Positions 1-64,000 of a stretch of 64,000 nucleotides of DNA are shown in pieces. The notes under the pieces are model-generated. The model was not told where the DNA came from and did not search any database. It saw only the letters and a program-made list of their open reading frames with translations. Origin of the DNA: a virus; the IMG/VR virus record IMGVR_UViG_3300039008_000031, positions 1 to 64,000 of that record. One strand, written 5' to 3'. Each line of letters opens with the position of its first letter. Position 1 is the stretch's first letter. The position numbers were made by a program, and so were the translations under genes.

Positions 1-2175
1 TTCAACCAGAGAGTTAAACCCTACTCCTGCTTGAATGTTCCCAGACGGACTTTCACCAGACAACAGAGCCTTAGTAACTTCCAGATCACGGTTTCCACGA
101 GCCTGAGCACCCATCTTTTCGACTTCACGTTCATGGGTCAAACCAGAGACATCATTCTCAGTTTCGGTAAAGATCTTAGCAGCTTCTGCACGGGCTTTTG
201 CAGCCTTGGCACGTTCTACTTCAATCTCAGCCTCCAGCTTGGCAATCTCCAGTTCCTTTTGTTTGACCTGAAGAGGATCAGGTTGAGGTTGGTAGTTACG
301 GATACGATCTGCCAGATGAGGCATTCGTTTCAGATCTGCAATCTCAGCCACAATAGTTTGCATCAAGCCCGGATCCATATCAGGACCGACTGTTTGCATC
401 ATGAAACCAAGATCCTGAGCTTTCTGTTCGTCAACATTCGCAGTAGAAATGTCCACAATCAGATCGAACTTACCTTCCAGATCTTCCCGTTTTACCGAGA
501 TGTATTCTTCATTGGTGACTCGGATTACCTCTTCTTCCTCAAGGTAACGGGCATTCATGGAGATGATCTTTTCCCCAATCTGCTTCATACCTTTTGCAAG
601 ACGACGAAGTATACTCATCTCACGTGTTGCTGCAGCATCCAAGGCACCACGGATACCGGTTGCAACTTTACCGTAAGCTTCCCCAGAAACACCCCCAGAG
701 AAAGACTTAACCCCAGTAAGCCCTTCTGCTTCTTGGTTTTGCATCATGAGTGTTTCATGAGCAGAGCGAGGAATTTCCGGGTACAGCATCTGCTGAATGG
801 AGGTTCGGGGATCTCCGTTAGGGTTAAACTCAAAGTCTTCCCCATTAACAAAACGACGACGGTTTACCGGGTCCAAGAAACCCTTGGCATAACCAGTCTG
901 AGCATTTGCAGAACGACCCAGAAGATCAATCGTACCCCGAGTAACTGCACCAATGATACGTTGGTTATCTTGAAGAAGTGAGGCGTCAGCTTCACCAAAC
1001 ACAGAACCAAGGATAGGCATGTAGTTGACGAGAACAAACGGAGGTTTCTGATCCGGGAAAGGGTTCTCAGACATCTGAATAATGGTGTCACCAATCCAAG
1101 TGACAACAATCGGAACCATCTCACCAGAGTTGTGAATATCGGACAAACCCCAATACTCATAAACCAGAACCTTACCTTTCTTGTTACCGGGACCAGTGGC
1201 CACAGTAGCAGGAGTATTGGAAGTGTGGTCTTGGTTTCCGAGCTGAGAGTTTACCTTGTTCTGGTCCCAAGAAACCTTATCAAGGTTCTTATAAATCCGA
1301 CGTTTCCTTAGTTCACTTTCCGTAGCCTCATAGGTGTGGATCATGAACTGGGCTTCTTCCCACACACCATTGCACGACGGATCTACAAAGAGGTTCCGTA
1401 CATCAACAATCTTCAGGGAAGGACGGTTCAGAACCACTTTCTCTTCCATTCGTTTGGTTACACCATTCTCTTGGGCTTTAACCAAAGTACGGAGTTCCAT
1501 GGACTTCTCAGCAGATGCTTTGAGGTCATCAGGAAGAGAGTCATACTGAGGGTCTTGGGTCTGCAGAAGCTGAATAGCTTGTTGGAGTACCTGAGCCTCT
1601 TCAGGAGACTGTACAGGGTGGTAGACATAGTTGATCGTTTCAACCTCAGTCTTCTGTACTTTCCGTTCCCAACCAACACGAACAATAACAGTACCTTCAT
1701 CGACAGTAGTACGCACATACCGGTCAATGAAGTCTACTTTGTCCAATTTGGTATCAAACTGCCAATTCAGCACCAACTCATTCTGACGAGCTTTAGGCTG
1801 ATCCTCTCCTGTACGGGGAGTAACCTGAAACATTTTCTGGGAGTTCAGAAAAGGTTCTGACAGAGCAGGGTAACGCCATTCATTGTGTTTTCGGATCAGC
1901 TTAGGCTGAACCTTGGAACGTCCTGTTTTCTTGGATTTGTTACCACTCTCTGCACCAGAGGTGTTCCGAAGATTCAACCAACCTTCAACATTCGAACGTT
2001 GTTCGATGTTTTCTTGACGTGCGTCTTCCAGATCCTGTTTTAGCTCCAGAATTGTAGGTTCTTTTTCCCAATTCGTGAGCTTTGATTTATCAGGTTCTTG
2101 GGACAGATAGTTCACATCAGTCTCTAGGGGTGCTGCCCCTTCGTTTCGGTTATGAGGTGTATTGCGGTTTTCCAT
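1..2175 (-). CDS. Portal protein (N4 gp59-like), 3' end cut by the window edge
   Basis: The minus-strand frame starts at ATG 2175-2173 (MENRNTPHNRNEGAAPLETDVNYLSQEPDKSKLTNWEKEPTILELK...). It stays open for all 725 codons down to position 1: no TTA/CTA/TCA occurs in that phase on the + strand. It is absent from the ORF track only because it has no in-window stop. Its size (>725 aa) and position next to the lysis cassette, gp67-like gene and terminase match the N4 portal. The assignment rests on synteny and size, not on a motif. Confidence 0.7.
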   Translation of the reverse strand, partial: MENRNTPHNRNEGAAPLETDVNYLSQEPDKSKLTNWEKEPTILELKQDLEDARQENIEQRSNVEGWLNLRNTSGAESGNKSKKTGRSKVQPKLIRKHNEWRYPALSEPFLNSQKMFQVTPRTGEDQPKARQNELVLNWQFDTKLDKVDFIDRYVRTTVDEGTVIVRVGWERKVQKTEVETINYVYHPVQSPEEAQVLQQAIQLLQTQDPQYDSLPDDLKASAEKSMELRTLVKAQENGVTKRMEEKVVLNRPSLKIVDVRNLFVDPSCNGVWEEAQFMIHTYEATESELRKRRIYKNLDKVSWDQNKVNSQLGNQDHTSNTPATVATGPGNKKGKVLVYEYWGLSDIHNSGEMVPIVVTWIGDTIIQMSENPFPDQKPPFVLVNYMPILGSVFGEADASLLQDNQRIIGAVTRGTIDLLGRSANAQTGYAKGFLDPVNRRRFVNGEDFEFNPNGDPRTSIQQMLYPEIPRSAHETLMMQNQEAEGLTGVKSFSGGVSGEAYGKVATGIRGALDAAATREMSILRRLAKGMKQIGEKIISMNARYLEEEEVIRVTNEEYISVKREDLEGKFDLIVDISTANVDEQKAQDLGFMMQTVGPDMDPGLMQTIVAEIADLKRMPHLADRIRNYQPQPDPLQVKQKELEIAKLEAEIEVERAKAAKARAEAAKIFTETENDVSGLTHEREVEKMGAQARGNRDLEVTKALLSGESPSGNIQAGVGFNSLVE

Positions 2176-2187
2176 AGAGCAGGTACC

Positions 2188-2478
2188 TTAAATTGGGTCA
2201 GTACAGTTTTTGATTTCATGGGCTTCACACAAAGTATACAGCCGACCATTCACTGTGATGAGGCTTTCAGTATTCTTGATGTACCCCTCAGTCAAGTTTC
2301 CCACCGTGTGGTCTTGAACCAAGACAGGAGCAATGCCTTGGTAGGTTTGTTCAGGGATACCTTCAGAACCAGAGACAAAAATCTCACTGCATCCGCTCAT
2401 CAATAGAGCGATGGAAAGCATCAAGCACGTTACCCACACTACGTGGCAAAGGCGTCGAATAATCAACATCAGGAACAC
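2188..2478 (-). CDS. o-spanin candidate (Rz1-like lipoprotein)
   Basis: The N-terminus IIRRLCHVVWVTCLMLSIALLMSGC has a basic n-region, a hydrophobic core and a lipobox-like LMSG|C. The ORF starts out of frame inside the 3' end of the i-spanin gene, which is the overlapped spanin architecture. The true start could be an internal Met (2469 or 2421). Confidence 0.5.
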   Translation of the reverse strand: MFLMLIIRRLCHVVWVTCLMLSIALLMSGCSEIFVSGSEGIPEQTYQGIAPVLVQDHTVGNLTEGYIKNTESLITVNGRLYTLCEAHEIKNCTDPI

Positions 2479-2704
2479 TCCTTAGTTCAAGCAAAGCAGC
2501 TTGAGCTACTTTGCGGGTTTCATGTTCTCGGGCCAACTGTTCGGCCACAAGTTTGAGGTTTTCCTGAGCTTTCTGGCGTTCAGCTTCTAACTGAGAAACT
2601 TCTGCCTTCAGTTCAGAATTTCGGTCATACAGATACTTTGAGACCGCCCCCAAGGAAATGGAGACGGCCACAAGAGTACCTACGATGTAGGTCACTGGTT
2701 TCAT
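2384..2704 (-). CDS. i-spanin candidate (Rz-like)
   Basis: An N-terminal TM segment (YIVGTLVAVSISLGAV) is followed by a charged coiled-coil-like region (SELKAEVSQLEAERQKAQENLKLVAEQLAREHE). It lies directly downstream of the endolysin with a 4-nt overlap and overlaps the lipoprotein ORF. Confidence 0.6.
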   Translation of the reverse strand: MKPVTYIVGTLVAVSISLGAVSKYLYDRNSELKAEVSQLEAERQKAQENLKLVAEQLAREHETRKVAQAALLELRSVPDVDYSTPLPRSVGNVLDAFHRSIDERMQ

Positions 2705-3381
2705 AGAAAATCTTTCAGACGTTCTCGGAGAATATCTCCTGCTTGTTTAGCAGGAAGGAGTTTACTGAGGTCATCGGGAAGAACTCGAATATCCCACTTG
2801 CCTCGTTGTTTGATGCCAATATTAGGACCAACTTCAGCATGTGTCAGTGTGGTCCAAGGTGAAGGTTTGATGTCATACAGTTTGCAGTATTCTGCAGTAC
2901 GTTTCAACATGCCATCAATACCTTCCCACGTAATCGGGAACTTTCCTGCATCAACTGTAGAACCAGAACAAGAAGCACCTGCCATACAGGCAATACCAAT
3001 ACCGATAGAACCAGTGTTAGCCATAAATGTGTGGGAGACACCAATACGGTTCCGGTAGGAGTATTCTGCCTGAAGCTGGGCAAGAGCACCACCATCATAG
3101 ACATTCCCCATATGGTCTACACCGTCATTGTAATGGGCAAGAGAGGTTTTGGAGACAGCATACCCAGAAGCCATCCAGTGCCAATGGACACGGTTGATAC
3201 CACTAGGATGGAAAAGATCTTCAACCTGATCAGCATCAAAGTATTCAAGAGCACATTTCACAGCATACTGTGTGTTGGGACCATTCATACCATCTACAGC
3301 AAGCAAAGGTTTTTTGTACTCAGACAGAAAGTCCAAAGAATTTAGACGGATCTGAAGGTCTCGTGTTGTTCGATTGTGCAT
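2701..3381 (-). CDS. Endolysin: peptidoglycan-binding domain + Amidase_2-like N-acetylmuramoyl-L-alanine amidase
   Basis: Start refined to ATG 3381 (MHNRTTRDLQIRL...), preceded by AAACCAAGAGAG. The segment LQIRLNSLDFL..LLAVDGMNGPNTQYAVKCALEYF fits the PG_binding_1 pattern. The segments RVHWHWMASGY ... VSHTFMANTGSIGIGIACMAG ... LTHAEV resemble the T7-lysozyme/PGRP amidase core. No conserved Cys ligand was seen, so the enzymatic class is tentative. Confidence 0.6.
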   Translation of the reverse strand: MHNRTTRDLQIRLNSLDFLSEYKKPLLAVDGMNGPNTQYAVKCALEYFDADQVEDLFHPSGINRVHWHWMASGYAVSKTSLAHYNDGVDHMGNVYDGGALAQLQAEYSYRNRIGVSHTFMANTGSIGIGIACMAGASCSGSTVDAGKFPITWEGIDGMLKRTAEYCKLYDIKPSPWTTLTHAEVGPNIGIKQRGKWDIRVLPDDLSKLLPAKQAGDILRERLKDFL

Positions 3382-3398
3382 GGGATTACTCTCTTGGT

Positions 3399-3560
3399 TT
3401 ATTGTGGGGGAAGGCAGACTTCTACCCTCCCCTTTGGGATCTGTGTGGTTTGTGGAATTTGCTTGAAATTCGCATATGCCATGAAACACATCCATGACAC
3501 GATAATCCACAAAGACCAATTGATGCGAACTTTATGCCCAACTACAAATCTGTAAGTCAT
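3399..3560 (-). CDS. Small membrane protein in the lysis cassette (possible antiholin or second holin)
   Basis: ATG 3560 lies 1 nt after the holin-candidate stop (TGAAATG). The 53-aa product MTYRFVVGHKVRINWSLWIIVSWMCFMAY... has one hydrophobic helix. Confidence 0.4.
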   Translation of the reverse strand: MTYRFVVGHKVRINWSLWIIVSWMCFMAYANFKQIPQTTQIPKGRVEVCLPPQ

Positions 3561-3561
3561 T

Positions 3562-3909
3562 TCAATTACTCCGGCTCTTAATCCAAACATCAACAAACAT
3601 GTTGATCCAGTCAGGCAGCTTCGTGATCAAGGCACGGAAGATATGTTCACCAGAGATAGCGAGCAGAATAACCAAAGGAATGGTTAGGTTATCGTCAGAG
3701 AGTACCTCAAACGAAGCTTGAAGAGGTACATGGCCTGAATAAGCACAAATGCACCCGGCGATAATCCCACCATAGGTTCGTTTTTTACGAAGACGACGAG
3801 ACTTTTCAGTCTCATTATCTGGGATTGGTTCTTCTGACATGAGCCATTTGGCAAAAAGAGTCAGACAAATAAGAGCTGTGAGTTCCAGCTTGTCATAAAG
3901 ATCGGTCAT
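3562..3909 (-). CDS. Holin candidate (multi-TM membrane protein)
   Basis: The 115-aa product has hydrophobic segments (LTALICLTLFAKWL; GGIIAGCICAY; IPLVILLAISG) and a basic loop (RRLRKKR). It sits immediately upstream of the endolysin. Confidence 0.5.
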   Translation of the reverse strand: MTDLYDKLELTALICLTLFAKWLMSEEPIPDNETEKSRRLRKKRTYGGIIAGCICAYSGHVPLQASFEVLSDDNLTIPLVILLAISGEHIFRALITKLPDWINMFVDVWIKSRSN

Positions 3910-4571
3910 GCGAAACCCCTATCCTCAAACCGAGTATCTTCTTGGACCTCGGAGACATTGGAAGTGTTTCGTGTCTCGTCTTCACCCATATGACGAAGGT
4001 ATGCCCCAAAGTAAGCATCGCCTTTTTGAGAGTGTTCTTGGCCATTCATGTGGCTGATATACAGAGAGGCCACAAAAAGCTGAAGGGCTGCTTCCAGATT
4101 AGGTGGGATTTTAATTACATCTGTCTCACCAACTTCAGGGTGTTTTGCTTGATAGCGGATACGTACCTTTTGGCCCAGTTCAGTCATCTTTGCAGAAGTG
4201 AACCGTAGGGTATCATAAGAGGGGGTCATAATGTGGCCGTTGGTATCCACATCATGGGTCCGCCCTTCTGCATCAAACACATCCAGAACACGTACAAAAT
4301 CCCCAGTAAAAGGGGAAAGACCGCTGTCATCAAGATACGCAGCACCAGAAACCAAGGGATAGACATTCTGTCCCGGTACAAAGGTCAGATCCACATACTG
4401 TGTGATGATCGGCATTCGGCTAGAGATGTCAGTAAGACCTTGGTTGAGCAAACCAATAACGACATCCTTATATTCTTCACAGATCTCCCCAGACTGTGCA
4501 TCTTCTACTGCGGAGGTGTTTTTGAGCTGGCCTTGTGCCAACCGTTTCATGATGTTCTTGACAGTGGTCAT
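3906..4571 (-). CDS. Virion-associated protein at the position of N4 gp67
   Basis: This 221-aa ORF lies directly downstream of the terminase genes, 11 nt after the terL stop. No catalytic motif was seen. The call is by synteny with N4-like late operons only. Confidence 0.45.
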   Translation of the reverse strand: MTTVKNIMKRLAQGQLKNTSAVEDAQSGEICEEYKDVVIGLLNQGLTDISSRMPIITQYVDLTFVPGQNVYPLVSGAAYLDDSGLSPFTGDFVRVLDVFDAEGRTHDVDTNGHIMTPSYDTLRFTSAKMTELGQKVRIRYQAKHPEVGETDVIKIPPNLEAALQLFVASLYISHMNGQEHSQKGDAYFGAYLRHMGEDETRNTSNVSEVQEDTRFEDRGFA

Positions 4572-4582
4572 CGTAAATCCTT

Positions 4583-6190
4583 TCAGCAGACATAAGTATC
4601 AAGTTCTGTCTCGATCTCTGGCTCATACTCATGATTCCCCCAGACACCAGAGTCCTCAACCTGTGGTTTAACAGTAGAGGCCGGATCTTCTGGGTTTGGT
4701 TTCCAAGGGTTCATAATAGGCAGCATAGAAACAGTATCCAGACAGTCATCTTTTCCTTTGATACCATCTTTGGTTGCAAGAGCAATCTGCCCAAGGAACA
4801 GTTGCAGTTCTTTTGATCGTTTCATCTCTACAGGAAACTTCACTTTCCCTGCTTTGAATAGAGGAACAGCAAGGTTAAAGCGAGACAATTTGTCTGTAGT
4901 GGGGCGAATACCGGGCTTACCTTTGTCATGGGTCAAATTGAAGTAAGTACCTCGAACATCCATCTCCCTCATGATCCACTGGATGAACCCTCCTTGCTGG
5001 CCTGTAACTTCGATACCAACCCCTTGAGGCTGGTATTCGATACACAGCCGGAACAGATCATCCATAGTGTTATCCATGGTTTGACGTTCCACAACACCAT
5101 CTACCCAATGCCAAACACCTTGCATGTCATAAGCCCACACAGAGATGACCGAGTAGTCAGCAGTCTGTTTAGAGGACGTTGCAAAGTCAGTAGTAATGTA
5201 GAAGTTCAGTTTGTCTTTCTGAGCCAGCAGAGCTTGTCGAGAGAACCAACCAATATCTTCGTCACGAACCAAACGACTCTCATCAGACGTAATCCGAAGC
5301 ATAAGCTCCTGACGGAAGGACTTCTCCTTTCCTTCTTTCACGGCATCATCATACATCTCTTTGACGTAATCGTAGGTAAAGCGGTCTTCCCAAGCTCCTT
5401 TGAACTCATGCCGTTCACAAGGAAACTCCTGACACACCGGCCAAACGTTGACATCCCATGCACCACTCTCAATGGCAGCATAAACAATGTCCTCTTTGTT
5501 GAAGGGCGTCCCATTCAAGATCATCTTATGACGAGTAGGGTCCATCGCATACTGAACACCAGAGTAAACAGTATCTTTGATGGCTTCCATTGCTGTAGGT
5601 GATTTGCTGTCAGCATCTGAAACCAAGTCATCCATGATGGCTAGAACAGGACGACGGTTGAAGATCTTCGTACCACGGATACCTGATTTAGCACCGAACA
5701 TCTTCACACCGAACTTACCCCCATTCCTGTTACGGAATTCCATATAGTTCTCAGTGATCCGTACCCCACTCTCAGGGATCCAATACTGAAGAAACTCAGA
5801 ACTGTCATAACGGGAACGAATGCTCTCACGTGCAGACTTCACACCGTTGTCCATAGAGTCAGACACATACAACATTCCCGGAACTGACCCAAATCCGGGG
5901 ATCCGGTTAAACACTGCAAGATACAGCGTCAGATACTCCATAAAGAGAGTGGTCTTCGCTGTACCACGAGCACAGAGATTGGCCACCTTCTTCTTACGGT
6001 TTGGGAGTTTATCCAACATAGCCAAGTGCATGACGGGAGTTTTGTTATCCTCTCCTCGTCCGTCATTCACCAGCTTAATGAAGTTCATATACTCCAGAGC
6101 AAATTTAGAAGGGACAAAGGATCCTGAGTTCAGGAAGTCAAAATCCACCTCATCAAGAAACTCGTCTACAGTTTTTTCAAGATTCAACAT
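4583..6190 (-). CDS. terL: Terminase large subunit
   Basis: The 535-aa product has a P-loop-like ARGTAKTT and a Walker B-like VLAIMDDLVSD. It is followed by a C-terminal nuclease-type region (ITTDFATS...DYSVISVWA...KDDCLDT). It overlaps the upstream gp69-like gene. Confidence 0.9.
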   Translation of the reverse strand: MLNLEKTVDEFLDEVDFDFLNSGSFVPSKFALEYMNFIKLVNDGRGEDNKTPVMHLAMLDKLPNRKKKVANLCARGTAKTTLFMEYLTLYLAVFNRIPGFGSVPGMLYVSDSMDNGVKSARESIRSRYDSSEFLQYWIPESGVRITENYMEFRNRNGGKFGVKMFGAKSGIRGTKIFNRRPVLAIMDDLVSDADSKSPTAMEAIKDTVYSGVQYAMDPTRHKMILNGTPFNKEDIVYAAIESGAWDVNVWPVCQEFPCERHEFKGAWEDRFTYDYVKEMYDDAVKEGKEKSFRQELMLRITSDESRLVRDEDIGWFSRQALLAQKDKLNFYITTDFATSSKQTADYSVISVWAYDMQGVWHWVDGVVERQTMDNTMDDLFRLCIEYQPQGVGIEVTGQQGGFIQWIMREMDVRGTYFNLTHDKGKPGIRPTTDKLSRFNLAVPLFKAGKVKFPVEMKRSKELQLFLGQIALATKDGIKGKDDCLDTVSMLPIMNPWKPNPEDPASTVKPQVEDSGVWGNHEYEPEIETELDTYVC

Positions 6191-6863
6191 CCGGGGTAAT
6201 ATCCTTCATCGGAAGATGAGCCATATCACGAGCAGTAGCTTTACCGTCGATAATGTTTTGTCTCTGAAGTTCGGCCATTTCACCAAGACGTTTTTCCAGA
6301 GACTGCATACCATCATTCAACCCGATCTCTACCTTCAGCTCTGCTTTATGAGCTTCTGGTTTCTTCAAATGGGTCAGCAGAGAGTTAGCAGCTTCAACAC
6401 GGACCTTACCACTTTCATTCACATCATTCATGATCTCGAATTGAGTATTCAGAGCATCTTGAAACATGTGTTGGTTGAGGATCCACGTAGGGATAATCGC
6501 TTGTTCCATTACTTTGTTGACCAGCTTGCCTTTATTGTAGGCAGTGACATACGAAGCAATGTCTTTGGGTGCTTTCCCGTCGGCTACCATCCTTTGATAA
6601 CGAGCAGGGAATGTAGCTTTGTAAGCATCAAGATTGGAACGACCCATAACCTTATGAGTCACGTAGATCACAGCATGGACGTAATCCCCAAGCTTAAAAC
6701 GACCTTCTTGAAGCACCTGAGAAAACGACACAAAGTTATCCCGGATGTATCGGGCTTCCTCTGGATCTTTTGAAAGAGCATTGAGCTGGTTCACCATGTC
6801 TTGGGTGATAAGGCCCTTCTGCCCTGCCGGAAGAGTATCCCGGACTTCAGTAAGGGTAAGCAT
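6177..6863 (-). CDS. N4 gp69-like protein, possible small terminase subunit
   Basis: This 228-aa ORF overlaps the terL start by 14 nt, the usual position for a small terminase subunit. No diagnostic motif was seen. Confidence 0.4.
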   Translation of the reverse strand: MLTLTEVRDTLPAGQKGLITQDMVNQLNALSKDPEEARYIRDNFVSFSQVLQEGRFKLGDYVHAVIYVTHKVMGRSNLDAYKATFPARYQRMVADGKAPKDIASYVTAYNKGKLVNKVMEQAIIPTWILNQHMFQDALNTQFEIMNDVNESGKVRVEAANSLLTHLKKPEAHKAELKVEIGLNDGMQSLEKRLGEMAELQRQNIIDGKATARDMAHLPMKDITPDVES

Positions 6864-6933
6864 TCTTCGATCCTTTTCAGATATAGGTATTCAAAATCCC
6901 TATAACTAAACCAAGACTAAAGAACAATCTTTG

Positions 6934-6966
6934 AAAAAAGGTACCCCAATTTCTCAGGGTACCTTT
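6934..6966 (-). terminator. Rho-independent terminator after the tail-fibre gene
   Basis: The minus-strand sequence reads AAAGGTACCC-tgagaaatt-GGGGTACCTTT followed by TTTTTT, located 13 nt after the 891-aa ORF stop. Confidence 0.6.
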
Positions 6967-6978
6967 GGTTTCTTATGG

Positions 6979-9654
6979 TTAGCTGCGGGAGTCTACAGAA
7001 AGCATACCCGGCATACGACCTTTCAGACGGATACGGGAAACGTCAATGACATCCCCTGCCGAGCTGCTGGCACGCCATTCAAAGCGCACCGGGCGGTTGG
7101 CAAAATCCATCCCGGTTTTGGTGTTCGCGTTGCTGTAGAGCTCGACCCCCGCGCGCGCCTCCGCCCGGAACTCCACCGCCGAGAAATTCGCAACCCGGAA
7201 CGAAACCACTCCTTTGAACGTGGTTTCAACGGCGTTTCCAAAGGTCCAGCGCAGACTGACCGAGCGGTCGTCGGTGACATCATCATCCGCGCCGTCTTGG
7301 TTGGTATCCACAGCCATGATGAGTTCCAGTGTAACATCCCCAGTAGTACCGGTTTTGACACCTTCAAACTCAAAATGAAGCTGCATATCTTTTTCAAAGA
7401 CACCAGCTGGAATGACGAGTTCATCGTGGATCTCAGTTTCAGAAGTAGCACTTGCAGAAACCAGAGCAGTTTCATCCCAAGCCAAAACTTCAGCCATTAC
7501 ATGGTGCCAACCTTCAGTCATGTTATCCATGACGATTGCCCGGCCAGTGTTCTCAAAACGAAGAAGACGCTGGTTATCCGAGACAATAGAAGGACGCAGA
7601 CCTGCAGCAGGATCGCCTTCAATACGAAGAACACCATTGCCAAAGTCATTGTGAGAAACCACACAAGCATCAGCTTCCGAACGGACACGCACAGCCTTGT
7701 GGGAACAGTTCACATGGAGACGGTTGCCACGGAAAGTGTTCTCGATGCCTTTGACATCCAGACCATAACGAGCCTCACCACGGAACAGGTTGTTCTCGAT
7801 GATGTGGTTTTTCCCTTGGTCGTCCAGAGTAATAACCAGACCGGCTCCCGAAACAGAGACTTCGTTGTCTTTGAACACACAGTCCTGACCACCGGTGAAC
7901 TTCAGGGCAGCATTACCTTGTTGAACATCACCAAGAGTGAAAATGCTGTCCGTCACAGAAATGAAGCGGCTAAACTCACCATCGTAACGGATAAGAGGTT
8001 CTTGGGCAGGCAGGGTCACACCTTCAGGCTCATGACGCCAAATATTCAGTTTACTGAAACGAGAATGTTTCGAGTGTCCAGCAACCTCAAAAGCACGAAC
8101 CCAGAACGGAGATTCCCAGTTATCCACGGTGCAGTATTGCATCAGGTTCGAAGCAAAGCCGTACTTGTGGTAGTTGTCTTCTGTGGCTTCCACGACAACA
8201 TTCTGAAGGTGGCACTTGTACCAACCCAGACGAGAAACATGGTGGCCCGAAGCAGATTTCAGACGAAGGTTACGAATAAAGATCCGGCTGACAACATGTC
8301 GAGCTGCAGAGCCATACAGACCAGCTTCACGAGTAGAGTTCACAGTAGACCACGAAACATCAGTGGCATACGCACCAGTTGCTGCATCATTTACATCAGC
8401 AATAGTACCTGCACCTGCTGCAATGGACTCATCAACAGGCATATCAAGGTAAATGCGGTTGCCCACGATACGGGAAACAACACGTACCTGGGTGCTGTTG
8501 TAATCACCGTTACCACCACCTTGACCGGCAACACCGTCACCAAAGGAACTGGTAGGAGTGTTTGTGGCTGTTGCATTCAGGAACACAATCTCGTTGCCTA
8601 CAGCAGTCCAGCTAGTGGAACCGTTCTGTGCTTCGATAAAGACATCACCCGCAGCAACTGCATTCAGAGCAGTCCACGAATAGTCGTTATCGTCTTGAGT
8701 AGCGAAAGAACCAATCGAAAGAGAGTTCACAGCCAGAGACTCACCGGGAACCTCAGCACTCAGATTGTTTTCGATAGTACAACCATTGCCTTCCAGATTG
8801 ACAGTGGAACGCATACAGGGAGGACGGTCAACAATCAGATGACCACCACCATCAAGAACCAGAGTAGAAGCAGGTTCGTGGTCGTAGAGATAGTCCAGTG
8901 CTTCTTGGAAACGAATTCGGTTGGTTTGGGCATCAGCAGGATTACCAGAGAAATCCACACCCCAAGCAGAAAGACGGAAGCCTACCCCATCCCGAATAAC
9001 ATTCAGACGAACACCACCTGCAGTCTCGATATTGTAAGCAGTGGCGATAACCGGAAGAACCCGGTAGGAATGCCCTTCTGCACGAGTCTGGATAACATCC
9101 CCGACGGCAACAGTACCCGGTTGACCAGCAGCATAGGTGAACCCCGTATCAGTACGGAGCGAAGCAGCATCAGCAGCACTCGGACCACCATAAGCAGAAG
9201 CCTGTTGTGCAGCCGTCTGAGCATCAGTAGCTGCTTGGGTTGCAGTCTGTGCAGCGGTGTTTGCTTGGGACATGTTCGATTTGAAGTAGTTATACAGATC
9301 AAAAGATCCTGCCTCCAAACCATCACGAGTAATATCCAGCTGAGACAGCTTGTACGGGCCTTCCCCAGATACCGACACAGAACCCAGATACTCTTTACGA
9401 ACCTCTTTCGAAGGCAGCCCATAAAGTACATGGATCTTGTACGAGAACTTCACATGGTTCTCTGTGTTTGTGGCAACGTCTACGGAGAAGTTACCCAGAT
9501 CATCAATGGGTGCTCGGAAGGGACCAGAAACGAAAACAGCCTCGTCTGTCTGTTTGTCCCAGTCCACCAGTTCAAACTCAATCGCAGCCTTATAAGGTGC
9601 AACTACGTTTGGAAGGAAGATCGGCCCAGTGATTTGAGTCGTAGCAATGGTCAT
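6979..9654 (-). CDS. Tail fibre / tailspike with a parallel beta-helix (depolymerase-like) body
   Basis: The 891-aa product has an N-terminal domain followed by an Ala/Gln/Thr coil (QANTAAQTATQAATDAQTAAQQASAYG). After that come repeated beta-helix-like rungs (IENNLFRGEARYGLDVKG, VVSHNDFGNGVLRIEG, VFKDNEVSVSG). An SD AGGAGG lies upstream of the ATG. The sense frame contains no TTA/CTA/TCA codon. Confidence 0.65.
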   Translation of the reverse strand: MTIATTQITGPIFLPNVVAPYKAAIEFELVDWDKQTDEAVFVSGPFRAPIDDLGNFSVDVATNTENHVKFSYKIHVLYGLPSKEVRKEYLGSVSVSGEGPYKLSQLDITRDGLEAGSFDLYNYFKSNMSQANTAAQTATQAATDAQTAAQQASAYGGPSAADAASLRTDTGFTYAAGQPGTVAVGDVIQTRAEGHSYRVLPVIATAYNIETAGGVRLNVIRDGVGFRLSAWGVDFSGNPADAQTNRIRFQEALDYLYDHEPASTLVLDGGGHLIVDRPPCMRSTVNLEGNGCTIENNLSAEVPGESLAVNSLSIGSFATQDDNDYSWTALNAVAAGDVFIEAQNGSTSWTAVGNEIVFLNATATNTPTSSFGDGVAGQGGGNGDYNSTQVRVVSRIVGNRIYLDMPVDESIAAGAGTIADVNDAATGAYATDVSWSTVNSTREAGLYGSAARHVVSRIFIRNLRLKSASGHHVSRLGWYKCHLQNVVVEATEDNYHKYGFASNLMQYCTVDNWESPFWVRAFEVAGHSKHSRFSKLNIWRHEPEGVTLPAQEPLIRYDGEFSRFISVTDSIFTLGDVQQGNAALKFTGGQDCVFKDNEVSVSGAGLVITLDDQGKNHIIENNLFRGEARYGLDVKGIENTFRGNRLHVNCSHKAVRVRSEADACVVSHNDFGNGVLRIEGDPAAGLRPSIVSDNQRLLRFENTGRAIVMDNMTEGWHHVMAEVLAWDETALVSASATSETEIHDELVIPAGVFEKDMQLHFEFEGVKTGTTGDVTLELIMAVDTNQDGADDDVTDDRSVSLRWTFGNAVETTFKGVVSFRVANFSAVEFRAEARAGVELYSNANTKTGMDFANRPVRFEWRASSSAGDVIDVSRIRLKGRMPGMLSVDSRS

Positions 9655-9774
9655 ATGTAAGACCTCCTAGGTTGATATGATAGGTTTGGCTACTATGTGT
9701 CACACCTTTGCGTCAAGGCGTATAAGTCCCCGGATTTTCGACGAACAAAGCCCGCTTTGTGAGGAGCCGTCGCA

Positions 9775-9810
9775 GGGGTCTTCGACACCCTACTCCTTCG
9801 GCCTTCGGCC
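9775..9810 (+). promoter_or_regulatory. Two adjacent small hairpins with TTC loops; candidate vRNAP early-promoter hairpins
   Basis: The hairpins are GGGGTC-TTC-GAC(A)CCC (9775-9790) and GGCC-TTC-GGCC (9800-9810, within the tandem CCTTCGG CCTTCGG). They sit in the 320-nt ORF-free leader of the first plus-strand gene. On the template strand the loops read GAA. Confidence 0.2.
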
Positions 9811-9982
9811 TCAGAATATTTCTATCCTTTCCCCGGATACTCGAAGGTGGCTACGAATTATGAGAATGATGAGGTTAAGAAATGGACGCCAGTCCATTTC
9901 GTACCGAAGAGTTCGAATAAATCGGAGACATCTGAGCAGTACCTTTCTTTTGTGATTTTCCTAAACCAAAGAAAGAAATCGT

Positions 9983-10249
9983 ATGACCAAACATGTACTG
10001 AGACACAAAGAGACTGGGCGTTATCTTGGTCCTAAATCAAAAATCCGTTGGCGGAAACACAAAGCATCTCTCAATGAGATCACAGTGACAGACCTCGATA
10101 AAGCACGGGTATTCTCCACACTCTCTGCAGCACACAACTGTGACTTCATTGCCAAGGATGTGGACACCTCTGTCTTCTACAAGAACCGAACCCATACCGG
10201 CCCCAATTTCGAATACGAAGCTGTCCCAGTCGTTCTGGTTCTCAAATGA
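9983..10249 (+). CDS. Hypothetical early protein (88 aa, basic)
   Basis: The ATG is preceded by AAACCAAAGAAAGAAATCGT. This is the first ORF of the plus-strand block. Confidence 0.6.
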   Translation: MTKHVLRHKETGRYLGPKSKIRWRKHKASLNEITVTDLDKARVFSTLSAAHNCDFIAKDVDTSVFYKNRTHTGPNFEYEAVPVVLVLK

Positions 10250-10524
10250 GCAAGACTCTTATGATCCCGTTGTTGGAGAAGGCCACACCTTTCGCTTGGC
10301 AAGTCCCTGATCAAACCTATGAAAAGTTCAAGGAATGGCAGCATTGTGTGGTCAACCCACAACTCTGGTCCCACCTTCAACCAGAAATAGAAGCACATGC
10401 CCAAAGTGTCGTAGAAAGTTTCTTTGCCTCTATTGAAAAATGGAAGACTGAAACCAGAGAAGAAATCTCCATCTACGAACGTCTTGAAGAAGCCCGAAAC
10501 CAAGCAAAGGAGGTCTTCGCATGA
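10246..10524 (+). CDS. Hypothetical early protein (92 aa)
   Basis: It shares an ATGA overlap with the upstream ORF. The amino-acid composition looks plausible. Confidence 0.6.
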   Translation: MSKTLMIPLLEKATPFAWQVPDQTYEKFKEWQHCVVNPQLWSHLQPEIEAHAQSVVESFFASIEKWKTETREEISIYERLEEARNQAKEVFA

Positions 10525-10760
10525 TGATAGAAATGTCAACAGATACTGTTGAACGACTCCAAAAGCTTCTGGAAACTTTGGACAATGTTCTCTCTCTTCA
10601 TGAAGATGCTGGGGTCTTTTATGATTTAGATGAGATTATTGAACCATGGACTCCCTCTGACCAAGAAACCTTAGACGATCCTGTTCAAATATCTTGTCCC
10701 GAATTTACCGTAGGTACTTTGAAAGAAGCCCGTATCCTCAAAGAAAACCTTAAACTCTGA
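10521..10760 (+). CDS. Hypothetical acidic early protein (79 aa)
   Basis: It shares an ATGA overlap with the upstream ORF, with an SD AAGGAGG upstream. The sequence is rich in D/E. Confidence 0.6.
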   Translation: MMIEMSTDTVERLQKLLETLDNVLSLHEDAGVFYDLDEIIEPWTPSDQETLDDPVQISCPEFTVGTLKEARILKENLKL

Positions 10761-10883
10761 AGGTAGCTCACTCTAATAACCTTTAGACCCATTGGAAAAT
10801 TGGCTATTTTCGCGAATGGGACCAATCCCATATACCCAAAATTATGCAAAATTTTTTGGAAAAAAATGAATATGATACTGACA

Positions 10884-10931
10884 GGGGGTAGGTCTTTCAC
10901 CTTGTCCCTACACTTAGGGCAACCTACCCCC
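10884..10931. repeat. Nested inverted repeat in an ORF-free spacer
   Basis: GGGGGTAGGT (10884-10893) pairs with ACCTACCCCC (10922-10931). These arms enclose an inner CCCTA-CACT-TAGGG hairpin, and a C9 run follows. Confidence 0.7.
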
Positions 10932-11063
10932 CCCCGGTCTTCTTATCTCTCTCATTTATACCCCCCATCATTTACACACGCTACACTCCCACACAACACT
11001 GTTACACTTATCGTCGCTTCGCTCCTCTTGGATACATCAACATCTACTCAGGAGCACACTATC

Positions 11064-11318
11064 ATGTCCATCATCAACGCACTGTCCAAGTCCATCGTCT
11101 CTGCACTCACCACTGTCACCGATGTGGCTGATACAGCAGGAAAAGCTGTCTCTATTGGTACCCAATATGTGGACCATAGGGCAAAGAAGTTCACCATCGT
11201 AGATCAACTTGCAGTTCGTACTGCCACAGCTGAAGACCTCGCTGACCTGTCTGCAAGACTGGATAACAACGAGAAAGCAAAAGAACACTTCATCGCTCTC
11301 GAAGATATGTTCAACTAA
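11064..11318 (+). CDS. Hypothetical early protein (84 aa)
   Basis: Start refined to ATG 11064 (MSIINALSKSIV...), which has an AGGAG 8 nt upstream. The upstream part of the tracked 172-aa ORF is a Pro/Ser/Thr-rich read-through of the C-rich spacer. Confidence 0.6.
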   Translation: MSIINALSKSIVSALTTVTDVADTAGKAVSIGTQYVDHRAKKFTIVDQLAVRTATAEDLADLSARLDNNEKAKEHFIALEDMFN

Positions 11319-11327
11319 ACAACTTCC

Positions 11328-11349
11328 TCTTCCCAAATGGGGAGAGGAT
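11328..11349 (+). terminator. Hairpin after the 84-aa gene (terminator-like, no U-tract)
   Basis: The structure is CCTCTTCCC-AAAT-GGGGAGAGG, a 9-bp stem with one G-U pair, located 10 nt after the stop. Confidence 0.35.
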
Positions 11350-11416
11350 ACCTCAGCTCTACATAGACTGCTTCTGAACCCATACTGAAACCTGACCTTC
11401 TCCATAGGACTACCTC

Positions 11417-11593
11417 ATGAAACTCATCTGCGTACTGATCTGTTTGATTCTCCTCGGCCTCATGACTGGTATCTCACTCTTCGTGTGGAACCATATTTAC
11501 GAAGTCTTCATGGTTCTCATCCTCACCATCCTCATGGTGGGAATCTATCGTACCTTCAAAGAAGGTATCGACTACTACAATCGTAACTCTTAA
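11417..11593 (+). CDS. Small two-TM membrane protein (58 aa; below the track's size cutoff)
   Basis: Hand translation gives MKLICVLICLILLGLMTGISLFVWNHIYEVFMVLILTILMVGIYRTFKEGIDYYNRNS*. The SD is weak (AGGA). Confidence 0.5.
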   Translation: MKLICVLICLILLGLMTGISLFVWNHIYEVFMVLILTILMVGIYRTFKEGIDYYNRNS

Positions 11594-11698
11594 CCTTATC
11601 TGGTTAAGAGAACAAAACGTGTACAAAAACCTGTTTTGAGTCCTAGAGTTCTCCCTTCAAATCTAAGTTGGGTGAGCTTCGGTCTCCAAATGGAGAGG

Positions 11699-11715
11699 GA
11701 CATGCTTCGCATGTC
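11699..11715 (+). promoter_or_regulatory. Candidate vRNAP hairpin promoter (perfect 7-bp stem, 3-nt loop)
   Basis: The structure is GACATGC-TTC-GCATGTC, so the template-strand loop is GAA with a central purine. It lies 47 nt upstream of the 137-aa gene. N4 vRNAP promoters are hairpins with a 5-7 bp stem and a 3-nt loop. Confidence 0.35.
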
Positions 11716-11761
11716 TTGGGAATAATCCCATTTCACATGATACAACTGAAGGAATAATATC

Positions 11762-12175
11762 ATGGGCGTACAACTCGTTAGCAACAACCGCAACAACAAC
11801 TCCAACCGTCGTAGTGGCAACAGCCGCAATGATCAGCCGTCGGAATTCGAAGGCATCTGGCTGAACATCGGTGTCATGACCGGTGACGAAAATGATCCTG
11901 AGAACCAACGCTTCCTGCGTCTGCCTCGTGGTGTCGCAATCGAAGATCTGCAGACTCGTCGTGTTTATGACACGATGGATCCTGACTTCGCAGAAGACGT
12001 TCATACCACCAACAACCTGATCAAGACTCTGCAAGAACTGGGTCTGGAACTGGAAGAAGGCGAATCGATGAATCTGAACCTGAGCGTCCAGATCTATCGT
12101 CGTCAGGAAGCACAGGAAGATGCTGGTCCGACCAAGGAAGACCGCAAAGCTCTGCGTGCTGCACTGCTGGCATAA
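11762..12175 (+). CDS. Hypothetical early protein (137 aa) with a strongly biased codon set
   Basis: The SD is GAAGGA. The N-terminus is Asn/Arg-rich (NNRNNNSNRRSGNSRND) and the C-terminal half is acidic. The gene is bracketed by the hairpin at 11699 and a strong terminator. Confidence 0.7.
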   Translation: MGVQLVSNNRNNNSNRRSGNSRNDQPSEFEGIWLNIGVMTGDENDPENQRFLRLPRGVAIEDLQTRRVYDTMDPDFAEDVHTTNNLIKTLQELGLELEEGESMNLNLSVQIYRRQEAQEDAGPTKEDRKALRAALLA

Positions 12176-12185
12176 CTGAAAACAA

Positions 12186-12221
12186 CCTGAACTCTGGGGA
12201 AACTCGGAGTTCAGGCTTTTT
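12186..12221 (+). terminator. Rho-independent terminator
   Basis: The 9-bp stem CCTGAACTC / GAGTTCAGG is followed by CTTTTT. Confidence 0.7.
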
Positions 12222-12282
12222 GGAAGAGATAGACCTCATCTTGCGAGTCTAGAAACCTCTTCTTTTTGCTTCGCAACAGATA

Positions 12283-12317
12283 GAACTTTCAATTTGATGA
12301 CTTAATCCTGAAAGTTC
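12283..12317. repeat. Perfect 9-bp inverted repeat upstream of the RNAP II small-subunit gene
   Basis: GAACTTTCA (12283-12291) pairs with TGAAAGTTC (12309-12317), leaving a 17-nt loop. Confidence 0.6.
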
Positions 12318-12361
12318 GAAATCAATCAACATTTGGCTAAAACACAACTGGGGTCTAACCT

Positions 12362-13165
12362 ATGGAAATCGTACAAGCTGCAGATATGACTGAAACCCAG
12401 AAAAATCTGGAACTTCTGTTTAACAAGAACCAACTAATTCCTGTACTTCGTGAGCAATTTCAAGAAGTTACTGAGGATCCATTCGAAGTTGATGTACTGG
12501 TACAAATCTATCTGCACAAGCAAGCTGATGTTGCAACTATGGTTGGTATCTTCACTCCTAAGTGGGGGAAACCACAAGACGTAGCAGACATGCTGCTGGA
12601 ATGTGCTGAGAAAGATCTGTTGGACTTTGCTGCTGACAAAGGTGTCTTCTCACTGAAATATGCTGTGTCTGAAGACGTGGAAGTGATGTTGGCACGTTAT
12701 CAATATCCTCTGCCGATGATTACCAAACCAAAGGAGATCTACAGCAACAAAGGTGCTGCATCTTGTACTGGGTATGAGACAATCAAAGCTCCTCTGGTGC
12801 TGAATGGATCTGATGTCTTTGATGGAATGGACATCTGTGTTGATCACCTGAACCGAGCAAATGCTGTTGCTCTGAGTTTGGATATGGATGTGCTGGCAAC
12901 ACCAGAGGGAAAACCTCTGATGCCCAAACGAAAACAGGGTGAAGAGTATGCTGATTACCTGAAGCGTAAACGTCAGGCAGAAACATTCTATGGTGTCAGT
13001 GAAGAAGTCATGAATGGACTGCTGGCATTTGGGAATGAACTGTACCTGACTCATAAATATGATCGTCGTGGACGGACATATGCCAGTGGTTATCATGTGA
13101 ATACGCAAGGCACAGACTGGAACAAAGCTGTGCTGGAACTAGCAAACAAAGAGGTAGTGGAATGA
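12362..13165 (+). CDS. Phage RNA polymerase II, N-terminal subunit (N4 gp15/RNAP1-like)
   Basis: The 267-aa product carries T7-RNAP N-terminal-like segments: YPLPMITKP, LNRANAVALSLD, and LYLTHKYDRRGRTYASGYHVNTQG (compare T7 DWRGRVY...NPQG). Confidence 0.8.
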   Translation: MEIVQAADMTETQKNLELLFNKNQLIPVLREQFQEVTEDPFEVDVLVQIYLHKQADVATMVGIFTPKWGKPQDVADMLLECAEKDLLDFAADKGVFSLKYAVSEDVEVMLARYQYPLPMITKPKEIYSNKGAASCTGYETIKAPLVLNGSDVFDGMDICVDHLNRANAVALSLDMDVLATPEGKPLMPKRKQGEEYADYLKRKRQAETFYGVSEEVMNGLLAFGNELYLTHKYDRRGRTYASGYHVNTQGTDWNKAVLELANKEVVE

Positions 13166-13353
13166 GTGATTTTACTGCAGGCGTTCTTTGTGGTTTTACC
13201 ACATTCCTTGTAATTCTTTCGTTGGTGTCATTGCTATGATCTTCTGGAACCAACAGCCCATCAACTACAACGAAAACCCTGACCCAATGGAGATGAATAG
13301 GTTTGCACAACATGTTCTGATTCTTGGTGCCCAATACAGAGGAGAAATCCCAA

Positions 13354-13692
13354 ATGAGTAAGCAAAGCATCTCTTTGGAGTGGAAAGAAATCGAGTTTTG
13401 GTGGGATAGGTACTATCGCAAATGTGTAAGATCTGGTTGGGGAGTAGAAATACAAGAAACCTCCAAACTGAAGAATATCCCGAAAGATCTGAAATGCTGC
13501 TTTGAACGGCATGAAGGTTCTCAATACCCTCTGACCTACGAACAAGGAAAGTTCTTCTTTGTTACTTGGCAAGAATGGGACAGGACTCTTCATGAAATCA
13601 AACCCGGAGATTGGATTGTAGAGACAGCTGATTTCGATGTCTTGCACATATCAAAACAAAAGCTAATTGCCTCAAAAACCCTCGAAAGTTAG
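13354..13692 (+). CDS. Hypothetical protein (112 aa)
   Basis: Start refined to ATG 13354 (MSKQSISLEWKEIEFWW...), with an AGGAG 12 nt upstream. Confidence 0.55.
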   Translation: MSKQSISLEWKEIEFWWDRYYRKCVRSGWGVEIQETSKLKNIPKDLKCCFERHEGSQYPLTYEQGKFFFVTWQEWDRTLHEIKPGDWIVETADFDVLHISKQKLIASKTLES

Positions 13693-13700
13693 GATTTTTA

Positions 13701-14174
13701 ATGTCGGAAATCACTATGGCTCTAGAAGAGTTGGCTGATCTGATTAGACCTTCATACGCAGCCAACAACGAAGCTCATGCTATCAAACTGCTTATGGCAC
13801 TTTCTGGTGCCTCATTTGCAGATTGTGAAGACTTCTATGAAGGTACTCTCGTTCCTTTCTTCAAAGGAGAAGTAAGCACAAGGAATATAAAATCCTACTT
13901 TGATTTGGATGAAGAACGTAAGAACACATCTAAGGAGGCTGTAGAAACAGACATTCCTCCTATGTTCTTGGTTGGTCACACATACCTTCAACTAAATGGA
14001 TCACCTGTGACGATCATTGGCAAAACCAATGACAACACAGAGTCTGAGACTGTTTACAGCATTGATTCCAATGGAAACACTATCCATCGTTACAACCGTC
14101 GTGACTTTGGTCGTGTGACTGGAACAGATCACAACAACCCTGATCCTCGCAACCTCATCCCTCTGGAGAAATAA
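13701..14174 (+). CDS. Hypothetical protein (157 aa)
   Basis: This ORF has an SD-like AGGA upstream. No motif was recognised. Confidence 0.6.
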   Translation: MSEITMALEELADLIRPSYAANNEAHAIKLLMALSGASFADCEDFYEGTLVPFFKGEVSTRNIKSYFDLDEERKNTSKEAVETDIPPMFLVGHTYLQLNGSPVTIIGKTNDNTESETVYSIDSNGNTIHRYNRRDFGRVTGTDHNNPDPRNLIPLEK

Positions 14175-14175
14175 T

Positions 14176-14373
14176 ATGAGACTGTTTAACGGAACCAGAG
14201 AAAGAATGTTCGCACAGGCTCGGAACCTAAATCCGAGCTTGGGAGATCCTTTCCAAAATCCTGTGGATCTTACTGTGAAAGACTTGGCTGAAGAAGCAAG
14301 GCGTGTTGAGATCCTGAAGAAGCAGATGGATGATTATCTGCTTACATTCAATGCCTTGCTGGAGGGTAAGTAA
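14176..14373 (+). CDS. Hypothetical protein (65 aa)
   Basis: It is tightly packed between neighbours: 1 nt after the upstream stop, with its stop overlapping the next ATG. Confidence 0.5.
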   Translation: MRLFNGTRERMFAQARNLNPSLGDPFQNPVDLTVKDLAEEARRVEILKKQMDDYLLTFNALLEGK

Positions 14374-14648
14374 TGCCCAAGCGATTCAAACTCTGGCTTG
14401 CAAAGAAGCTGCTTCGTGAATTGACTGAACTGGGTGTCCCTCCTGAAGTGTTCTTCGAACCAATGTCGAAGGGATACCACGAGTGCTACTACGAGGATAA
14501 CCTCGCAAACCGTTACTGGTTCATGAAAGAAGGGTTGGACAACACTCCTTCGTTCCAAGGGTATGTGAATGGTTGGCTCCGTAATGGATCCTACGGTCAC
14601 TTCAAATCGACACGAGGAAATCCAGATGTCTCACCTAACACCCCGTAA
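14373..14648 (+). CDS. Hypothetical protein (91 aa)
   Basis: Its start overlaps the upstream stop as TAATG. Confidence 0.5.
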   Translation: MPKRFKLWLAKKLLRELTELGVPPEVFFEPMSKGYHECYYEDNLANRYWFMKEGLDNTPSFQGYVNGWLRNGSYGHFKSTRGNPDVSPNTP

Positions 14649-14850
14649 AACTGGTCGAACAAGGCTGAAACCTCTGACCATTGGTATGTGGTGGTGGAAG
14701 CGAACTGTTCTGATCCACCAGACAGAGTTCAAAGGCTTCGTACCAGAATACTGTAGTGGGATGGTCGGTGGATTCACCAAATGCTGGTGGGCCGATACTA
14801 AACCAGAATGGAGAATGGAGTTGGATGGGGCAGTACCTGAAGACACTTAA
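14626..14850 (+). CDS. Hypothetical protein (74 aa, Trp-rich)
   Basis: Start refined to ATG 14626 (MSHLTPRKTGRTRLKPLTIGMWWWK...). It overlaps the previous ORF by 23 nt. Confidence 0.45.
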   Translation: MSHLTPRKTGRTRLKPLTIGMWWWKRTVLIHQTEFKGFVPEYCSGMVGGFTKCWWADTKPEWRMELDGAVPEDT

Positions 14851-14939
14851 ATCAGCAGCACATGCACGGAATTATGGTGCATCTGAACTCATGCTGGCCA
14901 CAATGACTGGCCAGTATCCTCCTCCTCACAAAGCTATGG

Positions 14940-15551
14940 ATGAATTCTATGAAAACCCTGAAGATCGACGAGAAATGGTCAGTCCAGTACGACGAGACCA
15001 ACAACGACAAACCGATTTTGATCCTTCGCTATGGATCTGAAGCAGGCAAGTTCCATTCGGAAATGCAGAACTGGATCATTGCTATGTTCTACGCTCTGCT
15101 GGAGAAAACCAAAGAGCCTGAGACACAGGTGACTGAGGAAGTGGTAAATGGTCCTCGTGAAGAACTGACTACTCTTGAAGACATCGAAAGCTTCGCATGG
15201 GCTGCTTCCCTTAAAAAGAGTGCCAACGTGTTCGGTGCATTCATGCACTGCAAAAAGACGATGAATGCTGCAGAGATCCTTGCGAAATGCTGGAAGGATG
15301 ATCTGTTCCCTGACTTCTACCAAGGTCTGAGTCTTGGTCGTCCACTGATCACCAACAGTGAGCTGATTGAGGTAGCTAAAGAGAATGTCATCCTGAAACG
15401 GTGGATCTGTCTGAAATGGTCTGCAGAATCGTCCAAGGTAGTCAACCGTACTCTGCACAATGCAGAGCTGCGAGCAATGGTGAATGAACTGGCTAAGTTG
15501 GAACGTAAGAATGCTAAACAGACAAAACCTGCTGTTTCAAAGGGAAGCTGA
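14940..15551 (+). CDS. Hypothetical protein (203 aa)
   Basis: This is the longest frame in the region. The start could be 14940 or 14949 (MKTLKIDEKW...). Confidence 0.6.
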   Translation: MNSMKTLKIDEKWSVQYDETNNDKPILILRYGSEAGKFHSEMQNWIIAMFYALLEKTKEPETQVTEEVVNGPREELTTLEDIESFAWAASLKKSANVFGAFMHCKKTMNAAEILAKCWKDDLFPDFYQGLSLGRPLITNSELIEVAKENVILKRWICLKWSAESSKVVNRTLHNAELRAMVNELAKLERKNAKQTKPAVSKGS

Positions 15552-15708
15552 GACTCTCGTTTCTCTGCTGGTTCCAAAATACGCTCAGGCTGCCACCATC
15601 AAAAAAGATGGTGGTGGTTACTGGATTAACGTCCAATGGAATTGTGGTGTGACAGCACCGCTAACGACGAATGAAGCCTTACAAGCACAAGGGAAAGCCC
15701 CAAAATGA
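15511..15708 (+). CDS. Possible small ORF bridging two genes
   Basis: It overlaps the 3' end of the 203-aa gene, and its stop overlaps the next ATG (ATGA at 15705). The start is uncertain (15484 or 15511). Confidence 0.3.
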   Translation: MLNRQNLLFQREAETLVSLLVPKYAQAATIKKDGGGYWINVQWNCGVTAPLTTNEALQAQGKAPK

Positions 15709-16157
15709 CTTACCACTCTCGTACTCGTCGAACCACAAACAAACGTATGGTGCCTTTCAGAGGGAGGTTTCTGGAAGGGAAAGAACATAAGATCCCTTAC
15801 CTCACCTCTTACAAGAGTGAATCTATCGACCCTGTGACTGGGAAGTACCATGGTTATCGCCATGCAGGAGGGGTTATGCGTCACCTGAAGAAACGAGCAC
15901 GCCAAACAAACAAAGCTTTGATCGCAGATGCTCTTTTAGAGTTTGAAGACCAAACACCATGTAACTGGTGTGGCTCCGATGACTGTGACAACCCTATAGC
16001 TTGTCGTCAGGAAGAAGAAAACTGTCACGATTTCGATCAATGGGTTTACGACAATTGGGAACGTGAGTTCCATGAGGAATACATTGAAGAAGAGGATGAC
16101 GATCCTTACTTTCTTGATCCCTATCTCGATGACTACAATCTCGACTGGAAATACTGA
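15705..16157 (+). CDS. Hypothetical protein (150 aa): basic N-terminus, Cys cluster, very acidic C-terminus
   Basis: The segments are RTRRTTNKR..., CNWCGSDDCDNPIAC, and EEYIEEEDDDPYFLDPYLDDYNLDWKY. Confidence 0.65.
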   Translation: MTYHSRTRRTTNKRMVPFRGRFLEGKEHKIPYLTSYKSESIDPVTGKYHGYRHAGGVMRHLKKRARQTNKALIADALLEFEDQTPCNWCGSDDCDNPIACRQEEENCHDFDQWVYDNWEREFHEEYIEEEDDDPYFLDPYLDDYNLDWKY

Positions 16158-16220
16158 CTTAACTTCGTAACCCAACCCACTGAAACCAAACGAAAAAACC
16201 TAACCAGAAGGACTACCAAA

Positions 16221-17423
16221 ATGTCCACTTTCCAGACCCTGACCGGCAAAGAATACCTGATGGCTGACATCGCGTGCAAACACGACAAAGCCTGTGAGAA
16301 GTTCCAGTGGGACGAACGTATTGCACACTTCCACACTCTGAACCTCGACGACAGCCGGATCTACAAACAGGCGTCTAACCCTATTGGTCTGCGTGCAGCA
16401 ATTCTGGCTTACCAGAAGACCCTGCGTAACGAAGCAACTGGTTACATGATCTCTCTGGATGCTGCATCCTCGGGTATGCAACTACTGTCCATTCTGATTG
16501 GCTGCCCTGTGAGCTTCAAGCTGTGTGGTGGTGATGACAGCATTCTGGACAGCTATGCTCGTATCTATGAGTCCATGGATGTGGGTTCTACCCTGACACG
16601 TAAGTCGGTGAAGTCGGCAATCATGACTGCACTGTATGGCTCTACAGCTACTCCTGAAGCTGTGTTTGGTTCCAACATCGACCTGTTCTATGAAACCATG
16701 GAAACAATGGCACCGGGTGCTTGGCAACTGAACATGGCTCTGCAAGACCTGTGGACCCATGTGAAGGGCAACACCTATGATTGGGTACTGCCAGACAACT
16801 TCTATGCTTGTATTGAAACCAAGGACAAAGAAGTGGAGACTGTTGAACTCTTGGGTCAAAAGCATGACATCGTTATGACTGTGGATGCTCGTCCTATGTT
16901 CCACAAAGGTCTGGGTCCGAACCTGATTCACTCTGTGGATGGTATGATTGTACGGGAAATGTATCGTCGCTGTATGTTCGACAAGAACCGTATCAATGAG
17001 ATCCTGAACATCATCAATGGCACAGAAGCATTCCGTTTCGGTAAGAAACGTGCTGAAGAAGCCAAAGAAGCAGTGACAATCCTCTGGAACCACTACAAAG
17101 AGACTGGCTTCCTGTCTGTACGTATCCTCGACTACATCGACAGTGATACCATCACCATGGTTGATGAACTGGTCATCGCTAAGATGGTCAACTCTTTGCC
17201 TGCAAAGGCATTCGATGTGGTTGCAGTTCATGACTGTTTCCGCTGCCACCCGAACTACGGCAACGACCTGCGTATCCAGTACAACACCATTATTGCAGAT
17301 CTGAACGACAGCAACCTGCTGAAGTTCCTTGCATCTCAGGTGGTGGGACGTAACGTGAATGGCCGTAAGATCGGTAAGATCGACCGTGAGCATATCATGC
17401 AAGCGAACTACCTGATCGGTTAA
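16221..17423 (+). CDS. Phage RNA polymerase II, catalytic subunit (N4 gp16/RNAP2-like)
   Basis: T7-like motifs appear in order: A is SLDAASSGMQLLS, B is RKSVKSAIMTALYGS, C is VAVHDCF. The product is 400 aa. Confidence 0.85.
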   Translation: MSTFQTLTGKEYLMADIACKHDKACEKFQWDERIAHFHTLNLDDSRIYKQASNPIGLRAAILAYQKTLRNEATGYMISLDAASSGMQLLSILIGCPVSFKLCGGDDSILDSYARIYESMDVGSTLTRKSVKSAIMTALYGSTATPEAVFGSNIDLFYETMETMAPGAWQLNMALQDLWTHVKGNTYDWVLPDNFYACIETKDKEVETVELLGQKHDIVMTVDARPMFHKGLGPNLIHSVDGMIVREMYRRCMFDKNRINEILNIINGTEAFRFGKKRAEEAKEAVTILWNHYKETGFLSVRILDYIDSDTITMVDELVIAKMVNSLPAKAFDVVAVHDCFRCHPNYGNDLRIQYNTIIADLNDSNLLKFLASQVVGRNVNGRKIGKIDREHIMQANYLIG

Positions 17424-17429
17424 AACAAA

Positions 17430-17470
17430 ATATCCCCAGCTTCCAAATAGGAGGCTGGGGATATTTTTTT
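17430..17470 (+). terminator. Rho-independent terminator
   Basis: The 11-bp stem ATATCCCCAGC / GCTGGGGATAT is followed by T7, located 7 nt after the RNAP2 stop. Confidence 0.8.
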
Positions 17471-17533
17471 GACCAAACCCATCAAACGACGAGAAGAGCA
17501 CCATGACCAAGCAATACTCGTCTAGCATTATTT

Positions 17534-17576
17534 AAACCAAAGACACAAGAACTGTTTCTTTTTCTCTTTGGTTTTT
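17534..17576 (+). promoter_or_regulatory. 10-bp inverted repeat AAACCAAAGA / TCTTTGGTTT in the 5' leader of the AAA+ gene
   Basis: The arms at 17534-17543 and 17567-17576 are perfectly complementary. Both are instances of the recurrent AAACCAA / TTGGTTT motif pair. Confidence 0.5.
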
Positions 17577-17605
17577 CATTTCAACTCTAGCGAGGATATA
17601 AACTA

Positions 17606-18787
17606 ATGACCTCCAAGGTACTCCAACTCACTCCCAGTGAAACTTACGAATTCGTTGTTGAAGCTCTGGCATGTCGTCAGATTCCTTACATTGCTGGAAA
17701 ACCCGGCATTGGTAAGTCAGACATTGTTAAACAGGTGGCAAAAGATTCTGGAGCTGTTCTGATTGACATCCGATTGTCTCAGATGCTGCCAGAAGATCTT
17801 ACTGGTTTGCCTGAGAAAGACCCGAAGACAGGCAAAGCAACCTATGTGCCTTTCGATCTGTTCCCTGTTGAAGGGGATGTTGTACCGGATGGGTACAACG
17901 GCTGGATTGTCTTTTTTGACGAACTGTCCTCTGCTTCTGAAGAAGTTATGGCTGCGATCTACAAGGTCTTCCTTGACCGTATGGTAGGCCAGCACAAACT
18001 CCACCCGAAGGTGATGATCATCGCTGCTGGGAACCGTGCAACGGACAGTGCTATTGCCCGTGAACTGCCTGATACCCTGCTGACTCGTATGCTCCCCATT
18101 GAGATGAAGTCTCATGCAAAAGACTGGCTTCTGTGGGCTGACGGTGTAAGCTTCAAAAACCAAGCAGTCATTGATTTCATCAAGAAGAACCAGACAATGC
18201 TCAACTCTTCTCTCGATCCCAAAGATCGTGGGGAGCTGGAAAACACTGCATGTCCTCGTGGCTGGGCTAAAGTTATGGTCCACATGAATCGTCATGAGAA
18301 ACGTGCTCAAGCCAAGGCAAAAGATGCTGTGGATTCCTCTGGTTTGCCGATGGAATCGAACAAGGTTTCCGGTGCTTCTGAGCAAATCTCTACCCTCACA
18401 TATAACCTAATGGCTGCTGCCGTTGGTCATATGAGTGCTCGTGCATTCCGTGAGGAGTATGATGAAAGCATCAAGCTGCCTTATCCGTGGGAAGTGGCTC
18501 AGGCTCCTTCGTCTACCCGTATCCCCACTACAACTGCCGGTAAGGTCAACCTCACTGCCTCTTTGGCAGAATACTTCTTGGAAAGCCCTGAGAACACTCG
18601 TGAGAACGTACTGTCCTACATGAATCGTATGGGTGGGGATCACAGCCCTGTGTTTGTGGAAATGCTGAAAGAAGGTTTGGGGGCTACACCCTCTGACCTG
18701 AAGTTGATCGAAACCGTGTGCAAACGGCTGAACGTAACTTCGATTCCTGATGTCGCCGGAGAGGTCGACAAAGAGTTCCCTTTTTAA
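17606..18787 (+). CDS. AAA+ ATPase (MoxR-like)
   Basis: Walker A is GKPGIGKS, Walker B is WIVFFDELS, and a sensor-like AAGNR is present. It is paired with a downstream vWA protein, as in N4-like phages. Confidence 0.8.
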   Translation: MTSKVLQLTPSETYEFVVEALACRQIPYIAGKPGIGKSDIVKQVAKDSGAVLIDIRLSQMLPEDLTGLPEKDPKTGKATYVPFDLFPVEGDVVPDGYNGWIVFFDELSSASEEVMAAIYKVFLDRMVGQHKLHPKVMIIAAGNRATDSAIARELPDTLLTRMLPIEMKSHAKDWLLWADGVSFKNQAVIDFIKKNQTMLNSSLDPKDRGELENTACPRGWAKVMVHMNRHEKRAQAKAKDAVDSSGLPMESNKVSGASEQISTLTYNLMAAAVGHMSARAFREEYDESIKLPYPWEVAQAPSSTRIPTTTAGKVNLTASLAEYFLESPENTRENVLSYMNRMGGDHSPVFVEMLKEGLGATPSDLKLIETVCKRLNVTSIPDVAGEVDKEFPF

Positions 18788-18874
18788 CTCAACCCCAATT
18801 CATCGGGAAAACCCTCTCTGGTCGGCTATCAAAAATGCGACCTAACCCTTTCAAAGGAAAAGGAGTGTGATAAG

Positions 18875-20104
18875 ATGTCTGTTTCTCAAACCCTAACTGA
18901 AGAGTTTCTCGGAGATGGCCTCGCTAAAGCAGCAGAGTTGTATGAGATCGTTGATGAAATGCTCCAAGTGGACAAACGGTTTGTTGGCATGTCCAAATAT
19001 GTGGCAAACGTAAAGATGTTCTGGACGTATGCTGTACCAACAGCTGCAGCTGCTACTGGACATCTTTTCTTCAATCCGAAGTTCTGGGACAGCCTTCCTA
19101 CTGAAACCAGAAAGACAGTGGTTGCTCATGAGATCTGGCACCTTCTTCTTCGTCACAGTGACAGGGGAGAAGGGATGGATCGGGAAACCTACAACATTGC
19201 TGCAGACCATGTGATTAACCTTGGTCTGGAGGAAGAAGGGTTTACCTTCGATGGGACAACTCCCTGTAAAGATGCCAAATACAAAGGCAAATCTACAGAA
19301 GAGATCTACTCCATCATCTACGCCAAAAAGAAAAAGAACCCTGATAATCCTGAAACCAAAGGACAACCTCATCCTTCTCCTGATGAACTGGAAGATCTAG
19401 TGAAACAGGCGATTGAGGGTTCTGGTAAAGACATTCAGCAAGTTGCTGATCAAGATGCCAAAGAAGCCGATGATGCTGTTGGTAAAGGGATCGGCACCTG
19501 TGCTGGAGGTGAGAACCTTATTTTGGTGGCCGACAGCCAGAAGGTGTTTATCAAGGAAGCAACCTACCACGAGATCTTTGAGGACTATCTGATTGATCCT
19601 CTGAGTGGTGGTAAACGCACCTTCCTTCGCCCTTCTCGTCGTCAACAACCCGGAGGAATGAGGCTTCCGGGAAGGTTCAAAAAACGAGGCAAACACAATC
19701 GTTTGACTCACTTGGTTTATGCTCTTGATGTGTCTGGTTCTATTTCCAAAGCCCAAGCACAGCAGTTTCAGCGTTCTGCCAAGACGTTGAAAGAAACCTT
19801 GAACCCTGAACGCATGACAGTGATCCTTTGGGATACACGTATTGTGTTCGAAAAGACCTTCACCGATACCGAACCTTATACAGACATTCGTGTTCGTGCT
19901 GGTGGAGGTACTAACCTCAAACCTGTGTTCGAACGTGTAGCTCAAATCAACCCAGAAGCTCTAGTCATCTTCACTGACCTTTGTGTTAATATGCCTCCCA
20001 AACCTGCTTGGGACATTATCTGGTTGGTTACTGACAACACTCACAACGCATCAAACGTAACTTACGGGGATGTCTATCGAGTTCCCAAGGAGGAGAATCC
20101 ATGA
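18875..20104 (+). CDS. vWA-domain protein with an N-terminal HExxH metallopeptidase-like domain
   Basis: It has HEIWHLLLRH (an HExxH motif) and a MIDAS-type YALDVSGSIS (DxSxS). It is the partner of the upstream AAA+ ATPase. Confidence 0.75.
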   Translation: MSVSQTLTEEFLGDGLAKAAELYEIVDEMLQVDKRFVGMSKYVANVKMFWTYAVPTAAAATGHLFFNPKFWDSLPTETRKTVVAHEIWHLLLRHSDRGEGMDRETYNIAADHVINLGLEEEGFTFDGTTPCKDAKYKGKSTEEIYSIIYAKKKKNPDNPETKGQPHPSPDELEDLVKQAIEGSGKDIQQVADQDAKEADDAVGKGIGTCAGGENLILVADSQKVFIKEATYHEIFEDYLIDPLSGGKRTFLRPSRRQQPGGMRLPGRFKKRGKHNRLTHLVYALDVSGSISKAQAQQFQRSAKTLKETLNPERMTVILWDTRIVFEKTFTDTEPYTDIRVRAGGGTNLKPVFERVAQINPEALVIFTDLCVNMPPKPAWDIIWLVTDNTHNASNVTYGDVYRVPKEENP

Positions 20105-20616
20105 TCATCAACGGTGATGCTTTGCTTAAAGCAAACCCTATCGTTGGAATGGCAACCAATAAAAAGAGAGTCCATGGTTTGAGCTATGGTCTTTCTGAAG
20201 TTGGGTATGACATCCGAACCAAACAGGAAATCATCTTCAGCCCTCCTCAGTTCCGGCCCATGAACTCTATGCAAGCTTTTGGGTGGACAACTGTAGATGG
20301 TCACACAAAGGTTGGTCGTACTGCTCTGGCTTCAACTGTGGAAGAGTTCCAAATGCCCAACAATCTGTGGGGCGAGATGCGGAACAAATCTACACTGGCC
20401 CGTCAATTCGTGGATGCTGCCATCGGCACAGACATTGAACCGGGTTGGGCAGGTTTCCTGACCCTTGAACTGATCTTCAACGGCCAAGAGAAAATCATCA
20501 TCCCTGCTGGTTCTCCGATTGCAAAAGTGGTTTTCCACGAAATTGCTGAACCAGCAAAGTATGATGGTAAGTATCAGAACCAAGAAGACAAACCTGTGGA
20601 GGCTCGGTTCTCATGA
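20101..20616 (+). CDS. dcd: dCTP deaminase / dUTPase-fold protein
   Basis: It carries GLSEVGYDIR and TDIEPGWAGFLTLELIF, the Dcd-type beta-barrel signature. It has an ATGA overlap with the vWA gene. Confidence 0.7.
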   Translation: MIINGDALLKANPIVGMATNKKRVHGLSYGLSEVGYDIRTKQEIIFSPPQFRPMNSMQAFGWTTVDGHTKVGRTALASTVEEFQMPNNLWGEMRNKSTLARQFVDAAIGTDIEPGWAGFLTLELIFNGQEKIIIPAGSPIAKVVFHEIAEPAKYDGKYQNQEDKPVEARFS

Positions 20617-20888
20617 CCATCCTTTCCACTCACATATTTGCAGCAGTGGCTCTTGCTGCAAATATCTTCGTCTTCCTGATGATTTTATCCATGGAAGGTG
20701 ACATCAAAAGTCTGAGGTTTAAAAACGACAACTTCAATAACCATCTTCGTCGTTGTCAGAACTACATGAAGGTAATCTTTTATGTCATCGTGATAGGAAT
20801 CATCAGCCACATTGCTCTCTTCAAATCTGAGAGCTTCACCATTGAAGTTTATCCCAAGGAGGATCAACCAAGTGTCTACGAAACATAA
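20613..20888 (+). CDS. Membrane protein (91 aa, 2 TM)
   Basis: The TM segments are IFAAVALAANIFVFLMILS and VIFYVIVIGIISHIALF. Confidence 0.55.
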   Translation: MTILSTHIFAAVALAANIFVFLMILSMEGDIKSLRFKNDNFNNHLRRCQNYMKVIFYVIVIGIISHIALFKSESFTIEVYPKEDQPSVYET

Positions 20889-22242
20889 ACCCCGTATCCT
20901 GATCATCGGTCATGGCCGACATGGTAAGGACACAGCAGCAGAACTGCTGCAAGAACTGGCAGAGCTGAACTTCATCAGTTCGTCTCAGTTTGCTCTGGAA
21001 CGTGCTGTCTGGCCTATGTGGGGCAAAGAACGGTACTCGTCTCTGGAAGAGTGCTTTGAAGATCGTCATAACCACCGTGATGTGTGGAAAGGGTTGATCA
21101 AAGCCTACAACACCCCGAACCTGAACCGGATCCACGAAGAAATGTTCGCAGATGGATACAACATGTATGTCGGTATGCGTGATCGTAACGAGTTCTTGGC
21201 TGCCACAGAAAACGGTGTATTTGACGTTGTGGTTTGGATTGATCGTTCCAAACATCTACCACCTGAAGACGAGTCGTCGATGGAACTGAATGCTGAAGAT
21301 GCTGACATCATCGTGGACAACAACCAAGACGTTGAACATCTTCGTAATGGTCTCAAAAATCTGTGTCAGCATATGGAAAGAGGAGGTTTCGATATGGGTC
21401 AAGAAGAAACCAAAGTAGAGCAGGTTGACCTGTCTGTGGTTCCTGAAGGTGCCACCAAACTGCTGGACCACGGTTACATCGTCCTGACCGACAAAGGCGG
21501 CTCGGACGAGAAGATCGCAGAGGCTGCACGTCAGTCCTATGGCCAAGGGACCAAAACAGTCCGTTCTGGTGAAGGTCTGATCCGGTATCTGGTGACGAAC
21601 CACCATACCAGCCCTCTGGAGATGGGGAACCTGACCTTCCAAATGCGTCTGCCTATCTTCATTATGCGACAGCTCGTCCGTCAACGGACTGCCAAACTGA
21701 ATGAATACTCTGGCCGGTACTCGGTGATGCCAGAACTGTTCTACGTACCTGAGACCTCTGAGATCTGCCTGCAACATGCCACCAACAAGCAGGGATCTGG
21801 TGAGCCTCTGGACATTGAACATGCTGAAATGATCCAACATACTATCCGCATTCAAAGCGAAGAGGCTTTTGTCACATATCGTCGTCTGCTGGAAAATGGT
21901 GTCTCTCGTGAGACTGCCCGGATCATCCTGCCTCTGAACACCTACACAGTTGTGACATGGCAAATGGACATGAACAACCTGTTGAAATTCCTGTACCTGC
22001 GGGATGATGAGCACGCACAGTGGGAGATTCAAGTCTACGCACGTGAGATTGCAAAGTTCGTGGAACAGGAATTCCCCCATGTCTATGCAGCTTACATGCG
22101 TCAACGAAGTCGTATCAGTCTGACTGCAGATCAGGTCTTTGCTCTGTTGGCCGGAGTTACTGACCACCTGCCCAAAGGTGAAGCAGCTCAGATCGAAAAG
22201 ATCTGGCTGGATTACTCCAACCGGGTAGCCCAAGAAATTTAG
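20872..22242 (+). CDS. thyX: In-frame fusion: T4 gp1-like dNMP kinase domain + FAD-dependent thymidylate synthase ThyX
   Basis: Start refined to GTG 20872, 9 nt after AAGGAGG. The N-terminal part has the P-loop ILIIGHGRHGKDTAAE plus VGMRDRNEF and VVWIDR, which resemble T4 gp1. The C-terminal part is ThyX-like (LLDHGYIVL..., PIFIMRQLVRQRTAKLNEYSGRYS). No stop codon lies between the two domains. An internal AGGAGG-N7-ATG at 21394 sits at the domain boundary. Confidence 0.75.
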   Translation: MSTKHKPRILIIGHGRHGKDTAAELLQELAELNFISSSQFALERAVWPMWGKERYSSLEECFEDRHNHRDVWKGLIKAYNTPNLNRIHEEMFADGYNMYVGMRDRNEFLAATENGVFDVVVWIDRSKHLPPEDESSMELNAEDADIIVDNNQDVEHLRNGLKNLCQHMERGGFDMGQEETKVEQVDLSVVPEGATKLLDHGYIVLTDKGGSDEKIAEAARQSYGQGTKTVRSGEGLIRYLVTNHHTSPLEMGNLTFQMRLPIFIMRQLVRQRTAKLNEYSGRYSVMPELFYVPETSEICLQHATNKQGSGEPLDIEHAEMIQHTIRIQSEEAFVTYRRLLENGVSRETARIILPLNTYTVVTWQMDMNNLLKFLYLRDDEHAQWEIQVYAREIAKFVEQEFPHVYAAYMRQRSRISLTADQVFALLAGVTDHLPKGEAAQIEKIWLDYSNRVAQEI

Positions 22243-22312
22243 GCTGAGTAGTCAAGCTTAAAAATCCATGGTAGGGGACGGGTAATAATCCTTCCCCTAT
22301 CTGGAGGCCAAC

Positions 22313-23671
22313 ATGCCCCTTATTACTGACCCTGATAACCTGAACCAAGGAACAGAAGTTGTCTTCGATACTGCTGCCAAAACTATTGGTCTAGCGGTTG
22401 CAGGCAACCTATCCAATGATGGTGTAACCCTGAAAGCTCTCTACTCGTTCTGTAAAGAAGAGTGGAAAGATGATGCAAATCTTATCAAATTCCCCTTCCC
22501 ATTTATTCCGATTACGGATGAAAGTTTTGAACTGGTAGAAGGTTGGGATTTTCTCGACACTGCCTCTGAAAGCTTGATCCGTACTGCAGGATGGCGAGTA
22601 GTAAACACCTCTGGTGTTGTTACCCGTATCCGGGCAGGGATCATTTCTCTTGGTGCTGTGGAAGGTGATGATGCCCCTTACCTGAATATGGAAGGGCCTG
22701 TCTCACCTGAGTACCTTACAACCACTTTTAACGGTCCTGTGAACGAGAGCTTTCTGGTTTATGCCGACCCTGCTGGGACTTCTGATCCCACCATCAATCG
22801 TCGAAATGACGCAGCACTGTATGTGCGTGAACAAGGTCAGCTTTATAGCTCAGCTTCTTTGTCCAGCATTGGTGCCTCAAACCTTGCTGCACAGGTTTAC
22901 CGGTTCCCTTTGAATACTGGTCCTGACCTGAAAATCACTCACAGTGACGCACAGATCGACGCTGACGCCCCTTACACAGGGATGTCAATCATCTACCATA
23001 CTGTTGCCCAAGACATCGACATTGGCGGTACCAACCGTCAGTTTGGTATCACTATTGATGCTAACAACGGCACGGCAGAACAAGTGTACGAGTTTGTACA
23101 ACGCCAGCTCCGTCGAACAACCACTATTGGTGTTGGGAACCCTGACCAAGGTGTAATCTCTGATGAGCTTCTGGAGTTTGTCGGTGACAACCTTAAAACC
23201 AAACAAGCAAAGAACCCTGCTGGGGGTGGTACGGGAGTGTATATCACTAACTTTCAAACTGCTGACGTGAACCGTCTAACCTTTGTAGATAATGGAGGGA
23301 CTGAACGGATCTTCCCATTCTCTGCTGCTCTGACGCTGAACTTCAACCCCAACCTTCGGAACGATGCTTCTGCAATCTACAGGGTATTTTACTCTACTGG
23401 TTTCGCATCTGCTGGGGCAGTTCTGGTTCAGGACGGTACAGGCTCAGATATGGCTGGAGATGTGCTTGGCCAATCGTCTGTCACGCTCACCTTTGCTTAC
23501 GATACTAACAACGACAATGGTCGTACTCCGGGTACTCCTGTGCCGGTAACTGTTGTCGCAATTGGTCTGGAAACAGGTCAGTATGTTCTTGCAGAAGGGG
23601 TGATTAACCGTTCTGCATCCAATGCTGTATCTCTTGTTGCTCCGCTGGAACGGAACTACGAGAACGAATAA
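22313..23671 (+). CDS. Structural-like protein (452 aa), probable tail-fibre / receptor-binding component
   Basis: The SD is GGAGG. The composition is Gly/Thr/Asn/Val-rich. The N-terminal module (VVFDTAAKTIGL...LYSFCKEEWK...FELVEGWDF) is paralogous to that of the 182-aa ORF at 26310. The function is inferred from composition and neighbours. Confidence 0.4.
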   Translation: MPLITDPDNLNQGTEVVFDTAAKTIGLAVAGNLSNDGVTLKALYSFCKEEWKDDANLIKFPFPFIPITDESFELVEGWDFLDTASESLIRTAGWRVVNTSGVVTRIRAGIISLGAVEGDDAPYLNMEGPVSPEYLTTTFNGPVNESFLVYADPAGTSDPTINRRNDAALYVREQGQLYSSASLSSIGASNLAAQVYRFPLNTGPDLKITHSDAQIDADAPYTGMSIIYHTVAQDIDIGGTNRQFGITIDANNGTAEQVYEFVQRQLRRTTTIGVGNPDQGVISDELLEFVGDNLKTKQAKNPAGGGTGVYITNFQTADVNRLTFVDNGGTERIFPFSAALTLNFNPNLRNDASAIYRVFYSTGFASAGAVLVQDGTGSDMAGDVLGQSSVTLTFAYDTNNDNGRTPGTPVPVTVVAIGLETGQYVLAEGVINRSASNAVSLVAPLERNYENE

Positions 23672-23692
23672 ACCAAACAAGGGAGTTCCATC

Positions 23693-26299
23693 ATGGCTGA
23701 TTTTTATATTAACACTGATGAAACGATCAGTGCTGCAGTTAGCAGAGGTCTTTCAGACCAAGACCGTATCATTATTAACTCTGGGGCTGTTCTAACTATA
23801 GACCAAACACCTACTATCCTTTTTGGTCGGGTCAACATCAACGAAGGTGAATTGCTCCTTGATGGAGCAAATGCTAGTAACCCTATTGTAATTGTTGGTG
23901 CGGAACAAAAAGAAATCAATGTAAACGGTGCAGGTGTTTTGCGTTCCACATTAGGTTGGTGGGAGTTTCCCACCACAGGAGATGGCACTGTAAATCAAAC
24001 CTTTGATTGTAGTACCTATTTCTCTTCCTCTGGTTCAGCTATCTCTGCAGACGTTATCAACGGTGTCTGGGTAGAGACTGGTCGTAGAATCAACTACAAC
24101 AGTGGATCTGGTATCGCACCTCTGGAGGGAGACTGGGTGTTCAAGTCTTCTGATACTGATGTGATGGGGCGTATTGTGTCTGTGGTTGGTACAGAGACTT
24201 CTGGGTATATGGTGGTTCGTTTCCTCACAGGTTCTTTGGCAGATGGAGATCAGATTGAACTCCACACCATCCAAGATAACAAAGGCCCAGACTATCAAAA
24301 GTCTTGGTTCGGTAATGTTGTTGGTGCCGATGTCTTGGAACCTGATGTGTTCCAAGAATTTGGTAACTGCTTTCAGAACAATACTGATTACCTTTCTCAA
24401 GCTGGATCAGGTATGGCAGGGTTCGTCTTCTCCAACCCTTTCCAGAGCAACACCCTGACCTTCGGAGATGGAACCAACGGCTTCATTGTGCCAAATGGTG
24501 CTCGTGTGAAGATGCCTATGGTACATATCGCAACAGCTACTGCTGTTGACTATGCTGCTGGGAATAGTTCTTGGATTACCGGACTACATAATACTTATGA
24601 GATCGAAACAGCAAATGGTGGTGATTGTTTTTTGTCTGGTGTTTCAATTGGTTCTGCTCATTGGGAGGATAACTTAGGCAACGAATTTCAAGCCAGTTAT
24701 TGTACTGCTCACAGTGGTTTTGGAGTTTATGGTGCCCTTCAAAGAGCTACTTATGATCATTGTATCTTTGTATATGCAGCTGTTGGGGTTGTAAGTCCTG
24801 CCTCCCAATCTATTCCAGCAATTGTTGATATGATTAATGGAGCAGACGTGAGAGATTGTCTTGGGGTGTATTTTTCCAGCGCAAACCTTACTAATCAATT
24901 TGGTGGACAAACCTCCTCAAAGGTCAATTTGGAAAGAATCATCCAAATTGCAGGCAATTCATCTCATGAGTTTGAGATGATCCGTGTGACTGATTTTACC
25001 GCCCATGATGTTGTAATCATTGGTTCTCCGATGCAGTTCACTACCTCTACCAAAGGAAAAGTCACGCTTCTGAAGACTCAGCGTGACATCCTTGGGAACG
25101 TGTCAGGTTCTGACCAAATTATCATTACGAACAGCTCAACGGATGTAGTGATTGAAGGGTGGGAGATTATTCAAGGATCCTGTCCTGATGACACAAAGTA
25201 CACTGTCATTGACAGCAGTAACCTGAAGGTTCGTGGGTTCCATTTCATTGATGACAAGTTCAACAATGACCAAGGAGCCAAAGGTGAAGGTGAGGAGTTT
25301 GCCTCTGTTAACGGGTTCTGTTCTGACATTGAGATTGCTCGTTGTTGGCAGGACAATGGTACTCCTGATGAGTTCATCTTTGTAACTGCAGGTACGGTAA
25401 AGAACCTGTCTGTTCTTAACAGCTCTAGCCTGTATTCTGGAGAAGTTGAGCCAGACGGGATCAACACCTCTTTCCGAGGCCTACATGGTGGTTCTGGGCG
25501 GCTAGGAGCTACCTCTGGTCTTGAAACAGACTTCCCCGGTACTTCTGGTGCTCAGTTTGGGGATCTGTTTGAATCAGACACCACTGGATACATCTACTAT
25601 CGGAATACTCCGGGAACTCTAGAAAACCCTATTAACATCCTCGCAGGAAACCCACGCTTCACCAAAGATGGTGATGTGGATGTAAAAGCAGGAGACCAAT
25701 GGGAAGTGGACATGGGATATGTGGCTTTGGGTCATACCTCTTTCACAGGAGTGATTACCACTACCCGAAACGGTACCCAAGCCAATGAGGGAGTTGACGT
25801 TTGGACTGGTGTGGGTATTGATTTCCAGTATGACGTTGGGGCTGGGTTTAATGGTACTTGGTTGGACCTGAGAACCCCTGCTAACCTGACTGCAATTACT
25901 GGTATGGTTGACGGTATTCGTCTGAAACTTCGCTTTACAGGTGTAGCCACCCAAACCAATGGGCAAGCTTTGTCTATCCATACAACAACTTCTATTGCGG
26001 ATCAGGCAGCAAACCTGCACCCGATTGATGTGGAAGAGTACACCCTTTCTTTGTCTGGTTTGAAACCAAACAGTGAAATCCGTATCTACCGAAAGTCTGA
26101 TATGGAAGAGTTGGCTGGGGTAGAAACCAGTGGAACAGAATTCAGCTATACTTACACCTACTCTTCTGACATTGAAGTGGTCATCGTAATTCATGCTCTG
26201 GGGTTTCTTGCTCAACGTTTCGACCCCTTTACTCTAACAAACAGCAACTCTTCCTTGCCTATTCAGCAGGTTGTAGATCGTCAGTATATGAACCCGTAA
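23693..26299 (+). CDS. Large fibre / tailspike-like protein (868 aa)
   Basis: The SD is GGGAG. The sequence is Gly/Asn/Ser/Thr-rich and beta-strand-like (IIINSGAVLTIDQTP, VNINEGELLLDGANASNPIVIVG). The C-terminal module looks like a beta-sandwich. GC content is lower than in flanking genes. Confidence 0.45.
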   Translation: MADFYINTDETISAAVSRGLSDQDRIIINSGAVLTIDQTPTILFGRVNINEGELLLDGANASNPIVIVGAEQKEINVNGAGVLRSTLGWWEFPTTGDGTVNQTFDCSTYFSSSGSAISADVINGVWVETGRRINYNSGSGIAPLEGDWVFKSSDTDVMGRIVSVVGTETSGYMVVRFLTGSLADGDQIELHTIQDNKGPDYQKSWFGNVVGADVLEPDVFQEFGNCFQNNTDYLSQAGSGMAGFVFSNPFQSNTLTFGDGTNGFIVPNGARVKMPMVHIATATAVDYAAGNSSWITGLHNTYEIETANGGDCFLSGVSIGSAHWEDNLGNEFQASYCTAHSGFGVYGALQRATYDHCIFVYAAVGVVSPASQSIPAIVDMINGADVRDCLGVYFSSANLTNQFGGQTSSKVNLERIIQIAGNSSHEFEMIRVTDFTAHDVVIIGSPMQFTTSTKGKVTLLKTQRDILGNVSGSDQIIITNSSTDVVIEGWEIIQGSCPDDTKYTVIDSSNLKVRGFHFIDDKFNNDQGAKGEGEEFASVNGFCSDIEIARCWQDNGTPDEFIFVTAGTVKNLSVLNSSSLYSGEVEPDGINTSFRGLHGGSGRLGATSGLETDFPGTSGAQFGDLFESDTTGYIYYRNTPGTLENPINILAGNPRFTKDGDVDVKAGDQWEVDMGYVALGHTSFTGVITTTRNGTQANEGVDVWTGVGIDFQYDVGAGFNGTWLDLRTPANLTAITGMVDGIRLKLRFTGVATQTNGQALSIHTTTSIADQAANLHPIDVEEYTLSLSGLKPNSEIRIYRKSDMEELAGVETSGTEFSYTYTYSSDIEVVIVIHALGFLAQRFDPFTLTNSNSSLPIQQVVDRQYMNP

Positions 26300-26309
26300 G
26301 GAGGTCTAA

Positions 26310-26858
26310 ATGCCTATTGTCTTTGACGGTGCGGCACGTACCATTCAACTAGACCCCACGACCTTGTTCTACACTCCAGAAGGTATCTACTCTCGGTGGA
26401 AGCAGTGGGTCATTCAAGGAGACAATGCTAAATGGCCTGCAGCCTTTAGGATTGTTGGTGGGGATCCTTTGGGGGGCGGGTCAACTACCCCCTCCTTCGT
26501 CTTCCTTCAAAACCAAGAAGGATGGAGGATCAAGAAACCAGAAGCGAACATTAACGTCACGATTAATGGAAACCTTGTGAAAGAGGATCCTCAAGGTGGC
26601 TTTGACCTTCCTCCTGATGGAAACTTTAGCCCCTCCTTGACCTTGAATTTGTTCTCTGTAGCTTCTGCAGACGTAATGGGGGAACAGGTTACAGAAGGGG
26701 TCACTCTTCAACAGGTGCTGAAGGAACTATGGCAAATGCGTGGGTTGGATAGCACTAACCCTGTAACTGTGACACCTACCACAGAGACTGTAGACAACAT
26801 TACCTTGGATGTTGGTGGAGATGGTGTAACCAGTTCTACCCTCACTCGGAGGCCCTGA
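26310..26858 (+). CDS. Structural-like protein (182 aa) sharing an N-terminal module with the ORF at 22313
   Basis: The SD is AGGAGG. The segment IVFDGAARTIQL...IYSRWKQWV...FLQNQEGWRI aligns by eye with residues 15-80 of the 452-aa protein. Confidence 0.4.
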   Translation: MPIVFDGAARTIQLDPTTLFYTPEGIYSRWKQWVIQGDNAKWPAAFRIVGGDPLGGGSTTPSFVFLQNQEGWRIKKPEANINVTINGNLVKEDPQGGFDLPPDGNFSPSLTLNLFSVASADVMGEQVTEGVTLQQVLKELWQMRGLDSTNPVTVTPTTETVDNITLDVGGDGVTSSTLTRRP

Positions 26859-27106
26859 TGGTACATCAATCTCTCCTTTCTCGTATCACTTTTGGAAGGC
26901 TATCCCTCCCCGATCTAGGGGGTGGATCTGACACACTGTATGTGGAATATGGGGGTTTGATCCTAGAAGAAGAACCTCACGAACTAGTACAAATTGATGA
27001 ACCTATTCTTAATCTGAACCAAGAAGAAGATCATGTCATTTTGGTTCAAGAGGAGGATAGTCTTGAAACAGTTCTTGAACCAGCAGGAGACATAACAAAT
27101 GACTGA
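26858..27106 (+). CDS. Small very acidic protein (82 aa), possible fibre-assembly factor
   Basis: It has a TGATG overlap with the upstream gene. It contains internal repeats EEEPHELVQ, EEDHVILVQ and EEDSLETVL. Confidence 0.4.
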   Translation: MVHQSLLSRITFGRLSLPDLGGGSDTLYVEYGGLILEEEPHELVQIDEPILNLNQEEDHVILVQEEDSLETVLEPAGDITND

Positions 27107-27443
27107 AAAGAAGTTGAAAGACCTTTTGAGACATAAAGGGGACAGTTTTCCGGTAGTCTTTAAGGTAATGACCTTAGACCCAGAAGACGGTGAACAGAAA
27201 GTGGAAGACATCACAGGATGGACCTTTGTGATGCTGATCAACAACAAACCTGAGCTGGTACAGGGAGTACCTGCAACAACTGTTCCCGGAACCATTTCAG
27301 TTGGTACCGATGGTAAGGTTTCCTTTTTGGTTCCCGGTACTTTTGATGTTGGGACTTTTTACTATCAAATCCGCTCTACAAACCTTGCTGGCCATGTACG
27401 GACCCAAGGTGAAGGTAAATTGATCGTGAATAACTCCTTCTGA
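27099..27443 (+). CDS. Ig-like / beta-sandwich small protein (114 aa), possible decoration or fibre accessory protein
   Basis: The sequence shows alternating beta-strand patterns (FPVVFKVMTLD, WTFVMLINN, GKVSFLVPG, YYQIRSTN, GKLIVNN). The call rests on composition only. Confidence 0.35.
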   Translation: MTEKKLKDLLRHKGDSFPVVFKVMTLDPEDGEQKVEDITGWTFVMLINNKPELVQGVPATTVPGTISVGTDGKVSFLVPGTFDVGTFYYQIRSTNLAGHVRTQGEGKLIVNNSF

Positions 27444-27444
27444 G

Positions 27445-27747
27445 GTGACAAAGATGCTTCCAATCTCTCCAGTACGTCAGCTGACACCTGCCGACATTCG
27501 TAGTCCTTATGACACTTACCGAGCAATTGCTGAAGTAGATGGGGAACCTCTGTTCATACATATGTCGGGAACCAAATGGACCAAGGATACAACATATTCT
27601 TGGTCTGGTTCCCGGCCTCAGTTTTCAAGACTAAAACGTCTGTATCCTCAGATCTGTGATGGTTTTTCTTTGGTTTGTATTATTGACCTTCAAGAAGGAA
27701 AAACCTATGGAAACGACCTCTGTTCTGCCGAAGAACTACCCAGCTAA
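27445..27747 (+). CDS. Hypothetical protein (100 aa)
   Basis: The ORF starts 2 nt after the upstream stop. Confidence 0.45.
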   Translation: MTKMLPISPVRQLTPADIRSPYDTYRAIAEVDGEPLFIHMSGTKWTKDTTYSWSGSRPQFSRLKRLYPQICDGFSLVCIIDLQEGKTYGNDLCSAEELPS

Positions 27748-28162
27748 CCTTCCTCTTGCTTTGCAGGTTCGATTGTACCCAAACGGAATGACTACAGTCG
27801 TAATCGACAAAGACTTCCCTACACCAAAACCGAAAGATGCGGCCCAAGATGAGTTTTTCTCTCTTGGATCTGTTTTCTGTCATCCACGTTTGGTGGACAT
27901 TATCGCAAGACATGTCGCTTACTGGGATCGTCCCCAATATGGGGAAATGAGAAACATGCCGAATGACGAACACGCAAGAGAATCTTGCTACCGTCGGCTC
28001 CGTGATGGTCAGCGATTCGAATTAGACAGGGCTATAGAGGGGGCCTTGCTCGACTTCTTTGAAGTACATCTTCTGAGAAGACACCCTACCCTCAAAACCA
28101 AACCCCAACTTCGGGGGCCAGATAAATGGCACCCGAGTCAAAACATTGATTGGAACGTATAA
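27707..28162 (+). CDS. Hypothetical protein (151 aa)
   Basis: Start refined to ATG 27707 (METTSVLPKNYP...), preceded by AAGGAAAAACCT. Confidence 0.55.
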   Translation: METTSVLPKNYPANLPLALQVRLYPNGMTTVVIDKDFPTPKPKDAAQDEFFSLGSVFCHPRLVDIIARHVAYWDRPQYGEMRNMPNDEHARESCYRRLRDGQRFELDRAIEGALLDFFEVHLLRRHPTLKTKPQLRGPDKWHPSQNIDWNV

Positions 28163-28722
28163 TGTTTCTCCAACATCTGAACGAAGCCTCCCATATGGGC
28201 GTGGCAGAATTCATCAAAGTCATGGGCGCAAACCGTGACTTCTACTTCTGGGCAACCACGCTGGTGCCGGAAGAAACCAAAGAACTGAAGGCTGAACTGG
28301 AAGCCGAACAGGTCGATATGGCGAAAGTTCTAAAAGAACTGGCTGATCTGAACTATGTCCTGATCGGGATGTATCAGACGATGCCTGCCAACCCGCAATT
28401 CCTGCTGTCGGAGGACATGAACCAAGAAGTTGAAAACGCACTGACCGAAGCCTATAAGGCTGCTGCAGATGCAATCAACGGTCACATGGTTCCGATACAA
28501 CTGTTGGACAAAGCCATTGCTGTTGTTCATGAATCCAACATGTCGAAGCTGGGCGAAGACGGTAAACCGATTCGTCGTGAAGACGGTAAGGTCATGAAAG
28601 GTCCGAACTACAAGGCACCTGACATGGTTCCGCTGGCGGAAGAACTGAAACAGTTTGTGGCAGATCTGCCCAAAAACACCGCAAAAGCAGCAGGGATGGT
28701 AGGTAATGAAACCAGTCACTGA
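28162..28722 (+). CDS. MazG-family nucleoside triphosphate pyrophosphohydrolase
   Basis: Start refined to ATG 28162 (TAATG overlap with the upstream stop). It has MazG-like helices (KELADLNYVLIG) and VHESNMSKLGEDGKPIRREDGKVMKGPNY. Confidence 0.7.
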   Translation: MFLQHLNEASHMGVAEFIKVMGANRDFYFWATTLVPEETKELKAELEAEQVDMAKVLKELADLNYVLIGMYQTMPANPQFLLSEDMNQEVENALTEAYKAAADAINGHMVPIQLLDKAIAVVHESNMSKLGEDGKPIRREDGKVMKGPNYKAPDMVPLAEELKQFVADLPKNTAKAAGMVGNETSH

Positions 28723-29023
28723 TGCTGACTTTCAACAGGTCGTCCGGGAACATCTGGACGGTCCTGTTGTTGTGAAGTTCCATGCTGAGTGGTGTAACCC
28801 TTGCAAGGACTTTGCACCTTTGGTCGATGAATTGGCCAAATACTACGAAGACAATATTCTGTTTGTCTCTTGCGATGTTGACCAAGCTCAAAAAATTGCC
28901 TCGGAGCTGAACATTCGCACCGTGCCTTCATTGGCACTGTTTTCGGACGGTATGGTCCGGGACATCTTAGTTGGACGACACCCCAAAAGTGAAGTTCGCC
29001 AGTGGATCAACGAATCCGTGTGA
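28706..29023 (+). CDS. trxA: Thioredoxin
   Basis: The active site FHAEWCNPCKDFAP contains the WCxPC motif. At 105 aa, it has typical thioredoxin length and layout. Confidence 0.9.
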   Translation: MKPVTDADFQQVVREHLDGPVVVKFHAEWCNPCKDFAPLVDELAKYYEDNILFVSCDVDQAQKIASELNIRTVPSLALFSDGMVRDILVGRHPKSEVRQWINESV

Positions 29024-29036
29024 TCTACTAAGGAAA

Positions 29037-29066
29037 CTCCCACATTTTGTGGGGGTTTTTCTTTTT
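29037..29066 (+). terminator. Rho-independent terminator
   Basis: The stem CTCCCACA / TGTGGGGG has one G-U pair and is followed by TTTTTCTTTTT. Confidence 0.7.
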
Positions 29067-29277
29067 ATCATTTAAAATTTCGCAAACTTCCTAGTAACTG
29101 TGAATGCTTGTTTTTACTTCTTACAGTTTCTATTAAATCTTATCCTTTTGAATGAGACCTCATACGAGAATATGTACGAAGGCCGCTTCACACTGGAGCT
29201 TGAAAAAGAAGTTTAAACCTTTTCTTTTTTGGTTTTCTCGTAGAGAACCAGAAATCACATAAACCAAAGGAAGAGTT

Positions 29278-29511
29278 ATGGATCGAATCCTATTCTCTAT
29301 TCTGGCCACGGTCTGTCTGCTGGTAGGGGTTGCAATGCAATTTCCTCAAGCTGCTCCGATGTTGCCTGCTTCGTTTGGTGCTGAGATCGTGAGTCATCAA
29401 GAAGATGCCGAACGATTGTGTAGCACCAGTCATATTGAATCCCTCAAGATGACTGTTTCTTCTGATCTGCTGGATCCGCCGTATTTCGAGGTGGGCTGGC
29501 AAAGCACCTGA
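29278..29511 (+). CDS. Small secreted or membrane-anchored protein (77 aa)
   Basis: The start is preceded by AAACCAAAGGAAGAG. The N-terminus is signal-like (ILFSILATVCLLVGVAMQ). Confidence 0.55.
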   Translation: MDRILFSILATVCLLVGVAMQFPQAAPMLPASFGAEIVSHQEDAERLCSTSHIESLKMTVSSDLLDPPYFEVGWQST

Positions 29512-29572
29512 CAGACCTTTAGACTGGTCATTTATAGTGCCTAATTGAAGATGGTTTCCTATCCATCTTATG

Positions 29573-29615
29573 CCCCTCCCTGAGTATACAACTCAGGTGA
29601 GGGGTTTTCTTTTTT
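29573..29615 (+). terminator. Rho-independent terminator
   Basis: The 13-bp stem CCCCTCCCTGAGT / ACTCAGGTGAGGGG has one bulge and is followed by TTTTCTTTTTT. Confidence 0.75.
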
Positions 29616-29641
29616 GGTTTATTTAGAGGGAGTTAAACCAA
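29614..29641 (+). promoter_or_regulatory. 8-bp inverted repeat enclosing the rIIA ribosome-binding site
   Basis: TTGGTTTA (29614-29621) pairs with TAAACCAA (29634-29641). The loop contains the SD GAGGGA, and the 3' arm ends on the A of the ATG. Confidence 0.5.
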
Positions 29642-32250
29642 TGGAAGTAATGAACGGCACCGAATTTGAACAAACGGAAGTCCTCATTGGCCAACAAGGC
29701 GAAACTGAAGCAATGGGTGTGTCTGATGACCCCATGCTTATGTCCATGCTCTCCACCGGCCTGTACAAGCGTCCGTTGCGGACAATGATTCAAGAGATCA
29801 TGTTCAATGCGTGGGATGCTCACCGGATGGCCGGTATTCAGGACACCACTCCCATCGACATCTGGATCAATGACACCTCCGGTCTGATCGTGCGTGATTA
29901 TGGTCCCGGCATCCCGGACAGTGAGATCCACCCGATTTACTGTATTTACGGTAACTCGACCAAACGGAAGAACGATAACCAGACTGGTGGTTTCGGTCTT
30001 GGTTCGAAGTCTCCGTTTGCCTACACCGAAAGCTTCACCGTTACCTCCCATCACGGTGGAAAGAAAAACATGTACCTGATTTCCCGAGCCAATGATGACA
30101 ATGGTGGGAAACCGGGCCGGACCACCATTCTGAAAGGCATCGACACTGAAGAAAAGGGTCTGATGGTCGTAGTTCCTCTGAAAGACCAGAAGGACATGTT
30201 GCGGACCTATGAGCACATCAAGGACGTTCTGTTCCTGTCCGGTATCAAAGCCAACATCTACTTTGAACAAAACGGTGAAACTCATCATGACCTGATCGAA
30301 GCTGAAAGTGTCGATGAAGGGTCATTCTTCGTAGATGACGACCAAACTGCTAATTCCTGGTTCCGTCTCTGGGCTGTCTACGGTGGCGTTCGATACGAGA
30401 TCGAACATGACGATAAGTTTGATGAAGAGTGGGAATTCCTTCATAGCATGGCTGGCCGTATTGGTCAGATCTATATTGGTTTCCCTCCGAACAGCCTGAC
30501 ACCCTTGCCCAACCGGGAAGGTTTGAACATGTCTGAAAAGACCGTGGAAAACATCCGGGTACGGATGGAAAACATGGTGGACAGTTTCAAGGAAATGATC
30601 CTTCCGGCTGCCAAGGCCCTCATCAAATCGGCTGTAGAAGGTCAAAAAGACTCTGGGATTCAGCCCCAGTTCTTGGCCTATAAGATCATGAACTTTGGTT
30701 CTAATGGTTTGCATGACTGGATGGCTGAAGAGCGTATCAAACTGACACACGACCGGGTTGAAGCTGCTCTGGAACAGTCTGCGTCCAAACAGATTGCTGC
30801 CTCTTTGGCTCGTCTATGTAAGGATAGCCCCCGGTCCATGAAGGATCTGGTGGGTAATGAGATCTGGCAGAAATACATCGAGCTGGAATTCTCTAAGCAG
30901 ATCCCCGAAGGACGAAAGTATCTTGTGGCCAATATACGGTACCATCGCTCCATCTACCGAGGAATTGATGCTTCAATTACGGATCTTCACACTCCTACAG
31001 TATTCCGTGACCTTCATATTGCCTTTGGCAAGGTAATGGAGGCTCTCAACCACGAGAAGGGCTTGGAGCCTTCTGTCCGTATCGAGGTAGGTGACAAGTG
31101 GCGTAAAGCCAACTGGACTCGTGGTGGTGGAGTAGCCCGTAAAACAAAAACCACAGCAGAAAAAATTGCTGTCCATGAGGCTTTGGCGAAAGGTAAAAAG
31201 AACGTTGCTTCCAAACCCCGAGTCTTCCCAACCCGGATGTGGGACGGTCTGAACGGTGAAGAACTGAAAGGTATGCTCATGATGGAGAAGACCATCATTG
31301 TGGCAAAGACTGTATCTGCTCTGAGCGAAACCCAGTTCAACATGGAACACCACTTCTGTCCTTTCAACAAAGAACAGCGTTGGCATAGTCCTTTCCGGTC
31401 TAGTTCATATCGCTACAGCACCCACTATGGGTTGGCTCCTGCAATGGTGATCCACCAGAAGAAAGGGGCATATGATACCGCTGTCCAAGTGCTAAAAGAC
31501 TTGGGCTACATGGTGATCGAAGCCAATGAACCAGAGAAGAAAGTACGTGCTACTCAGGCTCTGCCTGATACACCCAAGCTTCTTCCTTCGTTCCCTCGTC
31601 TTCGCTACTCCCCCTATAATAACGATTGGGGGACCGGTGAAGAGATCGAAGATCCGAAACACTACGTTTATCTGACGCAGCAGATGGTTGGAAGCTACCG
31701 TTCTCGGGAACATCCTTCTTCGGATCTGGCTCGTTGGATGCAGAAGAACTTGGAAAACATTGTTCTGGTGAACTCCAAAGCACGCATCCCGACTGTGGAA
31801 AGATTGGGTGCCAAACCTGCAAGTCTGGTTCTGCATCAGAAGGCCAAACGGCTTCTGAAACAAACTGACCGGCTGGAACAATTGGCAGCCCATGCCTTTG
31901 TGGAGAAGAACTCCAATCTTCCTCCTGAGTTGTTGGCAATCCCTGAGATCCAAAAACTCTTTGGCATTAAGTATCTGCGAACCAAACAGGTTAATGCCTT
32001 CCGGGAGACTCGTCGGTTCTTGAGCATGATGGGTGTTGAACGCTGGCACGAAGTATCTGAAATTGGGCGAGAGTGTAAGGAAGCGATCAGTAATGCTCGT
32101 AACTCTGTAGACCTCAACCAAGCTACTGAAATGTGTCAGCGTACTAAGGCATTCTCCGAACATGAGCTGAAGCTTCGTATTCAGAGAATGAAACCGGGAG
32201 AGATGAAAATGTTCTCCCAAAAGGTGGCCCGCTTCTTGCGGACCATCTAA
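29641..32250 (+). CDS. rIIA: rIIA-like protein (GHKL ATPase fold)
   Basis: Start refined to ATG 29641. GHKL-type boxes are present: FNAWDAH, VRDYGPGIP and GGFGLGSKSPF. The product is 869 aa and is followed by an rIIB-like gene. Confidence 0.75.
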   Translation: MEVMNGTEFEQTEVLIGQQGETEAMGVSDDPMLMSMLSTGLYKRPLRTMIQEIMFNAWDAHRMAGIQDTTPIDIWINDTSGLIVRDYGPGIPDSEIHPIYCIYGNSTKRKNDNQTGGFGLGSKSPFAYTESFTVTSHHGGKKNMYLISRANDDNGGKPGRTTILKGIDTEEKGLMVVVPLKDQKDMLRTYEHIKDVLFLSGIKANIYFEQNGETHHDLIEAESVDEGSFFVDDDQTANSWFRLWAVYGGVRYEIEHDDKFDEEWEFLHSMAGRIGQIYIGFPPNSLTPLPNREGLNMSEKTVENIRVRMENMVDSFKEMILPAAKALIKSAVEGQKDSGIQPQFLAYKIMNFGSNGLHDWMAEERIKLTHDRVEAALEQSASKQIAASLARLCKDSPRSMKDLVGNEIWQKYIELEFSKQIPEGRKYLVANIRYHRSIYRGIDASITDLHTPTVFRDLHIAFGKVMEALNHEKGLEPSVRIEVGDKWRKANWTRGGGVARKTKTTAEKIAVHEALAKGKKNVASKPRVFPTRMWDGLNGEELKGMLMMEKTIIVAKTVSALSETQFNMEHHFCPFNKEQRWHSPFRSSSYRYSTHYGLAPAMVIHQKKGAYDTAVQVLKDLGYMVIEANEPEKKVRATQALPDTPKLLPSFPRLRYSPYNNDWGTGEEIEDPKHYVYLTQQMVGSYRSREHPSSDLARWMQKNLENIVLVNSKARIPTVERLGAKPASLVLHQKAKRLLKQTDRLEQLAAHAFVEKNSNLPPELLAIPEIQKLFGIKYLRTKQVNAFRETRRFLSMMGVERWHEVSEIGRECKEAISNARNSVDLNQATEMCQRTKAFSEHELKLRIQRMKPGEMKMFSQKVARFLRTI

Positions 32251-32278
32251 TCCAAACCAAGCAAAGAAAGATTAACCT

Positions 32279-34030
32279 ATGTCCAATGACATCAAACAGG
32301 TTGTGTCTATGTTGGCCGGAGAGCAGAAGATCACGCTTTTCACCATGACCGGTGAAGTGCTGGATCTGAAGAACGATGGCCCCCATGACACTGCCAAAAT
32401 CTCCGAATTCCTCGCACCCAAGCTGACCGGCACCGGTGCTGTGGAAATCAACCTGCGTGAGTATCTGACGATTGTCGATGCTCTGGGTGGTGAGAACCCT
32501 GAATATGAAGAAGAAGGGGTGATCAAAGTCGTCATGATCGACGGCAAGGAAGTGAAAGGCATCTTCTACCCTGAAAAGGTGAAGGTGACTGTTCAACACA
32601 AAGGGGAAGAAGTTGAAATCCCCAAGGCGGATAAACTCACCAAGCACATGAAACGTGCCAAGGACGAGAACTCCCCTGCTGTGCGTAACTTCCTGCGTCG
32701 TATGGTCAGTGTGGCTAAGGACCGTCGTCACTCGGCTGAAGACCTGATGGACTTCATCGAAAAATCGAACCTGCCTCTGACCAACGATGGCCGGATCATC
32801 GGCTATAAGCGTGTGAATGCACACCCGACGAAACCGGGGATCTTCGTTGACTGCTACTCTGGTTCTGTTGAACAGCGTGTTGGTACTCGTGTGTGGATGG
32901 ATGTGGACGGTGTTGACCCGAACCGCAACCAGTCCTGCTCGCATGGTCTACATGTCGGCAATCTGGGTTACATGGGTGGTTTCCACCGTGGCCAACCGAC
33001 TCTGATCGTTCTGGTTGATCCTGAAGACTTCATCGCTGTGCCTCATCGTGAGACCACCAAATGCCGTGTCTGTGCATACGACATCGTGGGCATCATGACC
33101 GGCACCCAGTCGGACACCATCGACAGTGGCAACCACGTCGAAGGCGATGGCAGCTTTGATGCTCTGATCGCTGGCATCATCGAAGGTCGTTACCAGAAAC
33201 CGTTTGAGGCGGTGAAGGTTGGCAAGAAGTGTATGCTGGAAACCAAGCTTCTGACTGCTGAAGATGCAGTCCGTGAGCTGGACACCGCAGAGCAAGCCTC
33301 TGTGGACACTGTTGCTGCTTCGGGCAAGGCTCTGCAAGAAGACGCCACCAACACCAAGAAAGACGTTGTAGGTGCTACTAAACGGGCTAAGGCTGAACAA
33401 CAGGGTAAGAACATTTGGGACGATGCTCCGGCAGAAGTCATCACTGTGTTCGAAGCACTGCACAAAGGCAAAGAGTCCAAGGCTCAAATTGCACGTGACA
33501 ACAACACCTCGACCCGGACCATGCAGCGTTGGCAGGAGAAGTATGACTTCGACGGCTGGGCCAAGAAGACTGGTGAACGCTTTGACATCTACTACGATGG
33601 CAAGGCCAACATCAATCTGATCAAGGCCCATCGTTCGGTCATGCGTACCGGCCTGAAAGAGGCCAAAGAAGCTGTGGAAGCCGGTGGGCTGCTGTTCGAG
33701 AACATCACCGCACAGGATGTGGATGAAGTGACCCGGATCGTCGGCCAGATCGGTCTTGTGATCGTTCAGCATGGCTCCACCCCGGTACCGGAACAGCCTG
33801 AAACCAAGGAGGAAACCTCTGCTCCGAAGGCTCCGGCCAAGAAGGGTGGTATCCGTGAACAGGGGCAAGACCTGTATGGTGCTTGGCAGAAAGCCGGTGG
33901 TGAAGCTAGTGCAGAAACGTTCCAACATCTTCTGGACTTCAAGAAAGCGAAGAAAAAAGGTTGGGCTTCTCTGGGCTTCAATGCTGTTCAGATCAAGAAG
34001 ATCGAACGTGCAACCAATAAGCTGGGCTAA
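32279..34030 (+). CDS. rIIB: rIIB-like protein with a C-terminal HTH and ribosomal L7/L12-CTD-like extension
   Basis: The core assignment is by position directly after rIIA plus the conserved-looking core GRIIGYKRV...SCSHGLHVGN...IVLVDPEDFIAVPH. The C-terminal segments are described under findings. Confidence 0.5.
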   Translation: MSNDIKQVVSMLAGEQKITLFTMTGEVLDLKNDGPHDTAKISEFLAPKLTGTGAVEINLREYLTIVDALGGENPEYEEEGVIKVVMIDGKEVKGIFYPEKVKVTVQHKGEEVEIPKADKLTKHMKRAKDENSPAVRNFLRRMVSVAKDRRHSAEDLMDFIEKSNLPLTNDGRIIGYKRVNAHPTKPGIFVDCYSGSVEQRVGTRVWMDVDGVDPNRNQSCSHGLHVGNLGYMGGFHRGQPTLIVLVDPEDFIAVPHRETTKCRVCAYDIVGIMTGTQSDTIDSGNHVEGDGSFDALIAGIIEGRYQKPFEAVKVGKKCMLETKLLTAEDAVRELDTAEQASVDTVAASGKALQEDATNTKKDVVGATKRAKAEQQGKNIWDDAPAEVITVFEALHKGKESKAQIARDNNTSTRTMQRWQEKYDFDGWAKKTGERFDIYYDGKANINLIKAHRSVMRTGLKEAKEAVEAGGLLFENITAQDVDEVTRIVGQIGLVIVQHGSTPVPEQPETKEETSAPKAPAKKGGIREQGQDLYGAWQKAGGEASAETFQHLLDFKKAKKKGWASLGFNAVQIKKIERATNKLG

Positions 34031-34090
34031 TCATCCAGCCACTGGATAGTGAGGAACCGACCCCCTTGAAAACCCCTCACTAACTGGGAA

Positions 34091-34153
34091 CCTCCACGAG
34101 TACGGACCCCAAGTCCTGCGTCTTCGGACTGCTCGTGGAGGTTTTTCTTTTTT
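34091..34153 (+). terminator. Rho-independent terminator (compound hairpin)
   Basis: The 10-bp outer stem CCTCCACGAG / CTCGTGGAGG encloses an inner AGTCC...GGACT hairpin and is followed by TTTTTCTTTTTT. Confidence 0.8.
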
Positions 34154-34173
34154 GGTTTTTCAAGGAGATAATC

Positions 34174-34629
34174 ATGACCAACGCAGACGATATTTTGACT
34201 TTCATCGAAGATGATTGGACACCGCCAGATACCGTATCCCGAAACCTAAAGGAGATCCTTTGGTTTGGTATGGATGATGGCCAAGTGTACACCAGTCATA
34301 TCGAAGTCATTGATCCTGATGAATCCAACGAAGAACGTTGGGGGATTCTCAGCTTCGAAGAATTCTACGGTGATCTGAGCTTCTCGATCCAAGAAACCTT
34401 GGAAAAGCACTTCCCTGATTTTGGGTATTTCCGCATGGAAGGTGCGGACATGGCCCATGGTCAGGATAGTTGGACAGGAGAAGGTTGGTCTGAATTCTAC
34501 CCCGGAGAAATCCGCCCTGCCACACTCTCGGAAATCCGAGAATATTTTGGCGAGAAGATCACTCCATTGGTTTTCTGGGATCAGCTGAAAGCTGCTTTCT
34601 GTGCTGCCCGACATATGGAGAACTTCTGA
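34174..34629 (+). CDS. Hypothetical acidic protein (151 aa)
   Basis: Start refined to ATG 34174, 7 nt after AAGGAG (MTNADDILTFIEDDW...). Confidence 0.6.
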   Translation: MTNADDILTFIEDDWTPPDTVSRNLKEILWFGMDDGQVYTSHIEVIDPDESNEERWGILSFEEFYGDLSFSIQETLEKHFPDFGYFRMEGADMAHGQDSWTGEGWSEFYPGEIRPATLSEIREYFGEKITPLVFWDQLKAAFCAARHMENF

Positions 34630-34726
34630 TGTTCCCTATCCCGAAACTCTGGTACGAAATGCTTCCTAAGCATTTGAAACCACTCTATTTCCCGGCTCCG
34701 CTGGGTTTCTTCTAAAGGAGAAGAAT

Positions 34727-35305
34727 ATGTTTCAACGAGGAGATTTCGTCCGGCTCAATCGTGGCTGGACGTTCATGGTTGTATTGAATGTTGATCACCG
34801 TACCGGTGAGTTGACTGCCAAATACGCCAGCAAATGGGCACCTTCTATGTCCGATTTCCACCAACCCCAATATGCTGACGGCTGCCAACGTCGTCACTAC
34901 ACTGGCTTCTCCCGCTGGGATGGGGCCATTCCCAAACACATGAAAGATTTCCCCATGCCCACTTCCACCAAATACCTTACCTCCGATGGCCGTGAAGGCT
35001 ACTTCGTCAACAATGCTGGCTCCGATTCGGTCGTACTGAACATGGGTGACGCCCAAAACGAAAAGCTGGAACTCTTTGGTCGTTCCTCTCTGACTGAAAT
35101 TCTGCCCTACACTTTCTCGGTGAAAGCTGTCGGTTCGAACTACAAGTGTCATTACGAGGCACCGGTGATGAAGAAGCCGATCACAGTTGGTGACATGCTG
35201 CTGTCTGACAGCGGCAATCTGTACGTCGTACAGAAGATCAACACCCAATACCGTCATCCGAAGGCGGTTTTCAAAGGCCGTCGTGTCAAACTGACAGACA
35301 TCTAA
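34727..35305 (+). CDS. Hypothetical protein (192 aa)
   Basis: The SD is AAAGGAG. The N- and C-terminal segments look SH3/KOW-like (GDFVRLNRGW; GDMLLSDSGNLYVV). No function is assigned. Confidence 0.6.
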   Translation: MFQRGDFVRLNRGWTFMVVLNVDHRTGELTAKYASKWAPSMSDFHQPQYADGCQRRHYTGFSRWDGAIPKHMKDFPMPTSTKYLTSDGREGYFVNNAGSDSVVLNMGDAQNEKLELFGRSSLTEILPYTFSVKAVGSNYKCHYEAPVMKKPITVGDMLLSDSGNLYVVQKINTQYRHPKAVFKGRRVKLTDI

Positions 35306-35321
35306 ACCAAGGAAAGAACTG

Positions 35322-35654
35322 ATGAAAATCTCCACCGTGACTGACCGCAGGCAGCAGATCTTTGACAGAATCATGTGCAAAGTAAAGATCAACAAAAACA
35401 CTGGCTGCTGGGAATGGCAAGGTGGAGATAGCGGTTCTGGACGTGGAGGCGGCTATGGTCGAATGTCTCTTGATGGTCATACTGTAGCCGTCCACATTGT
35501 CATGTTCGTTAACTTCTTTGGTTTGGTTCCCGGTAACAAGCAGGTGGATCATGAGTGTAACAACCGGAAATGTTGTAACCCTGATCATCTGAAGCTTGTA
35601 ACCCACAAACAAAACCAAAGACTTAGAGTAGCCAGAGCAAGGGTAAAAACATGA
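35322..35654 (+). CDS. HNH homing-type endonuclease
   Basis: It carries CWEWQGG...GYGRM...AVHIVMF...VDHECNNRKCCNPDHLKLVTHKQN, which is the HNH_3 pattern. Confidence 0.8.
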   Translation: MKISTVTDRRQQIFDRIMCKVKINKNTGCWEWQGGDSGSGRGGGYGRMSLDGHTVAVHIVMFVNFFGLVPGNKQVDHECNNRKCCNPDHLKLVTHKQNQRLRVARARVKT

Positions 35655-36154
35655 TTTATGCTGGAATCGGTGCAAGGAGTACCCCCGATGAAATTCTCGA
35701 ACTCATGCAACGTGCAGCTAAGGGACTATCAAATCTCGGCTATACGCTCCGTTCTGGAGGGGCAAAAGGCGCAGATTCTGCTTTCGAGGCCGGGGTTTCG
35801 GACCCAAATCTCAAGGAGATATTTCTACCTTTCCAAAGGTTTAATGGAAACGAATCTCCAAGATTTGGAACGTGTCGTAGTGCTCGACTCATTGCCAAAG
35901 AATTTCACCCCAACTGGCCGAATCTCGGGTGTCGGGGCAGGGACTTCATGGCACGGAATGCCTACCAAATCCTTGGGCAAAATCTTAAACGCCCCGCAGA
36001 TTTCGTTCTGTGCTGGACACCAAACGGGAAGGTGGTGGGAGGCACAGGCCAAGCACTTCGTATGGCCGCCCATTTCCAAATTCCGGTGTTCAACTTCGCT
36101 GTCATGGCTCCGAATGAGATCAATGACGAAATTTACCGACTGGGAGACCTATAA
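35651..36154 (+). CDS. Rossmann-fold SLOG/DprA-like nucleotide-binding protein
   Basis: The segment IYAGIGARSTP...LRSGGAKGADSAFEAG matches the GGAxGAD signature of DprA/LOG-type (SLOG) folds as I recall it. The exact family is not determined. Confidence 0.45.
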   Translation: MIYAGIGARSTPDEILELMQRAAKGLSNLGYTLRSGGAKGADSAFEAGVSDPNLKEIFLPFQRFNGNESPRFGTCRSARLIAKEFHPNWPNLGCRGRDFMARNAYQILGQNLKRPADFVLCWTPNGKVVGGTGQALRMAAHFQIPVFNFAVMAPNEINDEIYRLGDL

Positions 36155-36156
36155 CC

Positions 36157-36555
36157 ATGAATACGGATCAGATGATTTTTGTCTTCGGCTCGAACGAAGC
36201 CGGGATCCACGGAGCTGGTGCAGCCAAATTCGCACACCTAAAGCGTGGAGCAAAGATGTACATCGGGGAAGGCCCTACTGGCAAATGCTATGCTCTTCCT
36301 ACCAAAGGCAAAAAGATTGAGGAGATCAGCCTTGGCCGAATTTGTGCAGCAGTGGAGCGATTTATGGTGTATGCACGCCAGAACCCGGAACAGAGGTTCA
36401 TGGTTACGTGCGTTGGGTGTGGTCTCGGAGACCACAACAACGAAGACATCGCACCAATGTTCAAAGACGCCCCCGAAAACTGCTATTTCGACACCCAGTG
36501 GGCCGAAATCTTCGAGTCCATGGACGTGTCCAAAAACTACTGGGGGACATTCTGA
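36157..36555 (+). CDS. Conserved phage protein with an FVFGSN..G.HGAGAA motif (SLOG/macro-like fold suspected)
   Basis: The motifs are FVFGSNEAGIHGAGAAKFA, GKCYALPTKG and VTCVGCGLGDH, which I recognise from a recurrent phage family. The biochemical role is unknown to me. Confidence 0.4.
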   Translation: MNTDQMIFVFGSNEAGIHGAGAAKFAHLKRGAKMYIGEGPTGKCYALPTKGKKIEEISLGRICAAVERFMVYARQNPEQRFMVTCVGCGLGDHNNEDIAPMFKDAPENCYFDTQWAEIFESMDVSKNYWGTF

Positions 36556-36556
36556 T

Positions 36557-36910
36557 ATGGATCCTGATCACGTAACAGGCAAGGACATTCCTTTGAATGC
36601 TCTTCCTCATTGGGCTTTGTGTGCTGCCCCGAAACAAAACCCGTACTTGGCTCAATTCGCTGCACTTGCAACTCGTGATGGTCGTCAGACCGGTAATGCA
36701 GTTGTAGCTGACTTCGTTACCAAAGTTTACCATTTGGGAACCAAGCACGAAAAAACTGTTCAGCTCATCAAAGTGGTTACAGATGCAGGGGACATCCTTC
36801 TTTGTACGGAGAATGGGCTGAAAACACTGTTTCACGAACCTCGTTGGATCATGCGTAATCTTCTTCCTGCTCATGTGCAGGCATTGAAGGACGAAATCCA
36901 CAGCCTGTAA
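36557..36910 (+). CDS. Hypothetical protein (117 aa)
   Basis: Start refined to ATG 36557, 1 nt after the upstream stop. The 5' part of the tracked 221-aa ORF is an alternate frame of the previous gene. Confidence 0.55.
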   Translation: MDPDHVTGKDIPLNALPHWALCAAPKQNPYLAQFAALATRDGRQTGNAVVADFVTKVYHLGTKHEKTVQLIKVVTDAGDILLCTENGLKTLFHEPRWIMRNLLPAHVQALKDEIHSL

Positions 36911-37027
36911 TGCTGGGCGGGTACAGTCTTGCAACGGCATTGTCTCGTGGAAGAACTGTTCCTTATGACCTGCTGGGGTTAGTCGCAGGTCTGGGGGTTC
37001 AATCCCCCCTACAAATTGGAGGTTCCT

Positions 37028-37225
37028 ATGAACCAAGAAAATGAAAGAGTGGCACAACTGTCACACACTCTGGCAAAAGAGGATCGAGATCTTCGCACCA
37101 TCAATATGATGCGTGCAGCCCTAATCAAAGGGGAACAACTCGATCCTGATACAGCTAGTCTTGCTCGTCTTGAACGGCGTGCTTTGAAAGCACAACGTCG
37201 GAAAGGAAAAGTAAGTGTCCGCTGA
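37028..37225 (+). CDS. Hypothetical protein (65 aa)
   Basis: A GGAGG lies 5 nt upstream of ATG 37028 (MNQENERVAQL...). Confidence 0.55.
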   Translation: MNQENERVAQLSHTLAKEDRDLRTINMMRAALIKGEQLDPDTASLARLERRALKAQRRKGKVSVR

Positions 37226-37430
37226 ACCAGATGAAAATGGAAAGTGGTGTATTGGGATCCTAGATCCCTCTAACCCACTGGAACCAAAGAAGTTTGCTTT
37301 TGATTCTGAAATAGAACGAGCAGCTTTTATGCTTGGAATACAAACTGCCATCCAAATGGTAGGTGGAAAGACTTCCTTGCATGACTTCCAACAGCCTAAG
37401 ACCGAGGCTGAACGGAAGAAAATGAACTGA
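37215..37430 (+). CDS. Hypothetical protein (71 aa)
   Basis: It has a GTG start that overlaps the previous ORF's end. The composition is plausible. Confidence 0.4.
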   Translation: MSAEPDENGKWCIGILDPSNPLEPKKFAFDSEIERAAFMLGIQTAIQMVGGKTSLHDFQQPKTEAERKKMN

Positions 37431-37530
37431 GATTCAGTTCGGCAGACCCACCATCCTGCCATTCTCAGTTGCTTTGTGTTTGGTGGGTTGGTACGTCTGA
37501 GACCCTTCATCTCAAACCAAGGACACCCTT

Positions 37531-39921
37531 ATGACGTCACCATCAGCATTTCCCCAGCCTATCTGTGAACAGATCTGGGGAATGAAATACAAGCTCCAGA
37601 CCCCGAACCCAGACATTAAGAACGACACCTGTGTAGAAGACACTTGGCGTCGTATCGCAGATGCCTGTGCGTTTACCTCTAACCGGGATAAAAATCTGGC
37701 AATGGAGTACCGTTCCCAATTTTACGATGCACTACGGGATTTCAATTGGCTTCCCGCAGGCCGGATCACAGCTGGGGCCGGAACTGGTCGTAATGTGACC
37801 TTGTTCAACTGCTATGTGATGAACAAGATCCCTGACGATCTGGAAGCAATCTTCGACAACCTGAAAGAAGCTGCACTGACCATGCAGCAAGGCGGGGGTA
37901 TCGGCTATGACTTCAGCACACTTCGTCCCACTGGTTCTCCTGTGGGTGGTGTGGACGCTGATGCGTCCGGTCCTCTGACTTTCATGGATGTCTGGGATAC
38001 CATGTGTAAAACCATCATGTCTGCTGGCAATCGCCGGGGTGCTATGATGGCTACCATGCGGTGTGATCACCCTGACATTGAAGCTTTCATTGACGCTAAG
38101 TACGACAGTGCTCGTCTTCGAAACTTCAACATCTCGATCCAAGTCACTGACCTGTTCATGCAGGCTGTGGAAAATGATTGGGATTGGCCACTGGTTCACC
38201 ATCACCCCCCTGAAGATACCTCTCTTGGTCAAATGCAGCCGGGTGGAAATGTCGTATTTGGTGCTGTGTTTAAAACCGATGATCCCTACATCTATCGCGT
38301 GGTGAAAGCCCGTGATCTGTGGAAAAAGATCATGAAAGCCACCTATGACATGGCTGAACCCGGTGTTCTCTTCGTGGACCGTATCAACACAGACAATAAC
38401 CTGTGGTTCATCGAAGACATTACGGCTACGAATCCCTGTGGTGAGCAGCCTCTGCCTCCGTATGGGGCTTGTCTGCTTGGTTCTGTCAATCTGGCGAAGA
38501 TGGTTCTTGACCCCTTCACCCAAGGACGACTGGACCGTAAAAAACTTGAACAGACCGTCCGTACCGCTGTCCGAATGCTGGACAGTGTTATTGACGCATC
38601 GTTGTTCCCTCTGGAAGAACAGCGTCAGGAAGCTCTGTACAAACGTCGGATGGGGATCGGTATTACCGGTCTGGCCGACATGCTCTTCATGATGAAAATG
38701 GCTTACGGCTCTGATGAAGCAGTGAAGTTCACTGAAGGTGTTCTTCAACTGATGGCCGAAACTGCCTATCGTGAAAGCATTGATCTTGCCAAAAAATTCG
38801 GGCCTTGTCCGGCAATGGCAAACAAGAAAGCCCGGAAAAAGTTCATCAAATCTGGGTTCATGCAACGGATGCCCAAAGATATTCGAGATGATGTTCTTGA
38901 ATATGGTATCCGTAACTCCCACCTGTTGAGCATTGCTCCCACCGGCACCATCAGCCTGTACGCAGGCAATGTGTCCTCTGGGATCGAACCTATCTTTGCA
39001 CCCAGTTACACCCGGAAGGTTACTCTCCCGGATGGAACCAAGGTAGAAGAAGAAGTCGTTGACTACGCTGTGCTGAACTTCCGTGAATGGGAAGAAAGCA
39101 GCGGTGACACCGGGAAACAGTATTGGGACGCTTACATGCGGACTGCCCAAGATCTTTCTCCCAATGACCATCTGGTTATGCAAGCGGCTGCTCAGAAATG
39201 GGTGGATAGCTCCATCTCCAAGACCATCAACTGCCCGGAGGACATCTCCTTCGAAGCATTTGTGGACATCTACCAAGATGCTTGGCGGATGGGCTGTAAA
39301 GGCTGCACCACGTATCGTCCGAATGACATTACGGGTAGCGTCCTGAGCGTTGAAAGCGACAACGCCAAAGAACCGGCAGATCAAGAGTTCGTCATTCCTA
39401 ATGACGCACCTATTGACCGTCCCACTGCCATGGACGGCTGGACTAAAAAAGTCCGGTGGCAAGGTGATGCGTTCTATATGACCGTTAATCACTACGTCCT
39501 TGAGGATGGTCGCTGCATCCCATTTGAAGTGTTCATCAACACCAAAAACCCGGAGCATTCCGCATGGATGGATGCCCTGACCCGTATGGTCTCGGCAATC
39601 TTCCGACGCGGAGGAAATGTTGCTTTCGTGGGCGAGGAGTTGAAGAATGTCTTCGATCCCAAGGGCGGTGCGTTCGTAGGCGGGTCTTACGTTCCTTCAC
39701 TGATCGCCCTTCTGGGTCTTACGCTTGAACAGCGCATGACTGAGATTGGATACCTGCAAGGCAAGGAATTCGTTGAACCAGAAGCAGAAGAAATTGCTAC
39801 GCCCTATGAGGCAGCGGTACAGACCGCCCCAATGCAATGCCCCTCCTGCAAAGGCTTCAACGTAAACAAGCTTGGCGGTTGTCCGACTTGTGGTGACTGC
39901 GGTTGGAGCAAGTGTGGTTAA
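37531..39921 (+). CDS. nrdJ: Class II (adenosylcobalamin-dependent) ribonucleotide reductase
   Basis: The N-terminus is IWGMKYKL..DTWRRIADA, the active-site segment is NPCGEQPLPPYGACLLGS, and the C-terminal Cys-rich tail is CPSCKGFNVNKLGGCPTCGDCGWSKCG. No NrdB-like gene is present in the window. Confidence 0.85.
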   Translation: MTSPSAFPQPICEQIWGMKYKLQTPNPDIKNDTCVEDTWRRIADACAFTSNRDKNLAMEYRSQFYDALRDFNWLPAGRITAGAGTGRNVTLFNCYVMNKIPDDLEAIFDNLKEAALTMQQGGGIGYDFSTLRPTGSPVGGVDADASGPLTFMDVWDTMCKTIMSAGNRRGAMMATMRCDHPDIEAFIDAKYDSARLRNFNISIQVTDLFMQAVENDWDWPLVHHHPPEDTSLGQMQPGGNVVFGAVFKTDDPYIYRVVKARDLWKKIMKATYDMAEPGVLFVDRINTDNNLWFIEDITATNPCGEQPLPPYGACLLGSVNLAKMVLDPFTQGRLDRKKLEQTVRTAVRMLDSVIDASLFPLEEQRQEALYKRRMGIGITGLADMLFMMKMAYGSDEAVKFTEGVLQLMAETAYRESIDLAKKFGPCPAMANKKARKKFIKSGFMQRMPKDIRDDVLEYGIRNSHLLSIAPTGTISLYAGNVSSGIEPIFAPSYTRKVTLPDGTKVEEEVVDYAVLNFREWEESSGDTGKQYWDAYMRTAQDLSPNDHLVMQAAAQKWVDSSISKTINCPEDISFEAFVDIYQDAWRMGCKGCTTYRPNDITGSVLSVESDNAKEPADQEFVIPNDAPIDRPTAMDGWTKKVRWQGDAFYMTVNHYVLEDGRCIPFEVFINTKNPEHSAWMDALTRMVSAIFRRGGNVAFVGEELKNVFDPKGGAFVGGSYVPSLIALLGLTLEQRMTEIGYLQGKEFVEPEAEEIATPYEAAVQTAPMQCPSCKGFNVNKLGGCPTCGDCGWSKCG

Positions 39922-39946
39922 CACCACTACAAGACCCTAACCAAGA

Positions 39947-39980
39947 CCCCTCGGAAGAAATTCCGGGGGGTTTCTTTTTT
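39947..39980 (+). terminator. Rho-independent terminator
   Basis: The stem CCCCTCGGAA / TTCCGGGGGG has a GAAA loop and is followed by TTTCTTTTTT. Confidence 0.8.
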
Positions 39981-40008
39981 ACCTGACAACCAAGAGAACC
40001 GTAACCAC

Positions 40009-41283
40009 ATGCCTATGAACCAAGAACAACAGGCAGCGTTTATTGATCTCATTGGGTTCATCAACGATCCTGACCGGAAATACCATCGAGTATCGGGTGG
40101 AGCAGGCACAGGCAAAACCTACTTCATCTCACAGGTCGTTGATAACCTTCTGAAGCATAAACAGCCTTCCTGTCCCCTGCATTCTGTAGGGATTACTGCC
40201 ACTACAAATAAAGCTGCAGCTGTTTTGGCAGAAGGAATTCCACACCGTCGTACTGAGATCGGAACGATCTATAGTTACATGAATCTTCGTGTGAGTGAGA
40301 ACTTCAATACCGGCGAAGTCAAATGTGTTCCTACCCGGAACTGGACTGTCCATCAGGGTGTTCTGATCATTGTTGACGAAGCGTCCATGATTAACAATGC
40401 CCTGATGAATTACATCGAGAAAGGTACCAGCAATACCTGTAAGGTTCTTTTTGTTGGTGACAAAAACCAGCTGTCTCCTGTGAAAGAAACCCTCTCTCCA
40501 GTCTATGCCAACAGCTACTCCGAAAGTCAGCTCACCAAACCAGTACGAAATGCAGAACAGCCTGCACTGATGGAGCTGTGTGAGCAAGCCAAAGATACGG
40601 TACTGACTGGGAAATTCCATCGAATCAAGGAAGTTCCCGGAGTTATTGATTTCATTGACGGAAACCAGCTGAAAGGTATCCTTGAACGAGAGTACCACCA
40701 AGAGGATGCTTCCCGTCGTGTGATCTGCTACACCAATGCTCGGGTACAGCAATACAACAGTTTCATCCGAGAACTCCGTGGCTATGGGAAATTGTTTGCA
40801 AAAGGTGAAATGCTGACCAACAACTCCTCTGCTGAATTGGTTGGGAAGGAGCGGCTCTACACAGACCAGCTTGTCGAAGTCATGCAAGTAGGAACCCCCT
40901 ACATTGATAGGAAGATTGTTCCCGGACATGACATTGAAATGGTTGATCTGGAAGTACGGGATCCAAAAACCTTCGCCATGTATATGGTCACTGTGTTTGC
41001 TGATCCTGAAGATCGTAACGAAGTCATCAAACACTATGCTAGTTTGAAAAAGTGGGACCGGTACTTCAAGATCAAGAACAACTACCCTGATCTTCGTTCT
41101 GTGGCTTCTTCCACTACCCATAAAGCCCAAGGCTCCACCTACCACTCAGTGATTGTGGATCTGGCTGACATCGGGAAATCCACCAACAAGGAACAGACGG
41201 CACGTCTTCAATACGTGGCTCTGAGCCGTCCAAAGTCCCGGATCTATATCCGAGGTGAACTACCAGAGAGGTATTTCGAATGA
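40009..41283 (+). CDS. SF1 DNA helicase (Dda/RecD-like)
   Basis: The motifs are GGAGTGKT (Walker A), IIVDEASMI, FVGDKNQLSPV, TTHKAQGSTY and YVALSRPKSRIYI. Confidence 0.85.
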   Translation: MPMNQEQQAAFIDLIGFINDPDRKYHRVSGGAGTGKTYFISQVVDNLLKHKQPSCPLHSVGITATTNKAAAVLAEGIPHRRTEIGTIYSYMNLRVSENFNTGEVKCVPTRNWTVHQGVLIIVDEASMINNALMNYIEKGTSNTCKVLFVGDKNQLSPVKETLSPVYANSYSESQLTKPVRNAEQPALMELCEQAKDTVLTGKFHRIKEVPGVIDFIDGNQLKGILEREYHQEDASRRVICYTNARVQQYNSFIRELRGYGKLFAKGEMLTNNSSAELVGKERLYTDQLVEVMQVGTPYIDRKIVPGHDIEMVDLEVRDPKTFAMYMVTVFADPEDRNEVIKHYASLKKWDRYFKIKNNYPDLRSVASSTTHKAQGSTYHSVIVDLADIGKSTNKEQTARLQYVALSRPKSRIYIRGELPERYFE

Positions 41284-43334
41284 ATTATGAGATCTTGGGA
41301 AAAGGTTCCGGGGCAAAGGTAGCCATCCTCTGTCCCAAGATCCAAGTCGGTGAGATTGAAAAACACTACTTCAAACCATACCTCCATTTGATGGGGAGAG
41401 AGGTAATGGTATGTGATTTGTACATCAACCGATCAAAAAAGAAGACCCCAGCTGCAGAAATCAAGGAATACTTGAACGACCTGCTTCCTCATCTAATTGA
41501 TCGTGGCATTGAAATGCTGGTTGTAACTCAGCCTGACTATTTCAAAATCCTGACCAAACAAGCAAAAACAGATGCCACCATTGGTGACATTCTCCCCAGT
41601 ATTGGGGATCACTTTCAAGTCACATACTGCCCTAACTATAGTCGTGTGTTCTACGATCCTGACAAAACCAAGAAAAGAATTGAGCTTGCTCTTTCTACCG
41701 TGGTTCGGTGGGCAAACGGAGACACTAAGAAAGTCGGGAAAGACATTATCCAGTATGCGGACTACCCAACCAAAGAGTATGAAATTGCTGCTTGGTTGGA
41801 TAAGCTGCTGGAGATGGATTGTGACTTGACCTGTGACATTGAAGGTTTCGACCTAAAACACCACTCTGCAGGTATTGGTACCATCACCTTCTGTTGGAGC
41901 AAACATGAAGGTATTGCGTTCCCTGTGGACTTTGATGAGAACCTACCCTGTAAAGGGAAAACAGTTCGAAACGAAAAAGTCAGGCTGTTGTTGAAAGAGT
42001 TCTTCCTGAAATTCAAACGGAAGATGATCTACCACAACATCTGCTATGATGCTTATGTGCTGATCTACCAACTCTTTATGGACCACATCTTGGACCAAGA
42101 AGGTCTTCTGTTTGGTTTGGAAGTCATGTTGCGAAACTGGGACTGTACCCAGCTGATCACCTATCTGGCAACAAACTCCTGTGCAGGAAACGAACTGGGT
42201 CTGAAGATACAAGCCCAAGAGTTTGCAGGGAATTATGCTGTCGAGGACATCCACGACATCACCCTAATTCCGTTACCAAAGCTTCTGGAGTACAACCTTG
42301 TAGATGGTCTTTCTACTTGGTTTGTAAGAGAGAAGCATCACCCCACTATGGTTGCAGACCAACAGGAAGATATTTACGTCAACCTGTTTAAGAAAGCAGT
42401 GGTAGATATTATTCAGATGCAGCTTACGGGTTTGCCTCTGAACATGAAGAAAGTCATCGCACTTGATGACCAACTTCAACGAGAAAGCCGGGCAGTCTTG
42501 AAAAAGATGACAGAGACCCGGATTGTCCGTGGGTTCTTGGGTGTTCTGAGGGATGAATATGTCGCCAAAAAGAATGCCGAGTACAAGAAAAAGAGAATTA
42601 CTGTTGAGGACATTCCTGACGGAAAAGTAGAGTTCAACCCGAATTCTGCTCCTCAGCTTCAGAGGCTCCTGTATGACAAGGAGTTCTTGGGCCTCCCAGT
42701 TCTCGATTACACGGATAGTAAACTGCCTGCTACCGGGGCAGAAACCCTTGAGAAACTGCAAAATCAGGGAATCAAGGAAGAGGTGAAAGAGTTTCTCGAT
42801 CTTCTGATTGAGTACAAGGCATCTGCCATTATCATCTCTACGTTCCTCCCAGCCTTCCTGAAGGCTTATCCGGGGAACGACGGCTGGCACTACCTGTTTG
42901 GCAACTTCCGTCTAGGAGGGACGCTCTCAGGCCGTCTGTCGTCAAACAGTCCTAACCTACAGAACATCCCGTCTAGTGCAGGTGCTCCGTTGAAAGCACG
43001 TCTTGCCAAACTCATCAAGGAATGCTTTGAAGCCCCTCCCGGATGGTTGTTTGTTGGTTTGGATTTCGACAGTCTGGAAGACAAAATCTCTGCTGTTACG
43101 ACTCGTGATCCTGAAAAGATCAAAGTGTACAGCGATGGGTATGATGGTCACAGTATTCGTGCTTTGGCTTATTTCCCAGAGTCTATGCCAGACATTGAAC
43201 TCTGTCCTGAAGAAAGCCAAGCTTACAAAGGGATAGTAGGCGGCCAAGAGATCTATTTCCACAGTGATGAGGTGGTAGAGTATCTTGGTAAGACCATGAC
43301 CGGGGCTGAGTTGTTTCAGCTCCTAAACCAATGA
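41280..43334 (+). CDS. DNA polymerase (family A), N-terminal fragment: 3'-5' exonuclease + thumb/palm through motif A
   Basis: Exo motifs are CDIEGFDL and YHNICYDAYVL. Polymerase motifs are LSGRLSSNSPNLQNIP and motif A FVGLDFDSLEDK. The ORF ends at TGA 43332-43334, before motif B. Confidence 0.85.
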   Translation: MNYEILGKGSGAKVAILCPKIQVGEIEKHYFKPYLHLMGREVMVCDLYINRSKKKTPAAEIKEYLNDLLPHLIDRGIEMLVVTQPDYFKILTKQAKTDATIGDILPSIGDHFQVTYCPNYSRVFYDPDKTKKRIELALSTVVRWANGDTKKVGKDIIQYADYPTKEYEIAAWLDKLLEMDCDLTCDIEGFDLKHHSAGIGTITFCWSKHEGIAFPVDFDENLPCKGKTVRNEKVRLLLKEFFLKFKRKMIYHNICYDAYVLIYQLFMDHILDQEGLLFGLEVMLRNWDCTQLITYLATNSCAGNELGLKIQAQEFAGNYAVEDIHDITLIPLPKLLEYNLVDGLSTWFVREKHHPTMVADQQEDIYVNLFKKAVVDIIQMQLTGLPLNMKKVIALDDQLQRESRAVLKKMTETRIVRGFLGVLRDEYVAKKNAEYKKKRITVEDIPDGKVEFNPNSAPQLQRLLYDKEFLGLPVLDYTDSKLPATGAETLEKLQNQGIKEEVKEFLDLLIEYKASAIIISTFLPAFLKAYPGNDGWHYLFGNFRLGGTLSGRLSSNSPNLQNIPSSAGAPLKARLAKLIKECFEAPPGWLFVGLDFDSLEDKISAVTTRDPEKIKVYSDGYDGHSIRALAYFPESMPDIELCPEESQAYKGIVGGQEIYFHSDEVVEYLGKTMTGAELFQLLNQ

Positions 43335-43344
43335 GGAAATTTTC

Positions 43345-44085
43345 ATGACCTTGAAAACTTTCAATTCTCGTCCTGTTACGATCAATGCGATCCAATGGAC
43401 TGGGGAAAATGCGGAAAACATTTATGACATCTTCCGTGCAATGGGTATTGAAGACGTGATGCACATCAGCTTGGGTGAGTTCCAAGATCGTGTGGATTGT
43501 GCTGGAAATGCTATTCCCTGCCAATCGGCAACCGGGGAAGTATATGCCCAAGAGGGTATGTACATCATCTTCAACGGTGTAGATGACATCTATCCTTGCC
43601 CTGAAGAGACTTTCCTGAGCAAGTACACGGAACAGACCCCTTCGATGGGTCTGGACCTAAAAACGATGCCTGTGGCACCTCTCTCGTATTATGGCACCAA
43701 ACGTGTCCATGCTTGGCCTCACCAAAAAGGCGAAGAAGAAGGGTACGCTGTGGAATACGAGGACGGCTACATTAGCTGGTCCCCGAAAGATGTCTTTGAG
43801 GCAACATACCAACCCACCACAGCCATGAGTTTTGGCCATGCCATTGTGGCAATGAAAACTGGTTATCGTGTTGCTCGGGCTGGTTGGAACGGCAAAGGCA
43901 TGTTCCTGTTCAAAGTAGCAGGCAGCCAGTTTGAAGTGAACCGGGAACCGCTGAAATCCATTCTGGGTGAAGGTACCGTGGTGAACTACCTGACGCATTA
44001 CGATATGCGGACGGCAGATGGTTCTATCGTTCCGTGGCTCTGCTCTCAGGCAGACATGGACGCAGATGATTGGTTGATTGTCTGA
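43345..44085 (+). CDS. Three-domain protein ending in a DUF2829 (Tad2-like) domain, inserted between the two polymerase ORFs
   Basis: The C-terminus is MSFGHAIVAMKTGYRVARAGWNGKGMFLFKV...GSIVPWLCSQADMDADDWLIV, which has the DUF2829-type GWNGKG ... PW..SQ.D...DW pattern. The N-terminal segments (AIQWTGEN...YPCPEETFLSKY; GYAVEYEDGYISWSPKDVFEATY) resemble small phage beta-barrel domains. Confidence 0.6.
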   Translation: MTLKTFNSRPVTINAIQWTGENAENIYDIFRAMGIEDVMHISLGEFQDRVDCAGNAIPCQSATGEVYAQEGMYIIFNGVDDIYPCPEETFLSKYTEQTPSMGLDLKTMPVAPLSYYGTKRVHAWPHQKGEEEGYAVEYEDGYISWSPKDVFEATYQPTTAMSFGHAIVAMKTGYRVARAGWNGKGMFLFKVAGSQFEVNREPLKSILGEGTVVNYLTHYDMRTADGSIVPWLCSQADMDADDWLIV

Positions 44086-44843
44086 TGCTAGTCATTTCTG
44101 AACCAATGACAGAAGTCTCCGAGGTTACGGCCTCGGAGCACAATGTCAAACGGGTGAACTCCATCAAGAACCGGTACAAACAGCAGCGTCAGGATAGCAA
44201 AGCTCCCACGTTTGCTCTCACGTACCAAGGGACTTTTGCTACCCTGATGAACAACTGTGGCTTCTCTAAGGAACTGGCTCAGGCCATTGAGAACAGCTAC
44301 AAGGGCCTCTACAAAGTCTCCATTGAATGGGTGAACCAACGCCTAGGGAAGGCTACAGAAGATGGTTACATCACTGTAGCTTTTGGTCTTCGGGTTCGTA
44401 CTCCTCTGCTCAAGCAGGTGATTTTGGGAACCAAAGCAACACCAAAAGAAGCAGCAGCTGAAGGACGTACAGCAGGCAATGCAATGGGACAATCCTATTG
44501 TATGCTGAACAACCGTGCTGCCTCTGAATTCATGGAACGTGTTCGAAAAGAGAAACATCGTTTGGATATTCGACCCGGAGCGCATATCCATGATGCTCAA
44601 TACTACCTGATTCGGGATGACATGGAGACTCTTCTCTATGTGAACAAACATTTGCCAGAAGCTGTTCGTTGGCAAGATGATCCTGAGATTGAAAACGAAC
44701 ACATCAAAATGTCCGGTCAATTGGAGATCTATTATCCAAACTGGAACCATGGATTGGATCTTCCAAACGACATCCCCGAAGCGGAGGTCATTGAGATGAT
44801 CAAAGACCACAACAAGAAACTACGCGAGAAGGGCGTGTTATGA
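44085..44843 (+). CDS. DNA polymerase (family A), C-terminal fragment: fingers motif B + palm motif C
   Basis: ATG 44085 overlaps the upstream stop (TGATG). Motif B is RQDSKAPTFALTYQG and motif C is GAHIHDAQYY. Confidence 0.8.
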   Translation: MLVISEPMTEVSEVTASEHNVKRVNSIKNRYKQQRQDSKAPTFALTYQGTFATLMNNCGFSKELAQAIENSYKGLYKVSIEWVNQRLGKATEDGYITVAFGLRVRTPLLKQVILGTKATPKEAAAEGRTAGNAMGQSYCMLNNRAASEFMERVRKEKHRLDIRPGAHIHDAQYYLIRDDMETLLYVNKHLPEAVRWQDDPEIENEHIKMSGQLEIYYPNWNHGLDLPNDIPEAEVIEMIKDHNKKLREKGVL

Positions 44844-45136
44844 CCCCAAGAACATGTAAAGGCTTTTCTGTCTGGCTGTACAACCTGACCCACCAAGTCA
44901 AATGGGGACGTCAGAACACCCGAACCCCTTTCCAACTCTGGCTGGAGAAAAGGGAAGCTCGAAAGAAAATGAGCAAAGGTTTCGCATCCATAAAATACAC
45001 TAACCCCCATGGTGTTTTGGTAGGTTATTGTGTGGAAGCAGAAACCCAAAACCAAGCAAACAAGGAGTTGCTTCAACATTTGCCACAAATGATTGAAGAA
45101 ATGAACAAAATCAAAAACTCCAACACAAAGGACTAG
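44840..45136 (+). CDS. Hypothetical protein (98 aa)
   Basis: It has an ATGA overlap with the polymerase C-terminal fragment. Confidence 0.55.
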   Translation: MTPRTCKGFSVWLYNLTHQVKWGRQNTRTPFQLWLEKREARKKMSKGFASIKYTNPHGVLVGYCVEAETQNQANKELLQHLPQMIEEMNKIKNSNTKD

Positions 45137-45139
45137 ACG

Positions 45140-46144
45140 ATGAAAATCACCAATGACCATAAGATCGACTTGCCCTTGGCAGTTTGGTTGCTTCAAGACG
45201 GATACAACTCTGGGGCAAACAAAAACCCCAACCCTAATCTTGAGCTTCTCTCTGTAACCACTTTGTTGAAGCCAACCCGTCAGCTGATCCTGCAACGCAA
45301 AGTCCCGATGGAAGATCGTGAAATGGACCTTGCTGATATGATCGCTTCTCGTATGGGGCATTCCATTCACGATGGGATTGAACGTGCTTGGACTGAAGGG
45401 GATGTAGGCAAAGCCCTGAAACAAATGCACTACCCTCAAAAGATCATCGACCGTATTCGGATTAACCCAAACCCGAAAACACTTCTCAAAGATCACATCC
45501 CGATCTACCTCGAAAAACGAGGTTTCCGTGAAGTTGGGGGCATTATGCTCACCGGTCAGTTGGACTTTGCAATCAACGGTTCATACCGGGACTTTAAGTC
45601 CACTTCGACATTCTCTTTCACTTCTGGTTCAAAAGACGAGGATTATCGTCTTCAGGGGTCCATGTACCGCTACATCATGCCTGAGTACATCTGGCGGGAT
45701 GAAATGCGTATCGAGTTCATCTTTACCGACTGGCAACGGTTCATGGCGAAACAGAATCCGAACTACCCTCAGACGAAGGTAGCTCATAAGGACTTTGTTC
45801 TTCTTAATTTGAAAGAGACCGAGGAGTGGATTCAGGAGAAACTCCAAGACATCCGAAAGAATGCAGGCAAAAACCAAGACAGAATGGTTCGCTGTTCTGA
45901 CAAGGAGCTGTGGCGTTCTGATGATGCTTGGAAATACTACAGCAACCCTGAAACAGCCAAAAAAGGTGGACGTTGTACCAAACGCTTTGACAACGAGAGT
46001 GATGCACAATTGCATCTTTCGTCCAAAGGCAAAGGCACAGTAGTGAAGGAACCCGGAACCCCGAAGGCATGTGCGTACTGTCCTGCTTTCTTGGTTTGTG
46101 AACAACGGAAGGAATACTTCCAAGACAACGGAGAACCCATCTAA
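45140..46144 (+). CDS. PD-(D/E)XK nuclease with a C-terminal Cys cluster (Cas4/RecB-like exonuclease)
   Basis: It carries GQLDFAINGSYRDFKSTS (D...D/ExK), QGSMYRY (QxxxY), and Cys residues at CSDKELW, CTKRF and CAYCPAFLVC. Confidence 0.65.
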   Translation: MKITNDHKIDLPLAVWLLQDGYNSGANKNPNPNLELLSVTTLLKPTRQLILQRKVPMEDREMDLADMIASRMGHSIHDGIERAWTEGDVGKALKQMHYPQKIIDRIRINPNPKTLLKDHIPIYLEKRGFREVGGIMLTGQLDFAINGSYRDFKSTSTFSFTSGSKDEDYRLQGSMYRYIMPEYIWRDEMRIEFIFTDWQRFMAKQNPNYPQTKVAHKDFVLLNLKETEEWIQEKLQDIRKNAGKNQDRMVRCSDKELWRSDDAWKYYSNPETAKKGGRCTKRFDNESDAQLHLSSKGKGTVVKEPGTPKACAYCPAFLVCEQRKEYFQDNGEPI

Positions 46145-48300
46145 TGACTGCCAACTTTTATGACCTGAAGGTGATTGATAAAACATCTCATCACCCAGCA
46201 ATGGTCGAATTGGTGGATCTGCTCTGTCACCGGACAGGCAACGTCAACCGAGACTTTTTTCAAGCTGAGGTAGCTTATTTCCTTGGCTTGATCCCTTCTT
46301 CCATGCGGGCAACAATCATTAGCCCTGAACGTGGTAACATCCCCGTCAACATCTACTCTATCGCTTTGGCGACATCTGGCTTTGGTAAAGGCCATTCGGT
46401 GTCCCTGATGGAAGATGTGGTTGGTGGTTTTCGTGAGAACTTCATGGGAACAACATTCCCTGAAATCGCAGAAGCCTCCATCTTTGACATGGCAGTAGAT
46501 ATTGCTGCATCGAAAGGCGGGGATGAAGATAAAGAGCGAGAGGCGCTTACCAGCGACTATAAGAAGCAAGGTCATGCTCCTTTCCTCTTTGATAGTGGTA
46601 CAGGCCCAGCAGTCAAACAGCTTCGCTACAAGCTGCTGCTGGCCCGCTGTGGTGCTATCAATTTCCAGATGGACGAGATCGGTTCAAACCTCCAAGGCAA
46701 CGCAGAGGTAATCAATGTTCTTCTGGAACTCTACGACCTTGGTAAGGTCAAAACCAAACTGGTAAAAAATACCCCGGATAATGAACGGGGTATGGACATC
46801 GTTGGGACCACCCCTTCGAATGCTCTTATGTTTGGTACTACCTCAAAGCTCTTCGACGGGGCCAAGACTGAGGAGGAATTCTATTCCTTCTTGGAGACTG
46901 GGTATGCTCGTCGTTGCTTCTTTGGCATGGGACAACCGGAGAGTGCTTCTCCCACAGTTAAACCCGAAGACGTGTACAATGGCTTGGTTTCTAAAAACCA
47001 ATCAGCAGCCTTGACCCGCTGGAGAACCAATCTGACAAAGTTTGCGGATCCCCGCTACTACAATCAGAAACTCTCCATGCCAAAAGAAGTAGGTGTCGAA
47101 TTGGTCGCATATCGTCTTCAATGCGAAGCGATGGCCAATGAACTGCCAGAGCATGAGGTAATTAGGAAGGCAGAACTCTCTCACCGCTACTTCAAGGCTT
47201 TGAAGTTGGCAGGGGTGTATGCCTTTCTCGACGAGTCATCGGACATTACGATGACAAACCTTCGTCAGGCCATCAAAGTGGCTGAAGAAAGTGGAGAAAG
47301 TTTCCAAATCCTGCTGAAACGGGAACGAAACTTTGTTCGTCTTGCCAAATACATCTCGGCTGTGCCGTCTGAATTGACACATGCTGATCTGGTGGAAGAT
47401 CTTCCCTTCTACCCGTCCAGTACCACAGCACGCCGGGAAATGATGGATCTGGCTATGGCATGGGGCGTTAGCAATAACGTAGTTATCACCAAGAATGTGG
47501 TGAGCAGTGTGGAGTTCTTCTCTGGTTCTACTCTGCAGGAGACCGATCTTAACAGTCTGACTTTCAGTTTGTCGGATCATTTCGCCTATGACTACGATGC
47601 TATGGCCCAACCTCTCGATAAGCTTCCAAAACTATTGGCTGCACCCGGTATGCACTGGACAAACCATAGGTTCAAAGACAATCACCGGACTGAGGACAAA
47701 GCTATCGAGGGGTTCAACATGCTTGTGGTAGATGTTGATGGTGGTATTCGTCTAGAGGCAGTGCATGAGCTGCTAAAAGACTTTACCTTCATCACAGCCA
47801 CAACCAAACGGCACACCGATGAACAGCACCGGTTCCGGCTTATCATGCCTACGAACTATGTGCTTAATCTGGACAAAGAAGACTATCGTGAATTCATGAA
47901 TGCCTTTCTTCTTTGGCTTCCTTTCGAAAGTGACCCCGGTGCAAACCAAAGGTCTAAGAAATGGATGACCAACGAGAATGCTGTTGTCCATGTCAATCGC
48001 GGTCCACAGATTGTGGATGTTCTGCCTTTCATCCCGAAAACCAAGCAGAACAGTGAATATATGACAGGTGTTGCCGACCTTGGTAATTTGGATCACCTTG
48101 AACGGTGGTTCCTCAACATCATGGAAGTGGGTAGTAGGAATAACAACCTGCTGAACTTTGCCATGATGTTGAAGGACGCTGGTATGGGATACAATGAACT
48201 TGAAAGCAGGGTCATGGATCTTAACAAGCGTTCTCCTTCACCCCTGAAAGCAGACGAAGTGCAGTCTACTGTGCTGAAATCTGTAGCATCCAAATACTGA
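46144..48300 (+). CDS. DNA primase (AEP / VirE_N-like domain in the C-terminal half)
   Basis: The segment NMLVVDVDGG...ATTKRHTDEQHRFRLIMP shows a DxD motif and a His motif. At 718 aa, it sits between the nuclease and the Sak4-like ATPase, as in N4-like replication modules. Confidence 0.6.
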   Translation: MTANFYDLKVIDKTSHHPAMVELVDLLCHRTGNVNRDFFQAEVAYFLGLIPSSMRATIISPERGNIPVNIYSIALATSGFGKGHSVSLMEDVVGGFRENFMGTTFPEIAEASIFDMAVDIAASKGGDEDKEREALTSDYKKQGHAPFLFDSGTGPAVKQLRYKLLLARCGAINFQMDEIGSNLQGNAEVINVLLELYDLGKVKTKLVKNTPDNERGMDIVGTTPSNALMFGTTSKLFDGAKTEEEFYSFLETGYARRCFFGMGQPESASPTVKPEDVYNGLVSKNQSAALTRWRTNLTKFADPRYYNQKLSMPKEVGVELVAYRLQCEAMANELPEHEVIRKAELSHRYFKALKLAGVYAFLDESSDITMTNLRQAIKVAEESGESFQILLKRERNFVRLAKYISAVPSELTHADLVEDLPFYPSSTTARREMMDLAMAWGVSNNVVITKNVVSSVEFFSGSTLQETDLNSLTFSLSDHFAYDYDAMAQPLDKLPKLLAAPGMHWTNHRFKDNHRTEDKAIEGFNMLVVDVDGGIRLEAVHELLKDFTFITATTKRHTDEQHRFRLIMPTNYVLNLDKEDYREFMNAFLLWLPFESDPGANQRSKKWMTNENAVVHVNRGPQIVDVLPFIPKTKQNSEYMTGVADLGNLDHLERWFLNIMEVGSRNNNLLNFAMMLKDAGMGYNELESRVMDLNKRSPSPLKADEVQSTVLKSVASKY

Positions 48301-48304
48301 GGAT

Positions 48305-49069
48305 ATGATGACTGAAAACCCAAAAAGCATCATGATCTGTGGGGAAAGCGGACACGGAAAATCCGCTTCCCTCATGGGTATCGCAGGACGGAAAGACGTT
48401 CTGTATTTCAACTGTGAGAGTGGTAAACCTTTGCCCTTCCGCAACAACTTCAAACGGAAGACGATCACTGATCCAACTGACATCATGGATTACCTTGAGC
48501 AGCTGGAACAGATGGATCAAGAGGGAACGAATCCCTTCAAAATTGTGGTAATCGACACCGCTACCTTCATGATGGACATGTATGAACGTGTCCATGTTCA
48601 TGGTGCGGCCAACACCCAAAAAGCTTGGGGGAATTACGGTACGTTCTTCCCCGAACTGATGGATCAAACGGCCAAGGTAAACTGCTTCTTCGTGTTCTTG
48701 GCTCACCTTGATAGTTGGTTGGACGAAGACGAAGGCATCATGAAATACAGCGCCCCTGTGAAAGGTGCCATGGCCAAAAAAGGTCTGGAAAGCCGATTCA
48801 CTACAGTCTTGTATGTCAAGAAGATGCGTACCAAGGACATCCTCAAAGGTGTTGACGCAGGCAAGAACAAACTGCTGCACATCACTCCTAAAGAGGAAGC
48901 CAAAGGCTACAAGCACGTCTTCCTTACCGATAGCGATAAAACTACCATTGGTGGTCGTATTCGCTCCCCTCTGGGCATGTGGTCTGATGACGAACTGTAC
49001 ATCGACAACAATGTCCTTCCTGTTCTTGAACGCTTGCACGAGTATTACGCCGAGCAAGAAGACGAGTAA
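48305..49069 (+). CDS. RecA-fold ATPase (Sak4 / AAA_24-like recombination protein)
   Basis: Walker A is CGESGHGKS and Walker B is KIVVIDTATF. The product is 254 aa and lies directly upstream of the SSB gene. Confidence 0.65.
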   Translation: MMTENPKSIMICGESGHGKSASLMGIAGRKDVLYFNCESGKPLPFRNNFKRKTITDPTDIMDYLEQLEQMDQEGTNPFKIVVIDTATFMMDMYERVHVHGAANTQKAWGNYGTFFPELMDQTAKVNCFFVFLAHLDSWLDEDEGIMKYSAPVKGAMAKKGLESRFTTVLYVKKMRTKDILKGVDAGKNKLLHITPKEEAKGYKHVFLTDSDKTTIGGRIRSPLGMWSDDELYIDNNVLPVLERLHEYYAEQEDE

Positions 49070-49149
49070 CAACCTTCTCTTTTTTGGTTCCTGACCAAGG
49101 AAACACAAGATCAAGAAAAAAGACCAACCCACAAACTGAGGAAAACTTC

Positions 49150-49962
49150 ATGGGTAACATTTTCGCAAACAAAAAAGCCGTCAAAGATGAAAAGGTCGAG
49201 GACGATTTCATCGGCGGTGGTGGTGTTCTGGATACTGACATCTATCCCGGCACCATCAAATATGCCTACATCGGCAAAGCTCCGAAATCGGAAGCCCGCA
49301 ACTGCACTCTGTGTGTTGTGGTGAATGGCAAAGAAGTCACCCGTCAGGTCTGGATGACCAACAAAGCAGGTGATGTGACCTACACCAAAGACGGTGAAAC
49401 CCACAACCTGCCGGGCTACAACCAGATCAACTCGCTGGCAATGATGCTGCTGTCGAAGGAAATCGGTGACTGTGAGGTCGAAGAAAAGACCCTGAAGCTG
49501 TATGACTTCGATGCTCGCAAAGAAGTTCCGCAGGCAGTTGAATGCTTCGTCGAACTCCATGGCAAGGATCTGCAAGTCGCAATCCAGCGTCAAACAATCG
49601 ACAAGACCGAGAAGAATGACAGCACTGGTGATTATGAACCGACCGGGGAAACCCGTGACGTGAACGAATTCATCAAGTTCTTCCCGGAAGACAAACTGGC
49701 TACCCTGTCGGAAATCGCTGAGTTCATCAAAGGTCTGGGCGGTACGTTCGATGACGTGATGAGCGACGGTGATCTGCAGAAAGCCATCGACAACATGCCC
49801 GATGAACCGGGCGCCTATGCCACCAAATGGCTGGAAAAGAACCGTGGTCAGACCTATGACCGTTCGACCGGCAAGAAAGAAGGCAAGTCCTTCGGTGGTT
49901 CGAAAAGCAGCGATGGTGGTAGCAAATCCAGCGGTGCAAAGAAGTCGTTGTTCGACGACTGA
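49150..49962 (+). CDS. Single-stranded DNA-binding protein (N4 gp45-like)
   Basis: Start refined to ATG 49150. The C-terminal tail is Gly/Ser/Lys-rich and ends in KKSLFDD. Codon bias is strong. The call rests on synteny plus tail architecture. Confidence 0.6.
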   Translation: MGNIFANKKAVKDEKVEDDFIGGGGVLDTDIYPGTIKYAYIGKAPKSEARNCTLCVVVNGKEVTRQVWMTNKAGDVTYTKDGETHNLPGYNQINSLAMMLLSKEIGDCEVEEKTLKLYDFDARKEVPQAVECFVELHGKDLQVAIQRQTIDKTEKNDSTGDYEPTGETRDVNEFIKFFPEDKLATLSEIAEFIKGLGGTFDDVMSDGDLQKAIDNMPDEPGAYATKWLEKNRGQTYDRSTGKKEGKSFGGSKSSDGGSKSSGAKKSLFDD

Positions 49963-50002
49963 TTCTGAGTGATCAGTCTTGAAGACGTAGGTTTTGAGCC
50001 TT

Positions 50003-50037
50003 GTGGGGAGTCCGTACAAATCGAACTCCCCACTTTT
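50003..50037 (+). terminator. Rho-independent terminator after the SSB gene
   Basis: The 9-bp stem GTGGGGAGT / ACTCCCCAC is followed by TTTT. Confidence 0.7.
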
Positions 50038-50988
50038 GTGGAAGTTACGAAAACCAAACGGAAATCGTGCAACCTCAATGAGTATCGAAACCTACACCAC
50101 CACTTGCTGAACAAGCAGAAGATCAACTTCAAAGCCAAGGTCAAGAAGGCCATCGAGGCACTTAATCCCATGGATACAATTGCCATTCATTATACCATCT
50201 ACGCACAACGTAATGGTCGGATGGATACCATGAATGTTGGCTCTGTAATTGATAAGTATTTCTCAGATGCTTTGGTGGAACTGAATAAACTAAGGGATGA
50301 TGACTATACGAATATCGTATGGATCTCCTTCTCTTTTGGTGGTGTGTCAAAGGGAAACCCCCATGCCATCGCAACAATAACCCCTGTGAGAAAGAAAGCT
50401 GATATGCGTATTCTTCTTGAACAGACGGAAGTCATTGAGGCCCTTCTGGCTGAACTGACCGAAGATCAGATGCAGGTTGCTATTGGCAACTACGTCCGTA
50501 ACACCATCGGTCTGGAACCCAAGGACATCGTTATCTCCAATGATGACGAACTCTCCGTCGAAATCTTTGCTGGTCCTTCGACTGGCTCTGCCCCGGTACA
50601 GAAAACCAAGGCAAAACCGAAGACTACCCGTACACGTAAGCCGAAACCTACACCGGAGAAAGAACCGGAGGATAAGGCTGATGTGGATGGATCTTCTGAA
50701 ACTGGCAGCGATGACAGTGGTAAAGGAACTGGCGGAGGAGCAGATACAGACGCTCCGGCAGAACAAACCGAAGCCCCCGTCAAAGCCAAGAAATCGGCAC
50801 TCTTCGACAATGATGAAGAGACCGCAACCAAAACTGATACCACCGAAAAAAGCTCCAAAGGTGGTGCAGCAAAAAACCTTTTCACGGACGAGGAAAACCA
50901 ATCCTCCAGTGATCAGTCCGAAGAAGGTACTGGTGACGCGAAAGCCGATTCAGTGAAGACCGACAAAGCGTCGATCTTCGATGTTTGA
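50038..50988 (+). CDS. RusA-like Holliday-junction resolvase domain + long acidic/Lys-rich tail
   Basis: The segment NLNEYRNLHHH...AIHYTIYAQRNGRMDTMNVGSVIDKYFSDALVELNKLRDDDY parallels the RusA pattern N..YR...D.DN...K...DAL...DD. The start is uncertain: the tracked start at 49969 lies inside the terminator, and GTG 50038 follows it. Confidence 0.45.
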   Translation: MEVTKTKRKSCNLNEYRNLHHHLLNKQKINFKAKVKKAIEALNPMDTIAIHYTIYAQRNGRMDTMNVGSVIDKYFSDALVELNKLRDDDYTNIVWISFSFGGVSKGNPHAIATITPVRKKADMRILLEQTEVIEALLAELTEDQMQVAIGNYVRNTIGLEPKDIVISNDDELSVEIFAGPSTGSAPVQKTKAKPKTTRTRKPKPTPEKEPEDKADVDGSSETGSDDSGKGTGGGADTDAPAEQTEAPVKAKKSALFDNDEETATKTDTTEKSSKGGAAKNLFTDEENQSSSDQSEEGTGDAKADSVKTDKASIFDV

Positions 50989-51175
50989 TCAGATCAAAGG
51001 GCTACTGGTGGTGATCGCACTGGTAGCTGCCTTTTTCGCTATTCTCTTCCTTGGTTCCATTATCGTAATGGTGATTATTGGGTTGCTGGCTTTCGCTGGA
51101 GTCCTTTTCGTCATTTGGTTCTTTTGGCAGATGGCGGTGGAGGAGATCCGATCACACAAACGGGAGAAGCGGTAA
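50981..51175 (+). CDS. Small two-TM membrane protein (64 aa)
   Basis: The sequence is LLVVIALVAAFFAILFLGSIIVMVIIGLLAFAGVLFVIWFFW. It overlaps the upstream stop. Confidence 0.55.
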   Translation: MFDQIKGLLVVIALVAAFFAILFLGSIIVMVIIGLLAFAGVLFVIWFFWQMAVEEIRSHKREKR

Positions 51176-51184
51176 CGCTTCTCC
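51163..51184 (+). terminator. Hairpin enclosing the last plus-strand stop codon (terminator-like)
   Basis: The structure is GGAGAAGCG-GTAA-CGCTTCTCC, a 9-bp stem. A U-run appears only after 9 nt. Confidence 0.4.
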
Positions 51185-51834
51185 TACTCTGAATTTTGAT
51201 GAGCTGTGGCGCACTGTGAACCCGAAGTTGACCTCCGTACAAGGTAGTTAGGGTTGCATCAGTACCGGAAAATCGCTTGTGAGGTTGCAAACTCATAAGT
51301 AAGAGTTCCCAAAGCTGAGCTTAGCGCGGTATACGCGGAGTATGCAGGTAGCCCAATGTGGGCCAGCTCATTCAAACTCAGAGACCCCCTTTCGAGGGGA
51401 AGCAGGGCGGTAGAGGACATTCCTTCCGTTGGTTCTCCCGTCCTGCTGGGAATTGTGGACCATGTGTAGTGATCATGAAAAGCAATGCTGACGCAGGGCA
51501 GTATCACAGCCTGCAAGCGGCGACATGGGTGCTTTGAACCGATGCGAACCGGAAGCTACTCCCGAAGGCTCACGACCTTTAAGAGCAAAGGGATCACGGG
51601 GAGGGGTAATAGGCCATACCCTCCCCGCCCGATCCACAGAAAATCCAACATAACTGATGAGACTTTATGAGTCGAAACGAGAAATCGTCTTATGTGTTTA
51701 TGCCGTAGAATAGGTCTTCTGTGGTATTTTGACAGCTATCGAAGGTGAACATTCAGGGTTGCTCCTGACGCCATAGAGGCACAAAGCCATGAGTAAAGGG
51801 TGGACTCCTTGTAGTATCCTCATGGAAGGTTTTG

Positions 51835-51890
51835 TCCAAAGCCAAAGATGGGAACAGAGAGTTGGTTGCTCTTCTTTCTCTGTTCCCATC
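51835..51890 (-). terminator. Rho-independent terminator of the vRNAP gene
   Basis: The 13-bp stem GATGGGAACAGAG / CTCTGTTCCCATC starts 7 nt after the vRNAP stop. On the minus strand it is followed by TTTGGCTTTGG. Confidence 0.7.
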
Positions 51891-51896
51891 AGATCC

Positions 51897-54800
51897 TTAC
51901 TTGTTGGCCCAATCTGCAGCGTTAACCCACGGGTTTAGTTCAGGTGCTCCGAACAACATCTCATAACCCATGGAATAACCCAGCTTGTCATCAGCAATGA
52001 CCGAGAAGATGTTGTCCTGAATTGGGCTATCTTCTGTCAGACCACCTGTCACAAATGCCCGTACCGGGTTCTCCCGAAGATGTTGCATAGCAATCTTAGC
52101 GATACGCAGTTTGAATGCGAAGAACCAAGTACCTCCAACACCTTCCAGATAGGAACGTGTACGACCCGGCAGAACAGAGAAATTAACAAACTCTTCGTTC
52201 ATTTTAGCAATAGCCGTATCGTGATCAAAGCCTTTAGCAATCAAGTGATCATAGTAGATCGCTTTTGCAAGGAAGTCTCCGTACTGAACAGCACGGTTTA
52301 GTCCTTTGTAAAGAGCAGTGGACTTCCCTACCAAACCATACTGAACAACAGTATTTACCTTAGCAGGCAAAATACGTTCAGCAGTCTGTTCAACCCAATC
52401 TCCCAAATTTCCAGATGTCAGTTCGACATCCAAATCTGTCAGACCTTCAGACAAGTTCTTGTATGCACCTGCCTCAATCAGAGGAGCAATGGACATACGT
52501 GCATTCAGGTCATCCAGAGACTGGATACGTTGTTCTAATACCTTGGCACGATTAGAACCCACACCTGCAAGACGTACACGAGCCTCCAGTTCAATCTTCT
52601 CTTTGACGTTCTGGTTATACTTCTCAACCTCTGCCAGCTTCTCACGGAAACCTTTGTACACCTGTTTGGTGGGTACCCCACGAGTGGTCAGCTGGATCAC
52701 GTTTGCCTTCAGGTTCATCATAGGAACGACCATAGACCGAACCACGATAATATCCTTAGCAGACGAGATGAGCTGCTGTGCTCCTGTCTCAAAGCTCCCA
52801 ACTACCTTCAGGGCCTTATCTCCAAAGAACATCGTTGTAACGCCTGTGACCGTGTTCTGGACGCTCTTAGGCAGTCGTGTCTTGCCAGACCACATGTCCA
52901 CCACAGAAGCTTCACGATAACCCAGAGCAAGGTTGATATGGTCTTTCCGTACCCAGAATTGTTCACCAAATTGGGAAGCAATGTAGTTCTTGGTTTGGAT
53001 AGGGATTACCCGGTAAGTCTCCTTATAGATCTCATCTTTCAGATCAGGATCAGCAATGTTGATAAACTGATTATCCGTACCCGGTTCCCGGTTATCGTAG
53101 ATAGATTTCAGCTCATCAACCACAGCCTTATTGTATTCCTTTGCTGCAGTTTCTTCGACCTGACGGCCAGCCCACGAACCAAGCATAAGAGCAAGGTTCT
53201 CATCAGGCTCCATGATACGGTCCAGAATATCCGGGTTAATAGCACGTTCAAAAGCTTCCACTTCCCCGTTCTCATCAAAGATCGGAGTCAGAGTTTCTTT
53301 GGCTTTTACCTCATCCGCTTCCACATCTTTAAGGATTTGATCCTTGGCTTCGCCAGTGATGATCCCAGAAGTGGTACCGTTAACCGTAAGGCCGGTATCC
53401 ACATCAACCCCCCGGTAGGTCAGCTGAGCCTGTTGGATAATCCCCTGAGAATAGTTACCTTGAGTTTTGGCAGTATTCACAAAGTAGGACTTGCTAAAGA
53501 TCGAAGCATCTTCAGCAGTTGCCGGAGCCAGTTCGGTATATCCTTCGGCTTTGAGCTGGTTGGCGTAATCGGTCGGTTTGATTTCAATACGAACATCCTT
53601 CTTACCATGGTTCGGGACATACCCTTTGTACCCGTTAAGACGGGCTTTCTCAGAGATGTCCTTTGCATCTTCCTGAGCATTCAGGTGCTGCATATATGCC
53701 ACAAGATTGGCAACTGCTTTAGGTTCGTTCTGGTACATCTCCACAGTCTGTTCCCGCATATCCGGGTCCATGTCTCGCAGAGCATACAGAGAAACCAACT
53801 GATCAATGGTCCCGATCATGTGGGGTTTAGGATCACCATCCACCATCTGATCAATAGCATACGCATTCCGCAGCAAGTTATGGCCTGCACCCTGACCATT
53901 CATGTAGGCTGCCAGTTGTTCTGCTTTATCCAGAACATCCTGAGCCACGTAAGGCAGATACTCATCACGAATATCCTGTTCCAGACGTGCGATTTCCTTG
54001 TTGCGAATACCTTTCTCGGAAACAAAACGGAAAACCTTGTTCAGAGAACCAAGAGAAGTAAGTGCCTGAATATCTGTTTTTGCCAGAGTATTGAACATCG
54101 ACTTCCACTGGGACGCATCCGGGTGAGTGGTAAACCCATTCTGCAGAATAACCGGAAGATCTTCCCGGAATGCCTGACGAGCAGCAGATACAGCATGGTT
54201 GGTTTTATCGAGAAGAGCCACAAGGTTCTTATTCGAAGCATCCGTACCCACAACCTCAGATACCAGTTCCCGTACCGGAGTAAGAATTCCTTCCAAAGGA
54301 ATTCCCGAGTGGGTCAGAGCTTTAGCCCCTTCAGCAGTAATTGCAGCACGGTCACTGTCCAACAGGTTAGCAGCCAAAGAAACAGTATTCCCCAAACCTT
54401 TAGTAAGTTTGTGGTGCTCGCTTTCCTGAAGCTGTTGGTTCTGATCAGACACGAAACCAGCCAGAGAAGAGAAGGCATCTTTCATTGTGGTATCTGCAAT
54501 ATCCAACCCACGACCAATAGTCTGAAGACCGGTGAACTCTTTCTGAAGGTCCATCCGAACAATAGAGTAGTCCAGAGCATCCAGAACCTCTTTGGAAGAC
54601 TTACCTGCAGTGTCGATAGATCCTGTTACTTTACGCATCAGGAAGGACACAGCCTGAGTCAGCCTACCGTTGAGATCTTGGGTGTGTGCCTGTTCAGGCA
54701 TGGTTTCCAATTGATCCAAAGCATTACGGAAGGTTTTGGAAGTTTGGGAGAGCGCAAGAAGCACAGCAACTGCATCAGAAATTCCTTCTTTGTTTTTGGT

Positions 54801-57800
54801 TTTACCCATCAGATCCATGACTACAGAGAACTTCTCCTGAGCCTGACGACCCTTGCCAAAGCTTTCAGGGGTGAGGTTCTCTACCACATATTCATGCGTC
54901 TTCTGGAGAACCAGAAGAGAAGCACTATCCAGTTTCATTTCCGTAGCCATCATCATGTGAGTAGCCAAGAAAATCTGTTGCTGCTCCGTAGTCATCGGGA
55001 AACCATTACGGTTCAGGTCGTCCATAGTTTTAAAAGCAGCATTGCTATAAGCAGGCAGCTTTTCACGCTGTACGAACGCATCAGTTTCATGGGATACTGC
55101 CAGAAGGTCACGAACCATCTGAACCCAATGATTGGTGTTGTTCGATGCCGGGGGGGTGATTTCTCCATCTGAATTGTCACCACCATTGTTGTTGCCGTTG
55201 TCCGAGGGGACTTCGTTGAGCACTTTGGTGTTGAAGACAAGATTGTCAAAGATGTTCTGAGGAACACCCCCCATAACCCGACGCATCAAAGCCACCACAG
55301 ACTTAACAATACCCACAAGAGTACGTGTTTTCGTTTCTTTCAGTGTCTTGATAAGATCTTTGTTGGTCAGGCCCCAAGCCATAAACTCATTCAGAGCAGC
55401 AGCTTTTGCAAATGTTGTTTCCTGTGTCTGATGCTGCAGGATCGCTGCACGAGCAGAATTGGCCCCTGCATTATCTACAGCCAATTCCATAAACTCATCC
55501 ATCAGCTTCTCAATACGAGAAACGGCATCATTCTTCTTGCCGCTATAATGAGCAAGCACAGTTTGGAAAGTGGCTGCATGGATCAGTTCATGAACCAAAG
55601 TCTCTGGATCCTTGGAAGTTGAGAAGATCACATTGTTGGCCACATCATAGTTGCCCTTACCTTCAAGGAATTGACCATCATCCGGGAAATTCTCCTGACG
55701 GTATTCATTGATCTGATCTACATCACCAATAATGATCTGAAGACCTGTAGGCAGCTTATCCTGAATAGCTTTGATCGACTGCTTCAGAGGACCAGACGCA
55801 TCTTTCAGAAGAGCAGACAAGGTAGCTTCCCCAGTGGAGATAACCAGTTCAGAAGGTTGTTCTTCCGTTTTGGTTTCTTCCACTTGGTTCAGTTCCTGAT
55901 GGATCAGCCGGTTAATCTCAGAACGAGTCAGTTTACCCCCTTCACGGGTAAAGCCCTCAGACGAACCTCCCATCTGATCAACAGTCAGTCCAATACGTTT
56001 GAAGACCGCTTTACGTGCTTTGTTCTGGCGGTGACGTTCTTCCAGATCAGCCATAAGGGCCTTTGCATCCTGGGCAGTTACAGAGCTGTTCTTGGACTTG
56101 CCTTGAACGTTGGTAAATGCCTGTGCCACCAGAGGATCATTACCTACATGGTTCAGGAAAGACTGGAAGTTTGTAACTGCCGAACCAAGAACATCACGAT
56201 CCCAAGAGGCCAGAACCTGTTGGTTTACATGTTGGGCGTATTCCTTAACTTTGTTAACCGGAACGTCGATACCATCAAAGATAGGCAGCGTGTCACCCAT
56301 GGCACCTTGAGAACCGTAAACAAGGTTCATCATCATGGCATCCCCTGTACCAATAACAGAGAACGGAATTGCCTTCACACCTGCTTCACCCGGAGCAGGA
56401 AGTGAAGACTTCTGACGAAGCTTCTCATTCATGTTGGAGGACAGAGTGTACGGAGACTGTTGGTTATCAAAACCAGCAATAGCAAGAGTCTGTTCATCCG
56501 ATGCAAAAACCGGAGCCAGAACCGAAACCTCTTTGACCACAGAGTCGTAATCACGCTTGCTCAAATTGGTAACGATTGCTTTGCCTTTCTTGTTCCGACG
56601 AACCTTCCCTTCTTTAGCACGTTGTTCTACCAGCTCTTCCAGCTTGGTTTGGAACACGAGACTCATGTACTCAGTCTGAACGTTAGAGGTGAAAACCAAG
56701 ACATCATTCAGTTGAGCGATCTTATCACCCAGAACTTCTTTGGCTGCATCAGACAAAACCTGACCCAGAGTCTGAGAGATATTCTTACGGAATTCTTCCA
56801 CAATGTGGGGTTGGAAGGTGAAACGACCATCTTCCAGATCAGCAGGAAGCTGTCCTCCGAACAGGATTTCAATGTCCTGTTCAAAATGAGGATAACCAAA
56901 AAACTCAGCCCGATCAGCACCTTCTGGCAAAGATGCAATTTTGGAATAAAATTCTTTGATCATATCGTCTGCAACCCCTTCACCAACACCTTTGACCCCA
57001 GAACCGTAGTTCACTTTGGTCATCGGGTTTTTAGCAGTGTTACGGGTCATTTCGACTTTACCATCTTCATTCATGGTAAAGTTACCAAACACAGCAGCAA
57101 ACCGTGCAGCGGCATACATACGCTGTTTATCCGCCTCTTTCCCTTCACGGGCCAGTTTAGCCATAAGACGTTCACCAGCACGAGAAACAGTCTCATACAG
57201 GTCAGTATTACCAGAAGAGAAGAACTCGTTCACAGAACCAAAAGAGGAACCAAGGAAGAAACCGATACGGTTGAAGTTATCAAAATCAGCCTGAGTGATT
57301 TCACCTTGTCCGAAGTTTACCATCATGTTGGCTGCACCATTGGTCAGACCATCCAGTTCAAAAGACAGGGAAGTACGGAATTCTTCCTTACCGTTCTCTT
57401 TGGCAAACTCCATCTCAGCTACAGCATGGATTGCAGCAAGCTGCTGCATCTCAATCTGGCCAGTCTCTTCAACGAGAGCTGCACCATCCATTTCTCCACC
57501 CCGGAGCCACTCTTTCACCATATCCACAGCACCTCGGTACTTGCCAAAGAACTGGTCTTGAACCGAAGCAAGAATATCGCTGTGATTTTTCTTCTCAACT
57601 TTGAACATGTCAGAAGCTTGAGCAACACCCAGCCAGAAACCATCCAAATCATTCATAGATACGGTGGACCAAGTGGGAGTAACCAGAGCACGAAGAACTT
57701 TGTTGGACTGAGGGTTCACACCTTTGAACTGGTGACGACCAACACGAGTGATCCCTACCGGGTAGTAAACCGGAGTATCTTCTTCAATCAGGTTAATAAC

Positions 57801-60800
57801 ATCCTGAGCATCCCGAATGTCTTTCTGGATCGAACGGTTCTTACCTTCCACAGAGATCAACAGGGATTGGTTGGTACCCTCCGAGACCTCTTGGTAGCCT
57901 AGCATATCTTCCAGAGCCTCACCACCCATTGCTTCGACCAGAGCGATACGCCCATGGTCAGCATAGTGAGGAGTGTCCTGCATCTTCTTAAGAGCAGTAC
58001 GTTCCAGTTTGGACAGAGCCACATCAGAGCGGTTCTGTGTATGGGATACGGTATGGATTTTCTCTCCAACCGAAGGTTTCTCACCCCGATCACCGGTCAG
58101 AAGTTCACGAGCAGTGGTAATCGTATCTTTGGTTGAGCTGTCCTTAATCTGTTGCTGGATCTTCTCCAGACCTTTCACGTTGATCGTGTTAGTGGTTGTA
58201 GGGTTGCCTTCAGCATCTTTGGTTTTCAGAGTAACCACTTCAATCAGATCAGTATTGTCAGCAATGGTAGATACCATCTCTTTGACAACACCTTCAATGA
58301 TACCTCGGGATTGTTCCAGAGGAGCATCCACATTCACACGAGCACCAATGAAGTCCATGGCAGAGCGGGCAATTTGCTCCATAGCCTGTGCAGGAGGAAC
58401 ACCATACAAGATGTCCTCAAGGTTCTCTTGGTTCACGTCGTTCTCAGACAGACCCAGAGTCTCAAGGGTCTCGTCAATACGAGAAGGGTCGGTAGCTGTG
58501 ACAGTGGTAAGCCAATCTACAACTGCCAGACCAACCATCTCGACCATATCCTGATCATATTGACCGTCTTCATTCACCATAGCGGTGTTACGGAATTTCA
58601 TCAGAGCAGTGAGGTTGTCACCATCTGCCAGAGCCTCTGTCACAGTCCGCTTGTCCTTGGAACTGATAGTTACCTGAGTCAGACGACGGTTCATACGTGT
58701 GATAACCGGCTTCAACAGTTTCTGTGCAAAATTCGTGTAGGCTTGGGAAACGTTCCCGTTCTCAGCAACCACATCCATAAACTGTGACATATTTGTCACA
58801 TCTTGGGTTGTCAGGATGTATGTTTCCGAGAAGGCTTCCGTTGGGCCAGAGACTCCCTGATCTGTTTCAATTCTTTCCTGCGTCTCTGCCTCTTTAGATC
58901 CTGCCACGCTATCATCCCGATCCCCAGTGCCATCACCAGTATCGTCATCAGCCCCGTGAGTATCAGAATCTTTAGCATCACTTGCCTCCTCTTGCTCGGC
59001 CACTTCTGTCGCTGGCGCGTCAGAAGCATCCTCGACAATCGTTGTGTCGTCGGTGGTCAGGGTAACAATCTCAGGGATTGTCATACCCTCAAACAGCTCA
59101 GGGAAGCTTTCCTGAACCAACGAAAGAACTTCAGTGGTCATCCGTGCATCATTAGCCACAGTCTCTGCAAAGGCCACAGATTTCGGGCTACCAGAGTGAT
59201 AGGCCATCGGAGCTGCATTACCAGTTGCACCGGGCTGGATGAACTTCACACCACCTGCAAGGCTTACGAAAGGAATGGACGGACCTTTGCCATTACGGTT
59301 CTGTTCCTTGGATGCCTTCAGAGCACCTACTTTGTTATTCATATGGATAGCAAAGTTGACGAACTGTTTAGCCAAAGACTGAGCAGGGATTGCCACACCA
59401 TCTGCACCAACAAACGTTCCATCAGGGGATTGTGCAGCAGTGAAGATGTCGGCAGCAAAGTCATTCACCGAACGAAGGTTTTTGCCTACGGCATCTCTGA
59501 AACCAGAGATAGCAATGGAGCGGCTGGTTTCATCAATGGTCAGAGCAGCAGGCAATTTCGAAGGGTTAGCCTGATAAGCGGGCTTCTTCGACAAAGCAAT
59601 GCGTTCACGACTGGAAATTTCAACCTGTTCTTCGACGTGGGTACCAATAGCCAGAGCAATCTTCTGTGCCTGACCAAGGATGCGAACATCTTCAGCAGAC
59701 AGATCAGAAGGAGCCTGTTCAAGGATCTTCCCTACAAATTCAGGGTTAACGTTTGTGGGATTGGTTTTGGCAACCTGTACAGCAGCAGATACCGAGTTCT
59801 CATTGACCTCAGTTTCAACAGTCTGGAGTTCGTTCAGGTCAACCTTACGAGCAGCCTTCATGACCTTCTGAACATCAGGGGACTGAACCAAGGAAGCAAT
59901 CTCACGCTGAACCTGTTTAGGCATTGTAGGAGCTGCATTGGACAGAGTTTGAAACTGGTTTTCTGCATACAGAGTTTCAGCCGGAGTCAGCTTATTAACC
60001 CGGACCTTCCCTTCAGACAGGGTACGAGCAACACCGATAGCATTGGAGATCGGAGAAGCAGTCTCACGAGAGAATTCCCCGAAGACTTTAGGAACCGAAA
60101 TACCATCAGCCTGAGAAGCCATTTGTTGGAAGGAAGCAGTGTTAGCTTCTTCACTTTCCAATGCTTTCTTGGTTGTGGCAGCCAGACGAGAAGCCTGAAT
60201 GACCAGTCCTTTGCGTTTCTCTTTACCTTGGGTAGCAAGATCAGACACAGCATTGGTGATAGGGGCAGCAGCTTCAACAACCGGCTGGGCCTTGTCAGCA
60301 ACGATTTCAGCAGCCTGACGGGTACGTTGAACAACTGGGGTAACAACAGGAGCAGCTTTCTCTACAACCGCTTCTACGGCTTTAGCACCGGTGCTGATTG
60401 CTTGTCCTGTAGCTTTTGCAGTTGTGGCAGCCCCTTCACGAACAAGAGGACTTTTTGCAGCTTCTACAGCTTGTTTGGTTACAGCACCTGCAACAGAGGC
60501 AGCAGCTTTAGGGGAAGTAGTAACCCCTGCCATACCAACACCACCGATAGCACCTGTGGCCAACTCCTCACCCACACCTTCATGGATGAGACGTTCATCG
60601 TCTACGTTATCACGAATAGCAATATTTTGGGTAAGGCCACTGGTACCTCCTTGCAGAGCTTCTTCCACACCTTGGGAGATAACAGAACCCGGACCTGCAC
60701 CAAGAGGGGAACGTTCAAACTTACCTCCTACCAGACCCAGAGAAGATGAAATGGGAAGTTGACGAATAAACGCCATCTCTGCAGTTGCAGAGGCAAAACT

Positions 60801-61790
60801 GCGTTGTGCTTCTTCAGGAGAAACACCTTCTTCAATCATTGCACGATACTGAGCAGAACCAGACATCAGTTTGTCATGGGACATTGCCATAACTTCATTG
60901 ATGGTCTGAGAGTACGTACCAGAGGCTTCAGTGACACCTACACCTGCAGCAGTACCCAAGGTCTGTGCAACCGTATGTGCAGTCTTGTTCGCAGTAACCT
61001 TGGCTGTAGCAGCAGTTGCCAGTTTGGACACACCAGAGGCAATCTTAGCCGAAGGGATAAGGGAACCAACACCTTCTGCAATAACGTCACCAGTGATTGC
61101 AGCATCATTAAGAATACGACCACCTGCATTTACTGCATCTCGACCAATGGCACGAACAGCAGCTTCAAAAGGATCCATACCTGTTTGTAGATCTTCCTGA
61201 AACTCTTCTTGGCTATCCATAGCATCCAGAGCACTTTCAATTGCTTGGAGTCCACGACGTTCCTGAAGTTCAGTAGAGGCAAAGCTTTTGATGCCTTCTA
61301 CAGCTTCTGCTGTACCTTGAGAGACGGCAATAGAAGCATCCCGAAGACCTGTGTTCTCTTCATCAAAGAACTCGTCTACAGCACCACCAGCTCCCAGAAG
61401 CAAGGAAGAGGAACTCCCTACCAAACCAGTAAGACCTGCAGCAGTAGTACCAGCCGTATCACCAGCAACTTGTCCAGAAGAACGCTGCTGTTGACGGATA
61501 CGATTCACATTGGAAATACTGTCTTGGATACGAAAACGGTTGTTTGCAACGTCTTCGTCATATTTCTGGACCAGCTCACCGTAGGACAGATCCATAAGAT
61601 CAGAACCAAAACCCTCAGTAGCGAGGCGGTTTCCTCGATCTTCGGCTACAGCAAGGACATCAAGAGCATCCCGGTTTTGAAGGAAATCTTTGATAATATC
61701 CCCACCAGAAGCAGGAGAAGGAGCTGCATCTTTTGCAGCTCCTTCAACGGAAGTTCCCGGTACGATTGAGTCAAGATTAAATCCAGCCAT
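51897..61790 (-). CDS. Virion-encapsidated giant RNA polymerase (N4 gp50-like vRNAP)
   Basis: The product is about 3297 aa from ATG 61790 (MAGFNLDSIVPG...). The tracked start at 62093 would overlap the upstream gene by 269 nt. T7-like motifs occur with N4-like spacing: A is SFELDGLTNGAANMM, B is RNTAKNPMTKVNYGSG, C is LPIFDGIDVP. Confidence 0.9.
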   Translation of the reverse strand: MAGFNLDSIVPGTSVEGAAKDAAPSPASGGDIIKDFLQNRDALDVLAVAEDRGNRLATEGFGSDLMDLSYGELVQKYDEDVANNRFRIQDSISNVNRIRQQQRSSGQVAGDTAGTTAAGLTGLVGSSSSLLLGAGGAVDEFFDEENTGLRDASIAVSQGTAEAVEGIKSFASTELQERRGLQAIESALDAMDSQEEFQEDLQTGMDPFEAAVRAIGRDAVNAGGRILNDAAITGDVIAEGVGSLIPSAKIASGVSKLATAATAKVTANKTAHTVAQTLGTAAGVGVTEASGTYSQTINEVMAMSHDKLMSGSAQYRAMIEEGVSPEEAQRSFASATAEMAFIRQLPISSSLGLVGGKFERSPLGAGPGSVISQGVEEALQGGTSGLTQNIAIRDNVDDERLIHEGVGEELATGAIGGVGMAGVTTSPKAAASVAGAVTKQAVEAAKSPLVREGAATTAKATGQAISTGAKAVEAVVEKAAPVVTPVVQRTRQAAEIVADKAQPVVEAAAPITNAVSDLATQGKEKRKGLVIQASRLAATTKKALESEEANTASFQQMASQADGISVPKVFGEFSRETASPISNAIGVARTLSEGKVRVNKLTPAETLYAENQFQTLSNAAPTMPKQVQREIASLVQSPDVQKVMKAARKVDLNELQTVETEVNENSVSAAVQVAKTNPTNVNPEFVGKILEQAPSDLSAEDVRILGQAQKIALAIGTHVEEQVEISSRERIALSKKPAYQANPSKLPAALTIDETSRSIAISGFRDAVGKNLRSVNDFAADIFTAAQSPDGTFVGADGVAIPAQSLAKQFVNFAIHMNNKVGALKASKEQNRNGKGPSIPFVSLAGGVKFIQPGATGNAAPMAYHSGSPKSVAFAETVANDARMTTEVLSLVQESFPELFEGMTIPEIVTLTTDDTTIVEDASDAPATEVAEQEEASDAKDSDTHGADDDTGDGTGDRDDSVAGSKEAETQERIETDQGVSGPTEAFSETYILTTQDVTNMSQFMDVVAENGNVSQAYTNFAQKLLKPVITRMNRRLTQVTISSKDKRTVTEALADGDNLTALMKFRNTAMVNEDGQYDQDMVEMVGLAVVDWLTTVTATDPSRIDETLETLGLSENDVNQENLEDILYGVPPAQAMEQIARSAMDFIGARVNVDAPLEQSRGIIEGVVKEMVSTIADNTDLIEVVTLKTKDAEGNPTTTNTINVKGLEKIQQQIKDSSTKDTITTARELLTGDRGEKPSVGEKIHTVSHTQNRSDVALSKLERTALKKMQDTPHYADHGRIALVEAMGGEALEDMLGYQEVSEGTNQSLLISVEGKNRSIQKDIRDAQDVINLIEEDTPVYYPVGITRVGRHQFKGVNPQSNKVLRALVTPTWSTVSMNDLDGFWLGVAQASDMFKVEKKNHSDILASVQDQFFGKYRGAVDMVKEWLRGGEMDGAALVEETGQIEMQQLAAIHAVAEMEFAKENGKEEFRTSLSFELDGLTNGAANMMVNFGQGEITQADFDNFNRIGFFLGSSFGSVNEFFSSGNTDLYETVSRAGERLMAKLAREGKEADKQRMYAAARFAAVFGNFTMNEDGKVEMTRNTAKNPMTKVNYGSGVKGVGEGVADDMIKEFYSKIASLPEGADRAEFFGYPHFEQDIEILFGGQLPADLEDGRFTFQPHIVEEFRKNISQTLGQVLSDAAKEVLGDKIAQLNDVLVFTSNVQTEYMSLVFQTKLEELVEQRAKEGKVRRNKKGKAIVTNLSKRDYDSVVKEVSVLAPVFASDEQTLAIAGFDNQQSPYTLSSNMNEKLRQKSSLPAPGEAGVKAIPFSVIGTGDAMMMNLVYGSQGAMGDTLPIFDGIDVPVNKVKEYAQHVNQQVLASWDRDVLGSAVTNFQSFLNHVGNDPLVAQAFTNVQGKSKNSSVTAQDAKALMADLEERHRQNKARKAVFKRIGLTVDQMGGSSEGFTREGGKLTRSEINRLIHQELNQVEETKTEEQPSELVISTGEATLSALLKDASGPLKQSIKAIQDKLPTGLQIIIGDVDQINEYRQENFPDDGQFLEGKGNYDVANNVIFSTSKDPETLVHELIHAATFQTVLAHYSGKKNDAVSRIEKLMDEFMELAVDNAGANSARAAILQHQTQETTFAKAAALNEFMAWGLTNKDLIKTLKETKTRTLVGIVKSVVALMRRVMGGVPQNIFDNLVFNTKVLNEVPSDNGNNNGGDNSDGEITPPASNNTNHWVQMVRDLLAVSHETDAFVQREKLPAYSNAAFKTMDDLNRNGFPMTTEQQQIFLATHMMMATEMKLDSASLLVLQKTHEYVVENLTPESFGKGRQAQEKFSVVMDLMGKTKNKEGISDAVAVLLALSQTSKTFRNALDQLETMPEQAHTQDLNGRLTQAVSFLMRKVTGSIDTAGKSSKEVLDALDYSIVRMDLQKEFTGLQTIGRGLDIADTTMKDAFSSLAGFVSDQNQQLQESEHHKLTKGLGNTVSLAANLLDSDRAAITAEGAKALTHSGIPLEGILTPVRELVSEVVGTDASNKNLVALLDKTNHAVSAARQAFREDLPVILQNGFTTHPDASQWKSMFNTLAKTDIQALTSLGSLNKVFRFVSEKGIRNKEIARLEQDIRDEYLPYVAQDVLDKAEQLAAYMNGQGAGHNLLRNAYAIDQMVDGDPKPHMIGTIDQLVSLYALRDMDPDMREQTVEMYQNEPKAVANLVAYMQHLNAQEDAKDISEKARLNGYKGYVPNHGKKDVRIEIKPTDYANQLKAEGYTELAPATAEDASIFSKSYFVNTAKTQGNYSQGIIQQAQLTYRGVDVDTGLTVNGTTSGIITGEAKDQILKDVEADEVKAKETLTPIFDENGEVEAFERAINPDILDRIMEPDENLALMLGSWAGRQVEETAAKEYNKAVVDELKSIYDNREPGTDNQFINIADPDLKDEIYKETYRVIPIQTKNYIASQFGEQFWVRKDHINLALGYREASVVDMWSGKTRLPKSVQNTVTGVTTMFFGDKALKVVGSFETGAQQLISSAKDIIVVRSMVVPMMNLKANVIQLTTRGVPTKQVYKGFREKLAEVEKYNQNVKEKIELEARVRLAGVGSNRAKVLEQRIQSLDDLNARMSIAPLIEAGAYKNLSEGLTDLDVELTSGNLGDWVEQTAERILPAKVNTVVQYGLVGKSTALYKGLNRAVQYGDFLAKAIYYDHLIAKGFDHDTAIAKMNEEFVNFSVLPGRTRSYLEGVGGTWFFAFKLRIAKIAMQHLRENPVRAFVTGGLTEDSPIQDNIFSVIADDKLGYSMGYEMLFGAPELNPWVNAADWANK

Positions 61791-61824
61791 ATTAAACCAT
61801 CCTAACGGTTTATCTGGCCCTTGA

Positions 61825-63966
61825 TTAGTTATCTTGAGCGATAAAAGGTGCCAGAAGTATTGCCTTCTCCCTGTTGGACAGGGAAGCGTCTGCATTGATG
61901 TGTCGCACAATTTGACGTTCGAGAGCAACCCTTTCTGGAGATCCTTGGGGAGTATCTTGCAAACGAGACAAATACCCAGTGCTTTGTAGATACTGAGTAG
62001 CCTCCTGACGAACAACTTCACGAAGTTCAGGAGTGGTTGCTCCTTCAACTTGAAGAGCCTTTGCCAGTCGATTTGCACTCGTAAGCACTTCACCTTTTTT
62101 CACAACATCAGCAATGAAGTCTGCACCAGAACGTCGATCAGTGATCGGGTTATCTTGGGCAAAAGACAAAATCTGAGACTGAACACGAGCAATCTCTTGG
62201 TTCAGTTCAGGAGAGTTATTCCCCCGTGCCTGACGTGTACGAAGCTGGTTAAGCTGGGTTTCCAGGTTTTCCAGTCTCTTGCGCTGTCGAGTACCGTAAT
62301 CACGACGTTCTCGATGACGACCAAGAGCCTGTTGGGACATGTTCGCACGAATATACTCTGCAGCACGTTCAGAAGACAGAACATTGGCCCAAGTGTTCAC
62401 CCCAGAAGGATCAGACTGGTAAGTCTCCCGGAGAGCAACTGCAGCAACTTCAGGGGTAACACCCGTAGCCTGAGCCAGAGAGTTAATCTGGTTTCGGACA
62501 TCATTCTTATCAATTGCCTCGGAACTAATACCCAGCTGATTAAGCAGAGTCCCTGCAGGATTCTCAACAAAAGCAGGTACTTCATTCAACAGACGTTCCT
62601 GAAGAGTAGCCTTGATAGCAGTAGAGGTGTCTTGATTGTAGCCAGACACAGCTCCAGCAATTGCCGGGTCTTCTGCAATAGAAGGAGTAGTTGCCTGAAG
62701 CACAGCCTCTGCAGCTTTATTCGAACGATCCAGAGCAGCAAGTTGCTGGTTGGGGGTAAGGTTCGAAACAGCCGAAAGAACGTCCTGACCAACAGCCTGT
62801 GTGCTGAGATTATCAGGATCCCGCCCAGCAGAAAGAATAGCAGCAGCTACTTGGTTAGAGGCATCTTGTTTTGCAAGATCATCAATTCGAGCCTGACCAA
62901 CATTCTGAGCTTTAATCAGAGGAGCCAGTTGAGCCTCAATCTGAGCAGGAGTGAACTGACCACTATCCACAAGTTGTTGACGTACAGCAGCAATTTGATC
63001 AGTAGCAGAACCGCCTCCATAACCACGGTAAGCACCGGTGTTTCCTTTGAATGTCTGTCCAGAAGCAGAACCAAAGAAATGATCACCATCAATCTTACGG
63101 AAGCTATCATTGCTCCAAGAAGGAACACCAGACACGGCGGGAATGACTGCGTAGTAGTTCAATGCACCACCAGTACGGTCTTGGTAATCCCCACGAAGAA
63201 TTGCATCAGCAGCGTCCATAGCTTGTTTGCTTGGTTGGAAGGACATATTTTGCCCTTGTTCACCACCTGCATAACCAGTGACAGAGTTCCAAGCAGAAAA
63301 CTGGCCCGGCTGCATGATTACACCTTCAATAGAGCCATCACCAAACTTACCAGAAGCAGCTCGGTTACGGATCACAGATCCGACATCAAGCATACCTTCG
63401 TAACCTTGGTTTCCTGCTTCAGCCTGAAGAGTACGAGCAAGCATAAGACGAGTATCCGCACCCGGATCACCTCGACCGTACTGACGACCAGTAGCAGCAG
63501 CTGTAGAAGCAATTCCTGCAACTCCCCGAAGAGCATCACGAGAAGCAATGCTATCGGCATACTTTGCAGCATTCCGGCCTTCTACAGCTTGGGCAATGGC
63601 AGTACGTGCTCGTTGTCCTGCAGTGCTGGCCCGAGTACCCTCAATATTGGCACGAGACTGACCATACCCCAGAACAGTGTCCCGGAGATTGAATACACGA
63701 TCTCGCATACCCTGAGAGATATTACGGCCTTCCAAGGCACCTGAATTAAGAAAGGAAGCAAGTTTGTCTTCACTGTCGATAGAGGCAATCTCTGTCAGCA
63801 GTTCGTTATCTGCCTTCTCTTCCTGACCAGTACGATACTGGGCCAGAACATTGTTGGCATTTTCAAAAGCACTGTTGAAGGCTTGGTTTGCATTAGCCAG
63901 AATTGCAGAAGTCCCCCGAAGATCGGGGGCAGCAATCTGACGCCATTGTAGACGATTATCAGCCAT
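61825..63966 (-). CDS. Virion protein with a SleB/Hydrolase_2-type cell-wall hydrolase domain
   Basis: The central segment MLARTLQAEAGNQGYEGMLDVGSVIRNRAASGKF...GVIMQPGQFSAWN...ALNYYA fits the SleB pattern. It is flanked by Ala/Gln-rich regions and lies directly upstream of the vRNAP gene. Confidence 0.65.
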   Translation of the reverse strand: MADNRLQWRQIAAPDLRGTSAILANANQAFNSAFENANNVLAQYRTGQEEKADNELLTEIASIDSEDKLASFLNSGALEGRNISQGMRDRVFNLRDTVLGYGQSRANIEGTRASTAGQRARTAIAQAVEGRNAAKYADSIASRDALRGVAGIASTAAATGRQYGRGDPGADTRLMLARTLQAEAGNQGYEGMLDVGSVIRNRAASGKFGDGSIEGVIMQPGQFSAWNSVTGYAGGEQGQNMSFQPSKQAMDAADAILRGDYQDRTGGALNYYAVIPAVSGVPSWSNDSFRKIDGDHFFGSASGQTFKGNTGAYRGYGGGSATDQIAAVRQQLVDSGQFTPAQIEAQLAPLIKAQNVGQARIDDLAKQDASNQVAAAILSAGRDPDNLSTQAVGQDVLSAVSNLTPNQQLAALDRSNKAAEAVLQATTPSIAEDPAIAGAVSGYNQDTSTAIKATLQERLLNEVPAFVENPAGTLLNQLGISSEAIDKNDVRNQINSLAQATGVTPEVAAVALRETYQSDPSGVNTWANVLSSERAAEYIRANMSQQALGRHRERRDYGTRQRKRLENLETQLNQLRTRQARGNNSPELNQEIARVQSQILSFAQDNPITDRRSGADFIADVVKKGEVLTSANRLAKALQVEGATTPELREVVRQEATQYLQSTGYLSRLQDTPQGSPERVALERQIVRHINADASLSNREKAILLAPFIAQDN

Positions 63967-63978
63967 GTCGATTACCTC

Positions 63979-64000
63979 TTACAGACGGTTCTTTTCCAGA
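63979..64000 (-). CDS. 3' end of a further minus-strand gene (only 7 codons in the window)
   Basis: The in-window sequence reads ...LEKNRL* with TAA at 63981-63979, 12 nt upstream of the next ATG. It cannot be assessed further. Confidence 0.3.

Follow-up and report, generated by a model that had tools for sequence, protein, structure and literature searches.

The window, the whole stretch of 64,000 nucleotides that was analysed, belongs to an uncultured N4-like phage and encodes its family A DNA polymerase as two chains, and we infer that these meet non-covalently in a working enzyme. We consider it likely that the two-chain polymerase arose when an HNH homing-endonuclease cassette fractured the gene, left tails at the new termini and opened a junction that was afterwards reused for cargo, such that the gap between the halves is probably the scar of a mobile endonuclease. 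A sequence-only reading of the locus had offered either a two-chain enzyme or a polymerase gene used as a landing site for an accessory gene, and both appear to be true at once.

All three ORFs of the locus lie on the plus strand exactly where that reading had placed them (41280-43334, 43345-44085 and 44085-44843), and its assignment of motif A to one polymerase ORF and of motifs B and C to another proved right. The first, or N fragment (41280-43334; 684 aa), matched PF00476 (Pfam positions 27-197, E 1e-24) and phrog_17 (E 3e-113) and carries the N-terminal region, the 3'-5' exonuclease, the thumb, palm motif A and the fingers up to helix N. It aligned at 65% identity, up to aa 640, with the contiguous polymerase of Dinoroseobacter phage DS-1410Ws-06; PNLQNIP spans aa 558-564, with motif A, FVGLDFDSLEDK, following at aa 591-602 (43050-43085). 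The C fragment (44085-44843; 252 aa) has a polymerase core at 44145-44843 composed of the O-helix with motif B, the remaining fingers, palm motif C and the C-terminus, in which motif B, RQDSKAPTFALTYQG, spans aa 35-49 of the fragment (44187-44231) and motif C, HIHDAQYY, aa 167-174 (44583-44606). This core matched phrog_2573 (E 9e-41) and is 65-70% identical to cultured Rhodovirinae polymerases, and the C fragment takes up PF00476 positions 190-335, such that the Pfam matches of the two halves are complementary and abut. The catalytic Asp residues and the O-helix Lys and Tyr of motifs A, B and C are all present, spread over the two chains, and the columns of these motifs are invariant among split relatives (alignment A5).

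Between the halves, the TGA stop of the N fragment (43332-43334) and the 10-nt spacer behind it (43335-43344) occupy 43332-43344, with GAGGAA at 43333-43338 forming a Shine-Dalgarno-like site for the insert ORF. That ORF, a 246-aa cargo gene (43345-44085), ends in a TGATG overlap at 44083-44087 where its stop meets the start of the C fragment, an arrangement of translational coupling. Both the spacer and the overlap had been described beforehand and were seen as described. The two polymerase ORFs share one frame but are separated by more than 10 stop codons, which agrees with the earlier statement that there is no in-frame intein continuity.

Alignment placed the break, whose position relative to the O-helix the sequence-only reading had left to be defined, in the fingers loop that joins helix N to the O-helix; this corresponds to the Taq 'GVPREAVDPL' loop, immediately ahead of R659 in the O-helix. 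Because the N fragment contributes motif A and the C fragment motifs B and C, the chains presumably assemble non-covalently into a normal Pol I fold. An artificial single-chain fusion, N(360-684)+C, takes the Klentaq/Bst fold in a predicted model (pTM 0.67; Foldseek against Klentaq/Bst, E 1e-16, TM ~0.6), and Pfu polymerase remains functional when divided near the tip of the fingers (PMC3061061). PMC10201439 gives N4-like polymerases (cluster 17) as single chains of 800-900 aa. As had been supposed for N4 itself, N4 and the cultured N4-like phages, all cultured Rhodovirinae included, have one contiguous polymerase gene of ~870 aa; the ORFs of 684 and 252 aa found here depart from the single polypeptide (~800-900 aa) of N4-like family A polymerases.

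The split recurred well beyond this one record. A Logan assembly of SRR21418661 (73,016-bp contig, L192) was 100% identical over 3,564 nt, with the same three gene calls, and divergent loci share the break, which excludes the assembly error that had been raised as a concern; the exact C fragment is also present on a 73,255-bp JGI/IMG contig. About 21 distinct metagenomic loci have the break in common, and 103 of the 120 best homologue clusters of the C fragment are stand-alone proteins of ~250 aa with the same head, many of them on 70-74 kb contigs. What had been taken for a rarity is common in uncultured N4-like phages yet missing from deposited phage genomes, and the tail of the N fragment occurred in 0 of 50,697 GenBank phage records. 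In a rough neighbour-joining tree of 230 aa of the core, which has no support values, split forms occupied at least 5 separate places beside contiguous forms, and these contiguous neighbours carried no trace of an insertion.

The cut itself is not clean. Although its two chains stood, the earlier description of the break had overlooked a conserved tail and head, as well as HNH genes in relatives. Two stretches are non-polymerase sequence without counterpart in contiguous relatives: a 44-aa tail that closes the N fragment (LCPEESQAYKGIVGGQEIYFHSDEVVEYLGKTMTGAELFQLLNQ; 43200-43331) and a 20-aa head that opens the C fragment (MLVISEPMTEVSEVTASEHN; 44085-44144). Homology of the C fragment to contiguous relatives begins at aa 20-21. 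Every split relative keeps the tail, in which P, F-H, E, Y, G and G are invariant, and the head follows the pattern ML.I..P....V..V..SEH(N/D)V.R(V/I)N in the 103 of 120 best clusters, with residues M326, H344 and V346 invariant (both in alignment A5). Between split relatives, dN/dS was 0.28-0.37 for tail and head and 0.06-0.10 for the core; both halves are under strong purifying selection, and tail and head are also constrained. The tail/head module was modelled at low confidence in the fused AlphaFold model (pLDDT 32-65), with the head as coil. Tail and head together are probably an added interaction module.

Gap content varied widely among relatives, from 10-64 nt without a gene up to ~3 kb, and the genes found there comprise small ORFs, Tad2-like (the commonest), gp49-like, Acb2/Tad1-hairpin, Nmad5, ribonucleotide reductase and HNH genes. 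Because the same break occurs with gaps of 10-64 nt or with quite different cargo, the 246-aa gene is not the cause of the split, contrary to the claim that it had divided the polymerase; the break is independent of cargo and older than the insert, which is one of several exchangeable occupants. That the insert is not a homing endonuclease held up: it is PGDYG-like plus Tad2-like, and domain and protein-family profile searches found no nuclease domain in it.

No endonuclease gene is present in the window, so that an HNH origin is argued from relatives. NUMOD4+HNH_3 genes lie within the gap in L154 and L185, and three other loci (L187, L188 and L189) have a second, neighbouring break 22 codons upstream, where an HNH gene overlaps both halves. 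These second-break HNH genes are homologous to those in the gap (33-44% identity, E 1e-20 to 1e-31). The tails at the second break were the top non-self matches of our tail among 38,161 ORFs in both profile directions, at E 2e-4 to 0.4, the individual values (7e-4 to 0.4) being weak, and the matches between the two sites always fell at the extreme C-terminus; homology between sites is claimed for the tails, not the heads.

Most split loci hold no endonuclease, which would also be expected if tail and head were an ordinary in-frame insertion in the fingers, later split in place and passed on vertically with repeated loss or re-fusion. The enzyme would still be two chains, and the contiguous loci L135 and L141, kin to the second split subfamily, do carry at this position an insertion that is homologous but shorter ('...DIRLSGDKQAFKATVGDKTEYFLEGDHNIPTTAVAITGKEFDVASINSI'). 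We nonetheless regard this history as unlikely: a homologous tail occurs at the other break, where in every case a homologous HNH gene overlaps the two halves, and the split forms in the rough tree sit next to insertion-free contiguous ones in at least 5 places, so that vertical descent would need many precise deletions. A single contiguous product would instead result if tail and head were the halves of a very small split intein, with trans-splicing ligating the polymerase in the manner of the 'fractured genes' known from marine phage metagenomes. The layout of host N-part plus extension, free-standing gene, and extension plus host C-part fits those genes (PMC2677866). The extensions are also placed exactly as an in-frame insert would be relative to contiguous homologues, HNH genes occur in the gap of relatives, and in the window Cys stands second in the tail (LCPEE...) and His-Asn closes the head. 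The smallest HINT domains, however, are ~125-130 aa and natural split inteins ~100 + 35 aa, against only 64 aa for tail and head combined. The tail Cys column varies (C/L/T/A), the residue at +1 after His-Asn is an invariant Val and not Cys, Ser or Thr, the Asn is often Asp, and the His is Phe in the second subfamily. A Hint/intein Pfam family was absent even at E 10, and neither HINT halves nor their catalytic residues are to be found in 44 + 20 aa with a variable first residue and Val at +1. We think trans-splicing quite improbable here.

Joining at the RNA level, by a group I or II intron or by translational bypassing as in T4 gene 60, seems more improbable again. Group I introns are frequent in phage polymerase genes (PMC10580990), and short-gap relatives have a hairpin directly after the stop codon that loosely resembles the gene 60 take-off site. 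An Rfam search of 42900-44500, however, gave nothing reaching E 1 (best E 1.8), bearing out the statement that there is no group I intron; an ORF fills the window's gap apart from its 10-nt spacer, and gaps in relatives may be just 10-64 nt. Tail and head are conserved as protein under purifying selection, the head begins with an invariant Met, and Shine-Dalgarno-like sites precede several heads in relatives; matching take-off and landing codons were not found in L164 when read from its sequence. The window comes from a metagenome assembly, yet that the locus should be an artefact of assembly or sequencing, or a pseudogene decaying in a defective phage, is scarcely credible given the identical second assembly, the same architecture in dozens of divergent contigs from unrelated samples, the strong selection on both halves and the tight coupling of the three genes.

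Fracture by a mobile endonuclease is the history that we favour. In an ancestor of the N4-like lineage, the polymerase gene would have been broken at the surface loop joining helix N to the O-helix, most likely by a free-standing HNH homing-endonuclease cassette, which would have left a tail of ~44 aa upstream and a head of ~20 aa with its own start codon downstream. The two chains would then be translated separately from one operon, with the Shine-Dalgarno-like site serving the start of the insert ORF and the TGATG stop-start overlap that of the C fragment, and the halves would dock non-covalently with neither RNA nor protein splicing. The new junction, expressed along with the replication genes, may have become a tolerant site where the endonuclease was lost or swapped for other cargo, here the PGDYG-like plus Tad2-like protein. 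More tentatively, it is possible that tail end, HNH gene and head start form a self-contained mobile element that breaks essential genes, brings its own pair of interacting peptides and has used at least 2 N4-like polymerase sites; loss of the nuclease would leave a stable two-chain enzyme, and its junction would be a hot spot reused by genes of anti-defence and of nucleotide metabolism. If true, such an element would act like an intein, with non-covalent docking replacing splicing.

A comparable split is that of NrdA-a/NrdA-b by mobE in phage Aeh1, reportedly described by Friedrich in 2007. As there, two adjacent same-strand genes here make up one enzyme, with non-homologous tails unique to the new termini, no splicing and an active site drawn from two chains. 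The Aeh1 gene, too, encodes an essential replication-related enzyme, but a ribonucleotide reductase and not a polymerase, and it was split by a free-standing mobile endonuclease gene whose insertion produced tails that the split enzyme needs in order to be active (Crona et al. 2011, PMC3045599). Aeh1 is one phage with one site, whereas the tails here are a conserved family in many lineages and at two sites, and the endonuclease is HNH and mostly lost or replaced by cargo.

Conserved portable tails and anti-defence cargo are, to our knowledge, unreported for the split gp43 (43A/43B) of some T4-like phages. As summarised in PMC2677866 from Petrov and Karam, it is likewise a replicative polymerase in two genes up to 2-3 kb apart; it belongs to family B and has a different break point and endonuclease family. 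The fractured genes of Dassa et al. 2009 (PMC2677866) have the same three-part layout, come mainly from marine phage metagenomes and encode DNA synthesis enzymes, and their hairpins persist after endonuclease loss. Their extensions work as genuine intein halves, ligating the protein; because those here are too short and lack catalytic residues, the enzyme most likely stays two chains. Family A polymerases are also split in the T7-like cyanophage S-SBP1, by an exo/pol fission that sets whole domains apart (PMC10201439), and in the OM43 phages MEP401/402, inside the pol domain with a small unknown ORF between the halves (PMC10580990). Both belong to polymerase subfamilies and have break points different from ours, and neither paper is known to report conserved tails, variable cargo or a link to endonucleases.

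Turning to the cargo of this phage, Pfam, structure-database and homologue matches divide it into a PGDYG-like module (aa 1-100), a linker module (aa 115-158) and a Tad2-like/DUF2829 domain (aa 160-246; 43822-44082). The last scored 81.4 bits against PF11195 (cut-off 25) and matched solved Tad2 and AcrIIA7 chains at E 2e-15 to 4e-10, including 9eib and 8v3e at E 2e-15 across the full domain. DUF2829/Tad2 proteins bind 1''-3' gcADPR (bioRxiv 10.1101/2023.05.01.538930), and from its sequence the cargo is predicted to be a putative anti-Thoeris sponge for gcADPR-type signals and is likely an anti-immunity gene. Its last 87 aa align end to end with the Tad2 (SPO1 gp34.65)/DUF2829 sponges (PDB 8sme, 8v3e, 9eib, 8wjd; E ~1e-15), but characterised Tad2 proteins are ~90 aa, whereas this one reaches 246 aa with the PGDYG-like domain and linker in front. 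Such a position, within a polymerase gene, is unusual: the DUF2829 gene of N4 lies ~9 kb downstream of the polymerase. The cargo is 50% identical to a 165-aa Tad2-like gene at the same position in locus L084. Its N-domain, modelled at pLDDT 90-98, matches 'PGDYG protein' models in BFVD (E 1.6e-4) and is also fused to Tad2 in P0244.

The family A DNA polymerase of the window is encoded by two ORFs: an N fragment of 684 aa (41280-43334) that ends at TGA and carries motif A at aa 591-602, and a C fragment of 252 aa (44085-44843) that carries motif B at aa 35-49 and motif C at aa 167-174. Their Pfam DNA_pol_A matches, spanning model positions 27-197 and 190-335, respectively, abut one another. Between the fragments sits an ORF of 246 aa (43345-44085) whose start is preceded by 10 bases with GAGGAA and whose stop overlaps the start of the C fragment as TGATG. 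An earlier, sequence-only reading had proposed the two-ORF polymerase, the allocation of the motifs to the two ORFs, the 10-nt spacer and the overlap, and all of these were recovered, with the ORFs at exactly the same coordinates. The neighbourhood comprises, in order, ribonucleotide reductase, PIF1-type helicase, polymerase, gp42-like, primase and Sak4-like genes, and an ORF of 3,398 aa on the minus strand (51897-62093) has the size of a virion RNA polymerase. A virion-packaged RNA polymerase is a marker of N4-like phages and, judged by the surrounding genes, the phage is N4-like and of the Rhodovirinae type.

Evaluating the position of the break against the contiguous 871-aa polymerase of Dinoroseobacter phage DS-1410Ws-06 revealed that homology of the N fragment stops at '...YFPESMPDIE' (aa 640) and that of the C fragment resumes at 'VKRVNSIK' (aa 21), with the contiguous protein reading 'MPDIDPSSVDSINSI' at the break point. 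Comparing a split-family profile with PDB sequences placed the break in the Taq 'GVPREAVDPL' loop, between helix N and the O-helix and ~10 residues before the latter, which begins in Taq at R659, such that the break assigned by the sequence-only reading to the fingers lies just ahead of the O-helix. The O-helix closes on the incoming nucleotide. When the fragments were fused and modelled, the construct took the usual fold of a Pol I polymerase domain (pTM 0.67; Foldseek TM ~0.6 to Klentaq and Bst), with low confidence (pLDDT 32-65) for the terminal extensions in this AlphaFold model, which used an unpaired alignment.

Those extensions, a 44-aa tail on the N fragment (nt 43200-43331) and a 20-aa head on the C fragment (nt 44085-44144), were not found in contiguous relatives. 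They were present and alignable in all split relatives, with invariant residues P, F-H, E, Y, G and G in the tail and M, H, V, R and N in the head. Among relatives with unsaturated synonymous divergence, dN/dS was 0.28-0.37 for tail and head versus 0.06-0.10 for the core, so the extensions are translated and constrained, though less so than the catalytic core. None of 50,697 GenBank phage records covered the tail, and neither megablast nor tail searches found a deposited GenBank phage with this split. Two contiguous polymerases (L135 and L141; L-numbers denote comparison loci) contain this insertion in frame and in a shorter form, and a second subfamily (L137, L162-L165, L163) has tails and heads recognisably related to those of the window. 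In three members of that subfamily (L137 4936-5000, L163 4953-5000, L164 4973-5000), the gap of 24-64 nt contains a GC-rich hairpin and, after it, a T run, a terminator-like arrangement placed within an essential split gene; hairpins left by endonuclease cassettes have been described in fractured genes (Dassa et al., PMC2677866).

The break could be apparent rather than real, or be repaired at the level of RNA, protein or translation, and the data speak against each of these readings. An assembly artefact is made very unlikely by a second assembly of the locus (L192, a 73,016-bp contig in the Logan assembly of SRR21418661) that is 100% identical to the window across all 3,564 nt and carries the same insert gene, and by the many relatives with the same break; the exact C fragment is also on record on a 73,255-bp JGI contig. 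Metagenome scanning and contig look-ups gave ~21 distinct loci with this break, and stand-alone proteins of ~250 aa with the same N-terminal extension made up 103 of the 120 best C-fragment clusters, many on contigs of 66-74 kb, with the counts of split versus contiguous forms depending on how the search ranked its matches. An intron is rejected, in agreement with the sequence-only reading, which saw no room for a group I intron core: an Rfam scan of 42900-44500 at E 10 returned noise only (best E 1.8), and in relatives the halves are separated by merely 10 (L109), 24 (L164), 47 (L163), 52 (L119) or 64 nt (L137), leaving no space for any intron.

An in-frame intein fares no better, as the two fragment ORFs share one frame but frame-0 translation meets >10 stops between them, confirming the lack of in-frame continuity claimed from the sequence. 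A split intein was considered seriously for the 'C...HN' seen across the extensions and was rejected because tail and head combined are only 64 aa, the first tail residue varies (C, L, T or A), the residue after the head 'HN' is an invariant Val, and no Hint or intein Pfam family was found in the extensions at E 10. Translational bypass was likewise rejected, since matching take-off and landing codons were not found in L164 and the Met starts are conserved.

Comparing the gap between the halves across loci revealed that its content varies widely. The gap was empty in five loci and elsewhere held an ORF of 48-55 aa (L083, L122, L154), a Tad2-like protein of 165-168 aa (L084, L122, L126, L130, L154), an N4 gp49-family protein (PF13876; L111), Nmad5 (L134), an HTH protein (L146) or a NUMOD4+HNH_3 endonuclease (L154, L185). 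Ribonucleotide reductases, as small plus large chains (L140 297-3022; L143/L144, in L143 at 1295-4017) or as a class II enzyme (L184 1254-3248), produced gaps of 2-3 kb. One arrangement, found identically in L114 (4190-5008) and L115, combined a crAss001_48-like protein, a 157-aa Acb2/Tad1-hairpin protein and a 54-aa ORF, and the hairpin gene points to a second kind of immune-signal sponge in the same slot. The N-terminal part of that 157-aa protein is weakly similar to the N-domain of the window's insert (BLASTP E 2e-4). Three IMG/VR loci found via the Tad2-like gene likewise adjoin a polymerase head. The earlier proposal that the polymerase was split by the 246-aa gene is therefore not sustained, as relatives share the break with an empty gap or other cargo; on this comparison of loci, the gene is a passenger and not the cause of the break.

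The cargo protein of the window consists of three modules. Its aa 160-246 align end-to-end with Tad2 structures (9eib, 8v3e, 8wjd, 8sme) and AcrIIA7 at E 2e-15 to 4e-10, and aa 115-246 share 50% identity with the L084 gap gene. A word-index homology search with the N-terminal domain gave no match, and an exhaustive HMMER search placed aa 1-100 in a family of ~90-aa stand-alone phage domains; the model of this domain (pLDDT 90-98) matched 'PGDYG protein' models in BFVD at E 1.6e-4. Searching PDB folds with the model of the insert yielded no significant match, nor did PADLOC match the cargo proteins. In the protein P0244, the same N-domain is fused to Tad2. The insert is thus a PGDYG-like plus Tad2-like protein and, as first read, not a homing endonuclease. 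Since DUF2829/Tad2 proteins sequester 1''-3' gcADPR and block Thoeris (bioRxiv 10.1101/2023.05.01.538930), we infer from homology a sponge activity for the window's cargo. The slot is probably co-transcribed with the replication genes, which may suit proteins needed when immune signalling starts. P0243 (364 aa), a protein from the representative search, combines the same N-domain with a Tad2-like domain into which an HNH_3 + AP2 endonuclease segment is inserted, suggesting that the sponge gene is itself targeted by mobile endonucleases. Escherichia phage N4 (NC_008720) carries a DUF2829 gene (33997-34482) beside gp49, ~9 kb downstream of its polymerase; together with the gp49-family cargo of L111, this suggests the same accessory genes in different slots of different N4-like lineages.

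A second break lies 22 codons upstream, right after motif A and between '...KLKVY' and 'DGYDGHS', and was present in 10 of the 120 best clusters and in L132. In the loci examined (L187 2054-5364; L188 2096-5352; L189 2-1560), an HNH gene of 175-182 aa sits between the halves; it shares ~26 nt with the 3' end of the upstream half and ~40 nt with the 5' end of the downstream half, and its product is 33-44% identical (E 1e-20 to 1e-31) to the gap HNH of L154 and L185. The tails at this site, for example 'MGHITYELEIDGVIHHIRDDSTIEYDGKTYTGEQFYAMWNSKV', share with the tail of the window the pattern Y..I.G...H..D(D/E)..(I/V).Y.GK..TG..(F/L)(Y/F). Searching 38,161 ORFs with the window-type tail profile placed all four second-site tails among the five best outside matches (individually weak, E 7e-4 to 0.2), and the reverse profile returned window-type tails as 8 of its first 9 (individually weak, E 2e-4 to 0.45); in both directions matches were always at the extreme C-terminus. 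The tails appear to travel with an endonuclease gene. Neighbour joining on the C-terminal core gave a rough tree, without support values, that set split forms in at least five places among contiguous ones and the window polymerase as sister to cultured contiguous Rhodovirinae.

Most likely, then, an HNH homing-endonuclease cassette broke the polymerase gene in an exposed fingers loop and would have contributed the stop, the start and both extension peptides. We infer that the two chains would be made separately and assemble non-covalently, across a native interface expected to be large because each chain supplies part of the palm sheet, motif A coming from one and motif C from the other. Tail and head would probably form an added docking module, a role already shown in Aeh1, where NrdA-a and NrdA-b gained their tails with mobE and depend on them for activity (PMC3045599). 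Polymerases tolerate breaks of this kind, since a Pfu enzyme split by accident close to the tip of the fingers stays active (PMC3061061). With the junction in place, loss of the endonuclease gene or its replacement by other genes would do no harm.

Free-standing endonucleases are established agents of gene fragmentation in Aeh1 nrdA/mobE and T4-like gp43, and fractured genes with split inteins are known too (PMC2677866). Within family A, T7-like cyanophages show an exo/pol fission that was presented as the first in the family (PMC10201439), and in OM43 phages the polymerase is split, with an uncharacterised small ORF inside the pol domain (PMC10580990). The former paper, a 2023 survey, gives each N4-like polymerase as one chain of 800-900 aa (PMC10201439), and the split goes unmentioned in papers on uncultured N4-like viruses and on new Rhodovirinae. 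Our literature search found no description of a fingers break in N4-like polymerases, of conserved tails common to two sites or of a polymerase junction as an anti-defence gene slot. A Pol I-type replicative enzyme that would work with its chain broken ~10 residues before the O-helix represents a natural experiment on fingers dynamics, as well as a ready-made split site with putative natural docking peptides for split-polymerase engineering. If the tails do travel with the endonuclease, the single case of Aeh1 NrdA would broaden into a family of elements able to offset, with no splicing, the harm that they cause. The repeated presence of sponge genes (Tad2-like, Acb2/Tad1-like) also suggests the junction as a new place to seek anti-defence genes, where their position suggests co-expression with replication genes. 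N4-like viruses are found and classified with the polymerase as a hallmark gene, and pipelines expecting one 870-aa polymerase will truncate, split or misplace such genomes in trees.

The only window-type split loci that still have an HNH gene in the gap, L154 (~5115-5150, contig of L014) and L185 (~998-1035), share an identical 1-nt insertion in their motif B codons ('CCNACCTTTCGCNCTTAC' versus the in-frame 'CCAACCTTYGCTCTNAC') that breaks the C fragment at 'KxPTF|ALTYQG'. The insertion could be a sequencing error, a mutation that shields the gene from the nuclease encoded by the element, or a +1 frameshift site (UUU C); a near-identical in-frame protein of the L185 lineage is on record (P0083, 79 members). 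Other breaks of N4-like polymerases were also seen, with L191 (2183-5505) encoding 616 aa, an 83-aa ORF and 334 aa, broken before motif A and bearing a helical, unrelated head, and L190 (2353-5613) having a 520 + 193 + 370 aa arrangement. C-terminal polymerase pieces of ~370 aa form a large family on contigs of 73-77 kb.

Follow-up and report, generated by a model that had tools for sequence, protein, structure and literature searches.

Does the longest gap between genes in this stretch of phage DNA hold one large structured RNA, or is it built in some other way? We asked this of a 64,000-nucleotide stretch of viral DNA (the window), in which 721 nt (51176-51896) separate a gene for a 64-aa membrane protein from the converging gene for the virion RNA polymerase (vRNAP); the runner-up gap in the window measures 254 nt. 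The original prediction described an ORF-free, hairpin-dense spacer of 720 bp and proposed it as a candidate large structured RNA. We found that the gap is a patchwork and not one big folded RNA, and that a putative hammerhead ribozyme, recognised from its sequence, is the sole element within it that we can identify confidently. The features to which we refer throughout are listed here by coordinates, strand and basis.

50981-51175, plus strand: gene for a 64-aa hydrophobic protein, the final gene of the rightward block and the left flank (ORF list)
51163-51184, minus strand: hairpin T1, GGAGAAGCG/CGCTTCTCC, which overlaps the 64-aa gene at its stop codon (inverted repeat)
51185-51444, strand undefined: module A, a lineage-specific, predicted multi-helix domain (energy prediction)
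51445-51590, strand undefined: module B, a set of five short hairpins (H1-H5) whose stems covary and whose loops are conserved (comparison with the relative L020)
51591-51635, minus strand: hairpin T2, GGATC..GGGGAGGGG-TAATAGGCCATA-CCCTCCCC..GATCC (T-tract, homologues in relatives)
51634-51724, plus strand: predicted extended hammerhead domain, with a distal helix, CCACAGAA (51634-51641)/UUCUGUGG (51717-51724), around the ribozyme (minimum free energy fold, MFE)
51648-51695, plus strand: putative type I hammerhead ribozyme (RF00163, descriptor, model R2)
51648-51653/51690-51695, plus strand: hammerhead stem I, 6 bp
51654-51660, plus strand: hammerhead core CUGAUGA
51661-51665/51669-51673, plus strand: hammerhead stem II, 5 bp, first pair G-C
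51674-51676, plus strand: hammerhead GAA
51677-51680/51685-51688, plus strand: hammerhead stem III, 4 bp, with a GAAA loop
After C51689, plus strand: predicted hammerhead cleavage site, GUC/U
51725-51846, strand undefined: module C, the tail of a lineage-specific insert (no feature found)
51847-51890, minus strand: hairpin T3, a 14-bp perfect stem with a 16-nt loop, directly after the vRNAP stop (inverted repeat)
51897-62093, minus strand: vRNAP gene, 3398 aa, the right flank (ORF list)

Coding potential and folding of the spacer

The 64-aa gene on the left has a codon-usage score of +0.24 and a syntenic small membrane-protein gene in relatives, and the gene on the right matches vRNAP genes of Rhodovirinae phages, with Pfam vRNAP domains on the same contig. 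Between them the lack of coding sequence was borne out, as every ORF inside the spacer scored as non-coding by codon usage (all negative, -0.04 to -0.47, versus positive scores in 8 of 9 small real genes). The small ORFs span the size range originally given, with 85 aa (minus strand), 61 aa (plus) and 63 aa (minus), and the last of these does begin inside a terminator stem (51877-51890). The accompanying statement that spacers elsewhere run to 0-100 nt is approximate only, with several further gaps of 150-254 nt. Searches of the spacer against PHROGs and Pfam returned nothing credible, tblastx against the loci of relatives gave a hairpin as its sole match, and a chimeric query made of all six frames matched none of 5.8 billion proteins at E ≤ 10. 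Codon usage and these searches, all negative, argue against a pseudogene or decayed gene: the BLASTX-type check proposed with the original prediction finds no remnant in any frame, and the spacer stays non-coding. ARAGORN and Rfam at gathering threshold were likewise both empty, in agreement with the earlier report of no tRNA or tmRNA match.

We then compared the folding of the spacer, whose density of hairpins had been taken as special, with that of the genome around it. The whole spacer folds with z = -4.4 on the plus strand and -4.3 on the minus strand, but 721-nt windows elsewhere in the genome have a mean z of -3.4 (sd 3.3). At 240 nt, the genome mean is -1.33 (sd 1.56), spacer sub-windows range from +0.7 to -4.3, inside the background range, and an ordinary intergenic region (17400-17640) attains -6.9. 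The spacer thus folds no better than the rest of the genome, therefore being hairpin-dense is no signal in itself, and fold energy lost its weight as evidence once these controls were available. Every helix listed in the original prediction is nonetheless present in the sequence at the coordinates given, and the long-range pairing proposed there extends further than claimed, to 20 nt with 85% complementarity (51187-51206 with 51364-51383). The GGTTGC repeat, said to occur three times, has four copies, but at least four copies of some 6-mer are found in 64% of same-size windows of the genome, and we set the repeat aside as not significant.

Rfam 15, searched at gathering and E-value thresholds, gave no large-RNA family in the spacer (GOLLD, ROOL, HEARO, OLE, group I/II introns, RNase P, tmRNA and others), with stretches of at most 236 nt run at the most permissive filter setting and 51761-51896 covered at a less permissive one. 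A match to the archaeal C/D-box RNA sR3 at 51189-51219 was spurious, consisting of low-information boxes from the wrong domain of life. The spacer resembles the large phage RNAs of the GOLLD, ROOL and HEARO type in its length, its lack of ORFs and its wealth of hairpins, but it differs from them in having no Rfam match at any such threshold, no homologue across its full span and no stability above background. On these grounds the claim of one large structured RNA is not supported, while its more general part, that a non-coding region here contains functional-looking RNA structure, is.

A putative type I hammerhead and its family

One of the helices in the spacer, ACGA-GAAA-TCGT, had been described as a hairpin with a GNRA loop. 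The hairpin is present, but rather than standing alone it would form stem III of a complete type I hammerhead on the plus strand. The core is complete, with CUGAUGA, GAA, the A15.1-U16.1 pair (A51677-U51688) and C17 (C51689). All three stems form with no mispair beside the core (10.1-11.1, 1.1-2.1, 15.1-16.1), and the non-canonical-pair line of cmscan is empty; three helices without a core-adjacent mispair constitute the acceptance rule for hammerheads used by Perreault et al. (2011, PMC3088659). The topology is type I, with stem I open and stems II and III capped by loops, as full-length alignments with RF00163 and model R2 show.

The full-length alignment to RF00163 scored 26.1 bits (E = 1.2e-4 in a 161-nt scan), below the 34-bit gathering threshold, and larger Rfam scans missed the element because of their filters. 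A descriptor search found one match in the window versus none in 300 dinucleotide-shuffled 64-kb sequences, and when relaxed to all three topologies the descriptor gave 0.01 matches per 64 kb. Model R2, built from 35 viral type I hammerheads with the window sequence excluded, scored the element at 55.3 bits (E = 1.7e-15 over 64 kb, unfiltered), and the next-best score in the window was 18.9 bits. The hammerhead fold has a predicted energy of -20.8 kcal/mol versus -22.5 kcal/mol for the MFE, a margin of 1.7 kcal/mol by which plain MFE favours a pairing alternative to stem III; the MFE includes the distal helix. As regards the tertiary contact between stem I and loop II, which favours fast cleavage at cellular Mg2+, we saw this helix and a sizeable internal loop in stem I, and no convincing complementarity to loop II. 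Neither in the window nor in relatives did we find another hammerhead or a different ribozyme, a match at 24588-24635 being degenerate and probably due to chance.

The same core and stem II recur in at least 119 IMG/VR contigs. Type I accounts for 108 of the 124 IMG/VR cores, with stems I and III varying between copies, and the stem II and loop of the window element are identical to those of some IMG/VR copies (L036, for example). Pairing statistics from our alignment of such sequences (A4) are inflated, because the sequences were picked by a descriptor that requires pairing. Most family members (99/124) lie just downstream of a gene and in the sense orientation to it, nine lie at convergent junctions, and two (L069 and L073) lie about 2 nt past a tRNA-Asp. 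The spacer is homologous to other hammerhead loci within the ribozyme only. Taken from sequence, these comparisons suggest that the window element belongs to a known type that is common in phages.

The element shares with phage type I hammerheads (RF00163; PMC3088659) the catalytic core, the three-helix junction, the GUC triplet and the open stem I, as well as an intergenic position on the sense strand of upstream genes. However, whereas typical phage copies sit between co-directional genes, often in multiples (PMC3088659), and at a median distance of 8 nt past the preceding gene, the window element is single-copy and lies at a convergent junction, 473 nt past the last ORF. Its host phage is also N4-like (Schitoviridae-type), as are 0 of the 119 IMG/VR contigs with the core, and none of the papers searched links hammerheads to N4-like phages. 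Ribozymes beside phage RNA genes have a parallel in the HDV-like 'theta' ribozymes, which flank tRNAs in gut phages. The window element resembles these in following a structured stretch (module B and T2), but differs from the tRNA-linked hammerheads L069 and L073 in that the element upstream of it is not a tRNA or known RNA gene.

Terminator hairpins, module B and the mosaic junction

Terminator-like hairpins had been predicted to bracket the region, and T1 and T3 confirm this, each combining a G+C-rich stem-loop with a minus-strand T-tract. A terminator scan called T1 as a minus-strand terminator, with five T in the next 10 nt on the minus strand and four on the plus strand; T2 and T3 were not caught because their loops exceed the length that the scan allows. 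The T-tract of T2 has 6/10 T on the minus strand versus 1/10 on the plus strand, and that of T3 (TTTGGCTTTGG) has 6/10 versus 3/10. T1, T2 and T3 are thus oriented as putative intrinsic terminators for leftward (vRNAP-direction) transcription. Like the intrinsic terminators found between convergent genes, they are G+C-rich hairpins placed where two transcription units meet, but three relatives (L021, L024 and L034) have one such hairpin at the junction whereas here a tandem set of three stretches over 720 nt, each with its T-tract on the minus strand only.

T2 is the probable ancestral terminator of the vRNAP (late) transcript and T3 is the apparent present-day one. In L006 and L020 a homologue of T2 is separated from the vRNAP stop by 5-7 nt, and the outer helix of T2 shows compensatory changes. 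The 12-nt loop of T2 is unusually conserved across three diverged phages, which suggests that it may have a role beyond simple termination. A pattern scan for the T2 loop and the module B block gave L006 only in IMG/VR, and four matches to these patterns in bacterial genomes, all inside genes, were attributed to chance.

At the equivalent junction in relatives, the spacer ranges from 0 to about 1240 nt and its contents differ. The only part conserved is about 190 nt (module B and T2, within 51445-51655), in the distant relative L020 only; L006 has T2 alone in common with the spacer. In the window lineage, about 260 nt (51636-51896) are inserted between T2 and the vRNAP stop, and this insert contains the plus-strand candidate hammerhead and the new terminator T3. 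We found no hammerhead at the same junction in any relative, so the ribozyme may have arrived recently as a passenger, free of any adaptive role. A near-identical metagenomic contig (L016) differs from the spacer by four SNPs, all of which fall outside the hammerhead; three are in the module C tail (51797, 51801 and 51822), and the one at 51822 disrupts a CCATGAG/CTCATGG hairpin. This tail has no Rfam match and no protein match. Scans of IMG/VR and JGI with the vRNAP C-terminus reached at most 62% identity, and exact-protein look-ups for closer relatives returned the same phage only.

Two relatives (L014 and L025) have additional small genes at the junction, and L013 has a truncated tRNA-like gene. 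The spacers of relatives carry other RNA-like elements, namely this tRNA-like gene and an element that we call X, part of which coincides in one GenBank phage with an annotated hypothetical protein. Module A showed no match as a diverged element X when searched with model R3 with filters off, and no homologue of it was found in the fetched loci, GenBank phages or Rfam. Energy prediction is the sole support for module A as a possible domain: the 20-nt pairing is predicted to close it, hairpins follow the closing helix at 51386-51399 (CCCCU-UUCG-AGGGG) and 51401-51447, and its local z (-2 to -3.7) is within the genome background.

Module B is different in having a counterpart in the L020 spacer (nhmmer E = 1e-12; Smith-Waterman z = 9 without T2). 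It includes a conserved single-stranded stretch, AGCAAUGCUGA (51481-51491), for which a search of the window for targets gave nothing convincing. Against column shuffles with the terminator excluded, alifold gave z = -5.25 on the minus strand versus -2.6 on the plus strand, and the module thus folds better on the strand opposite to the ribozyme. We counted 10-12 compensatory pairs versus about 4.7 expected (12 versus 4.5 ± 2 on the minus strand, with 0/300 shuffles equalling the observed value), in a comparison of two independent lineages, which is too few for an R-scape-type test. Four-fold synonymous sites in the flanking genes of the window phage and L020 are only 22-57% identical, and the conservation of module B against this background points to constraint on it. 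Among the contigs looked up, the lineage with module B comprises L020 and its identical copies L031-L033, and the module is missing in L034, a close relative of L020. Sequence comparison modestly supports module B as a separate, conserved element that would act as functional RNA or as single-stranded DNA, and module B in the window and element X in relatives are candidate conserved RNA elements of N4-like marine phages that are absent from Rfam.

The strand preference raises a narrower alternative, which we regard as unlikely: that module B is a minus-strand RNA (a late-transcript 3′ UTR or small RNA running from T2 to T1) or a set of single-stranded DNA replication hairpins, for example a priming site. 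The difference in consensus fold between strands, the 6-7 G-U-containing pairs available on the minus strand only and the minus-strand T-tract of T1 are all consistent with this, and covarying stems with conserved loops would also suit DNA hairpins recognised by a protein. However, a minus-strand RNA would have to be made downstream of two strong terminators (T3 and T2), where no promoter is evident, the comparison behind either form consists of two sequences, and no precedent is known at this position in N4-like phages.

Proposed function of the convergent junction

We consider it likely that the locus is a mosaic non-coding convergent junction of an N4-like roseophage, in which the ribozyme would serve as a 3′-end-forming or insulating device and module B would be a separate element. 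The spacer separates rightward (replication) from leftward (vRNAP/late) transcription units. Rightward transcripts would meet no plus-strand U-tract hairpin and would continue past T1 and T2 as far as the hammerhead, a step for which the absence of plus-strand U-tracts is the sole basis. Self-cleavage of the hammerhead after C51689 would then leave an upstream RNA whose end consists of the T2 hairpin, the ribozyme stems and a 2′,3′-cyclic phosphate, cut off from the read-through RNA further downstream, whose sequence would be antisense to the message for vRNAP. The prevalence of family members in the sense orientation to the upstream gene indirectly backs transcription of the hammerhead from the plus strand. 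Weighing against this explanation are the RF00163 score below threshold, the MFE pairing that competes with stem III, and the distance of the ribozyme from the last ORF when compared to the roughly 8 nt that is typical of its family.

It seems to us rather improbable that modules A and B instead form one structured plus-strand ncRNA of about 450-500 nt, with T2 and the hammerhead making its 3′ end, in the way that RNA genes elsewhere are trimmed by ribozymes. Such an RNA would account for a hammerhead distal helix that begins exactly at the 3′ edge of T2, for the predicted self-closure of module A and for a plus-strand GC skew that runs on through the spacer, and it would have parallels in the two family members that directly follow a tRNA gene and in the element X and tRNA-like gene that occupy the same spacer in relatives. 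However, module A lacks homologues and its stability is unexceptional for this genome, L020 has module B without module A or a hammerhead and the module folds better on the minus strand, and no promoter was identified in the spacer, where a sigma-70 scan was at chance level and a search for a promoter motif shared among intergenic regions of the window found none. Less probable still is a junction made mostly of junk, a recombination or indel hotspot in which module A and the C tail are decaying leftovers of accessory genes that were lost, the hammerhead is a hitch-hiking relic and nothing but the terminators matters, as the variable spacers of relatives with their extra small genes, the truncated tRNA-like gene of L013, the SNPs concentrated in the module C tail and the lack of a hammerhead in relatives fit it, but the absence of protein remnants, the intact hammerhead core and stems free of SNPs, and a conservation of module B far exceeding that of synonymous sites do not.

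Were modules A and B to prove a ribozyme-terminated ncRNA of a lytic phage, for which we give only slim chances, the convergent junction of N4-like roseophages would be a niche for phage RNA genes, with a ribozyme-ended RNA gene in the window phage and unrelated RNA elements (X, tRNA-like) in the same slot in relatives. For the 3′-end-forming or insulating role that we favour, the setting itself is what matters. Phage hammerheads are abundant, but this putative copy is single, intact and unusually cleanly placed, just past the ancestral terminator, at the point from which rightward transcripts would enter the essential vRNAP gene in antisense, and a role in 3′-end formation or insulation would thus be directly testable here.

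A non-coding gap among variable junctions

The phage is N4-like and a relative of the Rhodovirinae roseophages. The window covers most of its genome, in which a plus-strand gene block converges with the vRNAP block on a 721-nt gap, the spacer studied here.

Genes and spacer features at the junction
Upstream, plus strand: Sak4-like gene and SSB gene
49969-50988, plus strand: RusA-like protein
50981-51175, plus strand: 64-aa hydrophobic protein
51163-51184: hairpin T1, T-tract on the minus strand (T in 10 nt: 5 minus, 4 plus)
51185-51444: module A, predicted closed domain
51445-51590: module B, conserved with relative L020, five short hairpins
51591-51635: hairpin T2, T-tract on the minus strand (6 minus, 1 plus)
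51648-51695, plus strand: complete type I hammerhead, ACAUAA-CUGAUGA-GACUU-UAU-GAGUC-GAA-ACGA-GAAA-UCGU-C/UUAUGU (slash, predicted cleavage site)
51725-51846: insert tail
51847-51890: hairpin T3, T-tract on the minus strand (6 minus, 3 plus)
51897-62093, minus strand: vRNAP ORF, 3398 aa, matching vRNAP genes of Dinoroseobacter, Roseobacter, Sulfitobacter and Ruegeria phages

As found on the same contig elsewhere, the vRNAP ORF carries Pfam vRNAP domains. The gap is real, and no other gap in the window is as long (runner-up, 254 nt); its ORFs are as the original prediction described them, and the helices listed there were all recovered at the coordinates given for them, with the long-range pairing extending to 20 nt. 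Codon-usage log-odds were negative for ten of ten spacer ORFs (-0.04 to -0.47), compared to a mean of +0.375 for in-frame 60-codon chunks of real genes. A pseudogene remnant, which the original prediction had named as the finding that would tell against it, did not emerge: PHROGs and Pfam searches of the spacer gave nothing credible, tblastx against all relatives' loci gave a nucleotide-level hairpin match only, and a chimeric query joining all six-frame segments 25 aa or longer, run against 5.8 billion clusters, found no protein at E <= 10. Codon usage and these searches together indicate that the spacer is non-coding as far as the tools used can see.

The proposal that one large structured RNA fills the spacer fails every defining test, and the unusual structuredness behind it is lost once genome controls are applied. 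The spacer folds with z = -4.4 (plus strand) and -4.3 (minus strand) against its own shuffles, and coding regions of the same genome fold comparably, with a mean z of -3.4 (sd 3.3) over sixteen 721-nt windows and an MFE per nt of -0.255 to -0.360, versus -0.356 in the spacer. For 240-nt windows (n=133) the mean z is -1.33 (sd 1.56), with spacer sub-windows ranging from +0.7 to -4.3, and z falls to -6.9, a far better fold than the spacer's, in an ordinary intergenic stretch (17400-17640). The GGTTGC repeat, with four copies, is unremarkable. Within 17400-17640, one hairpin is a 17-bp terminator followed by a U-run; another long one is formed from the recurring AAACCAAAGA motif, which lies upstream of several gene starts in the window. 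At 36911-37120, a stretch containing ...CCTGCTGGGGTTAGTCGCAGGTCTGGGGGTTCAATCCCCCCTAC... resembles the tRNA half made up of anticodon arm and T-arm; neither ARAGORN nor Rfam made a call there.

The same junction measures 0-190 nt in GenBank relatives and 0, 42, 43, ~60, 209, 245, 277, 328, 488, 1060 and ~1240 nt in metagenomic relatives, whose junction contents are unrelated. Some of these junctions hold extra small genes; L005 has a tRNA-like gene, and L004, L005, L006 and L013 carry a conserved element, X. Against this background the window spacer resolves into modules. Three fetched loci, L015-L017, come from the window's own phage and differ from the window at 0-4 positions; the four in L016 (51555, 51797, 51801 and 51822) all fall within the spacer, with none in flanking coding sequence or the hammerhead, numbers too small for significance.

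Occurrences of element X
L005 5258-5381, minus strand
L006 4253-4388, minus strand
L013 636-771, minus strand
L004 3595-3730, plus strand: Ruegeria phage vB_RpoP-V13, NC_049436.1 40094-40229
Sulfitobacter phage vB_SupP_AX, OQ722443.1 53576-53689

Element X, not present in the window, spans ~120-136 nt. A CUGGG/GCCCGG helix closes it, one of its hairpins combines the conserved loop UUCUGGAAACU with a covarying stem, and another is the GGAGAGAUGUGUCUCUUC hairpin; compensatory changes occur in 11 of 30 predicted pairs (four sequences), and Rfam gave no match. In phage V13 part of it coincides with gp53, annotated as a hypothetical protein; in phage AX it occupies a different intergenic site. The tRNA-like gene of L005 (5198-5273, minus strand; ARAGORN, Ser, GGA) directly adjoins the vRNAP stop and has weak Rfam support (tRNA-Sec model, 26.8 bits); L013 keeps only the 5' part, as if truncated. 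The motif GCTTGCTAGGTCGG(T/G)ATATAAAACATCAG, with conserved sequence after it, recurs in the long spacers that separate vRNAP from the small membrane-protein gene in more distant relatives (L007 at ~5440-5480, L008, L012, L014 and L025); it may serve as a phage promoter for another non-coding transcript.

A type I hammerhead of a large phage family

A weak 'Hammerhead_3' match in the first permissive Rfam scan led to the hammerhead, with predicted cleavage after C51689 from the canonical GUC triplet. The ACGA-GAAA-TCGT hairpin originally described as a local helix with a GNRA loop is present and is stem III of this ribozyme. In a 161-nt Rfam scan, RF00163 gives a full-length alignment free of non-canonical pairs (26.1 bits, E = 1.2e-4), below the gathering score of 34; larger scans miss the match owing to Infernal filters. 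An explicit hammerhead descriptor found one site in the window versus none in 300 dinucleotide-shuffled 64-kb sequences, and a relaxed descriptor covering all three topologies expects 0.01 matches per 64 kb. A distal helix (51634-51641/51717-51724) encloses the ribozyme, whose predicted fold lies within 1.7 kcal/mol of the MFE. A 35-sequence viral hammerhead covariance model from which the window copy was left out recovered 51648-51695 at 55.3 bits (unfiltered, whole window; E = 1.7e-15, E-values from models built here being rough by design), versus 18.9 bits for the runner-up, making membership in the phage type I family secure. This copy is predicted to be catalytically active. The degenerate 18.9-bit match (24588-24635, plus strand, E ~0.002), inside an 868-aa ORF (23693-26299), has CUUAUGA in place of CUGAUGA, lacks stem II and is probably either a chance match or a dead remnant.

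At least 119 IMG/VR contigs contain the pattern of core plus stem II. Among the matches listed, type I with this architecture accounts for 108 of 124 cores, stems I and III varying freely between copies; this is the informative figure, as pairing in A4, our alignment of viral hammerheads, is 100% by construction, its sequences having been picked by a pairing descriptor. Among the same matches, by crude ORF calls (greedy selection, ORFs of at least 60 aa), 99 of 124 members closely follow a gene on its sense strand; 81 lie between co-directional genes (core start a median of 8 nt past the ORF end), nine at convergent junctions and two directly after tRNA-Asp. In related IMG/VR contigs L069 (2518-2625) and L073 (3074-3181), a type I hammerhead starts ~2 nt past the tRNA-Asp 3' end, which suggests ribozyme-assisted tRNA 3' processing.

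No N4-like contigs appear among the IMG/VR matches listed for the core, no relative examined has a hammerhead at the junction, and the literature searched makes no mention of hammerheads in N4-like phages. The one element that can be identified is a type I hammerhead of this large family, a known kind, here in an N4-like phage. Pelagibacter phage HTVC031P (MH598800.1), a T7-like pelagiphage, has complete hammerheads, unannotated in its record, at 291-341 (type III) and 1301-1361 (type II), intergenic among its first small genes; stem II of the first is nearly identical to that of the window copy.

Module B, terminators and an insertion

The whole 245-nt spacer of L020, a phage with 59% (vRNAP C-terminus) and 48% (RusA-like protein) amino-acid identity to the window, aligns to 51445-51655 (nhmmer E = 1e-12). 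Without the terminator, module B scores z = 9 against dinucleotide shuffles (observed score reached in 0 of 2000). In the genes flanking the spacer, this pair is only 22-57% identical at four-fold synonymous sites; a neutral spacer should be unrecognisable, and module B is therefore constrained. RNAalifold predicts five short hairpins in which loops are conserved and stems covary (for example, CAUG/CAUG versus CCGG/CCGG and AAGG/CCUU versus UUGG/CCAA). For the consensus energy, the minus strand reaches z = -5.25 and the plus strand -2.6 (300 column-shuffled alignments, terminator excluded), with 12 and 10 compensatory pairs, respectively, versus ~4.7 +/- 2 in column shuffles. We regard it as unlikely that module B works through its minus strand or as DNA. 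L034 has only a 43-nt hairpin at the junction despite being a close relative of L020, and module B with T2 thus behaves as a cassette. A module B covariance model found no further copies in the fetched loci, with a partial match to T2 in L006 only. Module B is a real but thinly sampled candidate for a new conserved element, two lineages being too few for family status.

T1, T2 and T3 can be read as terminators of leftward (vRNAP) transcription. T2 has homologues 5-7 nt past the vRNAP stop in L006 and L020, with a conserved 12-nt loop and compensatory changes in the outer helix. In the window T2 lies 261 nt from that stop, so 51636-51896 is a lineage-specific insertion, with which T3 arrived as its own terminator. 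The insert tail carries three of the four L016 SNPs, one disrupting a predicted hairpin. Module A, where the predicted closed domain is no more than plausible, and the insert tail have no homologue, Rfam match or protein match (51761-51896 was scanned with Rfam at a less permissive filter setting only), and we find it distinctly improbable that modules A and B and the ribozyme form one RNA gene.

Proposed processing of rightward transcripts

An intact hammerhead sits on the plus strand directly after T2, T1-T3 are oriented for the minus strand only and module B is conserved; that the spacer is mostly decaying junk with the ribozyme as a passenger is very doubtful. In the mechanism we consider most likely, rightward transcripts would pass T1 and T2 unstopped and enter the ribozyme, which would cut after C51689. 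The upstream RNA would be left with a stable hairpin and a 2',3'-cyclic phosphate end, separated from read-through RNA antisense to the vRNAP message. A general role in processing long transcripts has been proposed for phage hammerheads (Perreault et al., 2011, PMC3088659), and this mechanism would fit it. What is unusual is the placement at a convergent junction.
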